A stretch of DNA of 64,000 nucleotides from Selaginella moellendorffii. Lineage: Eukaryota > Plantae > Lycopodiophyta. The stretch lies in contig NW_003314285.1 of the NCBI RefSeq assembly GCF_000143415.4, forward strand, positions 1,267,370 to 1,331,369, in the 5' to 3' direction. The translations under genes and the position numbers were made by a program. Shown here piece by piece: positions 1 through 64,000 of the stretch; positions within the stretch are counted from its first letter, which is position 1, and each line of letters opens with the position of its first letter. The notes under the pieces are model-generated. The model was not told where the DNA came from. It did not search any database and saw only the letters and a list, made by a program, of their open reading frames with translations.

Positions 1-529
1 CAGTACGGCCGACGCCCAGCGAGTGTTCGACTCCCTTCCGCCCCAATGCCGCGACCTGGTGACGTGGAATGCCCTCGTGGACGCGTACGGCCGCCACGGC
101 GACACGGCCCAAGTAATGTCCATGTTTCACGCGATGCAGCACAGCCACGACCGTACGCTGTGGCCCAATTCCGTAACTTTCTTGCTTGCCTTGAGCGCTT
201 GCTGCCATGCTGGCCTTGTGGACGAGGGCAAGACGCTCCTGGCCGCGATGATTCAAGAGAATCGAGTGATTCCGTCGATCAAGCACTATACCTGCGTGAT
301 CGACCTGTTGGGCCGAGCTAATCGCTTGGAGGAGGCCGTGGAATTGGTGGAGCGATTGCCCTTCGAAGCGGATGCGGTGATCTGGACGTGTTTGATGGAT
401 GCCGCGCACAAATTTGGGGATGATGGCGTTGGGAGGAGAGCATTTGATGCCGTGGCGAAGCTGGAGGCGCGATCGGCAACGTACGTGATGATGTCCAACA
501 TCGTAGGAGCGGCAGCGCAAGAGCCCTAA
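1..529 (+). CDS. PLS-class PPR protein, 3' part (E-type C-terminus, no DYW)
   Basis: Frame open from window start; DLVTWNALVDAYGRHG, PNSVTFLLALSACCHAGLVDEG, HYTCVIDLLGRA, TYVMMSNI. Confidence 0.9.
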   Translation, partial: STADAQRVFDSLPPQCRDLVTWNALVDAYGRHGDTAQVMSMFHAMQHSHDRTLWPNSVTFLLALSACCHAGLVDEGKTLLAAMIQENRVIPSIKHYTCVIDLLGRANRLEEAVELVERLPFEADAVIWTCLMDAAHKFGDDGVGRRAFDAVAKLEARSATYVMMSNIVGAAAQEP

Positions 530-644
530 ACAAGCTCTGTTTTTCCCGCTCGGGTTTGAATTTTAGGGTGGATATTCTGGCCGTTAGATTGGAGGGGATC
601 CAAGGGTGATAACATCCCAGGGTTTTAGAAGCGTCTAGAGAGAA

Positions 645-1854
645 ATGGCTGCAGCTATGGCGCCCTCGTCGTTGATCGCCGCGAGGTCTTCCGCAATTCA
701 GCTCAACGCGCCTTCTACTTCCACAAAAGTAAGCATTTTTATTGATTTCTCGCTCTTTGGCTTCTGGAGCATTCATAGATCTACTTTTTCTTGATTTTAC
801 TGAGCTACATTCTATAAACTATGCTAGAAATCAAAAATTTTGTTCTCTTTGTTTGCTAATTCTTAGAGTTTTTCGTTTCCTTTCCTGATAAAATCGGATT
901 TTTTCAGCTTATCTCGAGGAGCTGGACAGGCCTTCACATGGAAGCCGGAAGTTCATTGTCTGTGACAATTTCATCGCCCCACGCTACGAGGATAAGGAGT
1001 GGTTCTGTCCAAGTTAGAGCAGGAGTTACCGCAACAGCACCATCAAAGGTAAGAGAATTTGTCAAAACTTCCTCTCTTTTTTAATTCCTTTGGGGTTTTG
1101 CAGTTCAAGACTCTAAAACCTCTTGGAGATCGAGTGCTTGTCAAGATCCAAAAAGCAAATGAAACGACACCAGGTGGAATTTTACTGCCAGTGACATCAC
1201 AAACCAAGCCTCAGGGTGGAGAAGTTGTAGCAGTCGGATCAGGCAAGACCATTGCCGACAAGAAAATCGATCCTTGTGTCTCGGTAAAAAATGTTTTCGT
1301 TGGTGTTGCTGGTTTGTAACTTTGATCACAGATTGGTGACATGGTTGTCTACTCCAAGTACGCTGGAACCGAGGTCCAATTCGATGATGCCGAGCACGTC
1401 TTGCTCAAGGAGGACGACCTCATTGGTTTCTTGTCGACCGACGATATCAAAGACTTGAAGCCACTCAACGAGAGAGTCTTGATCAAGGTATGGAAGAACT
1501 TTTGGTATTTAAACCGCTAGAGCCTTTTTCTGTTCCTTCTTTACAGATAGCAGAGGCCGAGGACAAGACGTCCGGAGGTATCATCCTCACCGAAAATGCC
1601 AAAGAGAAGCCCGTCACTGGCACGGTACCAAACTGTCGTTTATCTTCTAGCTGGGGATTGATGCGAGCTTGTGTGTTTAGGCTGTCGCCGTTGGATCTGG
1701 AGCTTTCGGAGAGGATGGGGTGAAAAAGCCGCTAGATATTGCTCCAGGGAACTCGGTCATGTATTCCAAGTATGCTGGAAACGAGTTTAAGAGCAAAGAC
1801 GGGAGCGAGTATGTTGTGATCCGTGCATCGGACATTCTCGCAGTTTTGCCATAG
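645..1854 (+). CDS. CPN20: Chloroplast co-chaperonin 20 (two GroES domains), 6 exons
   Basis: Ser/Ala-rich transit peptide from ATG 645; [10 protein letters not shown] and [10 protein letters not shown], two YSKYAG motifs; GT-AG introns; TAG at 1852-1854. Confidence 0.92.
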
Positions 1855-2019
1855 CTAGCTCCCAAGGATTGAAACAAAAACCAATCAATTTTATTCTGGG
1901 AAAAAAAACAACTAGAATCAAGAGGTAAAAGTCTTGTTCCATTTACAACGATGCTAGATCTTCGTCTACGTAAATACACCCGAAACAGTAGCAAACTAGG
2001 ACTAGATCGATGGCTTCCA

Positions 2020-2856
2020 TCACGCGTACTCATCAGCTTGTGCCTGAAGAAGATTTGCTCGTTCCGAAGGCACAGATCTTCTGCCTGGAGAAATGTTTTA
2101 GATTGATCACCAAAAACCAAAAGAAAAAAACGAATCACGCATACCACAGAAGGCAATTGTGGCGATGAAGAGCATGGAAAGCCCCGAGACGAGAAGATCC
2201 GCGCCAAAGATCACTCCCAGGAGAACCAGCCCAAACTTGGGAGCTAGAATCAAAATGGCAAACGCCAGAATCACCGAAAGAATCCCACTGGCGAGAACAG
2301 CGGGCCACGATGTCATGTTTCGGACTTGACAAGCCATCAACGATTTCAACAGTCCCTGTGATAGAACAAAATTTTTTTAAAAAATGTTGTTTGGCTGGAG
2401 TAAAGCTCGAGCTGGATCACTTACATGAACTAGAAACCATCCAGAGAGAACGTAGACGAGTGCCATGCCACCTTCAATCGGCTTGATCAGCATCAAGAGT
2501 CCAATTCCCAGGTGTAGAATCCCCAGCAACAAAAACGATGTAGTTCCTGGAGCTCCACACACGGCGATGAACTGGACGATCGAGAAAACGCCGCCCAGGA
2601 TGAGCAGCCATGCAATCAGCTGCTCCACCGCCAGAGCAAACACCAGAGGGAAAAGAATTCCTATTATACCAGCGATGATGAAGAGGATGGCATAGATCCC
2701 CAGGTACAGGGATAGCTTGCTCAGGTGCTCCTCTGGAACAAAATCTGTGAGCGTTCGCACAGGGAGAGTGATGAAGTACGTGCGATCTCGCTCTTGCGGA
2801 GGGGGTTGATCACTGGCATGATAATCTCCACTGTCGTTGCGCCCATTCTCCGCCAT
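2020..2856 (-). CDS. HdeD/DUF308-like multi-pass membrane protein, 3 exons (2856-2425, 2355-2145, ~2084-2020)
   Basis: About six hydrophobic Gly-rich helices (GILxxxxGLxxxxxP pattern twice; LLGVIFGADLLVSGL); canonical splice sites give a continuous frame. Confidence 0.75.
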
Positions 2857-3270
2857 TGCGACTGAAACCCTGGATCGATCGATCGAAAAGCCCTAAAAAG
2901 GTAAAGAACACTATGATAGCGCACTGCCCTAAAAGCACAGCACGTGTCCACACACTTGTCCCCAGCTTTCTTTTCCACGATCCTCTAAAGATGTTTTAAG
3001 CTACCTTCCCGCCACATGGTTAATGATCCTTGAAAGTGTATGGGTGGGCATGAAGGTGGCAGTCAATCTGGATGGCATTATATTCTGGGCTGTTGTACCA
3101 CCAATGTAATAGTGTATTCTGGGGTATGTATCCAGCCTGGATGTGATTGGTCATTTTGATTGCTATATGGCTACTACAGTCCAAGACTCAAAAGTATTAT
3201 GGAGTTCTAGAGTCAAAGGGAAACCACATGGGAAAACTTGACAAAAGAACTTAAATTAACCATATCAAAA

Positions 3271-3600
3271 TGTACTGTAAATTCATAATTTTGTAGTTTG
3301 AAAAGTGGTATGAAAAGCTGTTTCCCAAATAATTTCTAAATCTCGTTTTAAATTTAAATACTTTTTCTAAGCGTGTGATGTAGTATTACAGCTGTATAAT
3401 GGTGATAAAAAACAAATAAAAGAAATCTCTATTGGACAGAAAGTTCAAGTTTTATATTCTCTTATATAAATTATATACTATTTAATATTTCCAGTAGGTT
3501 GTACTCATGTACACTAATAGGTTGTACTTCAAATTAAAAATAATGAAGCTAATTACTCTGAAATATATACTTTGGGTATTAAGATCCTAATGTTTACGGT
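3271..3600 (+). pseudogene. Hog/Hint-domain gene copy A, 5' part
   Basis: Translates across decayed introns as CTVNS*...KSCFP / DVVLQLYNGDKKQIKEISIGQK / VVLQIKNNEANYSEIY-FGY*DPNVY; colinear with copy at 14850-15861. Confidence 0.8.
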
Positions 3601-5156
3601 AAGGTAGAATAAGTAAAAGTTTCAATTGAATTTTTTATTTGGCAGATATTCACAGGATTTTGGCTAAAAATCATTTTATAGTGTTTATAAACAAATACAA
3701 CACCACATTCAATGGGGAGGGGGGAGGCCTAACAGCTCATTTAAATGAAATCTGGTTGCTATAAACCTAGGCCAGGGCATTGAGATGGAGCAACTGTTTG
3801 CAGGGAATAAATGCATGCTATGCACCTTTATATTATGTAGGTGGATTTGAGTGGTTGCTTGTCAGGTGGTACAGGATAGTGGGAAAAAGAGCAAAATGAA
3901 TATTGGGATAAGGGATCCTTGTCCTCGCAACAGATGTTCAATTGAGCAAAAATTAGATGCTAGTGGGTCCATCATGCACATGGTGCTGTCTCTTTAGCAC
4001 ATGATGAGAGGTATGTGGATTATATTGACCAGCTCCTGTATCAAAATTCTAAAGGATTGTTGTTGTGCTGGTCCAGGAAGGAACCAGTTTTGACGAAGAA
4101 TGGTTTAAGCTTAACTTGTTGAAGACAAATCCAATTATCACTAGCACTTGCATGTAAGCGACTAAATTTTCCATTCTACTTTAGTCACTTAACCATGCCT
4201 CCGACCATTTGGAGGAGTCTCATTCACAACCTCCATAAGTCCAATTCAGGACTTGGGACTTGCCAGCCCCAAGAATGGCATCCATGCCACTCAACCTTTG
4301 CACTTGGTCCAAGTGCTCCACGTGTCCGATCCCATGACCGACACCCAAAGGTATCACTGACATCTCGGCCCGTTACGCTAAGGCCATGCCCATTCACCTT
4401 TGCTGCGCAAATGGTCCAATACCACTTGCATCACCATCCTGTCTCTCCAAGACTGTGCCATCTGTCTATGAGGGGTCAACCTAGATCCACTCCTTAGCAT
4501 CCTTAAGATGCCCACAGACCTGGGGAATCGCCTTCCCCAAAGTCCCTTTGTCAGTTCCTACCAAGTCCCTTTCTGCCCCTGGCCGTGTTTGCCAACACTG
4601 CCACTGGATCGAGGTCCACAAGCCCGACCACTAAGTCCCACGGTCCTCTGGGACTTCCTCACCACACGACTGTGTCCTTGGTCACTACCCCAGAGGACTG
4701 CTCCTCTTCCTTTCCACAGTCTGGGCCTTTGGGACGACATTTCGGAACACCGTGGCCTTACGCGAGCCACCTGGGTACTCTCCCCACCTATCGCCTTTAG
4801 GTGCTCTAGCCATGGGCTTAGAGCGAGGTTCCGTTGAGCCACGCCTGGTATCCAAGTAGGTAGTGCCACCCACACTTGGACTGAGAGCATCGGCCAGTCG
4901 ATCTCCCGGGGGAACTAGAGCCGGCTCTTGAACACTTCACCAAGCTACCCCACTTGTCGGTCCGTGTTCACTCTAGTCTTGGACTTCCCAGTGGGCAGCT
5001 CATCACCCAACACTGGGTCCGGCCTTCCTGGGCCAAACTGGCCTTTCCTGGCCAAACTGGCTCCACTGCAGTCCTCCCCCTACTATACTTTTGGGGCTCA
5101 CCAAACCCCCCAGGGTCTGGGAGACGAACGCTTTGGGCTTTCACCCTCTCAGGCTC

Positions 5157-5697
5157 CGGACTCGGACTCGGACTCGGACTCGGACTCGGACTCGGACTCG
5201 GACTCGGACTCGGACTCGGACTCGGGCTCGGGCTCGGTCTCGGCCTTGGCCTCGGTCTCGGTCTCGGTCCCGATCTCGGTCTTGGTCTCGGTCTCGGTCC
5301 CGGTCTCGGTCCCGGTCTCGGTCTCGACTTCGGACTCCATCTCGGACTCCATCTTGGACTCCATCTCGGGTCCATCTCGGGTCCATCTCGGACTCCATCT
5401 CGGACTCCATCTCGGGTCCATCTCGGACTCCATCTCGGACTCCATTTCGGGTCCATCTCGGGTCCACCTCGGACTCCATCTCGGACTCCATCTCGGACTC
5501 CATCTCGGACTCCACTTCGGACTCCAACTCGGGTCCATCTCGGGTCCACCTCGGACTCCACTTCGGACTCCAACTCGGGTCCATCTCGGACTCCACTTCG
5601 GACTCCAACTCGAGTCCATCTCGGACTCCACTCCGGACTCCAACTCGAGTCCATCTCGGACTCCACTTCGGACTCCAACTCGAGTCCATTTCGGACA
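5157..5697. repeat. LTR-internal minisatellite: (GGACTC)n, (GGTCTC)n, then 12-mer (GGACTCCATCTC)n variants
   Basis: Directly visible; explains the six overlapping low-complexity ORFs. Confidence 0.95.
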
Positions 5698-8600
5698 CTC
5701 CCACGTGTCATGTGTTGGTCCTTTTGGGTCCCTTTTTGGAGCCTTGCCTTTTGCTCGCTTCGTGCTCGTTCCTCGAGCACTTCGTTGGGAGTTCCACTCC
5801 CGCTCTTGACTTTTCAAGTCGGAGCTTTTGGTCCAAACGTGTTATGCTCTTTTGGCTCTCACTTCGGCCACTACCATGTGGCGCCCTTCCGGCTCCACTT
5901 TGGGGCCTAGGGATTTTGTGTCTCACAACTCCACCACCCATAGACGAAGTTCGATGTCCTCATCGAACGGTAAACCATTTTGTAAAGTAACACCCGTATG
6001 TGTTACCATTTCCATCCTTGGCACCTAGCCAATATTTGTCAATGGTTTGACATTGAAGGCTCACCATGCCTTTTGCATATGCCTCAATGGTTTGACACCA
6101 AAGGCTCACCATGCCTTGCCTATCCTCTAAGGAGGGTAGTCTCCCCAACTTAGAGACTGATTGGACCACAAGGATTGGTTCTCTCCTTTTATTGGTTTAG
6201 TTCTCGCTAAACCTCTTAGAGACCCTTCTCTAAGTCAAACCCACTACTCCTTCTCGAGTAGTCTCAAATTCCATCGATATAACCTTTGCACTTTGGAACT
6301 TTGAATTTTGACTTCTTGGAGTCAATTTCCTAGGTGTCTCCGACACCTTGCCTTGCACCTTTTGTGCAACTCCACTTCCCATCCTAGGAAGTTCTCTACT
6401 CGAGGGCACCATCATCCTCTCTTCTATTTCGTGCCAAAGTTCCAGTTATCATACTTTGTGCTAGGGCTGTTCATGGCCCTATCATTTGGCTACCTTACCG
6501 CTCCCTCCCTTGGAGCTTCCACTTTCGCCAAATCAGAGCATTTCGGAATCCTTCCTTGGAAATACACTTCCTTTCCCGCAACTTGTTAGCGTCCAACACA
6601 TTAGTGTTCCTCGCCTAACTTTGTCACTTGGATTCCTTCCAAGGGATTCCACGGCCCTATCTTGGCCACTCATCTTTTGCTCCTATCCGTTGATTGTTGC
6701 ACCAAGCAACATCGAATCTCTACCTCCCTCCTTGAGGTATTGTTTCGGTTCCATAGCAAAGACTCTTCTTTGCCAAGTCCGGAGGATGTTCACCCCTAGT
6801 ACATCTCTTTAGCATCTTCTGCTATGGGCTCTATCCACGGCCCAACTTCGTGACCCTCCCATGGGTCTTTTATAGAGACTACTTTCCTCGGACTCACTAT
6901 GCCATCGCACGGACATAGTTTATTTCCCTTAGGTGCTCTTCCCACTTGGTCATCACGACCAAGCCACACCACCTTAAACAGTTCAATTTCAACATTTTGA
7001 ACCAGGAACTTCATTCCTTAGCCAAACAAGGACCTTGTCCTTATCTGGCCATAAGATCACCTAGTGATCTCACCTTGGCACCTTAACAGAGTTGCCAAGA
7101 GGTACTTGGTCTTCTAGACCTCCAAGTTGTTGACTATAACCCCGGGGGCATCCCCCACACTTGGCGGTGCACCCAAGCTAGCCCTTACGGCCAAGGGTTC
7201 ATAGCAACTGAGATTAGGTGTCCCCATCTCACTCACCACGACCTTGGTGCCACTTGCACCAAAGTGTTCAAGTTAGATATGCTGAGCTTTCACACTAAGC
7301 AATCTAACCGTGCATCACGACTCCGAGGCATCCCTCGCTTGGCGGTGTGCCCAAACCAGTCTCCCCACTGAGAGTCCATGACCACCGAAATATGAGTGTC
7401 CTCATATTCCAAACCATCACCACGCCCTAGTGATTTGGGACTCGAACCCAAGCACTAGAGGGTCGGGACTCGAACCCAACCTCCGTATATGCATCTACGG
7501 ACGGCATCACACTAGATGCCTGGCGTGACTCCCCACGCCGGTGCACCAACCTATTTTTAAAGCGCGCTACAGATCACAGCTTAGGAACCTAGTTCCTCCA
7601 CACTGCCAAGTCCTCTCACTTGACATGTCTGTGATCATGCATGGACTCCTCCATGCTCGGCCCCATGGCCCACCCTTTTTGAAGTTATCGCCTTCAACTA
7701 GGGTATTTGTTCCCCTGACGTGCCAATCTTGCTTGGCAAGTTCTCCGACCACTGTAACATGGTTCCTGCATAAGCGTGAAAGTCCTTGACCATCGACTTT
7801 CGTTCAAAGCCCTCTCTTTGAACACTCGGGAACTACTTCCCTAACCTTGATAGCCTTGCCTCATGGCAAGCTTCAAGACCACGCTTTTGCTGCGCCACTC
7901 TGATTTCGCGCATTCCATGAACCATTTACACTTGGCCTTTCTAGGTACTAAGCTACCTAGAATCGTCTTTGGGAACCTTGAAGGAACTCTGTCCCTCAGC
8001 TTGCTAAGGCCTCCCTTTTGCAAGCCTTCCAAATGCCACATAGTCTAACATGGACAATTCTATAACTTAGACTCTCCATGGCATCACGGTTGCTAGCGGC
8101 AACACCCTCGAGCCCCCACTTGATTCTACACTCCCAGCTGGCATAACCAACCTTGGTTATGCCCTTCGATTTCTATGGTTCAGTTCCATCCCAATACTAC
8201 TTGCCTTTGGCTTCACACCTTTCCTTCGGTCATTCTCCTCCAGACAAGGAGGATAGCTTTGCACTTTCTATCATGCTTTAGCAAGTATTCTTAGGGATGA
8301 ACCTACCCAATAGCCTAGGGAGTGGTTCCTCAATCCGGGTATGCTCACCTTATAATCCCACACATTGGGATTACATTGTTGCTTATGGGCCTTTACATGC
8401 CCATCACTAGCCTTGCCAAAATTCCATTTTTGGCTTTGTCCAACTCGGGTAGACAGTCCTCTCCTGTCTCCGCAACCTTGGACATTTGGATAGCACCTTC
8501 TATCCATCATTCGCTAGGGACTTAGTCCCTTGGGCTTTATCCATTGCCCTCGCGACATCAAACACCACCTTCTGGTGTTCTAGAGTGTTCAGGTGTCCCA

Positions 8601-11029
8601 ATGATGGCTTTCTTGACAATGAGTATTTCCTTTTATGACATTGACTTACTATATCGCAACACAAGCAACTTATCCCTCGTAAGGGTATATCCAACTTCCC
8701 TATGCTATTAAGAAGTCTTGGGTAGCTACCTTCTACCCGTTTAACCAGTTATTTTGCACCTCTTGCTTAGTTGCCTCATAGTTGTCAAGTCCTACAACTC
8801 ATTGCTTGGTGCTTTCACACCTCCATCATTATCTGGGTCACCACACTCCAACTGCATGCTCTGCAGCTTAGGCTATGCTATTCCCATTTCCATTGGGATT
8901 CCTTTGGCAAGGGTTCTCATGAACCCACCAACATAGCCTCAAGGTATTACACCTTGGCACATTTGGTGTCTCCACACCATCGGCTCCACGAGCCTACCTC
9001 TATGACACTTCTTCTTTGTGTCTAAGTCTTTGCCAAGACCAATGCCACTCTTTCTCATGCCAACCATCTGTTAGCACTACACCATAGAGGTCACACACAA
9101 CTTTGTGTCAAAGTTGTTTTCTTTTTGGGAACACCTTTCCCACGACTTTAACATGGCACATTTTGCCATCGATGAGATACCCTTTGTTCTCATCCTTGGA
9201 TCCTATGATCCCCCCCCCATCCTTTGTGGGGTACAACACACCTCAGTCCAAATGCTTCCATCAGTCCTTTTAGGACCATCCCTTGACTCTACTTGAGTCA
9301 TCCAGCAATTTTGGACTTGGTTAATCCACAGACCCGTAAGGTCCTACTTGTGAGGCACTAGCTCACTGGAATACACTTCTTGCATTCCTGTCCTACTCAA
9401 AAGGACTATTTTCACAAGTGTTACTCCGACACTTGATTTTGTTCTCTGGGGGCAACCTTTGCCCCTTAGGACTACTTGTCCATGTGATGAGAATACCAAC
9501 TCATCCACTTAATACACCCCCAACTCCTTGGGTTGTTCCAGCATTTATTAGAGGTAGCCCCGGCTACCATTTCGAGGACTCGTGTCCTCATCCATACTTG
9601 ACCTCTCACGGTCATCCATTCCAGTCTCACCTTCATGAGCACCAGCCTCAACCATATGAGGATAAACTTGTGACTCCTTTATTGTTTTTGGAGTCTTTAT
9701 CTTCCCCGTGATCCCAACTATAGTTGTTTACCCCAACTACATTAGCCCGTTTGCTGAGTCAAACGCTCATCTGGATCACCTCCTCAACTCAATGAGGAAA
9801 ACCTTGCACTGTTCCCAAGATCCCAAAGTCGTTCCATTATTGGCCCTTTTCTATCCACCACCTCGTCTACAAGTTCACACATGAACTGTAATGGAGAGCC
9901 ATGTCTTCCCGACTTGCTACTCCTCAAGGATAGGCCCACTCCTCGGACCTTCCGATGCCAACGCTAGTGGTGATATACTTGAGCACCAATAAAAGTCGGA
10001 CTAAGGAACAGCTCCGATACCAAGTTGTAAGCGACTAAATTTTCCATTCTACTTTAGTCACTTAACCATGCCTCCGACCATTTGGAGGAGTCTCATTCAC
10101 AACCTCCATAAGTCCAATTCAGGACTTGGGACTTGCCAGCCCCAAGAATGGCATCCATGCCACTCAACCTTTGCACTTGGTCCAAGTGCTCCACGTGTCC
10201 GATCCCATGACCGACACCCAAAGGTATCACTGACATCTCGGCCCGTTACGCTAAGGCCATGCCCATTCACCTTTGCTGCGCAAATGGTCCAATACCACTT
10301 GCATCACCATCCTGTCTCTCCAAGACTGTGCCATCTGTCTATGAGGGGTCAACCTAGATCCACTCCTTAGCATCCTTAAGATGCCCACAGACCTGGGGAA
10401 TCGCCTTCCCCAAAGTCCCTTTGTCAGTTCCTACCAAGTCCCTTTCTGCCCCTGGCCGTGTTTGCCAACACTGCCACTGGATCGAGGTCCACAAGCCCGA
10501 CCACTAAGTCCCACGGTCCTCTGGGACTTCCTCACCACACGACTGTGTCCTTGGTCACTACCCCAGAGGACTGCTCCTCTTCCTTTCCACAGTCTGGGCC
10601 TTTGGGACGACATTTCGGAACACCGTGGCCTTACGCGAGCCACCTGGGTACTCTCCCCACCTATCGCCTTTAGGTGCTCTAGCCATGGGCTTAGAGCGAG
10701 GTTCCGTTGAGCCACGCCTGGTATCCAAGTAGGTAGTGCCACCCACACTTGGACTGGGAGCATCGGCCAGTCGATCTCCCGGGGGAACTAGAGCCGGCTC
10801 TTGAACACTTCACCAAGCTACCCCACTTGTCGGTCCGTGTTCACTCTAGTCTTGGACTTCCCAGTGGGCAGCTCATCACCCAACACTGGGTCCGGCCTTC
10901 CTGGGCCAAACTGGCCTTTCCTGGCCAAACTGGCTCCACTGCAGTCCTCCCCCTACTATACTTTTGGGGCTCACCAAACCCCCCAGGGTCTGGGAGACGA
11001 ACGCTTTGGGCTTTCACCCTCTCAGGCTC

Positions 11030-11600
11030 CGGACTCGGACTCGGACTCGGACTCGGACTCGGACTCGGACTCGGACTCGGACTCGGACTCGGACTCGGGC
11101 TCGGGCTCGGTCTCGGTCTCGGTCCCGATCTCGGTCCCGGTCTCGGTCCCGGTCTCGGTCTCGGTCCCGGTCTCGGTCTCGACTTCGGACTCCATCTCGG
11201 ACTCCATCTTGGACTCCATCTCGGGTCCATCTCGGCGTCCATCTCGGACTCCATCTCGGACTCCATCTCGGGTCCATCTCGGACTCCATTTCGGGTCCAT
11301 CTCGGGTCCACCTCGGACTCCATCTCGGACTCCATCTCGGACTCCATCTCGGACTCCACTTCGGACTCCAACTCGGGTCCATCTCGGACTCCATCTCGGA
11401 CTCCATCTCGGACTCCACTTCGGACTCCAACTCGGGTCCATCTCGGGTCCACCTCGGACTCCACTTCGGACTCCAACTCGGGTCCATCTCGGACTCCACT
11501 TCGGACTCCAACTCGAGTCCATCTCGGACTCCACTCCGGACTCCAACTCGAGTCCATCTCGGACTCCACTTCGGACTCCAACTCGAGTCCATTTCGGACA
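11030..11600. repeat. Same minisatellite in the second LTR, different unit count and order
   Basis: Directly visible. Confidence 0.95.
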
Positions 11601-12009
11601 CTCCCACGTGTCATGTGTTGGTCCTTTTGGGTCCCTTTTTGGAGCCTTGCCTTTTGCTCGCTTCGTGCTCGTTCCTCGAGCACTTCGTTGGGAGTTCCAC
11701 TCCCGCTCTTGACTTTTCAAGTCGGAGCTTTTGGTCCAAACGTGTTACGCTCTTTTGGCTCTCGCTTCGGCCACTACCATGTGGCGCCCTTCCGGCTCCA
11801 CTTTGGGGCCTAGGGATTTTGTGTCTCACATTGCACTCCTTTTTGTTATTGAGAGGTAGTAATGATTTAGCATTGCCAATTTGACACAAAAGGAAGGATG
11901 ATGGGCATTTAGCTGGTGGGGAAGGGATTGGAGGGGTGGAGGTCAGACTTAAAATTCTATATTATTTATAAATTAATTTTAAAATTTTAAGAATAATCAA
12001 AAATATTAA

Positions 12010-12700
12010 TTTAGAACTTTATAAATGATGTTTTGTTATTTTTACTGGGAAACTTTTTGCTTATAATATAACAGGCAAAATTGGACTTTTTTAATAATTC
12101 TTTTGTGTTAAACATTGAATTGTAAGTATTTATATTTTACAAAATCTTGGACTTAACAACCTTCTTAAACAGGTGATGCAATAATGGCAATAAAGGCAAT
12201 TAAAAGAAAATAATATCAAAGATAAGGGTTAATCATTTTTTGGGTATATTAGGGAACTTAATATTTTATAGTAGTTGCAATTTCAAATTCAAATACTACA
12301 AGGTCAAATAGATTATTCTGATATATATGATTTCAGACATCAATTTTTTTTCTTACAGATATTTTTTTTATATTAACATGGAAAGTATAAATGTATTATT
12401 TTTATTTTATAATTTTATAAACGGGTAAAGGTTTTTTTCTTATTTAATTTTTATATACAATCATCTATATGTATGCTATTTATATTACTAAAAATGATGT
12501 ATTATTTTTTTTAATCAGGAAAAGTTTTATCCTATAATGTAATTGTTAAGAAAATATCAGAAAATACTTAATCTATCAATTTCAACAAAAACATAGACTT
12601 TATAGCCCATTGACATCTAATTGTTAATGATATTGTTGAATCTGCTTTCATCTTTACTTTTGTATATTTTTCTCCTTCAATCAAACTTCCAGCATATAAA
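12010..12700 (+). pseudogene. Hog/Hint-domain relics: exon-4-like piece (~12020-12075) and strongly decayed copy B (~12173-12700)
   Basis: cag|GTGATGCAATA (GDAI) at 12173; TTCTGATATATATG; QKHRLYSPLT-LIVNDIV at ~12586-12640; reverse-complement match to 15090-15660. Confidence 0.7.
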
Positions 12701-13585
12701 GTAAATAATAAAAGTATTATCTATACAATAAACCAACTCAAACACTGAAATACCACAGAGATCTTTGGACCCGCAGTTTACAATAAATTGTCAATGGAGG
12801 TGGCGAACAATAGCAAGATAATGCATGAGCAGTCACCACCTCTTGGTGGAGCTCGGCTGCGGAGCCACCTGCTAGGAAAGCAGGAGGAACCCCAGAAGCT
12901 GGGTTTTGCGATTTCCGAGGATTACACTCTCTGTTCAGATGAAGGAGGTGAACAAGATCAAGGCATGGGAGCGCTGGGAGCGGAGCTTGATCCTGTTTGC
13001 TTCATGGCTTTGGTTCCAGAGTGACGAGCAGGACGAGGGGGAGCTGCGCGATCACGTCGCGAGCGTGATCTACGACATGCTGGGTGTAGGAGTTAGAAAT
13101 TGTGGAGATTGAGAGGTTGCAATTGCGAGAGCCAGTGCTTGGAGCCCGTAACGCACCAAATCCTGCAATCTGCGCAACACACCAGTTAGCTGGTCTCATC
13201 ACGCGGATGGAAATACGCCGGCAAACAACTCTCTCACGACGAATGTATGGCCTTCTCAACATTGAAGCGAACAAAAGGAGCGCTGTTACAGCATAACAAA
13301 CGGCCCCGGCAACAACATATGTGAGGGAGACACCGGAGAGCCAGCTGAGGAGCAGCACCGGCGGAGGACATTCAGCACAATGAGGCAGCAGCAAAGAGGG
13401 CATCACAGCGACCGCGCGGAGGAGGAAATGGTGGCCAAGATCAAGCATTTTTTAGCCCATCTGTCACAAACAGAATATAACAGAAAACTAAAGTTTTTAC
13501 TTGATGATCTCTCTGATTTTTTGTTTAAACCATTAAATTTGAAACTTACAACGGTACAACAAATATGCTTGTGGAGGGTTTAGCT

Positions 13586-14640
13586 ATGGTGTCTTATGAG
13601 GAGGAACGACGGCGACGGGTAGAGGAGAACAAGAAGCGATTGAAGGTAAGCCACTTTCCTCGCTTGGCCAGACATAAAAGAAAATCCTCTTTCACTCCTG
13701 CGCTTGCAGGAACTGGGTATAGCGGAGATCAGCAAGGAGATCGCCCAGCAGACCACACTGGTGGCTTCCAAGAGAGTAAGCTTCACAAAACTCGCTGCTT
13801 CTAGGCCATTTCCCACATCGATTGATCCAGGCGAGGAAGCGTTGCTCAAGGTCAGCTGAGAAATCCGTCTTGTGTGTACGGAGGTCTTCTCGAGTCTCAT
13901 CGAATCCTCGTCCAAACTACAAACTGGTAGAATAGTATCTCTCGTCTTTCTTTCCAAGATAATCTGTTGTTCTTGGATCACAGGATGACGAGCCCCGTCT
14001 GCCTCGAAGAAGGTATGTCTCCCACGAGCTCTAGAAATTTTCTAAGACGTTTCTCGCAGTTCTGGGCGATCGTCTCGGATATCTCCAACCAGCTTTTGCT
14101 CACAGGAGGACAGAATGGCAGCCATTGGGGCCGCGGAAAAGATCCAGCAAAGTTTAGATCGTCCTTCCACTGTCAAGACGATGCTCCAGTCCCACGTCTC
14201 TGGAGGATTCTGGCTGGTAAATCTCCTGTTTGAGCATGCTAGCGAAAGATTAACAAGAAAGAGATCTTCTTGCAGAGCTTACCACTCTCATTTGCGAAGA
14301 AACACTTGCCAAAGAAGGACACGATGATCACCCTCGAGGACAGCGACGGGCAGGAGTCCGAGTCCTTTTATTTGGCGTACAAGAACGGACTTAGCGGCGG
14401 ATGGCGTGGTTTCTCCATTGATCACAAGCTGCAAGACGGCGATGCTCTCGTCTTCGAGCTCATGGAACCTACACGTCTCAAGGTCAGTTCATAGAAAGCG
14501 AAATGAGAAAACGTCTTACAGTGGGTTTGTCTACACAGGTTCACATTGTTCGAGCTGCCGACTACCAAAGGAGCCAAGGCAAAAACATCACAGATAAGGC
14601 ACAGCTTGCAAAAGGAGTCGCAGGTAGACTAGAAAGATGA
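13586..14640 (+). CDS. Single-B3-domain (REM-type) DNA-binding protein, multi-exon
   Basis: MVSYEEERRRRVEENKKRL; VKTMLQSHVSGGFWL; GLSGGWRGFSIDHKLQDGDALVFEL; GT-AG introns; TGA 14638-14640. Confidence 0.9.
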
Positions 14641-14849
14641 CAATGTCTGCTGTTTACAGCTAGTTCTTGTCATTACATCTATCAATGCAAAGAAGTGAAA
14701 TCAAGCACAAAATCAATGCAAAGAAAATAAAATTACGCACTTACTCTTACATAAAAAGCTAGTAGAAAAATTATTATATTTAAGAAACAAAGAGAAATTA
14801 TTTTTATTTGTTAGGAACTTATTCTTTTAATATTTATAGTTTTATATTT

Positions 14850-15861
14850 TTAGTCTAATATTTTTGTTTTCCAAATGAGTTTCCACAATATTCCAGCTCC
14901 AATGATATAGTTAATTATTATTTCATTACTATTAAGAAAATGATATAACTGTAGGTAAGATTTAGTATTTAGAGACTTATATAAAACTCAAATAGGATAT
15001 AAAATATTTTGATATACATAAGGTAATAAAGAGCTTAATTTGAAAAACTTAAATATATTATCTAAAAACCAATCACTATGTGGTGATACAATAATATCAT
15101 TAACAATTAAATCTCCAAATATAATGTAAATGGGTTATAAAGTCCATGCTTTTGTATAATTTAAATACCTAAAATTTACAAATAAAGAAAATAAAATTAT
15201 TCCAACTTACTTGTTATATTATAAGTTAAAACTTTTCCTAATTTTTCATTTAAAAATAACAACACATCATTTGTAGTAATGTCAATTGCATATTTATAGA
15301 TTATTGAACCTACACAAAAATTTAATAGAAATAAAATTTTATTTTAAACACTTTTACCTGTTTTTGATACGATTGGAATAAAGTGTAAAGGGGACAATTC
15401 AATACTTTTATTATTTTCAATATTAATGTGAATAAAGTCTTCATAAGCATTAGGATCTTGATGGCCAAAAGCATATATATCAGAAAAGCCTATTTCACCA
15501 TTTTTAGCTTGAATGGCAACCTGTTAGAAAAAGCTAATATCAATTTTCATACACATAAGAAAAGTATAAATATATAAAAATTAAAACCTTATCTCCAATA
15601 GCTATATCTTTAATTTTCTTTTTATTCCCATTATAAAGTGTTAATATTGCATCACCTGTTAGCAAAGAAAGATTAATTTAAGTAAACAACAAGATTAATA
15701 GAACAACATTAAGAAGTTACTGGAAAACGCTTCTTTGCTTTTTTGCAAATGTGATTTACACATTTATAACCGCTCAGACATTGTGAATTTATAGTACATG
15801 AATAAATATGATTTGGTAAAACATAAAGCACAAATAAAATGTAAACTATAAAACTTTTCAT
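14850..15861 (-). pseudogene. Secreted Cys-rich peptide + Hedgehog-type Hog (Hint + SRR-like) precursor, 5 exons, disabled (copy C)
   Basis: Exons 15861-15721, 15655-15588, 15520-15358, 15309-15211, 15168-14850 translate to signal peptide, CTINSQCLSGYKCVNHIC, (R)FPGDAILTLYNGNKKKIKDIAIGDKV, FSDIYAFGHQD, IELSPLHFI, GLYNPFTL-GDLIVNDIIVS, YQNILYPI*VLY; two stops, two frameshifts. Confidence 0.88.
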
Positions 15862-15934
15862 TTTAAAGATATGTTATAAAGAAGTTATGTTTTTTTAAAA
15901 AAATCCCAAATACAAGTTATTTAGTAAATTACAC

Positions 15935-16690
15935 TAGTAAAATCAAGCTCTTTAAATTTAAGCCACTTATGTGCACCAATCCAAACTTTACAACAAAAAT
16001 ATAGTGTTATATGGCCAAACCATGTACTCCGAAAATATAAAACACAAAAATGAAGATTTAACAGCTATTATCTCTTCATCTACTTTGATAAGTGAGCCAC
16101 TTTATATATCTATCATAACTAGAATCCATAAGTGTGTTCTAGGGTGTATTAGACGAAGCAGCTTATGCTTCCATCAATAGGCTAGAAACTTCAGTAAATA
16201 TAACTAGAATCCATATGTGTGTTCCAGGGCGTATTAGACAATGTCAAGGATTGAACTCCAGTAAATTCAAGCTCTTTAAATTTAAACCACCTATATGCAC
16301 CAATCCAATGTTATAACAGGAATGTAGTGTCATATAGCCAAACCATGTACCCCTAAACTATAAGACACAAAAAGTAAAGGCTTAACAAGTATTATTTCTT
16401 GTCTACTTAGAATCCACAAGATTGTAGTGTTAATGTGGCCAAACCATATACTTTTAAAGTATAAGACAAAAAAGGTAAAGGCTTAACAATTACTATCTCT
16501 TTGTCTATTTTGATAAGATTATAATTAAAATCCAAGTGTATTCTAGGGTGTATTAGATGATGTTGAGGATTTAACTCTAGTTCAGTCAGGCTCTTTAAAT
16601 TTAAGCCACCTATATGTACCAATCCAAACGTTATAACAAAAATGCAATATTATATGCTAAATCACGTACTCATAAGCCATTTCTCTATAT
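15935..16690. repeat. Degenerate tandem repeat, ~320-bp period, ~2.5 copies
   Basis: GCTCTTTAAATTTAA(G/A)CCAC..ATxTxCACCAATCCAA at ~15945, ~16270, ~16590; sub-repeat TGTxTTCxAGGGxGTATTAGA three times. Confidence 0.8.
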
Positions 16691-16881
16691 ATTTAAATCC
16701 TAATGAATTTTTTCTTAAGTTATTCCTTTTAGTTGCTTATACGAAGGATCATTAAAACTTTTGATAGTTCCAATTTCATAGAATGGAAACATTTTATAAA
16801 ATTTATTTTAAAGGCTAAAAGTATGTGTATCAAGAAAAGGGCATTTAGAATAGTAGAGAGGATAAAGTTTTATTAAGGTGA

Positions 16882-18561
16882 TGTAAATGATTAATTTTTC
16901 ATTCTTCTTTAGTCATTTAACCACACTTCTGACCACTTGAAGGAATCTCACTCATAACCTCCATAAATCTTATTCTAAACTTGGGACTTGTTAGCCCTGA
17001 GAATAACATCTATGCCACTCAACTTTTGCATTTAGTTTAAGTGTTTCATATATCTGATCCCATAATTGACACTCAAAGGTACCATTAACATATCAACCCA
17101 TTACACTAAGGCCATACCTATTCACTTTTGTTACACTAGTGATCTAACACCACCTACATCACAATTTTGTCTCTTAAAGACTAAACCATCCATCCATAAG
17201 TGATCATCTCAAATTCATTCTTTAGCATCCTTAGGATGGTGGCAGACATAGAAAATAACCTTCCTCAATATCCTTTTCTTAGCCCCCACTAAGTCCCTTT
17301 TCGTTCACGGCCATGTTTGCCAACACTGCCAATGGGTCAAGGCCTATAGGCTTGACCATTATGTCCTATTGACTTTTGAGATTTTCTCACCATATGACCG
17401 TATACTTAGTCTCTATACAAGAGGATTGCTCTTCTTTCTTTCCACAGTCCAAAACTTTAAGATAACATTTTGGAACACCATAGCCCTACACGAGTCTCAC
17501 CCACCTTTTGCCTTTGAGTGCCGTAGCCATGTGGCTAGAGCGAGGTTCTTATGAGCCATGCCAAGTATCCAAGTAGATATTGCCACCCACACTTGGATTA
17601 AGAGTATTGATCATTCGATCTCCCGAGGGAGCTAAAGCTAGCTTTTGAATACTTCACCAAACTACTCCACTTGTTTGTCCATATTCACTTTAGCTTTGGA
17701 TTCTTTAATGGATATATTATCACGCAACACATGGGTATAACTTTTCTTGGTCACACTAGCCTTTCCTAACTAAACTAATTCCACTACCACACTCTCCCTT
17801 CTATACTTTTGGAACTCTTTGCCCTTTGCCCACCCCAGGAGATGATCACTTTGGGCTTTCACCCCACAAACTATATTAGTATTCAAACTCAAACTTGGAC
17901 TCAGACTTGGTCTCGGTCTCAACCTCATTCTCAGTCTAGGTCTTTGTCTCAGTCTCATTCTTGATCTCGAGTCTTGTCTTGGGGCCATCTTGGACTTTAT
18001 TTCAAATCCATCTCAGACTCTATCTCGAACTCCATCTCGGGTCCATCTCGAACTCTATTTTGGACTCCATCTTAAGTCCATTTTAGACTCCATCTCGGAT
18101 CTATCTTAAACTCCATCTTGGACTCTATTTCGAACTCTATCTTAGGTCTATCTTAGATCCATCTTGTACTCCATCTCGGGTCCATTTCGGACTCCATCTC
18201 AGGTCCATTTCAAACTCCATCTCGGGTCTATCTTAAACTCCATCCCAAACTCCATCTTGGACTCCATCTCAGAATCTATCTCAAGTCCATCTCATATCCA
18301 TTTCATACTTCATCTCGGGTCCATCTTGGACTCTATCTTAAATCCATCTTGGACTCCATCTCAGGTCCTCTAGTGTCCCTTTTCTAAAGACTCACATATT
18401 ACTTGTTTCATGCTTGTTTCTTGGGAGTTCCACTCTTGCTCTTGCCTTTTCAAGTTGTAACTTTTAATCCAAACATGTTATGCTTGTTTGGCTTCCGCTT
18501 CAACCACTATCATGTGGCACCCTTTTAGCTCCACTTGGGGCTTAGGGATTTGTGTCTCATA
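16882..18561 (-). mobile_element. Solo LTR of the 4153-11830 family, aged
   Basis: Colinear with LTR 4153-5927 end to end with many C>T/G>A changes; TSD GGTGA (16877-16881, 18562-18566). Confidence 0.92.
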
Positions 18562-19579
18562 GGTGATTATCTTGAAATGGAATAAGAATGAGAAGTTTGA
18601 TAAATTCATTAAGGATATGAAAAGTCTTTACATTCTGGAGTTGACAACAAAATTCTAGTTCCACTTCAATTATTTTTCTTTTTGAGTGTATTACTAAATT
18701 TCTTTCATTCTTTTGCAACAACTTGATGCAAGTGAATAAACTAAAGCTTAACCAAACCATATCTTCTGTCAGGGAAGAAATTGTAATGGGAAAAGACCTT
18801 AGAATGGTAGACTCTAAAGAGTTGGTATTGTACTTAAGAAGCTCCAAGCAAAAAGCCTCCAAACAAAAAGGCAAAATGCAAGAAGATTTTTTCAAATACA
18901 AAAAGAAGGATGCTAACAATGATAAAAAGAGTCAAGTTTGTAAGTATTGCCAAAAAGGCTCTCACATTACCTCTGAATACAAGAAGAAATGAAAAATTTT
19001 ACTAATCTCAAATCCTCTAAATCTATTATAAATTATGAGAAGTTGATTAAAGAAGCAAATATAGCCACAACAATTAGTCACCTCTTATTAGAAATCCATG
19101 AGAAACCAACTCATTTTCTATTGGATTCTAGTGCTACATCTTACTTTATATGGGACAAAGAAGATTTTGTTCACTACAAATCTTATCTTGAAGAACATAT
19201 TATACAATTTAGGGGAAATTGTGAACATGAGGCTGTTGGTATTGGTGACATTCAAGTCCCAGCCACAAATACCTTAGTTGTCTTCACAGAAGTCATGCAT
19301 GCTCTTAGTCTACATAAAGACTTAATTTCTATTCTATTGCACATATGGTAAGTAATGGGTAACAAACTTTATTTGATTTTAACTCTTGTGTTATCATCAA
19401 TGCTAATATTGGGGTGATCATAGCAACAACTCCAAGAAAAGGTAATCTTTATTACTTGGGAAATGAGAAGTCTATAATCATTACTTTTGCACTGCCAACA
19501 AAAACAACAATGAGGTATGTGGTCATTTAAGTTTTAAAAGTTTATAACTCTAGAAGGCATGGTGACAAGCTAAACTCTT

Positions 19580-22500
19580 TGTAAGCCATAAATTTTTCCT
19601 TTCCAATTTGCCAATTTACTTCATCTATCTGATCAACATTTCCTTGGACTTAGCTAAGTTCCTTCGCCAAGGTTCCCACCTATGGTACTGGCTCCTACTT
19701 GGTTTCAGCTACTCACTACATGAGAAACAGAGTGTTAACCATCCATCTACGGATTCCCAAATCTCTCCCAATCCCCCTCCCAGGGTTAGATTAGATTTAA
19801 GGTTCAGCTACACTCCCCGCAGGCACAAGCAGCCAAACACACCAAGCCTCTAGATTCCTAACATCCCTTGGTACCATAAGACTTGATTATGGGACCCTCT
19901 AAATCCCAAGCCTTGAGTGCAACACTTGCTCTGGGACGTGGGAGGGAAACACCATGGCCTAACAGCCCGGTATAGGTACCTTTACTCCCTCACTTCCATC
20001 CCAAAGGGAAGGCCCAAGCCCCTAGGTAGGGTAAAGACTAATGAGCTGCATGGTACTCAAGTAAGGCACCACTCCACATGAGCTGAGAACACCACAGTCG
20101 GTTTCCCTTCTGAGAGTGGGAGCTGCTCTTGAGCACTTCCTGGGGTGGCCCCTCAGGCACCACCCAAGTCCATGCTCACTCCCACCCAAGGCCCCTCGGC
20201 CTCAGTCTCAACCTCAAGTCAGTTTGGAAGCACCATTGAAGAGTTCTTTCAAGATTGATTCCCGAACCTCACTATCCCTACTATACTTTTGGAACCCCCT
20301 ACAGTCCCCCTTGGGAGACACACACTTTGGGCTTTCACCCCTTGACTTGTATTAGTACTCAAACTTGGTTTCGGACTTAATCTCGGACTTGATCTCAAAC
20401 TCGACCTCGGACTCGGTCTTGGACTTGATCTCAGACTCGACCTTGGACCCGATCTCGGACTCGACCTCGGACTCAGTCTCAGACCTGATCTCGGATCTCG
20501 GACTCTGTCTCGAACTCGGTCTCAGTGTCAGCCTTGGACTCGATCCCAGACTCTATCTCGAACTTGGTCTCAAAGTCGGTCTTGGACTCAATCTCAAACT
20601 CAGTCCCATCCGATGAACTCTTTATCATTTCGGTCATGCTTTTAGAGATCCTTTAGCGTACGATACCTTAAGGAGTTGGTTCCTTACAATTCCACCACCC
20701 ACAGAAGAATTTCGATGCCCTCTTTTATAATCCTATGACTTGTTGACCATGTCTTTGGGGGTATCCCCCCATTTAGCGGTGTGCCTAAGTTAACCTCCCC
20801 AGCTAAGAGCCCATGACAACAGAATATAGGTGTCCCTACCTCACCACACCCTAGTATGGGGTTGGGACTTGAACCCAACTTTGCTTACTAGGGGGTTAGG
20901 ACTCAAACCCAACCTTCGTAGAATACGTCTACGGATTCGACATCCCCACAAGGAATCGGGCGTAGTTCCCTATGCCTGGTCAACTTAGTTAACCCATGCT
21001 AGTTAGCTAACCTTCGGCATGCCTTTGGGTCCCAACATATGCCATTGCTCAACTTTACAAATTGATACTTTTAATTGAACTTTGCATAAGTACATAGAGT
21101 TCTACTTTGCAGAAATTCCTCCAATAGATCTCGCGCGTTTGCTAGGTTCTCCTCCGGTTCCCAAATTGCTTCGCAATGTGGAAATCCTTTCCATATCACA
21201 TGGAACTCCTTCACCTTGCGTCTTTGTCACTTTCTCTTGCGTGCATTAAGGATGGCCTTGACTTCATATTCCTTTAAGGAACTCAAGATCAGTTCATTTC
21301 TAGGAATACATGCATTTTTACCTTTGAGTCAACTTTCGGCTAATCCCACTTGGTAGCCTTAGGTTCTTGGTGTTCAGCCACACCTTCTCCCCAGAGTTGA
21401 ACTTTACGTCCTGGCGCTTCTGGTTTGCATACTTGGTTTGCCTTTGTTGAGCCTGTTCCAAGGAATCCCTCACTAGATTCCAAATGTTGGTATTTCCACC
21501 GTGAATGCCTTCATTGCAAGTAACTCTTCATGATACTCGGCCATGCTGAGTTCCACAAAACCTTTAATAGCTCACCCATTGATGACTTCCCATGGACTCA
21601 CCCCAATACTCAAGTGTTGTGAGTTGTTATAACACATTTCCGCAAGTCCCAAATGACTTACCTAATCAGTCTGGTCCTCCGAGACATAGTATCGCAAATA
21701 ATCCTTCAGCTACTTATTCATCCTTTCCGTTTATCCATCTGTCAAGAAGTGTTAGTGCCATCAAACTTGACTTAATACCCAATACTTATCTGTGGGTGAT
21801 AGGCTGTGCTGAATTTCAATTTGGTGTGATACTGTTCCAAAAGAGTTCTCCAGAACCTACTGGTGAAGATATTATCTTGATCTGAGATAATCTCGTCTGG
21901 CCTTCCCCACACTCAAACCATTTATTTGAAGAACAACTTTGCCACACCTTCCGCATCCACTTCCGTTGTGATGGGTATGAAATGTGCCATCTTTGAAAAT
22001 CGGTCCACCACCATGAATATTGCATCAAACCCGGAGTCTCGTGATGAAGTCCATCGTAAAACATTTTCATGGACAATTTGGAATTGGGATGCTTTGTAAC
22101 AAGCCCCCACTAGCCTTAGTCACGGTTTTGACCTGTTGACATATTGGACATGTCTTTACATAGTTTTGGACATCCTTAGCCATATCTAGCTGGTGATACT
22201 TCCCCTTGAATAACCCTATTGTCTTGGGCACTTTGCTGTGTCTCGCAAGAAGTCCGTCATGACACTCTTTTAAGGTTACCTTCCTTAGTTCCCCTTCTAG
22301 AACATACACCCTCGTCTGTTTATAATAGATGAGTCCATTGTGTTCAGTATAACCTATTTTCTCTTCTGTTAGCAACTCACCTCTCTAGTGAATTTCTCGT
22401 GCCTCTTGGTTCCTCATCAACACTTCTTGTGCTAGACCATCATTCTCATATGTTATCCGCACATCATCCCAAAATGTTGCTGTTGTGCTAAATATCGCCA

Positions 22501-25500
22501 ACTTCAAGCTTGCCTTTTGACTTAGAGCATCTGCCATGATGTTGCTCTTCCCAAGTTTATACAAAAATCTCGCAATCAAACTCGGCCAAAGCATTGGCCC
22601 ACCGACTTTGTTTCCCTCTTAGGTCGGCCTGCGAGAAGAAGTGTTTTATTGCCACATTATCTGCGTAAACTTTGAAGTGCCTCCCAAGGTAATGTCACCA
22701 CTCCTTGAGTGCCTTGACTAGCGCAAATAATTCCTTCTCATGGGCAAGCCACTTTTGCTGAGCCTTATCCAACTTCTTCGAGAAGAACGCCACTAGATGG
22801 TTGTCTTGCTTCAAAACTGCGCCTAACACAAAGTCCGAAGCATTTATTTCTACCTCAAAGTCTTTACCAAAGTCTGATAATGCCAACACGGGAGTCTTCC
22901 TCAACTTCCCTTTGAGGTGGACAAATGCCACATCGCATTCCACTGTTCATACCATCTTCCCTTTACCCATTTGGTCCGTTAAGGTAGGACTACTCTCAAA
23001 TAGTGTTTAATAAACTTTCAGTAGTAATTGCATGTATAGCCCCAAAAACACCCTCAACTCATGTACATTCAATGGTTGCTCCCATTCCTAGATCACTTGG
23101 ACCTTCTTAGGGTCCATCTTGACCTTGTCCTTGCCCACCACATGCCCGAGAAACTTTAACTCTTGTTAAGCAAAGTCACATTTGCTCTCTTTAGCATACA
23201 GCTTGTGTTCCTTTAATTTTTCAAACACCTTCGTCAAGTGTTCGGCATGCTCCTCTAGCGTTTTGCTATAAATCAAAATGTCGTTAATATAAATGACCAC
23301 AAAGTGATCCAGATAGGGTACAAAGATGTGGTTCATCAAAGCCGAAAACGTTGTAGGCGCATTGCACAACCCAAAGGGCATCACCAAAAACTCAAAACTC
23401 CCATACCTTGTCCGATAAGTTGTCTTCTTAATATCTTCTTCTGCTACCCTGATTTGGTAGTATCTTGACCTTAGATCAATCCTTGAGAAGTATTTTGCCT
23501 TTCCCAACCTATCGAACAAGTCTTCAATTCTTGGTAAAGGGTATTTATTCTTCTTTATATATTTGTTGAGCAACCAGTAATCTATGCACATGCACATAGA
23601 TCCATCTTTCTTTTTCATAAATAACACCAGCACCCCATACAGTGACTTGCTCAACATAACATACTCTTTGTCCCTAACTTTTTTAGTTAGTGCTTGAGCT
23701 CCTCGAGTTCCTTTTCATTCAAACAATAGGGTGGACGAACCATCATCTTAGCACCCTCAACCAGCTCAATCTTATGTTCTATTGGTAGTGCGAGGGGCAA
23801 CCCCGCTAATAGCTCCTCCGGCATGGTATCTTGGAATTGGTCTAACACCCGTTGAATCCCTAAAGGTACTTCTTCTGTTCCCATCTTTTTGTCACTCTTC
23901 ACCGAGAGTAAGCACAAAAATGTTGCCTTAGTTCCTTTAGTGAGTTGTCCTCTCGTGGACACCAGGTTTAAGCAGGAGTCTTTGGCTTTACTTTGCCCTA
24001 CCTTTAGATCTTAGTCCTCCACCCTGGATTGTTCTCCCCGGGCATTCGCCAGTACCACAAGATTCCTACTTTGTCTATATAGGGCTATTACGAACTAATT
24101 GAACCAATCCATCCCAAAGATTACGTCAAATCCTGCCATTTCCAACACAGTGAAATCTATGTCTACTTTCCATATTTCTACTTTGACTCTCGCTTGTCGA
24201 AGTACCTCATCGGTGTTTTGGCTACCTTGAACAAACTCTATAATCCTTGGTTCACCTAGCTACTGCACTGTTAGTCTAGTTTGCCAGACTACAAAATTAT
24301 CTGAAGCACCCGTGTCAATAAGGATCATAACAAAGTTACTTTCGAGCTTCCCTCGGAGGGTTAGTAAATGTCACGAACGACTCTCTACCAAAGTTGCTTG
24401 TAATGAGTAACTTTGAGTTAGTTACTGGATCACGTACCTCAATTTGGATTTCACCCAATTTAATGGCTATATTGGCTTTGGCCTTTTTCAAATAGGGATA
24501 TTCCCTCGAAAAGTGTTCTACTTCACTGCAATTAAAGCATATATTGTTTCTCACGCTACTAATTAACTTGATCTTTTTATCCATGGGTTTGTCTCGTTTT
24601 GCGTGACTCCCCTATGTACTTGCTCGCTGGCCACTAGATCTACCTTTCTGGAACCCTAAGGACTCATTTTTAGAAAAACACTTCTTGAATTTCTCTTTGC
24701 CATATGTTCCCCTTGGTTTGGCCCCTTTGCTAAATGTGAACCCCAACCCCGTTGTGTTCCCCTTTTACAGGTTATTATTGAAATGCACCTTGATAGCCGC
24801 ATCCAACGCTTCCTTGTAGTTGGTCGGGTTCTAGTGCATCACCTCGCCGCAAACTTAGGTTTGCAAGCTTGATATGAAGATGGATGGCTAACACTCCGTT
24901 GCTCGTGCAGTGAGTAGCTGAAACCAAGTAAGAGCTAGTACCATAGGCAAAAACCTTGGCAAGGGAGCTTAGCTAAGTTGTAGCGCACGTGGTTTTGACC
25001 CTTTATCCTATGGTGATTTACCATAGGATAACACCACGAAGCGGAACTTAAACCCTCTTTATGCCACGTGACACATGCCACGTGTCATATGCCACATGTC
25101 CAAAGGATAGTGGTGCGGAACCCAAGGTTCAGGGCCTTGGGCCACTAAAAGAAGGAACGGTGCCAAAACCCCCAAGCACGAAGCTAAGGAGTGACAAAAC
25201 TGAACCACGGAGCAACTCCTGAGCATGCAGCCCAAGGAGCGTAGGGACAGAGGCCCGGAGCGACTTGGAACAGTCCACTAGCTAGCATGGTGTGGAGCTT
25301 GGGCTTAGACCCAAGCCGGACGCAGAACAAGGACAGGCACCCAAGCAGGAGCTAGACTATGCCTTAGGTTGGTCGGCCATGCTCGACCTACCCACTATCC
25401 CTACTATACATTTGGAACCCCCCCCCCCCCCCCCCTTTGAGGAACACACGCTTTGGGCTTTCACCCCAAGCCTCCCTTAGTGTCAAGAGTTAGTCTCTAG

Positions 25501-28500
25501 GACAAGCTCGAAACTTACTAAATATGGAATGGCGCTAGATTGTGAATTTGGACATGGGATAAACACCATTGTGTTTAAACCGATCTCTACATTCCGTAGA
25601 TATGCCAAATGAGCGAATCTAAAAACTTTCCATAAATAGCATTTGGGACTGAAATGAGACTAACACAAAAGGCATGATAGCGAGGGTGTTTGGCAGACAC
25701 GGTAAGCTATCATCCAGTGATATTGAGGGACTAATCTCAATACGCGAGGGTTTATATCAAGCCAGTGCAAGACAAAGCAAAAGAGAACTAAGAGTCAGGC
25801 CGAGTATGCTCAACTAGAAACACATAGGAGTTCCTACTTTATGTCCATCTAGCTAAGTACAGGTGCTAAACCCACTAAACTAACACTTGAACAAGAGGGG
25901 CTGATAAAAGGAACCAGCAATACCGACCTCTTGCCGTCGTGGCAGTAAAGAAAGAGTGTCCGTAAGGACTGGTCAACAGGTAACTTTCGATACCCGAAGT
26001 CATATTCGCAACACTCTCCCCCCTTTAGGGAAAATCGCCAAGGAAACAACTCTAGAAAAAGTTCACGGTACTCACACTATGTGAGAAATGCACCAACTTA
26101 AATGAGTTAGGAGGCAACCTCTTTGTCTAACGCGGATGCGCTACTAGCTTAGACACCTTCCTGCCGTCGCCGACAAGGAAATGACCAACGGAGTCAGCCA
26201 CCCTTGCTGCTTTGGGTGTCATCCAGCTACAAAAGTGTGATATGGCCCTGCCTGCAAGGATATAGAGAGAGAAGCCAAAGGCCACACACTCCTGAGCAAA
26301 GAAACCAAACCTGTCGGTAAGGTTTAGATAGACTACTGTAAACAGGTAGTTAGAGTTGTTTGCGCGGTCACGCCCTTTCAACAGAATAAGGAACATTGAT
26401 AGAGAGGTGGGTTATGTGACCAGTCAACAGTAGCTACCCCATGACTAGAGATTTCACCATGCACACGAAGTGCCGAAGCCAGTCTACCCATTACTGGCCC
26501 AAACTCAAAGATCAATAGATAGACAATATCAAAGTCAAAGACAATGATATCTTAGTGACTTAATTATTAGTGAATATATCTTAGATTAGAACACAAAAGT
26601 ATTCCAAGTAAGTTATCATCTGATAAACTAGTATTAGAGTATAGGAACCACCAAAATCACTTATCATTGGAAAACATAGGATTCACCATCCAACAAAATG
26701 CAATAGCAAGTATATCATCAAGTAAACTTAATGAGAAAACTTAATTATCGAAGGTTGTAGACAGTATGCCAAACAACTTACTAAAGATAACTCAAAGAAC
26801 ACAAAGTATCATTAACTGACAAGCACAATGCTCGCGAATGTATCACCCAAAGGAAATAACATCCTAATCTATTAGAACTAACTCAAGTAATAATCAACAG
26901 AACAAAATGAATGTTGTATAGCAAACAAACTCTTGTTCATATCAACCATTGCACTAGCTAATCTAAATAGATCCCGATCAACAATACCAAGGAACCAGAG
27001 TTGCTTAAAGCAAGTGTCAGTAACATCCCACCGATGTCTCAAACCCAAGAGACCAATCTAGAGCAAACCACAAAGAACATGTGGTATTGCAAAAAGCCAT
27101 AAGCCATAAAAACAAATAACTAACCATCATGAAAGATCATCAATCATCCCATCAATAAAGAGATGCAAAATCATCGTCTAAGAAGGAATCCACCATCCCG
27201 AAGAATAGCAAATCATTCTATACCAACAATAATCAAGCAAAACTTTTGACAAGGATAATCAATTATCCTAGATGATAGTCAATCATCACCAATTATTGCT
27301 AGATGCAAATACTAACTTCAACATCAAAGCTAGGAGTTAAAATGCCTTCCCCAACAACTCCTAGCAAATGGAGAAATGAGCATAAAAACTCAAGGAACCA
27401 AAAGCTTGAAGAAGTTTATAGCCAAGTCTTGCTTAATAATGATCACGAGTCTTTGCATGAACTAATTTCAATGCTAAAGAAGAAATCATGGACAACCCAC
27501 AATACCCTCTTCAACACATCCACAAGCCAAACTTTATAATACAAAAGCTAATGAAGAGTATGTTTGCATCAATCCAAAAGCTAAGTATAACGAAACTATG
27601 CTCAACAAGTGATCACCAAACTGATCTTCCATGAATCCATCTATAGTAAGACATAACTCACTTCATAACAAGCACAAGAAGAATCATCAATGATCGATAT
27701 ATCTCAACTAAAATCCAACAAGGATTCAATCACTTCAATACCAATCACTAACTCTTCTCCTCATTAGGCTAGCATAGTCCTCGACTAAGTCATCTTTCAA
27801 GGAAAAGCTAAAGCTCAACCTCAACTAAGCAATCTTGTCTAGAACACAACTAACTCAACTTGCCACTCAATTCATTTGACGTTAACACAGTTGCTAACTA
27901 GCAAATGCATAAATGCTAACAACACAAAGCTAAAGCCAAATCATCAACACTGTCTTCATCGAGACTAATGAAACTTGATATCAATCTTTTCAGAGAGACA
28001 TCTCATCTCATTCGAATCTCAATATCAACAATGTCAATGACAAGGCATCATTTCAATGCCATCAACACCATAACAAAGCTAAAAGAAAGCACGAGTGAAT
28101 CACCACCCAAAACTTTCTAGCAACCAAGCTAACCAAAGTCGAAGATACTTTAGTCAGTATCTGAGACCAATCCTTCAGCAAACTCAGTTATAGATATCAC
28201 TCCCTCAAGGAGTGAATCATCACGTCCAAGACTCAATGAAATCCAACACTACAGACTAAATGTAACCAAATGATATCAACAGAGGTAGAGTCGACATGCC
28301 AACATAAAAAACTCATGTAAGTCTAACAACACGATCCTCCGCAACACCATCTGGTAAAGCAAGCCCATCACTGCTAAATCATCATCGAGCAACGCAAGTC
28401 CTTGACGAAGTCTACAAGTAATCACTAGTTGCAAAACAACTAACAATCACTCCTCAACTTGCCTTCACAAGACCCAAACACCAACTCTTGTCATCAAGTT

Positions 28501-31500
28501 ATATACTTGTCCAATATGAACATGATACCCTAGGTACGAAATAAAAATTCATAGACAAGCACAAACTAAATGACCACTTGAATCCAACTCAACCACAATA
28601 AGCTCACTAATGCATTTAGTCAATAGCTCTGAGCATGCCTTGAAGAGGCTAGCTATGTGATCAACACTCAGTCGAAACTAAAGTGAAGACCATGAGATGG
28701 ACTCATATCGGTACACAACCTCTTCATAGATAAAGCTATAGTACGGGTACTAACATCTCAACCTCAAACAACTAAGTTGGACATCACCATCCTCAGCCAA
28801 GGCGCAGGGCTACCAAGACTAAGTCAAGATCAACGAGAGCTCACTACTCTCATAGAGTCTTAGTGAAATGCAAGGTGCAACCTGCCACCGAGCATAATGC
28901 TACAAAAGAAAGGCACAAGGGTCACCCTTCTTAGAAAAGCGCAATGGCCACTTTTCTACATCAACTTCAGACTCTATTCAACTCGATTGCCTTAGCCCCA
29001 AAAGTCAGCATCCCTTTTGGGCCGCATCATACAAACTACCTACTAAGATCTAAGCCAACCGAAGTCAACTCCAACCTCTTCACTAGTTTGTATTGGCTTA
29101 CGAAAACGGAATGGTTTTTGGTAAAGTGACCAACAGATCAGCCATTAAAGAAGTCTAAGAAAATTTGTGGAAAATTTCCCATCCTAAAGAAAGAATGACT
29201 CTCAGTCCAGGATTGCAAACTTTCAAGACTCAACCAACTTCCTCCTACCTACAACTTCATATAGGTTCATCTCAACACAAATTCTCATGATCCAACAATA
29301 TGTCTAAGCATCGAACATCTTTGCCCATCTAACCGATATCCAACACCGACATTCCTAAAGTGCAAAATGAACATCCAAGGCTTGATCACGAAAACTATAT
29401 CTTCGGATATCCAAATTGCACTAACACTCTTCTTCAACCACCTTCAAGATCCAATATGAAGCTTAATACACTAACAAAAAAAATGACATGGAAAATCAAG
29501 GTCGAAGGAAAATTCCTCATCACTTGAAATAACAATGCCACTTCCACCAACACTAGTGCTAGTGATGTTAATGCCTCAACTACACACCTTTTCTATCCAA
29601 CAATTTACTCCAAGTGTTAACAGATCAACTGACAAGCCATAGCAAGTGAATTCTATAACCCTTTTCCAACACCTAATGGGCAAACTCAAGGAAACAAGGT
29701 GCCAACTTAAGCTTAGCATAATGGACCACCATTGAGAATCCAGTTAAAGCTACTACAATGCTACTTCGTGCAAGTAGACTAGCTTCTCCATCAACCACTT
29801 TGGGGTTGATCATCATTTACCCAAGCAACTTCGTAAACACATTGCTCATTATCATATGGATATGATATAAATCATAATGACTTGATCATCAATCAAGCAA
29901 CACTATGAGCAATGCCCATATCACTACTACAAAGGTTTATGTGAATATCAAGTGTCAACTCAATTCGACAAAATGCAACATAAATGCCACACCCCACCAA
30001 TAGAGATTTATAACACTTAATACCACTAACTTTTGTTCACAACACAGACAAGCTCATGCCACTCTCTTTCTGACCAATCTCAAAACTAATCCAACACCAT
30101 ACTACACAAGGAGCAATAGCAAGGTTCCCTGGAAAAGAATTAAACATTGTAACCCAAGTTTTCCAATAGCAAGCCTAGACAAAATGGTATAGTGCTTCAC
30201 TGCTATCCATCCCACAACTCACCACTTGTAAGACCACCATAACCAACATGCATTAAGGTAGGGACTCTTGATTGTATAATGTGAACATGAGCAATGAGTT
30301 AATACCTCGTTATAGATTATCTCTCCAAGAAGAAAAAATGATTTACGTATTTGATCCTCCGTCTCTAACAACTCTCTTTTCGGTCTCATCTTTAACTAAA
30401 CCTCAAACTTGCATTTGCATTGCCTTCAGTTCAATCCAAGAAAAGTTTATGAGAGAGCACAGCAATGATTACTTAAACCAATAAACTAATCCCTACAATT
30501 TTAATTGATCCACTCATAATCATTCTTGGGAAGAATCCACTACTGCCGTGCTAAATAGCTACGGACTAGCCTATTTGCCACTCATAGCAAACCCAGGGAG
30601 GTTTGCTTTCACCCATGGTACATGGAACAACTTACGGAACCAACGAAACCATCGATAGACTTACATTCAACCTGCCAACTCAAAGTATAACTTCGAGTTG
30701 CTAATGTGCCTCACTCACGAGCCCAAACGCAAACTCATATAATACGGTACAAACGGTAACCAAATCCATACCCAAAGAATGATTGCGAAGTCTTTGCACC
30801 CAAACGTGTACCCACTCGGATCATCGTTTTCATCTCTGGGTATGCAATGAGACTAGTTGCCCAATCTCATTGAATAGTACTCGTTGAGACTCATCCTCTG
30901 ATACCAAATGTAGCGTACGTGGTTTTGACCCTTTATCCTATGGTGATTTACCATAGGATAACACCACGAAGCAGAACCTAAACCCTCTTTATGCCACGTG
31001 ACACATGCCACGTGTCATATTCCACGTGTCCAAAGGACAGTGGTGTGGAACCCAAGGTTCAGGGTCTTGAGCCACTGAACGAAGGAATGGTGCCAAAACC
31101 CCCAAGCACGGAGCCAAGGAGTGACGAAACCAAACCACAGAGCAACTCCTGAGCATGCAGCCCAAGGAGCGTAGGGACAGGGGCCCGGAGCGACTTGGAA
31201 CAGTCCTATAGCAACCAGCATCCCAATGCCAGGACCATCATGCAAAATGGAGTTAAATAGAGTTTGGCGCTATTTTAGCATACCGGTGGCCTAATGCGAG
31301 GATATGGATACTCCACCAGCTAGCATGGTGTGGAGCTTGGGTTTAGACCCAAGCCAGACATAGAACAAGGACAGGCACGCAAGTAGAAGCTAGACTATGC
31401 CTTAGGTTGATCAGCCATGCTCGACCTACCCACCATCCTTATTATACATTTGGAACCCCCCCCCCCCCCCCCCTTTGAGGAACACACGCTTTGGGCTTTC

Positions 31501-32520
31501 ACCCCAAGCCTCCCTTAGTATCAGAAGTTAGTCTCTAGGACAAACTCGAAACTTATTAAATATGGAATGGTGTTAGATTGTGAATTTAAACATGGGACAA
31601 ACACCATTGTGTTTAGGCCAATCTCTACATTCCGTAGATATGCCAAATGAGCGAATCTAGACACTTTCCATAAATAACATTTGGGACCGAAATGAGACTA
31701 ACACAAAAGGCATGATAGCAAGGGTGTTTAGCAAACATGGTAAGCTATCATCCAACGATATTGAGGGACTAATCTCAATATGCGAGGGTTCTTGTCAAGC
31801 CAGTGCAACACAAAATAAAAGAGAACTAAGAGCCAGGCCGAGTATGCTCAGCTAAAAACACATAGGAGTTCCTACCTTATGTCCATCTAGCTAAGTACAT
31901 GTGCTAAGCCTAGTAAACTAACACTTGAACAAGAGAGGCTGATAAAGGGAACCAGCAATATTGACCTCTTGCCATCGTGGTAGTAAGGAAAGAGTGTCCG
32001 TAAGGACCGGTCGACAGGTAATTTTTGATACCTGAAGTCACATTCGCGACATAAGTCCAAGGAAGTGTCGGTCAGATAAACGAGGTAAGCTGACAAATTG
32101 GAAAGGAAAAATTTGTGGTTTATATTTGGTATCAAAGGGGGTCTTGGGTCCGACTCTATTAGTTAGTTAAGAGAATCACACCACATGTTAATTGACATTT
32201 GGTTCAATTTGCTTTGGTTAGGTTTTACCCGAGGGGTAGGGTGTCAAGAGAGCAGGGTTCTTGGGAGAGTTGCAGCTCTTAGCTTCCGTTCACGAGGGTA
32301 TGAACTTGTAGGGAAACGTAGTAAATTGTAAGCAACTAAAGGGAACGACTTGAGAGACAATCAATAGGGTTTAAATATATAAGGAAAAGGCCCATGAATA
32401 ATAATACACCTCCTTTTCCAATCAGTTAAGAGTCTTAGGATATTTGGAGTTAAATGTCCTTAGGTTTGAATAATACTAGGCTAGGTAACCTCCCAAGAAG
32501 TTCAAATTCAAGAGCTTACA
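19580..32520 (-). mobile_element. Ty3/Gypsy chromovirus, decayed and rearranged
   Basis: TSD CTCTT (19575-19579, 32521-32525); 3' LTR 19580-20688 then PPT; minus-strand gag knuckle, protease ILIDTGAS, RT ([18 protein letters not shown]), RNase H, integrase, chromodomain YEVKAILN..VIWKGF..IWEPEENL (~21110-21270). Confidence 0.9.
24979..32051 (-). mobile_element. Nested LTR retrotransposon with decayed interior
   Basis: LTRs 24979-26013 and 30909-32051 (TG..CA); TSD TAAGT (24974-24978, 32052-32056); PBS TGGTATCAGAG at 30896-30906; PPT at 26014-26026. Confidence 0.93.
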
Positions 32521-33944
32521 CTCTTTTTACTTCTTTCATTTTATCAGATTGTGAAGTTTGTGTTTTGGGAAAGCAACATAGAGAATCTTCCACCCCATTT
32601 AAAAGCCTTATTGGCAGTCTTATATATAGTTTGCTCACAACCTAATTTGTCTTTTTCTACTATTGTTCTAAAACATTGATAATTAGCCAAGTTTATTCTC
32701 AAATATATTTAGAGGACACACAATTTTAGCTTAACATATGGAGGAGGAACAACACATAATTTCAATTTGTTGGCATTCTGTGACAATAGCTTTAATGATG
32801 ATTATGATACATCTAAATCTATATTGTTTTATGCTAGTTGAAGGAACTATCCAATATAATAGCAAAAAAACAAGGATATGTTGCTTTGTCCTCCATTGAA
32901 ACTAAATAAATGCCTCAAAACAGATCTTTTGGCTCCATGATTTCCTCTTTAATCTTGGACAACTTTCATTTTCACCAATGCCTCTCTCATATGGACAACA
33001 AAGGTATAATCGTTTAGTGCATTATAAAGTGCTTCTTTATACTAAGTATATAAGAAAGCATGTGTGTGAATAAAAAATAGCTTCTTCAAGTACCAACTTA
33101 AGATCAACAAACTAATATCTTCACAAAACCTCTTGATAAAAAAGCTTTCAAGAAGCATTGTTCATCACTTGGCCTTTCCCAATGCTCAACTCAAAATGAG
33201 AGCAACAGTTGATTGAGTTCTGCATTGGAAGATTGAACTCAACACACCCAATCAGCCCTAAAGCAGCGTGTTCACAATTTACAGCACATAATGTCTCTCC
33301 ATTTTTTGTGCTTCTGTGTTCCAGTCTTCCTTCTTGGTCCTTGACAAATGAGATCTGCGGCAGAGGATCCAACATGGATGCATTTGCAATCTTGAAGACA
33401 TGGATCCTACGCACCAAGAGCTCTCGATCGTGGACAGGCTCCTGAAAGCAGTCGCTAGAGAGAAATGTCATTCCCATCCTTCTGGATTAGAAACTCTTCC
33501 TCGTCAGCAAAGAAAACGGTAGCACCACTAGATGAGAAACCCTGCCAACCTCCACTCCATCGACCCATTCTTCTGGATGAGATCAATTTTTATGCTGGCT
33601 TTCCACCGGATTAGAATCCACTCCACCACTAACAAGAATTTTTATCTCCGGTTGTGGAGGTGGAGGTTCTGGACATTTTTAAAGTAGAATTTAAAAAATT
33701 CCACTTCACTTTCTATTAGTTGTGTCAACCCTTTCTATTACTGAACTTGATTTAATTCGATTTTTTCCTTGCAGCGGGGCTGTTGGGAATTTGCATCCTC
33801 CAGGAATTTGAGCAGCCGTGGCTGAACTTGCTTTCCCATGGCCATAGCCATTTGACGTTGGACAAGGCCAGCCTGCGGCACCTTAGAAACAATGGAAAAT
33901 CCACAAGAGAGCTCGGGTGCCAGTGCCTGGACAAATGCCCAAGG

Positions 33945-34439
33945 GACAAGACTGAGTGAACTGCCCTTTCTACTTGAAGATGGGTGCCTGTTGACACGGG
34001 ACCGATGCTCGAGAGCACCTAAGCAGAGCTGCACTTTTCTGCTCAACAATTTGTATCAAAGCCCAGAGATCACCCCCGGTCAGGCATATAGAAACACTGC
34101 CATCCCCAAGGAAGAGCTCCAGAAGGACTTGGATGCGTTCTACCTACAAGGACGTGTTTAAGGAGGTGAGCAACCACAACAAGGTGGACGCACTCAAGAT
34201 CTCCAACAACTTCGGCAACCATCTGGCTGGGAATGTTTACGTCCCGTTTCGGCATACGGTTGCAGCTATGGCGGCGCTGAACAGGAGGTTTTACTCCGGG
34301 CGCCCGATCGCGGCCTAGTTCTCCCCCGTGACAGATTTTCGCGAGGCATCTTGCCGGCAGGAGGAGCAAGGAGGGTGCAGCCGCGGTGGATGCTGCAACT
34401 TCTTGCACCTTTATCATCCCAGCAAAGCTCTGATGAGGG
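33945..34439 (+). pseudogene. U2AF35: U2AF35 (U2AF small subunit) pseudogene, copy 1
   Basis: Frameshifted [65 protein letters not shown]. Confidence 0.88.
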
Positions 34440-34826
34440 AGCGTGAGTTTGACTTTCGCACAACCAGTTGAACTAGAAAAAGATACGAGGCAATGGATGG
34501 GTGGCTGCAGGCACAACGCAAATTGATTGGAGGACATCTCATTCCGTTGATTCCTCTGACACTACCATCGCCATCGCCGCCGTCTTTTGTTGACTGGGCG
34601 TTGCCGGCTCCATCAAGTCGAGCGATCTCCAGAGGGGGCATTGGCCAGTGATCCTGCATCATGAACCAGTCTGGACTCTGGATGTTTTTCCGGACGAGGA
34701 TTAAACCATCCGGAGACGCAATCATTACAGACTCCCTCATGTAGTTCCAGCAGTATGCTCCAAGGCACTCGGAGACACCCTGCGCCGCTGCGTCCTATGG
34801 CCCTTCGAATCGAAAGAACCTTCAGC

Positions 34827-35290
34827 GCCCTCATCAGAGCTCTGCTAGGATGATAAAGGTCCAAGAAGTTGCAGCATCTGCCGCGGCTGCACCCTCCTTG
34901 CTCTTCCTGCCGGCAAGACGCCTCGCGAAAATCCGTCACAGGGGAGAGCTCGGCCGCGATAGAGCGCCCGGAGTAAAACCTCCCGTTCAGCTGCTCCTCC
35001 GAAACTGGACGTAAACATTGCATTCCCGGCCAGATGGTTGCCGAAGTTGTTGCAGATCTTGACCTTGCCGTGCTCACCTCCTAGGTAGAACGCATCCAAG
35101 TCCTTCTGGAGCTCTTCCTTGGGGATGGCAGTGTTTCTGCATGCCTGACCGGGGGTGACTTTGATACATGTTGTTGAGCAGCAAAGTGCAGCTCTGCTTA
35201 GGCTTTAGGTGCGCTCTCGAGCATCGATCCCTGCGTCGACAGGCGCCCATCTTGAGGTAGAAAGGGCAATTCACTCGGTCTTGTCTTTCC
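34827..35290 (-). pseudogene. U2AF35: U2AF35 pseudogene, copy 2 (inverted)
   Basis: [31 protein letters not shown]; ICNNFGNHLAGN; LNGRFYSGRSIAAELSPVTDFREASCRQ; spread over three frames. Confidence 0.88.
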
Positions 35291-35791
35291 TAAGTCTCAA
35301 GAGAAGCTCTTACTCGGGTGATTCATTTCGTTCTTTGTTTTGTAACCTTGACTGAATTCTTCTGTTTGGCAGGATAGAAGCGCAAGTGGCGAGTTTTGAC
35401 TGTTTGCATGTTTAGTCGTGTTCCAGAGGATCTAAATCTAACAAGAGAACCCAGTGGGACCGAGGGGAAAGCAACAGCCTTCTGCACTGGACTAGCAAGC
35501 ACGCTTTTGCACTTTCTTTCCCCTTCTAAATGATTTTTAACCTTCTTCCAGAGACAGGGGAGAGGGCACACTGCACTGATCTCCAAGGTAAGCATTCCTA
35601 GCAATCGATTTGTCGCTGAGAAGATTAACTGGTAGGTCAGTGTTGCTTCCTTACAGCCATGGCTTCCTTGCTTTTTCATGCAAGCCAGATCGCTGAGAAG
35701 CAAAGAAGCAGCAGCCGCTCAGAAGTGCATTTAAGGAGGACAGCGGCTGGGTTGTGTCAGTGCGGCCTTCCTGTTGGTGACAATTGTAGCC

Positions 35792-37300
35792 ATGGCTGGA
35801 GGGGATGAGGTTCCGGAAATGGGATTCGTGGAGAGGAGCGGATGCCAGTTTACAATCAACGGAGAACCATTCTACTTCAACGGATGGAACTCGTATTGGC
35901 TAATGGCGAGATCTGTGGACGAAGCCAACAGGATCAATGTCCAAGACATGCTCAAGGAAGCCGCTGGACTCGGCCTCACGGTGTGCAGGACTTGGGCCTT
36001 CAACGACGCTGGCTACGAGGCATTGCAGCTTTCCCCTGGCAAGTATGACGAGAAAGTCTTCCAGGTTGGTGCTTTGTAGAAGTTGTGTCTTTTAAACATG
36101 CTGTTGAGATGCCAGGCCTTGGACTATGCGATCGAGCAAGCAAAGCAGTATGGAATACGACTGCTGCTCGTTTTTGTAAACAACTGGGACGACTATGGTG
36201 GAAAGTCACAATACTGCAAGTGGGCTCGAGAGGCGGGTGTGGACGTTGATACTTCCACCACAGATAGTTTCTTCTCGAGCCCCTCCACGAAAGATTTCTA
36301 CAAAGCGCATATCAAGGTACAAAAGCTGTCATTTCTATGCAGCACTTAAAACTTGGCTTGTTTGGGAGCTGCAGGCGATTGTGACAAGAGTTAACAGCAT
36401 CAGCGGGATTCCATACTCGGAAGATCCCACCATTTTTGGATGGGAGCTTATGAACGAGCCGAGGTGCCTTGCCGACAAAACTGGAGATCTGCTTCAGGCA
36501 TGTTTTGAAAATGCAGAGAAAGTCTTATCTGCTAAACTTTTACTCTTTCCTGGCAGCACTGGATCGAAGAAATGGCGAACTATGTAAAATCGCTCGACTC
36601 CAAGCATCTCCTGACAGTAGGACTAGAAGGTTTCTACGGAAAGTCCAGCCCCGAGAGCCTCGTTGCAAATCCTCAGGATTGGTGCCAGTACCTTGGCTGC
36701 GATTTCGTGAGAAACCACTTAGTGCCGAGCATTGACTTTGCGACAATACATGCGTACCACGATGCATGGTAAGTAGAAAGAATGGAAACTTTTCTCATGT
36801 TTTCCTGGTTTTGTTCCAGGAGATCGGACTTGGACATTACTGGACTGATGAAACAGTTCAAGCGATGGGTGAGAATGCACGCGCAGGACACTGAGGAAAA
36901 GCTCCAAATGCCGCTCGTCATCGCGGAGTTCGGCCTCTCGAATCGATTTGGAGTGCGATGCCAGCGACACATGTTTAAGTCCCTCTTCGACGTCGTCTAC
37001 GAGTCCTCCATCCTGGGAGGAGCAGCGGCTGGAACAATGATCTGGCAGCTCCTTCCGGAAGGTATGGATGGATTCAAGGACTCATACGCGATCGTTGCTT
37101 CGCAGGAGCCAGTGATCTCCAAGCTCCTGGCTTTGCAGTCGCAGCGCTTGAAGCTCGCGATCGAGCTCCATCGCACGAATCAGTGCCTTCTCGTGGAAGA
37201 CGAAGTGGAAGGAAAAGAAGAAGAGAAAGAAGAAAGCTGGCTCTTTGGTCTCAAGAAGCTCTCCATATGCGGAGCTGGTCACAACAAATACTCCATTTAA
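35792..37300 (+). CDS. MAN: Endo-1,4-beta-mannanase (GH5 subfamily 7), 5 exons
   Basis: FYFNGWNSYWLM, RTWAFND, NNWDDYGG, WELMNEPR (acid/base Glu), VIAEFG (nucleophile); start codon uncertain. Confidence 0.92.
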
Positions 37301-37583
37301 ATTGGCACAACTCGCAAACGAGAAATGAATATTCCGCTATCGTTAATAAGACTTGACGGCATTCACTTCACTCTTTGTCCACTAGGGTTTAGATCTGCCG
37401 CTTGGGAGGGCCAAGCGAGGCGAGAGATCCGGCGCTCCTCACCAGATCGGAGCTACGCGCGGCTCTCGGCGTGAGCTCCTCCTTTGGATCTGCGGGAGCA
37501 TTGGTTTGATCTCTTGTATTTCCTTCCGCAGGAGCTGGGCAGCTGCGAGCCGGATTTGAGGCGCTTAGGCTGCGCGGGGCAAC

Positions 37584-40500
37584 ATGGCGGCCGCGAGCGC
37601 TCCCATCACTATGAAAGAGGCCCTGGTGGTGCGTATTTTGGTTTTGGATTTATTTGCTAGAAATCAGCATTGGATTGTCTAATTTTGTTCTTGGCAGCTC
37701 ACGAGCTTGGGCATCAATCCCCAATGCATCACTTTCAACCATGTCACGATGGAATCCGAGAAGTACATATGCGTGAGAGAGACCACGCCGCAGAACAGCG
37801 TGGTTATCATCGACATGAACTTGCCTCTGCAGCCTCTTCGCCGACCCATTACTGCCGATTCCTCGCTGATGAATCCCATCACTAAAATTCTGGCTCTAAA
37901 AGGTATGACATTTCATTCTCGCGTGATCCGGAGGATACAACTTAACTGGTTTGCTCGTACGCAGCTCAAATTCCTGGCACGAGCCAGGATCATCTCCAGA
38001 TTTTTAACATAGAAATGAAGGCTAAGATGAAATCTCATCAAATGTCGGAACAGGTAATCGGGTGATTTCACTGGCTGTTTGGTGTGACGTCTTCTTTTCC
38101 GCTTGGAAGGTGGTTTTCTGGAAATGGATAACTTCAAAGATTCTTGGGCTTGTCACGCAGCAAGCCGTCTATCACTGGTCTATAGAAGGTATTTTTAAGA
38201 ATTTGCTTACATCAACTGATTACAGCTACGACTAGGTGATTCTGAGCCGGTCAAGGTGTTTGATAGAACGGCTAACCTGTCGGGAAATCAAATTATTAAC
38301 TACCGCTGTGATCCTTCTGAGAAGTGGCTAGTTCTGATAGGCATTGCTCCAGGCTCTCCTGAGGTATCCATTTCTTGAAAAGTTTCTTGTAGCTAACAAA
38401 GAAACTCTTTTAGCGTCCACAACTGGTGAAAGGAAACATGCAACTCTTTTCAGTCGATCAGCAGCGAAGTCAAGCTTTGGAAGCTCATGCTGCATCTTTC
38501 GCTACATTCAAGGTTAAGTTAACGGAAACATATGCACGTGATCATCTGTTAATCGTCGGTACTTGCAGGTCTCCGGAAACGAAGCTCCTTCCACTCTGAT
38601 ATCGTTCGCAACGAAGTCAGTTACGTCTGGCACGCTAGTATCAAAGTTGCATGTTATCGAACTTGGTGCCCAGCCAGGTCTGTTGTCTGTTTCCTTTTAG
38701 CGTGATTCTTATACCTAAAGTTCATCAGGGAAGGCAGCGTTTACAAAGAAACAAGCAGACTTGTTCTTCCCTCCCGACTTTGCAGACGACTTCCCCGTCT
38801 CGATGCAGGTAAAGTGTGTTGGAGGTTATACGCATTGATAACATTCCTTTCCGCAGATCTCACAAAAGTATAGCCTTATCTATGTTATTACGAAACTCGG
38901 TCTTCTTTTTGTATATGATCTGGAGACTGCAACGGCTGTCTATAGGAATCGTATTAGTCCAGATCCCATTTTCCTGACATCCGATTCCCCGTCAACTGGG
39001 GGATTTTATGCAGTTAATCGTCGAGGGCAAGTTCTATTGGCTACTGTTAACGAGGCAACTGTCGTTCCCTTCGTCAGCGGTCAGGTACTAGTGTTCATCC
39101 GTACTGCTACTGTCCTAACAACTTCTTATTGTCTATTTTGAAGCTTAACAATTTAGAGCTTGCGGTCAACCTTGCTAAGCGTGGCAACCTTCCTGGAGCC
39201 GAGAACCTGGTAACGCTTTTATCTTCGATGATCTTTCTCTTTGCTACCTCTTACTGTATCGTTCTATGTGAGTAGGTTGTGCAACGGTTTCAGGAGTTAT
39301 TCCAACAAATGAAGTACAAAGAAGCTGCGGAGCTTGCAGCTGAGTCCCCTCAAGGAATCCTTCGCACGCATGACACTATTACGAAGTTCCAGGTCAGATG
39401 CTTATTGTCATTTTCTTAATTCATTTTTTAAACGTTGTTTCTTTTCGAGTAGAGTGTTCCTGTGCAACCTGGACAGACGTCACCTCTGCTTCAGTATTTT
39501 GGTACATTGCTCACAAAGGGGAAACTCAACGCTTTTGAGTCTCTGGAGCTTTCACGTCTCGTTGTCACTCAAAACAAGAAAAACCTTTTGGAGAATTGGT
39601 TGGCTGATGATAAACTCGAGTGCAGTGAAGAACTTGGTGATCTTGTCAAGGTCTGAACAACATCGTTCTTAGTTACCTACTCCTGACCGTTTTTTGTTGC
39701 AGTCAGTTGATAATGATATGGCCTTAAAAATCTTCATCAAAGCAAGGGTTACACCAAAAGTGGTCGCGGCATTTGCAGAACGTGGAGAGTTCGATAAAAT
39801 TCTCATTTATTCTAAGCAAGTACGATTTTCCTGTTTTTAATGTTCAATTTTCCTGGCTAATATCTTTGTCCTAGGTTGGTTATACTCCAGATTATCCCTT
39901 CCTTCTGCAATCTATATTGCGAACGGATCCTCAGGTATAGTTCGTTGTCTTACTCATGGTTTTCCCGTATTGATCCTCTGTCCAGGCGGCCGTAAATTTT
40001 GCTCTCATGATGGCTCAAATGGAAGGCGGATGTCCAATGGACTACAACGTTATTACCGATCTTTTTCTGCAGGTACTTCTTTCACGTATAAGTTTGTATG
40101 AAATCGGCTGATATTGTTTATTTCTGTCATGCTTAGCGAAACTTGATACGTGAAGCAACATCCTTTTTACTGGATGTTTTGAAGCCGAACCTTCCCGAGC
40201 ATGCGATGTTGCAGACAAAGGTTTTATTCGTTAACTTAAATTTTGTTTGGTATTTTATCCCGTCTTCAGGTTTTAGAGATAAATCTAGTGACATTCCCGA
40301 ACGTAGCGGATGCAATTTTGGCCAACGGAATGTTTAGTCACTACGATAGGCCTCGGATTGGGCAGCTTTGCGAGAAGGCTGGCCTATACACGAGAGCATT
40401 GCAGGTATATTTTTGTCGGCATGATGCCATTCTCTTTAACAATACTTGCTTTCAGCACTATACGGACCTGAATGACATCAAGCGTGTGATTATCAACACA

Positions 40501-43500
40501 CACGCTATTGAACCCCAGGTGAGACTTCCTTTTGTTACATTTCAAACGTTATCTAACTGTTTAAAAACAGGCTTTAGTGGAATTTTTTGGAACCCTCTCG
40601 CGTGACTGGGCTATGGATTGTATGAAGGAATTGTTGCTGGTTAATATGCGAGGAAATCTGCAAATAGTTGTGCAGGTAATTCCAGACTTAAAAAACGGAT
40701 TTAAACTATTGTCTGGTTCTTCCAGGTTGCCAAAGAATACTCAGAACAGCTAGGCATTGGAGCCTGTGTGAAGCTTTTTGAGCAGTTTAAATCATACGAA
40801 GGTTTATACTTCTTTTTGGGATCCTTTTTGAGCTCGAGGTATATCCGTGGTTTTAAAGTTGCATGTAATCAATTGTCTTGTACAGCGAGGACCCGGATAT
40901 TCACTTCAAATATATTGAAGCAGCAGCTAAAACGGGCCAACTGAAAGAGGTAGAGCGTGTCACCAGGGAATCGAATTTCTATGATGCAGAGAAGACCAAG
41001 AACTTTCTGATGGAAGCTCGTCTTCCTGACGCTCGTCCTCTCATCAACGTGTGCGATAGATTCGGTTACGTTCCGGATTTGACACACTACTTGTATTCGA
41101 ACAACATGCTTCGGTATATTGAAGGCTACGTCCAAAAGGTACGGATTCAATGCATTTGTTGCTCTATAATCGTTTTGAAATTTTCAGGTCAATCCTGCAA
41201 ACGCACATCTGGTCGTGGGCCAACTTTTAGATGATGAATGTCCTGAGGATTTTATAAAAAATCTCATCCTCTCTGTTCGATCGTTACTACCGGTTGAGCC
41301 TCTTGTTGAGCAATGCGAGAAACGGTCTGTTTCGTTTTTTCATGTATCTCATTATTGAGCTTAATTTTCTTTTCCAGTAATCGGCTGAGACTTCTCACTC
41401 AGTTTTTGGAGCACCTGGTTAGCGAAGGTAGCCAAGACGTGCATGTGCACAATGCGCTCGGAAAAATTATCATCGATACGAACAACAATCCCGAGCACTT
41501 CTTGACTACAAATCCGTACTATGACTCGAAAGTTGTCGGGAAGTATTGTGAGAAACGAGATCCCACCCTGGCAGTGGTTGCTTACCGTCGTGGACAGTGC
41601 GACACAGAGCTTATTAATGTTACGAATAAGAATTCTCTGTTTAAGCTTCAATCACGGTGAGTAGAGAACAATATTCATTTCTGGTTTCTAGGATTATCAT
41701 ATATTGTTTTCTGCAGCTATGTTGTGGAACGAATGGATGCGGATCTTTGGGCTCTAGTATTGAATCCCGAGAACCCCTACAGACGCCAACTTATTGACCA
41801 AGTAGTATCTACCGCCTTACCAGAGAGCAAGAGTCCCGATCAAGTTTCAGCAACAGTTAAAGCATTCATGACTGCTGACTTGCCTCACGAGCTTATTGAG
41901 TTGCTGGAAAAGATCGTCCTCCAAAATTCAGCATTCAGTGGCAACCCGAACTTGCAAAATCTTCTGATATTGACTGCCATCAAGGCTGACAAGTCGCGGG
42001 TCATGGATTACGTCAACCGACTAGACAACTTCGATGGTCCTGCCGTTGGAGAGATTGCTGTTGGTGCGGAGCTGTTTGAGGAAGCGTTTGCTATCTTCAA
42101 AAAGTTCAACTTGAACGTGCATGCTGTCAACGTGCTTCTTGACAACATCCGTAGTATCGATCGTGCTGTGGAGTTTGCTTCGCGAGTTGAGGAGGACGAG
42201 GTCTGGAGCCAAGTAGGAAAGGCTCAGCTCAAGGAAGGCCTGGTCAGCGATGCCATTGAGTCGTTTATTCGAGCAGACGATGCAACGCAGTTCAACGACG
42301 TCATACTGGCAGCAAACCAGGCTAGAGTTTTTGAGGATCTCGTCAAGTACTTGCATATGGTGCGGAGGAAAGTTAAGGAGCCCAAGGTGGACTCTGAACT
42401 CATTTATGCGTACGCACGGATTGAGAAGCTCGGGGAGATCGAGGAGTTTATTCTGCAGCCTAATGTGGCCAACCTGCAAAACGTTGGCGACCGTCTCTTT
42501 GACGAGACGCTTTACGAAGCTGCGAAGATTATCTTCACTCATATCTCCAACTGGGGTCGTCTTGCAAGTACTCTCGTCAAGCTCCACCAGTTCCAAGGTG
42601 CAGTTGACGCTGCCAGGAAGGCCAACAGTGCGAAGACGTGGAAAGAAGTTTGCTTCGCTTGTGTTGACGCGGAAGAGTTCAGGCTCGCACAAATATGTGG
42701 TCTCAACATCATTGTCCAGGTAAGGCTATAGTTTCTGGTTATACTCTATCTTTGGTTGGTCTAATCTGTTATTAAATCCAGGTGGATGATTTGGAGGAAG
42801 TGAGTGACTACTACCAGAATAGGGGACGATTCGATGAACTGATTTCTCTAATGGAAAGTGGTCTTGGACTCGACCGCGCACACATGGGTATATTTACAGA
42901 GCTCGGAATATTATATGCCAAGTATCGGTCCGAGAAGCTTATGGAACACTTGAAGCTTTTCTCAACCCGAATCAACATTCCAAGGCTCATTCGCGTTTGC
43001 AACGAACAAAAGCACTGGAAAGAACTCACGTATCTGCACATTCAGTACGACGAGTATGACAATGCCGCTGCAACTATTATGAACCACTCTCCCGATGCCT
43101 GGGATCACATGCAGTTCAAGGATGTCTGCGTTAAGGTTGCCAACGTGGAGCTGTACTACAAAGCTGCCCACTTCTATCTTCAAGAGCATCCTGACCTCTT
43201 GAACGATCTGTTAATGGTCTTAGCTCCCCGTGTCGATCACACTCGTGTGGTAGACATAATGCGCAAGGTTTGTGATTTGATTCTCTTGCCACGTTTGTGA
43301 CACCTTTGTCTGCAGGCTAGAAACCTTCATCTCGTGAAGCCTTACATGGTGGCTGTGCAAAGTGCAAATGTGGCCGCTGTGAATGAGGCTCTGAACGAGC
43401 TTTACGTCGAAGAAGAAGATTACGACCGTCTCAGAGAATCCATTGATCTTCACGACAATTTTGATCAAATTTCTTTGGCGCAAAAGGTTTGAGGATCCTT

Positions 43501-44277
43501 GCTTTTTCTTGTGATCTTTTAACATGGAAGACACTGTTTTGCAGCTTGAAAAGCACGAGCTTATCGAATTGCGCCGCGTCTCTGCCTACATTTACAAGAA
43601 AGCAGGAAGATGGCGCCAGTCTGTTGCGCTGTCCAAGAAGGACAATCTCTACAAGGACGCGATGGAAACTGCATCGCAATCTGGAGATCGTGATCTTGCC
43701 GAAGAACTGCTGTCGTTCTTTATTGAACAGGTAACTTCAACTAGCGGAAAACGTTTTACTAATTATTGGATCGCAATTGTGTGTTTCAGCAAAAGAAGGA
43801 ATGCTTCGCGTCCTGCCTGTTTACATGTTACGATTTGATCCGGCCCGACGTAGCATTGGAGCTTGCCTGGATAAACAACTTGATCGACTTCTCCTTCCCT
43901 TACCTGTTACAAGTAAGACCTTGGAGTTCTTCCTCATGACTTCTGACACTTTGCTATCGACTCTAGTTCATCCGCGAGTACACCAGCAAGGTGGACGATC
44001 TGATCAAAGACAAGCTAGCAGCCGACCAGGAGGTCAAGAGCAAGGAGAAGGAAGAGAAGGATCTAGTGGCTCAACAGGTTTGTCTCCTCACCTCATTTGC
44101 TGCAACTATAGACTGAATTCGATCTTGCAGAACATGTACGCTCAGCTCCTTCCTCTGGCGCTGCCCGCTCCTCCGATGCCCGGCATGGGAGGCGGTCCTC
44201 CAGGATTCAACCCGGGCATGCCACCTCCTTTTGGTGGAATGCCTGGCTACGGCATGCCTCCCATGGGCGGATATTAG
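37584..44277 (+). CDS. CHC: Clathrin heavy chain, many short introns
   Basis: [28 protein letters not shown] repeats ([29 protein letters not shown]), Pro/Gly/Met tail; TAG 44275-44277. Confidence 0.97.
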
Positions 44278-44429
44278 AGGTAGGAAGATTATCTTTTGTT
44301 TTCAATCACGAAAGACTACACAGGTGAAGGGTCTAGCAGAGATTTTTTGTAAATTTAGATCGAGAATAATATATGGTCTTGTATTTTTCTTTCTTTTTAT
44401 CAGCGGCTAGCACCATGGAAGTCACTCAC

Positions 44430-44800
44430 CTTGCAAATAAAATGCAGATACCAAAGTAAGAACTTGTGCAACTTCTTGTTTCGTAGTTTGATAGAAATCG
44501 TCTTGAAGCAGCAAATGAGAGGACCACCAAGCTGCTCAAGAAAGCCACGGCGTCGACTGCGTTGGAAACATCGGGAATCTCCATGCGTTTCCTGTAGCGC
44601 AGCTCCAGCCATGCACACGTAACAGGCACGTCGATTGGACAAATCAAGCACACTCCTCCACAAGGTAGAAGATGACTTTGTTGACACCCGCGTCCTCCAG
44701 GACCGGCAGCTGTTGGAGGGTACCAGACCGGCAGCCGCGGCTTCAGCATCTGGTAGCCTCCAACAGCTGCCCAGAAGCGGATATCGTCGAGAAGCATCCA
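44430..44800 (-). pseudogene. Possible F-box gene fragment
   Basis: RLPDAEAAAAGLV...CRSWR...STLWRSVLDLS resembles F-box C-terminal half; no coherent gene model. Confidence 0.3.
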
Positions 44801-45906
44801 GCTGCACTCTTCCTCCGCCTCCTCCCAGCTCACCGCGGCCAACAAGTTGACGAAAGCTCTTTCCCAGCCTCAGCAGTTGCATTGCCTTGGGCAAAGCGGT
44901 GTCACCTCTTGTAGCAGCGAAGTAGAACAAGTCCCAGCAAACGAAGCCGTCTAGGAGCCAGAAGGCCGTTCCCGAGCCAGAGGCCGTAGCCGGCTGTGAT
45001 ATCGTTCTGGAAAAGCCATTGATTTGCTCGACCATGGCCGTGTGCTTGGACTGCCCTGGAGGCACGATTGGAAGAGGCGGGCGACGGTCTTGCTCGCGAA
45101 GCCGTGAAGCTCCACTGTGGCGACCATCTGTCACCCCACACAAATCCATTCCCGAATCCCTGCGACTGTGGAGGGTAACGTGTGCACTACCTAGATCATC
45201 CTTCGGACATACGACACTGGGATGCATGCTACGTGCGGTTGGTGTATCGTTCCATCCCGGATACCACCTGCGAGGTGGCGCTGACGTTGAGCGGAAGCAT
45301 GGGCATGGCGCAGGTCCGGGGGCAGCGTCAGCCCCTGGTTGCGATCGGCCACCTCGTTGCTGCAATGTTGACATAGGACACAAGGTAGAAGTCCTTGGCC
45401 GCCACATTTCCACAGAGGGCATAAATAAAAGGGATCAATGGAAGTAATATAGTATTGTTTGAAAAAGGATGCTCACTAAGATGATCGAGACCATTTCTGT
45501 ACTGCTGCAACGAGCAGGCCGAGTTACCGGGGGTGATCTATCGATGCCCGCGATTTACTTTCAACAAAGGTAAAAGCACTTTCGCGTACGGTGGAAGCCT
45601 CAGGATCATAAGATAGGCCTCTCACTCGCAAGCTTCTCTCGTGTAAATTCAGCCGCTTTTGTGAATAACCTTTGTTCTTTCTTTCGTTCACATGGGTTGA
45701 TGAAATCCGTATGGGGATCTCGTAGCTTATTGTGACCATTGACTAGTCAAAAGGACGCCTTCTCTCTGGCGAGAATGCGGTAATACACGATCACACAGAC
45801 TCAGGGAGTAGAAATCTCTCGCTCGCTCGCTTACTCAGCTGTAGACTGGCAGCTACGAGGATGTTGCTGAAGACTCCAAGTCGATCAATCGGCTGGCTTT
45901 TGCTCC

Positions 45907-46770
45907 TTGAACGATCTGTTAATCCCCGTTGTTGATCACACTCGTGTGGTTGACATAACGCTCAAGGTTTGTATTTTGATTCTCTTGCCACGTTTCTGAC
46001 ACCTTTCTGCAGGCTAGAAACCTTCATCTTGTGAAGCCATACATGGTGGCTGTGCAAAGCGCAAATGTGGCCGCTGTGAACGAGGTACGTTGAAGAAGAA
46101 GATTGAGATCGCCTAAGAGAATCCATTTATCTTCAAATTTCTTTGGCGCAAAAGGTTTGAACTTGCGGAAGACACTGTTTTGCGGCTTGAAAAACACGAG
46201 CTTATCGCCTACATTTACAAGAAAGCAGGAAGATGGAGCCAATCTGTTGCGCTGTCCAAGAAGGACAATCTTTGTACAAGAAACGGCATCGCAACCTGGA
46301 GATCGTGATCTTGCTGAAGAACTGCTGTCGTTCTTTATTGAACAGGTAACTTGGATAGCAATTTACTAATGATTGGATCGCAATCATTAGTGTGATCAGC
46401 AAAAGAAGGAATGATTCATGTCTTGCCCCAGCAAGGTGGACGATCTGATCAAATACAAGCTAGCACGGACCAGAGGTCAAGAGCAAGGAGAAGGAAGAGA
46501 AGGATCTAATACATGTTTCCTCACCTATACACTGATTTTTTATTTAGATATGCAACTCTTGCAGAACATGTACGCTCAGCTGCCGCTGCCCGCTCCTCCA
46601 GGATTCAACCAAGGAATGCCACCCCCGTTTAGAGGAATGCCTGGCTACGGCATGCCTCCAAATACTAGAGGTAGGGAGAGCTTCATTTTCTCTTTTGTTT
46701 TCAATCACGAAAGACTACACAAGTGAGGGATCTAGCAGAGATTTTTTAATAATATATTGTCTTGTATAGC
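45907..46770 (+). pseudogene. Partial genomic duplicate of clathrin heavy chain 3' end
   Basis: Matches ~43199-44390 including introns and 3' UTR, with many deletions. Confidence 0.93.
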
Positions 46771-46813
46771 TTCTATCTTTGGAAAAAAGACTATTTCATT
46801 TGAAAAACTGTAA

Positions 46814-46885
46814 CGCCGTTGCCGGGGATCGAACCCGGGTCGTCCGCGTGACAGGCGGAAATACTTACCACTATACTACAACGAC
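46814..46885 (-). tRNA. tRNA-Asp(GTC)
   Basis: GTCGTTGTAGTATAGTGGTAAG..CTGTCAC..GGTTCGATCCCCGGCAACGGCG folds as cloverleaf; T-run terminator follows. Confidence 0.95.
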
Positions 46886-46979
46886 CTCGTGTTAGAAACT
46901 TCTGTACATTTTAGAACATATTTACAAACTCCTAGCATGATTGTGCTAGCTAGAAAGATGATGGTCGATTATCAACCAT

Positions 46980-47150
46980 AAAGCCCCCCAAGGATATCTC
47001 CGAGACTCTCGCCTCCCCGGGAAGGATCCAATCTCGGCAAAGTAGATGTCGTTGTAGCCGAATACAGACGCCCCAAGATCACATTGATGACTTTCTTGGT
47101 CAAGAGTGAAGATTTCCCAGCGTTGGAAGCTCCAATTATAAAAGAAGACG
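46980..47150 (-). pseudogene. P-loop GTPase fragment (YqeH/NOA1-like?)
   Basis: IIGASNAGKSSLL...TTTSTLP; isolated fragment. Confidence 0.4.
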
Positions 47151-47394
47151 AAGAGGTACAAGAACATCTACTTGAAGTCCGAATCTGGGGAGCCTGGAGG
47201 GAGCTGGATGAGGTGATTGTGGGGAAGTTATCCAGCTTTTCCTTCGCAGCTGCATCTATAAATTGAGCAATTTGCAAGCAAGATTTCCATATTAGCATTA
47301 AATGTACTCTACTAGCTAAGCCCTTTTTTCAGGTTCGGAATCGCAAATGTGCTTTTTCATTGTCTTGTTTTATGTCGCTTACTAGAGATTGTAA

Positions 47395-47476
47395 GTCAGT
47401 ATGTCCGAGTGGTTAAGGAGACAGACTTGAAATCTGTTGGGTTTCACCCTCGCAGGTTCGAATCCTGCTGCTGGCG
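47395..47476 (+). tRNA. tRNA-Ser(TGA)
   Basis: 82 nt, long variable arm, anticodon loop CTTGAAA, GGTTCGAATCC. Confidence 0.92.
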
Positions 47477-47519
47477 TCTGTGTCTTAAGATTTGAGAAAA
47501 AAAGTTTTTTTAACTAAGC

Positions 47520-47798
47520 ATGATTGCGATACTCAATTGTTTGTTTGAACTTTCCTGATTCCACTCTTGCATAAGGTAGATCCCATTGTCGAGGTGAAAC
47601 TCAAGCTGTGCACTGTGGGCAAATTCGGCCTAAGCGCAACCGCAAGTATCAGCAGCGCGTGTGCAAAGGTGGCGAGTTCAGCATCGCTTGGAACATCAAA
47701 CCCCTGAGGCTCCATTTCTGCAAATCTGCGGGCGATTTTGAAGAATGCTTACTCAAAACAAAGTAGTGTGGAGCTGACTTCGGCTGCCAGATGGGTTG
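47520..47798 (+). pseudogene. Decayed copy of the secreted 8-Cys protein gene at 48165
   Basis: Colinear DNA match (GAAACTCAAGCTGTG..TGTGGGCAAAT..CAGATGGGTTGA) with deletions and stops. Confidence 0.85.
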
Positions 47799-47971
47799 AG
47801 TCCGGTGATTTCAATACTCCTGTTACAATTTCTTCCGGTGTCATAATATTATCCATTTTACTTTTGCAACACATACTGTGTCCGCACGAACTCAGTGCAG
47901 TCCAAGTCGTAAACTTGGTTCACAGTCCAACTAAATTGTTGGCTGTGGCATGGAGAACCAGCCAGTACGAA

Positions 47972-48057
47972 ATTAAGGAGACACTTGAAATCTGGTGGTT
48001 AAGGAGACAGACTTGAAATCTGTTTTCACCCTCGTAGGTTCGAATCCGGCTGCTGAC
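47972..48057 (+). pseudogene. tRNA-Ser(TGA) pseudogene with internal duplication
   Basis: TTAAGGAGACA..CTTGAAATCTG repeated, 5' acceptor strand missing. Confidence 0.85.
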
Positions 48058-48164
48058 TTCATTGAGCTTTGAGAAAAATTGTGTAAGCTTTGAGAATATG
48101 CTAAGGTGGCCTCATATTTATAATGCACCCAGCCATCCTTAAAGCAACGCTTCCATAGGCAAGC

Positions 48165-48545
48165 ATGATTTATAGCGCTGCAATACTCGTTGCTTGTTTG
48201 CTTTTCCTGCAGAAGGTAGATGCGGGCTGGGTTTTGTTTTCGAATGGGGAGGTAGGGGCTGGCTGTGGAACAAATGCATGTTCTATTCCGAATTGCGCGC
48301 TGCTTGTTGAGCGCGTCCATGGCTGCACTGGGGGCGAAACTCAAGCTGTGAATTGTGGGCAAATCCGGGCTAAGGGCAACCGCAAGTATCAGCAGTGGAA
48401 GAGCGTGTGCAGAGGTGGCGAGTTCAGCATCGATTGGAACATCAAACCCCTCAGGCTCCAGTTCCGCAACTCTGCGGGCAACTTTGAAGAATGCCTGCTC
48501 AAAACAAACTGGCGTGGAGCCGAATTCGGCTGTCAGATGGGTTGA
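48165..48545 (+). CDS. Small secreted cysteine-rich protein, family not recognised
   Basis: Signal peptide ending VDA-G; 8 Cys in mature part; duplicate nearby ends at the same stop. Confidence 0.75.
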   Translation: MIYSAAILVACLLFLQKVDAGWVLFSNGEVGAGCGTNACSIPNCALLVERVHGCTGGETQAVNCGQIRAKGNRKYQQWKSVCRGGEFSIDWNIKPLRLQFRNSAGNFEECLLKTNWRGAEFGCQMG

Positions 48546-49065
48546 CTTTGTAGTCGTGTTTTCTAATCAACTGTGTTGGTGATGAACATGCATAAATTGT
48601 TGAATTATTATTATTATTATTCCATAACTTTCGGGTCTGGCATGTGCCACAACATTGCATGGCAAGGACTTGGAGATATGAAACCATTGCCAGAGCTGAC
48701 AATAAGCTGCACAGCTGTAGAGCACATGAAATACATCTGTGATGCGAACAGTGTTGAAGGTGCTTCTCCATGGCAGCTCCCATACCCATCCATCAGTCCT
48801 TACAAAGTGTGCAATTTGTAAGCATGATTTCCATACTAATCTACCATGCACTCTACTTTCTTTCGCTATGAGGCTTTTTGGGCCCACAATAACAAGCAGC
48901 AGACTTTTGCTCAACCATCACTGTCTGATTGTGATGAAACGTAGACCTTTTTTCCTTGTTATTGTGCACAAAGCATGAGTTTTCCTGGATGAACGACGAG
49001 AGCTCATCCAAATTGGTTGTAAGAAACTCCAAAGGCTGGGCGTTTGGTCACAAAACAAAATTCTT

Positions 49066-49126
49066 TCAGTATGTCCGAGTCAGACTCGAAATCTCACCCT
49101 CGCAGGTTCAAATCCTGCTGCTGACG
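49066..49126 (+). pseudogene. tRNA-Ser pseudogene with deletions
   Basis: TCAGTATGTCCGAGT-CAGACTCGAAATCT-CACCCTCGCAGGTTCAAATCCTGCTGCTGACG. Confidence 0.85.
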
Positions 49127-49183
49127 CTCTGCCATCTCATTTTTGTTCAGCTTTTTCAGAAATGTGTGTAAGAATTCCAAGAG

Positions 49184-52081
49184 ATGGATCACATCAAATT
49201 ACTAGAATCATGCAAGGACCTTGCTGCTGTGAGACACGCCGAGTCTCGCATTCCCACCATCACGAGAGACTTGCACGTCTCAAACAAGCTCATCCAACTC
49301 TACGGCAGATATGGCGGCATCCGGGAGGCCCGGGCAACCTTCGACGCCCTGTACCGTACGGACTCTTTCTCGTGGAACGCTCTTCTCTCGGCCTATGCCC
49401 GCAATGCCCAGCTCGAGGAAGCCAGGCGCGTGTTTGATTCCATGCCCCAACGCAGCCTCATTTCGTGGACCACCATTGTGTCGGCATATACCACGGCTGG
49501 GTATCTGGAGCAAGCGCGTGCCGCGTTTGATTCCATGCCTGCTAGAGACAGGGTGACGTGGACGTGCATGATTTCTTCGTATGCTAGGAACGGTCACGTC
49601 GACGAGGCTAGGTGTATATTCCATGATATGCCAGAAAAGGATCTCGTCGCTTGGAATGCCATTCTTTCTGCAAATGCCCAAAACGGGCATTTGGAAGACT
49701 CACGGGATGTGTTTGAGGGCATGCCTCTCCGGGATCTTGTGTCTTGGAATGCGACGCTGGCTGCGCACGCACAAAATCGAGATCACGTTAGAGCCAAAGA
49801 GATTTTCTTTGATGAGATGCCGGAGTGGGATCTTGTTTCTTGGAACAGTGTCTTATCGGCACTGGCTCACGCTGGAGATCTTACGAACTCGAAATGGGTG
49901 TTTGATTCAATGCCTGAGAGAGATATCGTTTCCTGGAATACAATTCTCTCTGGGATGAGCAGTCAGAAAGGACTGCTAGACCAAACCAAACATGTCTTTG
50001 ACAACATGCCACAACGAGCTATTGTGTCTTGGAACTCGATGCTGGCTACGTGTGCCCAGCATGGCAGGGTCGAAGAAATGAAAAGCATCTTTGATGAGAT
50101 GCCACAGCAGGATCAAGGATCGTGGAACACACTGCTAATTGGTTATGCCCAGAATGGGCATATGCCTGAAGCGCAGAAAATTCTTCACTGCCTTATACCT
50201 CAACGAAATCTTGTGACATGGAACGTCGTTTTAAATGGATTTGTTCAAGCTGGAAGTTTAGTTGATGCAGAGAAAACTTTCCAAGCAATGAAATTCCTTG
50301 ATAATATCTCTTTTAATGCTATACTAACAGCATATATCGAAGCTGGGCATATAGAAAATGCCGAGCTTGTCTTTTCTTCCATGCCTGAGAAAGAACTAAT
50401 TTCTTGGAGTATCATGCTATCTGGTTATGCTGAACATGGGTATTTGGAGAAAGCTAAATCAGTTTTCTTGAAGATGCCTGAGTGGAATGTTGTGTCGTGG
50501 AATTCTATAATGTCTGCATTTGCGAGGCATGGGCATTTAGACGAGGCCGAGAGAGTTTTCAACGAGATGCCAGAGAGAGATTTGGTATCCTGGAATACGA
50601 TGCTAGCTCCATATTCTCAAAACGGGAATATTACAGGAGCAAAGAAGTTGTTTGACGAGCTCCCAATGAGGGATTTGGTGTCTTGGAACGTAATGCTAAC
50701 TGCATATTCTCAAGATGGGCATATTTCGAAGACATTATGGGTGTTTAAAGAGATGCCAGAGATGAGCTTGGTGTCCTGGAATGCCCTTCTAGCTGCCTAC
50801 GCCCAGAATGCCGATCTTGAAAAGGCTAAAGAAATCTTTGCTGTGATGCCCGAGCACAATGTTGCGTCTTGGAACTCAATACTTTTGATATATGGGAACG
50901 CTTGTGAAGTCAAACAATCAAGAGAGACATTTGATGCCATGCCTCAGCACAACGTTGCGTCGTGGACTGCAATGCTTTCGATCTATGGCCAGAATGGGGA
51001 CCTTGAAAACGCAAGGAGTTGTTTTGGATGTATGCCTGACAAGGATCTGGTGGCATGGACTGCAATGCTGGTTGCCTTTACGCACAATGGGCATCTCCAA
51101 GACGCGCAGGAGATGTTTGATGCCATGCCATTCCAGAGTGTGGTCCCTTGTAATGCCATACTTGCAGCATATGCCCAAAGTGGGCATCTTATGAGAGCGA
51201 AAGCACTGTTTGATTCGATGGCTTTACACAACCCGGCATCTTGGAGTGCGATGCTGTCAGCATATTCCATTCACGGGCATATAGATGACTCAAAATCTTT
51301 GTTCATGGACATGCAGCAGAGGAATCTTGCCTCCTGGAGTGGAATGCTACAAGCTTATGCCGGCAAGGGACATCTGGAAGATGCCAAGTGTACTTTCGAT
51401 GCCATGCCTCAGCACAGCCTTGGCTCCTGGACGTCAATGCTGGGCGCGTATGCCCAAGGAGGATATGTTCTCGAGGCCAAACAGCTGTTCGATAAGATGC
51501 CATTGAAAGATTCCCTTGCCTGGCATGTTTTGCTGAGTGGATATGCCCAGAACGGGCATGTGGAGCTCGCACGACAAATGTTTGATTCTATCCCCGACCA
51601 AAACCTGGTTACATGGAGTGCTCTTTTGGCATCGTATGCGCACAATGGACACTCCAAGAAAGCTTTGGAAATATTTGCCATTATCAAAGCCGTGGAAGCT
51701 CCAAACGAGATTTGCTTTGTTTCGGTGCTCATTGCTTGCAGCCATGCCGGAAAGATGCCCCTGGGAAGGTCTTATTTTTTCTCAATGATCGTGGATTTTA
51801 ACCTGAAACCCACGAAACAACACTACACTTGCATGGTGGATTTGCTGAGTCGAGCTGGGCATCTGGCTGATACTGAAGAGCTTATTGCGACAATGCCCTT
51901 TGTTCCTGATGGGTTGGAGTGGACTTGCTTGATTAGAGCTTGTAAGTTAGAGGTCAACCTTGCCAGGGCTGCGAAATCTGTAATAGAACCTGATGAGAAA
52001 GATGGTTCAAGATACATTTTACTTGCAAATGCTTTTACGGGCGATCAAAAGCTTGATCAAAAGCAAAATTCTTTAAATTAA
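49184..52081 (+). CDS. PLS-class PPR protein with long run of ~31-aa repeats, E-type end, intronless
   Basis: 965-aa ORF of repeated FDxMPxxDLVSWNxxLxAYAQNGH; HYTCMVDLLSRAG; no DYW. Confidence 0.95.
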   Translation: MDHIKLLESCKDLAAVRHAESRIPTITRDLHVSNKLIQLYGRYGGIREARATFDALYRTDSFSWNALLSAYARNAQLEEARRVFDSMPQRSLISWTTIVSAYTTAGYLEQARAAFDSMPARDRVTWTCMISSYARNGHVDEARCIFHDMPEKDLVAWNAILSANAQNGHLEDSRDVFEGMPLRDLVSWNATLAAHAQNRDHVRAKEIFFDEMPEWDLVSWNSVLSALAHAGDLTNSKWVFDSMPERDIVSWNTILSGMSSQKGLLDQTKHVFDNMPQRAIVSWNSMLATCAQHGRVEEMKSIFDEMPQQDQGSWNTLLIGYAQNGHMPEAQKILHCLIPQRNLVTWNVVLNGFVQAGSLVDAEKTFQAMKFLDNISFNAILTAYIEAGHIENAELVFSSMPEKELISWSIMLSGYAEHGYLEKAKSVFLKMPEWNVVSWNSIMSAFARHGHLDEAERVFNEMPERDLVSWNTMLAPYSQNGNITGAKKLFDELPMRDLVSWNVMLTAYSQDGHISKTLWVFKEMPEMSLVSWNALLAAYAQNADLEKAKEIFAVMPEHNVASWNSILLIYGNACEVKQSRETFDAMPQHNVASWTAMLSIYGQNGDLENARSCFGCMPDKDLVAWTAMLVAFTHNGHLQDAQEMFDAMPFQSVVPCNAILAAYAQSGHLMRAKALFDSMALHNPASWSAMLSAYSIHGHIDDSKSLFMDMQQRNLASWSGMLQAYAGKGHLEDAKCTFDAMPQHSLGSWTSMLGAYAQGGYVLEAKQLFDKMPLKDSLAWHVLLSGYAQNGHVELARQMFDSIPDQNLVTWSALLASYAHNGHSKKALEIFAIIKAVEAPNEICFVSVLIACSHAGKMPLGRSYFFSMIVDFNLKPTKQHYTCMVDLLSRAGHLADTEELIATMPFVPDGLEWTCLIRACKLEVNLARAAKSVIEPDEKDGSRYILLANAFTGDQKLDQKQNSLN

Positions 52082-52389
52082 ATATTATTAGATAAATATT
52101 AATTGTAGCTAATGACAGTTCAGAATTGCTGCTGCTGTGCTTACAATCAAAAGCAGGTGCAAGCTCCTCGAATTCCAAAGTCCAATGTAGAGTGCATAGA
52201 TTGCTAGATCAAATACCAAGTTATATGTTGGGCTATAAAAATGAAAGCTCTAAAACCTCCTTTGGCAGAATTGTAAAATGTTTTATTTTCTTGTGTAGAC
52301 CTTTTCTTCCGGGGTCCTATGGATTAGCACGAGAGCATGATGAAATTATAATTCTTTGACAGATTTGCAAGAAATTCGATAAAAGCAAG

Positions 52390-52461
52390 GGATCCATGGC
52401 ACAACGGCAGTGCGTTTGACTCCAGATTAGAAGACTGCTTGTTCGAATCACGCCAGGTTCT
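52390..52461 (+). pseudogene. tRNA-Trp(CCA) pseudogene
   Basis: Copy of 53633-53704 with stem-breaking, mostly transition, changes. Confidence 0.85.
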
Positions 52462-53161
52462 GAAATTATGCTTTAGATTCTTGGAAGGTTGACAGTCAAG
52501 CATATTCGCATATATTCGTGTCTGAGTACAAACTTGGGTTCTAAAATATGCTTGATATTTCATGTCTGAGTGTTTCTAGAGTTTTAAGGGAAGAATCCCA
52601 GGTATGCCAGGCATAAAAGTTTCTAGAGTGAGAAAGGCATTTATATGAAGATTAGCTTTGGGAGGTACATATCTACATACGTTATTGATTTAAAAAGGTA
52701 TGAATAAAGTAAATAGATATAATGAAATATATTAGACTTAATTATCTACTGAATTAAAATTAGATATAAAAATATAATTAGTTATCTCTAATTACATTAA
52801 TATTTTTATTATTATTTATTTAGTATTAGAATAAAATAAATTTTATCTATTTTTATTAAGTTATTGGTGTTATTAGAAAATTTTATTATATTGTATAGAG
52901 GAGATATTGAATTATGAATCAGTATTTTATAAAAAATTTGTAATAAAATAATAAATTAGTATATTTTTACCCAATTAAATTTAGATGGGAAATATTTATA
53001 CTTATATTAAAAAAATCTATAGAGATATTATGCAATATTCTATTATATTTACAAATTTAATAAAATAAACTTGAAAGTCCAGTTTTGTAGCCATGAAACT
53101 TTCCATGAAACTGTCGCTGATGATATATATAATTTATAGTTTGATGAAGGGACGATACAAA

Positions 53162-53536
53162 ATGAATGTCTTGCTAGGACTTGGTTTGGGAGTTTTGGCA
53201 CTTACCGCATTCTTCTACCTCTGCAATAAGTTTCTTATGGCCAGGGACGCGAGATTGGAGGAAGATGCCAGGAGCATTTTGATGACAACTTCTCCTGCTG
53301 CTGCGTTCACAATCACAAGCCAGATGTTCAGATGGATGCAAGCTCCTGGAGATCCCAAGTCCGATCAGAGTGTTGTAGAGTGTGCAATTTGCTTGACAGA
53401 GCTGGAGGAGGCGATTGTGAGAGTGTTGCCCAGCTGCAACCATGTTTTCCACCGCAGCTGCATCGATCTGTGGCTCTCTTGCAACACCACGTGCCCAATC
53501 TGTAGGCGGGATTTGGTCGCAAACCATAGATCCTAA
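53162..53536 (+). CDS. ATL-type RING-H2 E3 ligase (alternative upstream ATG 53093)
   Basis: N-terminal TM helix; ECAICL..RVLPSCNHVFHRSCIDLWL..TCPICR. Confidence 0.88.
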   Translation: MNVLLGLGLGVLALTAFFYLCNKFLMARDARLEEDARSILMTTSPAAAFTITSQMFRWMQAPGDPKSDQSVVECAICLTELEEAIVRVLPSCNHVFHRSCIDLWLSCNTTCPICRRDLVANHRS

Positions 53537-53632
53537 AAGATGACTATTTCCGCGTATGTCCAGACAATATGGAAGCAAAGTCTAAGCTTTTATTTTCCTT
53601 AAACCTTGGGGAGATTTGTCAAGAAAGAAAAT

Positions 53633-53704
53633 GAATCCGTGGCGCAACGGTAGCGCGTCTGACTCCAGATCAGAAGGCTGCGTGTTCGAATCACGCCGGG
53701 TTCA
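53633..53704 (+). tRNA. tRNA-Trp(CCA)
   Basis: 72-nt cloverleaf, anticodon loop CTCCAGA. Confidence 0.95.
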
Positions 53705-53894
53705 CTAAACGTGCTTACCCTTTTGATCAAATAACATTCTTGATGGAAAAAATGCAGGAGTAGAAAAACCTTGCAAAGATTTGGAGATACCAAAGTCTGG
53801 TCCACCTTATTGATTCTATTGAAATTTTTTCCAGAGTTTGGTCGCCATTCTTCCTCGCTCCTCAAGCTCGATCGAGCTCGAGCACCAAAAGATC

Positions 53895-54071
53895 ATGGCG
53901 GGCACCAAAGCTCTGCGAGTTTCTAGAGTGAAGAAGGCCTTCATCTGGTACACTGTAACATTTGGAATGTATGAAGGCGAGATTTGGGAGGTCTGTCTCG
54001 CAAACATCGTGCTCGCTCTTGCGTTTCTCCCGCCCCTCTATCTCATCCACAAGCACGCCATTAGATTACTG
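53895..54071 (+). CDS. Small subunit of serine palmitoyltransferase (ssSPT)-like; 3' end unresolved
   Basis: KKAFIWYTVTFGMYEGEIWEVCLANIV matches ssSPT YxVTFGxYxxxxWExxLxN followed by TM helix. Confidence 0.65.
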
Positions 54072-54137
54072 GTAAGCGAGGTTATTAGGCCGTGGGACAA
54101 GGTGTTAGTGCTGTCGCTGGGAGCCCTAAGCGTTTGG

Positions 54138-56330
54138 ATGCTCGCGTTGGCAATGCCCACCAGGTTGATGCCGCCACCGCCATCGCCACCGCCACTGCAA
54201 AATTCGTGCGCTCTCAGCAGCAGCGCTAGCGCGTCTTTGATCTTCCCGGTGCGTCACAGCGTCGCGGGGCTTCGATTCGGCACGAGATTCAAGCATGCTT
54301 ATACTTCTCTCAGTTTTGCCGCGCTCGTCGCGTCGCGAGCTTCCATCCCTCGCTGGAATCGCTGCAATCGGGTCTTTGCCGCCTCGTTCCAAGGTGAGTT
54401 TGATGCATTTTTTCTTCCAGTTAGGCTGGAACTTCATTAGTTTGGAAATCGAGCTGGTAGGAAACTAAGTTCTTGTTGGAGTTGGTCGTTGTTTCTAGTT
54501 TTCTTTCCTGCTTGAGGTCCAGCTTTGATGCTAACTTGGTTGCTGCCTGAGAAACAATCTATAGTCTGTGTTTTTGTGTCGTGTTCTCGCTAGGAATTCT
54601 TTTTCTAGTTTCCTTTGATGCTAACTTGGTTGGCTTCTTTTTGCAGCGAAGGCTGTTGCAAATCCAGTGGAAGTCGAGAGTGGCTTCGATGAAATGGTCG
54701 CTGGCACCAAACGAAAATACTTCATGCTAGGTGGCAAAGGCGGCGTGGGAAAGACGAGCTTAGCTGCGTCTCTTGCTGTAAAATTCGCAAACAGTGGCCA
54801 CACTACACTCGTTGTGTCGACGGATCCCGCTCATTCACTTAGCGATTCCTTTGCACAGGTAATCCTCTTTTGTTCTTACTTGGTTGTTTTTCTCTTCGCT
54901 GCTAGAGAAAGTAGTTTGACGAAATTTTGCGACGTCTAGGACTTAAGTGGTGGCAAACTCGTTCCTGTTGAAGGCCCGGACAGTCCTTTATTCGCCTTGG
55001 AGGTCTGTAGTAGTTTCTCTTCCTCGCTCGAACCTTGATGCCGAAGTTATTTTTCGACAGATCAATCCTGAGCAAGCGAGATCGGAATTTCGTGCTGCTG
55101 CTCAGACAGGTAGTGGAACTGGCGTCAAAGACTTTATGGACAGCTTTGGCCTTGGTGGATGGGTAGAACAGGTAATGTATTTGCTGGTCAAGCAGAAACT
55201 GGCTCTCGACTTATATCTTCAGCATTTGCTTTGCAGATCAGCGAACTTAAGCTCGGAGAATTACTGGACACTCCTCCGCCTGGACTAGACGAAGCCATTG
55301 CCATATCAAAGGTTTGCTGTTTCGATTCCTATTTGGCGAGCGTTCTAGAACTCGTGACGCACAGGTCGTCCAATTTATGCAATCCCCGGAGTACGATCGT
55401 TTTACTCGCATTATCTTCGACACTGCACCCACTGTAAGCTATAAAACTCTCGGGTTCTTCTCTGGGCTGAGCGTTCGGTGTGTCTTGCCAGGGGCATACC
55501 TTGCGATTATTGTCGCTACCGGACTTTTTGGATGCATCAATTGGGAAACTCCTCAAGGTACAAGCTTTTATAGAAAGTTTTCCACGCGTAGCGTAATGTT
55601 CTTGGCACCGTAATGTTCTTCACCAGCTCAAGCAGAAGCTCGCTTCCGCCACCAATGCGATTAAATCGGTTTTCGGCCAAGGAGATGGATCAGACACGGC
55701 TGTAAGCATACAAACTTCTACTCGCTACTTGCTTTTGATTTTTCTTTCCATGGAGATAATTTGCTTTCTGTTACCTTGCAGACCAACAGACTAGAGCAAC
55801 TTAAAGAGAGGATGGTCATGGTCCGTGAGATTTTCCGAAATAAAGAAGCAACGGAGTTCGTCATTGTCACCATCCCAACGGTAAGACGATCTCAAAACCG
55901 CTACTATACTTTCCACAACTTTAAAATCGCTTGCAGGTGATGGCCGTAAGCGAGAGTTCCAGGCTCAAGCAATCCCTCGAGAAGGAAGGCGTTCCTGTGA
56001 AGAGATTGATTGTAAACCAGGTACTGGCTGCCTCACAATCGGACTGCAAATTCTGCTCCATGCGTCGAAAGGTAATCTGGTCTCCGAAGTTTTGTTTTTT
56101 TGTTTCTCTCTCTTTCCTGGTCAGCTTTTGTTCGGCTAGAGAAGCACACGAAACATTTAATGGCTTTATTTGTTTTGCTCTTTTTTTTCCAGGACCAGAG
56201 CCGAGCATTCGATATCATCAATAGCGACCAGAACCTCAAGGATCTCCAGCTTATTCAATCGCCACTGATGGATGTGGAAATTAGAGGCGTACCGGCGCTC
56301 AGGTTCGTGGGCGATACAGTCTGGCGATAA
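54138..56330 (+). CDS. GET3B: Organellar (plastid-type) GET3/ArsA ATPase, ~11 exons
   Basis: Transit-peptide-like exon 1; [48 protein letters not shown]. Confidence 0.9.
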
Positions 56331-56376
56331 GTGAAAGGTACAAGCATCTCTAAAACTCTTATCGCTGGTTCGCGTC

Positions 56377-56778
56377 TCAACAGGAAAAACCAACACCAAG
56401 AGCGAGAGAAAACGGAGGAGAGAACAAAGAAAGTGTACAGTGGCATGGAACTTTTAATAACTGGATCACTTGGTCCACGTACGTATCTTCTTTCATTCGT
56501 TTTTGATTCGTCTTCTCCACAGCGTCGTTGCTATTAACTCCTGGCTGATCTGCTGGATCTTTCGTGTTCCGTTCTCTTCCGAGTCCTCGAATTCTTTCCA
56601 CTGCGATCGCTCTTTCTTTTTTCTTTTTTTGCTTATCTTTCGTCAATGTCTTCACTTTTTTTTTGGAATCAGGATTCTTAAAGCTTTTTTTGCTGCGTTT
56701 TATAACCTGGGAGATTTGACCAAGGCTCCCCGCCTTTTTATCCCAGTTCGCCTCCTCATTGCGGGATGATCTCAGCAC
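56377..56778 (-). CDS. Possible Lys-rich hypothetical protein
   Basis: 133-aa open frame, charged composition, no ATG start or family seen. Confidence 0.25.
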   Translation of the reverse strand: MLRSSRNEEANWDKKAGSLGQISQVIKRSKKSFKNPDSKKKVKTLTKDKQKKKKERAIAVERIRGLGRERNTKDPADQPGVNSNDAVEKTNQKRMKEDTYVDQVIQLLKVPCHCTLSLFSPPFSLALGVGFSC

Positions 56779-57536
56779 AAAACTTTGGAGCGCGAGATCA
56801 TTGGGATGAATGAAATAGCTATCTTTCTAGAGACCAGCACTGCTAGCGCTACTATATGCAAAAATTTGTAAAAACTAGGCAGTGTGGCGTAGCGTAGCTA
56901 GCCCTGGGACGAAAGAGATCACTCTTTCACTTTCATGGCATTCTCCCTCAGACTTTCCCCAAAATTCTCCACACACACGAAAGCTGCTGCTACAAACTGC
57001 TCTTGGCTTGTCTCCCTTGTTTTATCAAAATATCATAGCTTCAACAATAGCATGGAATGGAAGCTCCAAAACCTCGGCCAACTTGTCATACCCATATAAT
57101 GTAACCATCAATCAATCAAGCAATCAGTCAATCACAGGCTAAGAGAGCAAGGTTTGATTTGATTCTCATGTGGAAAACACTATAGTTTCTTAAGCAGAAA
57201 GTATAAAAATCGAGATACATTGTCCCCGAATTGTCCCATGGGTGGCAAACAAATCACAAACGCTAGAATGGCATCAACTCCTCCAGGCAAGAAAAGAAAT
57301 TTCTTGGTGATGACCAAGTTTCAAACATATTTAATAATCTCGCTTATCAGCCAAACCGCATTTAACTACCATTAAGCAGGATTTATCGCAAGTCCACTGT
57401 CCACGCGCGGTTGCGAATGAAAAAAGAGAAATCTACCGAGCGGCATGACGTGGAGAACGTCACACCGCACGATCCAACGCTAACGAACGGTGGGTAGGAC
57501 GTCCACTGTGACGTCCGCCGACTGACGGCCGTCACG

Positions 57537-57549
57537 TTTTGGCGGGAAG
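57537..57549. promoter_or_regulatory. Overlapping E2F sites upstream of KRP
   Basis: TTTTGGCGGGAA contains TTTGGCGG and reverse TTCCCGCC; several ACGT cores at 57445-57540. Confidence 0.5.
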
Positions 57550-58094
57550 AAGGGCGGCTCGACGCTAAGGCCGTTGCGCCGTCTTGTCCCCCGGTCGGTG
57601 TACACAGCGGACACGCGGATATTCCGTGCCGTCTCGGGCATATTCTGCCGGCGTGCTAGAAAACGCCGTTTAAGCGACGAGGCGAGGGGCCTTTTGTTCT
57701 TCGGTCAGAAATCTCCATTTGTTTATCTCCTTTACTTTCCTGCCAAGAGCTCTAGCGCCACTGCGCTGCGTGGGTCGTCTTCTTCTTCTTCTTCCTCCAG
57801 AATTTTTTTTTCCCTCCTCCACTTATCTTCGATCGATCGCTGGGAGAAGGCGAGTAGCAGCGCAGCAGCGGTGGCAGTCGACCACATTTGATTCTCTGCC
57901 GCGCGCGCCCTCTAGAGCGAGATGGGCGCTCTGTTCTTCGAGGTGAGCAGGATTTCTTCGCTTGTCCGGTGACGATCAGCCAAGTGGGTCGCCGCGCCGG
58001 GCATCGCTCCGGGATTCTTGAGCGACCCATCTCGAGAATTCGTGGGCAGGGAATTCGTCTCTGTGGGTTTTAGCGGGGGTTTTTTTGGCGGCCC

Positions 58095-59216
58095 ATGGGG
58101 AGATACATGAGGAAGAACAAGGTGACCATGGAGGTGTCCCAATCGCTGGGCGTGAGGACCCGCGCAAGAACGCTGGCGATGGCGCAGCAGCAAGCGGCGA
58201 GCAGGAAGAATTTGTCCCAAGAGCAGCAGCAGGTCAATGTGCTCAACTTCTGCTACCTGGAGCTGCGCAGCCGCAAGCTCGAGAAGCTGTTTGATGGCGG
58301 TGGCGGCGCGAGCAAGCATCACAGCTCCTCCGCCAGGCCTCCCAAGACGCAGCAGCGCCGCGTGAGGAGCTCCGACGCGATCGGAGTCGTCTCGGTTGGA
58401 GCGGCGCCGCTATCGCGCAGCAATTCCTTCACCTCCTCCAAGCAGCCTCCTCCCGCGCCTCCGTCACTCAAAAACGATGAGCTCGACGCTGTCAACCATG
58501 TCGACTCGAGAACTTCTGGACAAGTAAGCCCCATAGCTCTTGGCGAGAACTTCCAGGTTCTAAAGCTTTGCTCCTCGCAGTTGGAAGGTTCGTGTGGAGA
58601 CAATGCCTTTGACCACGACGGACTCTCGTCTAGAGACAGGTATGTTTCGATCGTTCTGCCATGGCCAGCTCTATCCTTCTCATGGGTTCAACAGCCATCC
58701 ACCTCTTCTTCCAGTTTCAGTCCATCCTGTGATAGCTTAGCTTCTTTGATCATCTATCTTCCAGCGATGGTTTTAAGAACTTCTACTCATCGTCTTTCGT
58801 GCTTGCGTTCCAGTTTTGGACCCGACCATCATCGCCGGCTCCGCGAGAGCACTCCCGTTTGCACAGACCAGGAGCTCCATCGACGCATAGCCGACGCTCC
58901 AGGATCATCTTCCAAAGTCCGGGTGACCAACAGGACGTCTTCCAATCCTCCCGAGGAATCGTCCCGGCCTTTCGACGCGCCCACGCCCGAGGAGATCGAG
59001 GAGTTCTTCGCGGCCGGAGAGCAAGAGCCCGACGAGGAAAAGAAGAGATTATCTGACAGGTCCGTGCGGTGCTCCATATCTTTCTCTTTGTCTCTCAGCC
59101 AGTGAGTTCGTCTAAAAGTTCGTTCTCTTTGCTCTTTTTCGTGTAGATACAACTATGACTTTGCCAACGATTGTCCACTCCCCGGTCGGTTCGAGTGGAC
59201 TTCCGCAAGTTCTTGA
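58095..59216 (+). CDS. KRP: Cyclin-dependent kinase inhibitor (KRP/ICK)
   Basis: MGRYMRK, GVRTRAR, YLELRSRKL, EIEEFF, and spliced last exon YNYDFANDCPLPGRFEW. Confidence 0.93.
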
Positions 59217-62039
59217 GCTCCGCCGGTGGTCACACGGGGACACAGCGACAGTTCTCTTCTAGTCTTGGAGGCCGTAGCTCCACTCTTCCTCTCTAACTCT
59301 CTCTCGGGGATTCTTTGTGTACAATGGCTCTCCTACTCTGCTGTACAGTCTCATCGCTCGGCTGCTAAAGACTACTCTACTACTCTACTTACACAAGGTC
59401 TTCACTAGAACAACACCCAAGTTTTTCTCTCCTTGATCATCCAGTTCCTGTCCGCGCGATGAAGAAACCTTGAGAGTTCGCGATGATCTTCGTCCGAAGG
59501 TTCCTCGATGTTTGAAGAACTGGACGACGATAACGACGACGACACAAGCTTCACAACAAGCTGCCGCGCTGCTCTTCTCGTTTTTGTATAGGAAGAGGGA
59601 AGAAGCCGAAGCCAGCAGCAAGGGCCGATCCATTCTGATACAACCCAAAACGAGTCAAATAGTCATAGTATCATCAAATCAGTCAAGGAAGACAAACAAA
59701 ATCTCTCGCTCCAAAGCGCAAGCTCTCCCTTGTCGTGGAATAACTCTGGTTTCATCCTAAGCAGTCTATACTGCTCAAGGCAATCAAGCTCTGTTTTTGC
59801 TCTTTCGTCCACACGGTGATCATCAAGCAAGAGATCTCTGGATAAATACCCAGAGAGCTCTCTGGAGCTGGAAAATGACATTGGTGGCGACCATTTTCAA
59901 GTTGTGTTCTTCGTCTTTCTTTGGAGAGATCTGGCACTCTTTCCTTGACTGCTGCCCTCGATTACGATTTGGTCCGTGGTGGCAGCGCTGGTAATTGAAT
60001 CTAGCAAGGCCGGGCCAAGAGTCCACATTCGCTCGTGTTTGGCTTTGCCTCTCTCTCTCGGAAACATCATTCTCTCTTTGGGTTCTTGGCTGGTTTGTTT
60101 GATTTCATTAAAGCCCGGTGATACGAATGCCGTACGTGGAGACAACCAAATGCCCTAGAAAAACGATTCATGCACGAAACAGTGCTTGTACGTAACAGGC
60201 TTCGGGTTAAACAATCCTCCTCTTTTTCTTCGGGTCGTGATTTTGCATGTCGGCCGCAACGTGGAGAAGCAGTGTCAGCCGGACACCAAATATCAAAAAT
60301 TTAAGATCTGGGCGAGGTTTTCTCGTGTTCTCTACTGTTCTTTACAAGCTTGAAGCATTGAAAAGTGTGGATAATGTGGTCACCACACGGGCAGGACCTC
60401 CCTCTCCCTCTCTGTCTCTCTCTCTAACTCTATTGCTCCACAAACACATGATTGAGAGCTATGATCTATCCAAAAGTCGATGTTTGTTGATCAAAGTGTG
60501 GAGACCTTGGGGCTTAGAATATAAATGAGAGTTGCCGGGTACCAGTACGTGTGGGTGACAAAAATATTCCAGGATCTAGGGCTTTTAAACTTGGCAGGGA
60601 CGAAGAAACACCAAAACGAATATTATAATTGCAACCTTTAATTACCAAATTAAGTTGTGTGCACGCGTTTAAAAAACTATAAGTTTCCATAAATATTAAA
60701 TGCGGGGAGGGGGGGGGTTTTTTCAAAAAACCGCGGGCAAACGCGCGGGAAAACAAAAAGACCGCGCCAAAACCACGGACGGAATATGCCCGCACTCATT
60801 CCGGCGGGTGTGTACGAAAGGCGCGCCATCCGCGCCCTCCGCTCCAACGGCCGCGATGCCGCCGTACGCATCGCCAGGGGAATCTCTTTTCCGTACCGTG
60901 CTCCGATCTTTTGTGGATGATTGGGGTGGCAGGATGGCTCCGATTTGATGGTTGTTTTGTGCATGGCCGGTTTCGATCTCACACGTAAAATGTGGGCAGG
61001 GTTTCAGTTTTTCCACCCAGTTTTTGTAGCAGACTCTTAAGCACTCAGCCTGCAGCTCGCAGAAGAATAGAAGAAAGTGGCTCTTCGGCTAAAAGATTCT
61101 ACCTTTTCTGTATATATATTGCGAAGAAAATAGCTATATTGCAAAAGAAACGCAGCTTTCTCCTCAGGTAGCAGCAAACTGCACATACGTGGAGCCGAGA
61201 GCTGCATACGTGCCTGTAATAATACCACGGATGGGAACAACACTCTGGGGGTGTGAGGTGAAAAAGATGGCGGACTTTGATTGGGGTCCTCGTTTCGAAC
61301 GTATGCATGCGAGTGATCTCGTGACAGGGCTGGAAATTTTCGCCCCAAATCCATCTCTTGGGGAGCTTGCGTTGCCCACTGTGTGTTTGCATGTCCTAGA
61401 GTGCGTGGTGACAATGGACGACTTGAATGGGGGCGATTGAAACGTCGGGCGAGAGAGACAATCGCCCAGAGAGATGGAAAGATCCACGGATTTATAAGTG
61501 TACGGTAACCCTGGCTTGCTAGATTTAGCGGCGAGCCGCCGCTAAAAGTGGAGCAATCGCTGTCCGTAGATATTCCCTGTGAAGGGTTGGACAATGGTAC
61601 ATTGTGACTATGAGATTGCGTGGAATATTTTGTAGCATGATTTGCCACCTTATCAAATGGAAGCCACTGATTCACGTGAACGTTGTTGTGGCAAGAGGAT
61701 AGAATCAAACGAGGGGGATATTTGTACACTCGCCTCGAGGCCAGTGTGTCTCGTACATGATATGAGTATTGTTATACAGTACATGGTCTAGTACGCTTTG
61801 TGGGCCTCTACCTAGTGTGTAGATGGGCCTGGAGGATGGACAAAAGCATACCAAATAATTTGTGCTCTCTTTTCAATGACCAGTTCTTTCACATCTCCAA
61901 AGGCTCCAAGACAAGCAAAAAGGGGGAGAGCAGAAAGTTCTACCCTAGAAGCCAAGAAATGGAAAGAAGAAGAAGAGACTTCTTCCATAGCTAGGAAGAT
62001 TTGGCAGGCCCCAAGTCAGGATAAGAGGAAAAACTAATG

Positions 62040-62120
62040 TGTTGAGAGTGGGATTCGAACCCACGCCCTTTCGGACCAGAACCTTAATCTGGTGCCTTCG
62101 ACCAACTCGGCCATCTCAAC
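62040..62120 (-). tRNA. tRNA-Leu(AAG)
   Basis: GTTGAGATGGCCGAGTTGG..CCAGATTAAGGTTCTGG..GGTTCGAATCCCACTCTCAACA. Confidence 0.95.
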
Positions 62121-62159
62121 TTTGGACATCCGTATGCTTCCGTATGATCCTCCGTACGC

Positions 62160-64000
62160 ATGACTTTGTCCGGCGTGGATGACTTTGTCCACCTCGCTCG
62201 GTCGTGCGCAAGGAGCAAATCGCTTGAGGATGCACGGGAGCTGGATTGGAAGATCGCCCAGAGCGCGCACTCCGGCAACAGGTTCCTGGCGAATCTCGTC
62301 GTGGACATGTACGGCAAGTGCGGCAGCTTGCAAGACGCGAGGAATGCGTTTGCTCGGATCAAAGATCCAAACGTTTACTCGTGGAACATCGTAATCGCAG
62401 CACATACCCAGAACGGGCAGCTGGATCACGCCCGTTTGCTGTTCGATCAGATGCCTCACAAGGATATAGTCTCGTTCAACTGTATCATCGCTGCGTATGC
62501 GAGAAAGGGCGACTTGCGGGAGGCGAGAAAGATCTTTGAGAAGATGACCGATCGAGACACCGTGACTTGGAACACGATGCTTGCTGCGCATGCCCAAGGG
62601 GGGCATTTGCGTGAGGCGAAGCTTTTGTTCGATCTCATGCCTTCCAAGAATGTGGTGTCTTGGAACGCGATGATCGGAGCTTACGCCGCGGCGGGACTGC
62701 TTGCCGAGGCGCGGCTCGTCTTCGATCGGATGCCCACCCGCGATGTGGTGTCGGGGAATGCGATGATCGCCGCCTACGTCCACGGCAGCCAGATCCATGA
62801 AGCGCGACGGATCTTCGACTCCATGCCAGAGAGAAATGTGGTGGCCTGGACCGCGATCATGGCTGGCTATGCCAATGCTGGCTACCTCGATTTCGCGAGG
62901 ATCATCTTTGACAAGATACCCAACAAGAACATCGTCTCTTGGAACGCGATCATCGCCGCGTACATCCAGCACCACCGCTTGCTCGAAGCTCTCGCGATGT
63001 TCGACGATATGCCACAGCGGGATGTTGCGTCGTGGAACACGATGATCGCGGGGCTTGCGCAGGCCGGGCGGATCGATCATGCGCGCCGGCTTTTCGATTC
63101 CATGCCCAAGCGTGATCTTGTGTCATGGAACACGATGGTGAGTGGCTATGCGGCGTTGGGCTTCTTGGGCGAAGCTAGAGCGATCTTTGAAAAGATGGTA
63201 GACAAGGACGTTGTGTCGTGGAACACGTTAATTGCGGCATATTCTCACAATGGTAATGTACGTGAGGCAAAGATTCTCTTTGACAGAATGCCCGAGAGGG
63301 ATAATCCGTCGTGGAATGCCATGCTTTCAGCATATGCCGGTTCTGGGCATCTGGAAGATGCTAAGCGTTTGTTTGACAAGATGCCGGACAAGAATGTGGT
63401 GTCTTACACGTCAATGGTAGCGGCTTACGGGAGCAATGGCTGCTTGAACGAAGCAAAGGAGATGTTTGATTCGATGGTGGAGAGAAACGTCGTGTCGTGG
63501 AATGCGATGATCGCGGCATTTAATCAAAATGGTGGTGCTCGAGAGGGGATCGCGCTGTTCAAGGTGATGGATCTCGAGGGCGTGGAGATGGACAAGATCT
63601 CCATAGTTTGTGCTCTTGAGGCTTGCGCGCTGGCTGTGTCGCTTGTCGATGGAACTCGCGTCCACTCCAGCATTCTCGGAGGCAAGCTCGCTAGGGACTA
63701 CGTCGTGCAGACCGCGCTCGTGAACATGTACGGCAAGTGTGGGAACCTGGTCGAAGCTCGAAGGATCTTCGACTCGATGAGCTTCAACTTCCAGGACTCG
63801 GTGCCTTGGAACTCCCTCATTGTGGCCTACAGCCAAAACGGCGAGGGCGACAAGGCTCTGGATCTGTTTGGAACGATGGTGCTGGATGGGATGATCCCGG
63901 ACGAGATCACCTTCATGGGAGTTCTCAGCGTTTGCAGCCACGCGGGGCTTCTCGAGGAGGGTCTGCAATACTTCCGGACTCTGGGCGATCACGGGATCGT
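62160..64000 (+). CDS. PLS-class PPR protein, runs off window (absent from ORF track)
   Basis: MTLSGVDDFVHLARSCA..NLVVDMYGKCGSLQDAR.. repeated PPR units to PDEITFMGVLSVCSHAG. Confidence 0.92.
   Translation, partial: MTLSGVDDFVHLARSCARSKSLEDARELDWKIAQSAHSGNRFLANLVVDMYGKCGSLQDARNAFARIKDPNVYSWNIVIAAHTQNGQLDHARLLFDQMPHKDIVSFNCIIAAYARKGDLREARKIFEKMTDRDTVTWNTMLAAHAQGGHLREAKLLFDLMPSKNVVSWNAMIGAYAAAGLLAEARLVFDRMPTRDVVSGNAMIAAYVHGSQIHEARRIFDSMPERNVVAWTAIMAGYANAGYLDFARIIFDKIPNKNIVSWNAIIAAYIQHHRLLEALAMFDDMPQRDVASWNTMIAGLAQAGRIDHARRLFDSMPKRDLVSWNTMVSGYAALGFLGEARAIFEKMVDKDVVSWNTLIAAYSHNGNVREAKILFDRMPERDNPSWNAMLSAYAGSGHLEDAKRLFDKMPDKNVVSYTSMVAAYGSNGCLNEAKEMFDSMVERNVVSWNAMIAAFNQNGGAREGIALFKVMDLEGVEMDKISIVCALEACALAVSLVDGTRVHSSILGGKLARDYVVQTALVNMYGKCGNLVEARRIFDSMSFNFQDSVPWNSLIVAYSQNGEGDKALDLFGTMVLDGMIPDEITFMGVLSVCSHAGLLEEGLQYFRTLGDHGI

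What the first reader, a model, noticed from the sequence alone, without database searches (positions are those of the whole stretch)
14850..15861. Hidden 'mini-hedgehog' gene: signal peptide + 4-Cys peptide + Hog autoprocessing domain
Seen: five exons with GT-AG introns in very AT-rich DNA give MKSFIVYILFVLYVLPNHIYS-CTINSQCLSGYKCVNHICKKAKK-[R]FPGDAILTLYNGNKKKIKDIAIGDKV..FSDIYAFGHQD..IELSPLHFI..GLYNPFTL-GDLIVNDIIVSPHSDWFLD..YQNILYPI*VLY..hydrophobic tail. Known: CFPGD, (T/S)xxH and GxYxPxT..G.IxV are Hint-domain blocks; in Hedgehog the Hint + sterol-recognition region cleaves before the Cys and attaches cholesterol to the N-terminal product. Hog domains are not a feature of flowering plants, although to my recollection some were noted in non-seed plants. 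Inference: an intact family member would release a secreted ~23-aa two-disulfide peptide, possibly sterol-linked, i.e. an uncharacterised lipidated-peptide signalling or defence system. This copy is dead (Cys1 TGT>CGT, two stops, two frameshifts).
Basis: partly seen in the sequence, partly recalled or inferred. Interest (0 to 1): 0.92.

Follow-up and report, generated by a model that had tools for sequence, protein, structure and literature searches.

The report
Dead allele of spikemoss Hog gene
This is a broken, silent copy of a small hedgehog-like self-cleaving gene of the spikemoss Selaginella moellendorffii; the copy on the other haplotype is intact, and because plant genes of this family were described in 2008 it confirms known biology rather than revealing a new system.

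Summary
Window 14850-15861 (minus strand) holds a five-exon gene relic in 23% GC DNA. It encodes a signal peptide, a 23-residue basic four-cysteine peptide, a Hedgehog-type Hint/Hog domain and a hydrophobic tail. A profile built from non-Selaginella Hog proteins scores it at 244 bits.

It is one haplotype's allele of Selaginella moellendorffii SELMODRAFT_424733 (UniProt D8SQW0, 'Hedgehog protein Hint domain-containing protein'). GenBank carries that gene only as a truncated 130-aa model.

The other haplotype (GL377634.1) has an intact 262-codon reading frame. The window allele carries five disabling changes:
- the catalytic Cys is replaced by Arg;
- one base is deleted at the exon-1 donor;
- there are two premature stops;
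- there is a 2-base insertion.

Three RNA-seq runs contain both haplotypes and express the adjacent B3 gene. They give no reads over the Hog gene.

Plant Hog genes were described by Bürglin in 2008, and nematode 'Shog' genes already show 15-25-residue cargos. This scan had also noted a sister gene 4.5 kb before the window and another Hog elsewhere in the genome.

What is new is modest: the full gene model, the dead/intact allele pair, and strongly CpG-depleted AT-rich islands around each copy. Peptide release and any lipid attachment remain untested.

The parts
15799..15861 (-). Exon 1, part 1: start codon and 21-residue signal peptide (MK + hydrophobic core, ending IYS)
   Evidence: Translation. 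Kyte-Doolittle peak at residues 1-20 of the intact allele. The cleavage site is inferred from the -3/-1 rule, not from a predictor.
15730..15798 (-). Exon 1, part 2: 23-residue cargo peptide with 4 Cys (C-x5-C-x5-C-x4-C), Lys-rich, no acidic residue
   Evidence: intact allele: 5 K+R, 0 D+E, 4 Cys. Conserved in paralogue D. Only sub-threshold Pfam similarity to small Cys modules such as EB (19.4 bits, cutoff 24.3).
15727..15729 (-). Lesion 1: the codon of the catalytic first Cys of the Hog domain reads CGT (Arg); the other haplotype and paralogue D have TGT/TGC (Cys)
15720..15721 (-). Lesion 2: one base (G) missing at the exon-1 donor (window CCA|GTAAC, other allele CCAG|GTAAT), so exon 1 and exon 2 are out of frame
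   Evidence: exon phases taken from the intact allele
15588..15655 (-). Exon 2: start of the Hint domain (Hint block A)
   Evidence: Pfam Hint profile positions 16-38. The exon2/exon3 junction is the same as in the annotated model P0001.
15358..15520 (-). Exon 3: Hint core, with His at the general-base position (FGHQD) and the S-x-x-H version of the TxxH motif (SPLH)
   Evidence: Pfam Hint 6.9e-5, profile positions 42-88. phmmer hit to P0001 at 96% identity. Alignment to 1AT0/6TYY.
15211..15309 (-). Exon 4: middle of the Hint domain
14850..15168 (-). Exon 5: end of the Hint domain (GLYNPFT..VSPHSDWFLD), a conserved adduct-recognition-like region (LP..YQ..L.PIR.LY), a hydrophobic tail and the original stop. 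It carries lesion 3 (TAA at 15161-15163), lesion 4 (+TA at 15122-15123) and lesion 5 (TGA at 14988-14990).
   Evidence: The allele's exon 5 hits Pfam Hint profile positions 134-162. A Logan contig of run X1 matches 14659-15394 with no difference, covering lesions 3-5.
14701..16100 (.). AT-rich, CpG-depleted island that contains the whole gene (GC 0.234, CpG observed/expected 0.26)
12170..12650 (+). Copy B: heavily decayed Hog relic in its own AT-rich island (sister copy, not part of this gene)
3323..3600 (+). Copy A: truncated, decayed Hog relic (end of exon 1 to exon 3) in an AT-rich island

Best explanation
The feature is a pseudogenised allele of a lycophyte Hog gene, Selaginella moellendorffii SELMODRAFT_424733.

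Shown:
- It is a five-exon gene for signal peptide + 23-aa basic four-Cys peptide + Hedgehog-type Hint domain + conserved C-terminal region + hydrophobic tail.
- The window haplotype carries five disabling lesions: the catalytic Cys is replaced by Arg, the exon-1 donor has lost a base, there are two premature stops, and there is a 2-base insertion.
- The other haplotype keeps an intact 262-codon frame.
- Both haplotypes are present in the plants used for three RNA-seq runs, and neither allele gives reads there.

Inferred for the intact allele:
- The precursor enters the ER and the signal peptide is removed after residue 21.
- The Hog domain, held at the membrane by its C-terminal hydrophobic segment, makes an N-to-S acyl shift at Cys45, helped by the S-x-x-H motif.
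- The thioester is resolved by a nucleophile activated by His at the general-base position (water, or a hydroxyl-bearing lipid such as a phytosterol). This frees a 23-residue, two-disulfide, cationic peptide for secretion.

The window allele can do none of this. It has no Cys1, and its mRNA, if any were made, would terminate four codons into exon 2.
For: - Anatomy and lesions.
- Hog identity: Pfam Hint on pieces and on the allele's annotated model (43.4 bits, cutoff 29.7). Family-profile scores are 244 bits for the window copy and 262 bits for the intact allele. The intact allele is 41% identical over residues 35-238 to Diphasiastrum Hog P0020, E 2e-58.
- Solved structures: the best matches are Drosophila Hedgehog autoprocessing domains 6TYY and 1AT0.
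- Fold: a model of the lycophyte relative (pLDDT 84) superposes on 6TYY/1AT0 at TM 0.95 and rmsd 1.9 Å, better than on any intein.
- Allelic status: the window is colinear with GL377634.1 at 94-97% identity. At 9 of 11 variant sites in the neighbouring B3 gene, the alternative letters in the RNA reads are the GL377634.1 letters, mixed with window letters.
- Silence: depth 0 over 14729-16400 against 10-40 over B3. None of the indexed RNA runs listed holds the sampled words.
- Relaxed constraint on this allele: using paralogue D as outgroup, 6 of 8 polarisable non-synonymous changes are on the window lineage.
- Past function of the subfamily: dN/dS is 0.30 between paralogues C and D at dS 0.55. 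An open 262-codon frame at this composition has a chance probability of about 1e-11.
Against: - Nothing contradicts 'dead Hog allele'.
- Against present-day function of the intact allele: no RNA evidence; strong CpG depletion of all Hog islands (0.10-0.36, against 0.82 in neighbouring genes), which suggests long-term methylation; two further decayed copies in the cluster; paralogue D on the GL377634.1 haplotype lacks a start codon and part of its signal peptide.
- Against a Hedgehog-like mechanism in detail: the residue equivalent to C143, reported as essential for Hedgehog autoprocessing (PMC12054796), is Pro here, and Asp46 is His.
- The signal-peptide cleavage site and the membrane anchor are inferred from hydrophobicity only.
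Confidence: 0.9

Rival explanations
1. The whole AT-rich mini-cargo Hog subfamily, including the 'intact' allele, is already non-functional. On this view it is a silenced, methylated gene cluster in slow decay, and the open frame on the other haplotype is only the last survivor.
For: - Zero RNA reads from either allele in three runs that express the neighbouring gene from both haplotypes.
- No indexed RNA run holds the sequence.
- CpG observed/expected is 0.10-0.36 in all three islands.
- Copies A and B are decayed.
- Copy D on GL377634.1 has lost its ATG and 20 bases of its signal peptide.
- The alleles differ by 22 non-synonymous and 10 synonymous changes.
Against: - A 262-codon open frame in 23% GC DNA has a chance probability of about 1e-11.
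- dN/dS is 0.30 between paralogues C and D.
- Most polarisable non-synonymous changes lie on the window lineage, not on the intact one.
- Only three RNA samples, of unknown tissue, were read. Gametophyte, reproductive or stress-specific expression is not excluded.
Confidence: 0.35
2. The five lesions are sequencing or assembly errors in very AT-rich DNA, and the window allele is really intact.
For: Two of the lesions are small indels in low-complexity context (GG>G and a TA dinucleotide), the kind of error long-read assemblies make.
Against: - Three lesions are base substitutions.
- Lesions 3-5 lie inside a 736-base contig, assembled separately from public run X1, that matches the window without a single difference. 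That run may, however, be the window's own source.
- The allele also carries an excess of derived non-synonymous changes.
Confidence: 0.04
3. The AT-rich island is foreign DNA (contamination, giant-virus insertion or recent horizontal transfer) rather than a native plant gene.
For: GC is 23% inside a 45-50% GC neighbourhood, with sharp borders.
Against: - The island is present at the same place between the same genes on both haplotypes.
- It has four short spliceosomal GT-AG introns.
- Its nearest relatives are Hog proteins of a lycophyte, a moss-like sequence and a green alga.
- No relative was found in IMG/VR viral contigs.
- The composition fits CpG decay in place.
Confidence: 0.03

Closest known systems
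Plant Hog proteins of Bürglin 2008 (pSm Hog from S. moellendorffii ESTs DN839649/DN837769; pPp Hog from Physcomitrella; PMC2362128)
   Same: - Same Hog domain type: CFPGD start, FGH, S/T-x-x-H, GLYNPFTL, HS.WFLD, LP..YQ..LAP.R, and a hydrophobic C-terminus.
- Same species for pSm Hog.
- The motif-J cysteine is replaced, as that paper noted.
- A signal peptide is present.
   Different: - pSm Hog is a different paralogue with ordinary composition. It is expressed (ESTs), and its signal peptide runs almost directly into CFPGD.
- pPp Hog and the Diphasiastrum Hogs carry cargos of about 200-270 residues.
- The gene here is AT-rich, has a 23-residue four-Cys cargo, and has no transcript evidence.
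Hedgehog C-terminal autoprocessing domain (Drosophila HhC; PDB 1AT0 and the D46H mutant 6TYY)
   Same: - Best sequence match among solved structures.
- The model of the lycophyte relative superposes at TM 0.95.
- Cys1, the x-x-H of TxxH, and a following helical region are shared.
- The natural His at the general-base position equals the engineered D46H, which keeps activity and widens sterol tolerance (PMC8529194; PMC12054796).
   Different: - There is no Hedge signalling domain; the cargo is 23 residues.
- The C143 equivalent is Pro.
- Thr69 is Ser.
- There is a C-terminal hydrophobic anchor.
- Plants have no Patched/Smoothened-type Hedgehog pathway (my own background knowledge).
- The window allele lacks Cys1.
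Nematode short-cargo Hog genes (Xiphinema Shog1/Shog2, Trichinella Xhog3; Bürglin 2008)
   Same: Same architecture: signal peptide, then a very short predicted N-terminal product (15, 25 and 34 residues), then the Hog domain.
   Different: They come from an unrelated lineage, their cargo sequences are not comparable, and neither set has been studied biochemically.
Inteins and bacterial intein-like (BIL) domains
   Same: Same Hint fold and the same first step, an N-S acyl shift at Cys1.
   Different: - There is no C-extein and no terminal His-Asn plus downstream nucleophile.
- Pfam Intein_splicing scores only 18.2 bits against a cutoff of 35.8.
- Structural matches are weaker (TM 0.7-0.85) than to Hedgehog (0.95).

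Membership tests
Hedgehog-type Hint/Hog domain (Pfam PF01079) | Significant match to the family profile over the whole domain | tested here: met
   - The allele's annotated model scores 43.4 bits against a cutoff of 29.7.
- Window exon pieces hit colinearly at profile positions 16-38 and 42-88, and the allele's exon 5 at 134-162.
- A profile of non-Selaginella Hogs gives 244 bits for the window copy read with X at the breaks.
Hedgehog-type Hint/Hog domain (Pfam PF01079) | Catalytic Cys as the first residue of the domain (C-F-P-G) | tested here: not met
   The window allele has Arg (CGT at 15727-15729). The other haplotype and paralogue D have Cys. The feature is therefore met by the gene but not by this copy.
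Hedgehog-type Hint/Hog domain (Pfam PF01079) | TxxH motif (T69, H72 of Drosophila HhC) | tested here: met
   The motif reads S-P-L-H. The His is conserved, and Ser replaces Thr as in most green-lineage relatives.
Hedgehog-type Hint/Hog domain (Pfam PF01079) | General base Asp46 that activates the sterol hydroxyl | tested here: not met
   The residue is His (FGHQD), as in all relatives aligned. The engineered D46H enzyme is active (PMC8529194; PMC12054796), so this is a variant rather than a loss.
Hedgehog-type Hint/Hog domain (Pfam PF01079) | Second catalytic Cys (C143, motif J 'SCYA') | tested here: not met
   The aligned residue is Pro (VSPHS). Relatives have T, A, V, P or C. Bürglin 2008 reported the same replacement in plant and red-algal Hogs.
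Hedgehog-type Hint/Hog domain (Pfam PF01079) | C-terminal adduct/sterol-recognition region after the Hint fold | tested here: met
   A conserved LP..YQ..L.P.R.LY..L....Y..LY block is shared with the Diphasiastrum, moss-like and Coccomyxa proteins. It is helical in the relative's model, residues 173-255. Whether it binds a sterol cannot be tested with these tools.
Hedgehog-type Hint/Hog domain (Pfam PF01079) | Hint fold | tested here: inconclusive
   The fold was tested only on the Diphasiastrum relative (41% identical): TM 0.95 and rmsd 1.9 Å to 6TYY/1AT0. The spliced Selaginella protein has no reference and was not folded.
Hedgehog proteins proper | N-terminal Hedge signalling domain (HH_signal) | tested here: not met
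   The cargo is 23 residues. There is no Pfam HH_signal hit, only sub-threshold small-Cys-module similarities.
Inteins | Splicing-competent C-terminal block (His-Asn plus downstream Cys/Ser/Thr) and a C-extein | tested here: not met
   Intein_splicing scores 18.2 bits against a cutoff of 35.8. The domain is followed by a Hog-type helical region and then the stop codon.
Self-cleavage and lipid transfer (what the family does) | Autoproteolysis at Cys1 with transfer to a sterol or another nucleophile | not testable with these tools
   This needs protein biochemistry.

The most novel reading that the evidence does not exclude
They would use a Hog domain with a natural His general base and no second catalytic Cys to release, and perhaps esterify to a phytosterol or another lipid, a 23-residue cationic two-disulfide peptide. 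That would be a lycophyte-specific lipidated-peptide defence or signalling system. It would be housed, like the secreted lectin genes that earlier notes of this scan report, in CpG-depleted AT-rich islands.
Probability: 0.15. Interest if true: 0.75.

Novelty: new member of a known kind. Interest (0 to 1): 0.3.

Why it matters
No Hog protein outside animals has a known function or a demonstrated cleavage chemistry. This locus offers three practical things:

- **A corrected gene model.** The full-length model replaces a mis-annotated database entry.
- **A natural control pair.** The two alleles in one plant differ at the catalytic Cys. The intact allele is the test protein and the window allele, with Arg at position 45, is a built-in negative control.
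- **A natural example of the His-for-Asp general-base swap.** So far that swap has been studied only as an engineered Hedgehog mutant.

The gene also adds a case to the pattern of secreted-protein genes in AT-rich, CpG-poor islands of this genome. As it stands, the window copy itself is an ordinary pseudogene of a family known since 2008.

Tried and rejected
- **Word-indexed protein searches gave almost nothing.** P0001 found only itself. Exon 5 of the intact allele found no candidate. The Diphasiastrum Hog region found six proteins. Because of the length window and the word filter, these blanks say little about copy number.
- **Viral origin.** The IMG/VR scan found no relative. This is a weak negative.
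- **A fourth Hog copy in the AT-rich patch at 52601-53200.** None is there; it is upstream DNA of a RING-type ORF.
- **Folding the Selaginella protein itself.** The spliced 262-residue sequence has no reference and I did not type it, so I folded the lycophyte relative instead.
- **Checking copy D on the window's own haplotype.** It lies outside the window and I could not fetch it. I could only read the GL377634.1 version.
- **Zhao et al. 2019 (D46H).** The paper is not held. I cite secondary accounts instead.

Full report
**What is in the sequence**

The exons are 15721-15861, 15588-15655, 15358-15520, 15211-15309 and 14850-15168, and every intron begins GT and ends AG.

The DNA is 23% GC inside a neighbourhood of 45-50% GC. 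The conceptual product has five parts:
- a 21-residue signal peptide;
- a 23-residue Lys-rich peptide with four cysteines;
- a CFPGD-type Hint domain, whose first residue here is Arg;
- a conserved helical region;
- a short hydrophobic tail.

**Is it a Hog domain?**

Yes.
- Exons 2 and 3 alone hit Pfam Hint PF01079 colinearly, at profile positions 16-38 and 42-88.
- A full HMMER scan of 1.8 billion representative proteins with exon 3 returned Hog-type proteins carrying CFPGD/CFPSD, FGH and HSDWFLD motifs.
- A profile built only from non-Selaginella relatives scores the window copy, read with X at each break, at 244 bits (E 1.7e-76) over residues 26-241.
- The best solved-structure matches by sequence are the Drosophila Hedgehog autoprocessing domain 1AT0 and its D46H mutant 6TYY.
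- An AlphaFold model of the closest full-length relative with a reference, Diphasiastrum P0020 (pLDDT 84), superposes on 6TYY/1AT0 at TM 0.95 and rmsd 1.9 Å. That is better than on any intein or BIL domain. The model continues into a helical C-terminal region.
- I could not fold the Selaginella protein itself, because the spliced sequence has no reference.

**Whose gene is it?**

The top hit, P0001, is 96% identical in exon 3. It is EFJ13329.1, SELMODRAFT_424733 of Selaginella moellendorffii, UniProt D8SQW0, named 'Hedgehog protein Hint domain-containing protein'. Its scaffold, GL377634.1, is colinear with the window at 94-97% identity. The same neighbours are present (B3, DUF308, Cpn10, PPR, GH5, clathrin), apart from two large insertions present only in the window.

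In three RNA-seq runs the neighbouring B3 gene shows mixed letters. At 9 of 11 variant sites the alternative letter is the GL377634.1 letter. The window and GL377634.1 are therefore the two haplotypes of the same heterozygous plant line, and the finding is one allele of an annotated gene.

It has a different first exon and a premature end, so it lacks the signal peptide, the cargo, Cys1 and the last exon.

**Dead here, intact there**

Base-by-base alignment and the list of differences show five disabling changes in the window allele:
- TGT>CGT at the catalytic Cys (15729).
- Loss of one G at the exon-1 donor, between 15721 and 15720. Exon 1 then joins exon 2 out of frame, with a stop four codons later.
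- TAC>TAA (15161).
- An extra TA (15122-15123).
- CGA>TGA (14990).

On GL377634.1 all five sites are intact. The five exons give an open 262-codon frame with canonical splice sites. At this base composition, the chance of such a frame being open is about 1e-11.

The two alleles differ by 32 exon substitutions (10 synonymous, 22 non-synonymous) and 14 intron substitutions. Using paralogue D as outgroup, six of the eight polarisable non-synonymous changes lie on the window lineage (C45R, T75A, S143F, Y160*, I211N, R217*) and two on the other.

A 736-base contig assembled from public run X1 matches 14659-15394 without a difference and covers three of the lesions. It may come from the same sample as the window.

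**Expression**

Three RNA-seq runs, each read to about 12%, give depth 10-40 over the B3 gene with two GT..AG joints. They give zero reads from 14729 to 16400 at a 90% likeness threshold, which would have caught both alleles. None of the indexed RNA runs of this species that were listed holds the sampled words. So there is no transcript evidence for either allele. The tissues are unknown to me.

**The family around it**

The window holds two further, much more decayed copies: A at 3323-3600 and B at 12170-12650. A fourth copy, D, lies beyond the window's start.
- On GL377634.1 (locus L002, 12850-13794, minus strand), D has an open Hog frame of about 240 codons and a four-Cys cargo. Its exon 1 has no ATG and has lost 20 bases of the signal peptide.
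- Earlier notes of this scan describe D on the window haplotype as intact. I could not check that.
- Between C and D, dS is 0.55 and dN/dS is 0.30: 0.30 for the Hog part and 0.43 for the 21 aligned cargo codons. The subfamily was therefore under purifying selection for most of its history.

All three islands in the window are strongly CpG-depleted (observed/expected 0.10-0.36). The neighbouring genes are at 0.82 and the inserted retroelement blocks at 0.45-0.63. This fits long-term cytosine methylation and deamination as the cause of the AT-richness, and it fits the transcriptional silence.

**Catalytic residues**

The active site of Drosophila HhC is C1, D46, T69, H72 and C143 (PMC12054796). 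The equivalents here are as follows.
- C1 is Cys in the intact allele and Arg in the window.
- D46 is His (FGHQD), as in every relative aligned.
- T69 is Ser.
- H72 is kept.
- C143 is Pro.

The engineered D46H Hedgehog retains autoprocessing and accepts more sterols (PMC8529194; PMC12054796). His at this position is therefore compatible with nucleophile activation.

C143 is reported as required for Hedgehog autoprocessing through a branched thioester. Its absence means that, if these plant domains cleave, they do so by direct attack on the Cys1 thioester. Bürglin had already noted the replacement of this cysteine in plant and red-algal Hogs.

**Likely mechanism of the intact allele (inferred, not shown)**

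1. The protein enters the ER and the signal peptide is removed.
2. The Hog domain sits in the lumen, tethered by the C-terminal hydrophobic segment (Kyte-Doolittle peaks at residues 1-20 and 240-255).
3. An N-S acyl shift occurs at Cys45.
4. The thioester is resolved by water or by a lipid hydroxyl.
5. The 23-residue, two-disulfide, net positive peptide is released.

The window allele can do none of this.

**What is known already**

Bürglin (2008, PMC2362128) reported Hog genes in S. moellendorffii, S. lepidophylla and Physcomitrella, with signal peptides. He found none in Arabidopsis and other higher plants. His pSm Hog, taken from ESTs, is a different paralogue with ordinary composition, and its signal peptide runs almost directly into CFPGD. 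The same paper describes nematode Hog genes whose predicted N-terminal products are only 15, 25 and 34 residues.

The nearest relatives of the protein studied here are Hogs of the lycophyte Diphasiastrum (41% identity, E 2e-58), a moss-like sequence and the green alga Coccomyxa. That supports vertical descent. No relative was found in viral contigs. I found no functional study of any plant Hog.

**Verdict**

The copy is an ordinary pseudogene allele of a partly annotated member of a family described in 2008.

The modestly new points are:
- the corrected full-length gene model;
- the dead/intact allele pair;
- the four-Cys mini-cargo subfamily;
- the CpG-depleted AT-rich islands around each copy.

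Release of a secreted peptide, and any lipid link, remain hypotheses.

Noticed in passing
L001:10001-11157 (GL377634.1, the other haplotype): The GenBank/UniProt model EFJ13329.1/D8SQW0 (130 aa) is truncated and partly mis-spliced. The locus supports a 262-aa, five-exon gene (L001 10220-11239) with a signal peptide, cargo, Cys1 and a full Hog domain.
   Followed up: yes
L002:12850-13794 (-): Paralogue D on the GL377634.1 haplotype has an open Hog frame and a four-Cys cargo, but no start codon and a 20-base deletion in the signal-peptide region. Earlier notes call D on the window haplotype intact. If so, each haplotype may keep a different working copy.
   Followed up: partly
window 4145-11835 and 16486-33370: Two large blocks (7.7 kb and 16.9 kb) are present in the window but absent from the colinear GL377634.1 haplotype. 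They look like haplotype-specific retroelement insertions, on either side of the Hog/B3 segment.
   Followed up: partly
window 15911-16656: About three tandem units of roughly 320 bases (with sub-repeats of 40-103 bases) lie directly upstream of the Hog start codon. The annotated model's spurious first exon lies in the equivalent region of the other haplotype.
   Followed up: no
window 14000-14650 (+): The B3-domain gene next door is transcribed from both haplotypes in three RNA-seq runs. Introns were confirmed at 14216-14274 and 14481-14536 (GT..AG).
   Followed up: yes
window 3201-3700, 11901-12700, 14701-16100: All three Hog-bearing islands have CpG observed/expected of 0.10-0.36, lower than the inserted retroelement blocks (0.45-0.63) and far below the neighbouring genes (0.82). 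Earlier notes of this scan report secreted lectin genes in similar AT-rich islands elsewhere in this genome, which suggests a shared class of silenced secreted-protein genes.
   Followed up: partly
window 52601-53200: Another 22% GC patch with no Hog similarity. It lies just upstream of, and overlaps the start of, a 147-aa ORF with a RING-H2-like Cys/His pattern (53093-53536).
   Followed up: partly
window 46814-62120: Five nuclear tRNA genes lie within 15 kb: Asp-GTC, Ser-TGA, two Trp-CCA and Leu-AAG.
   Followed up: no
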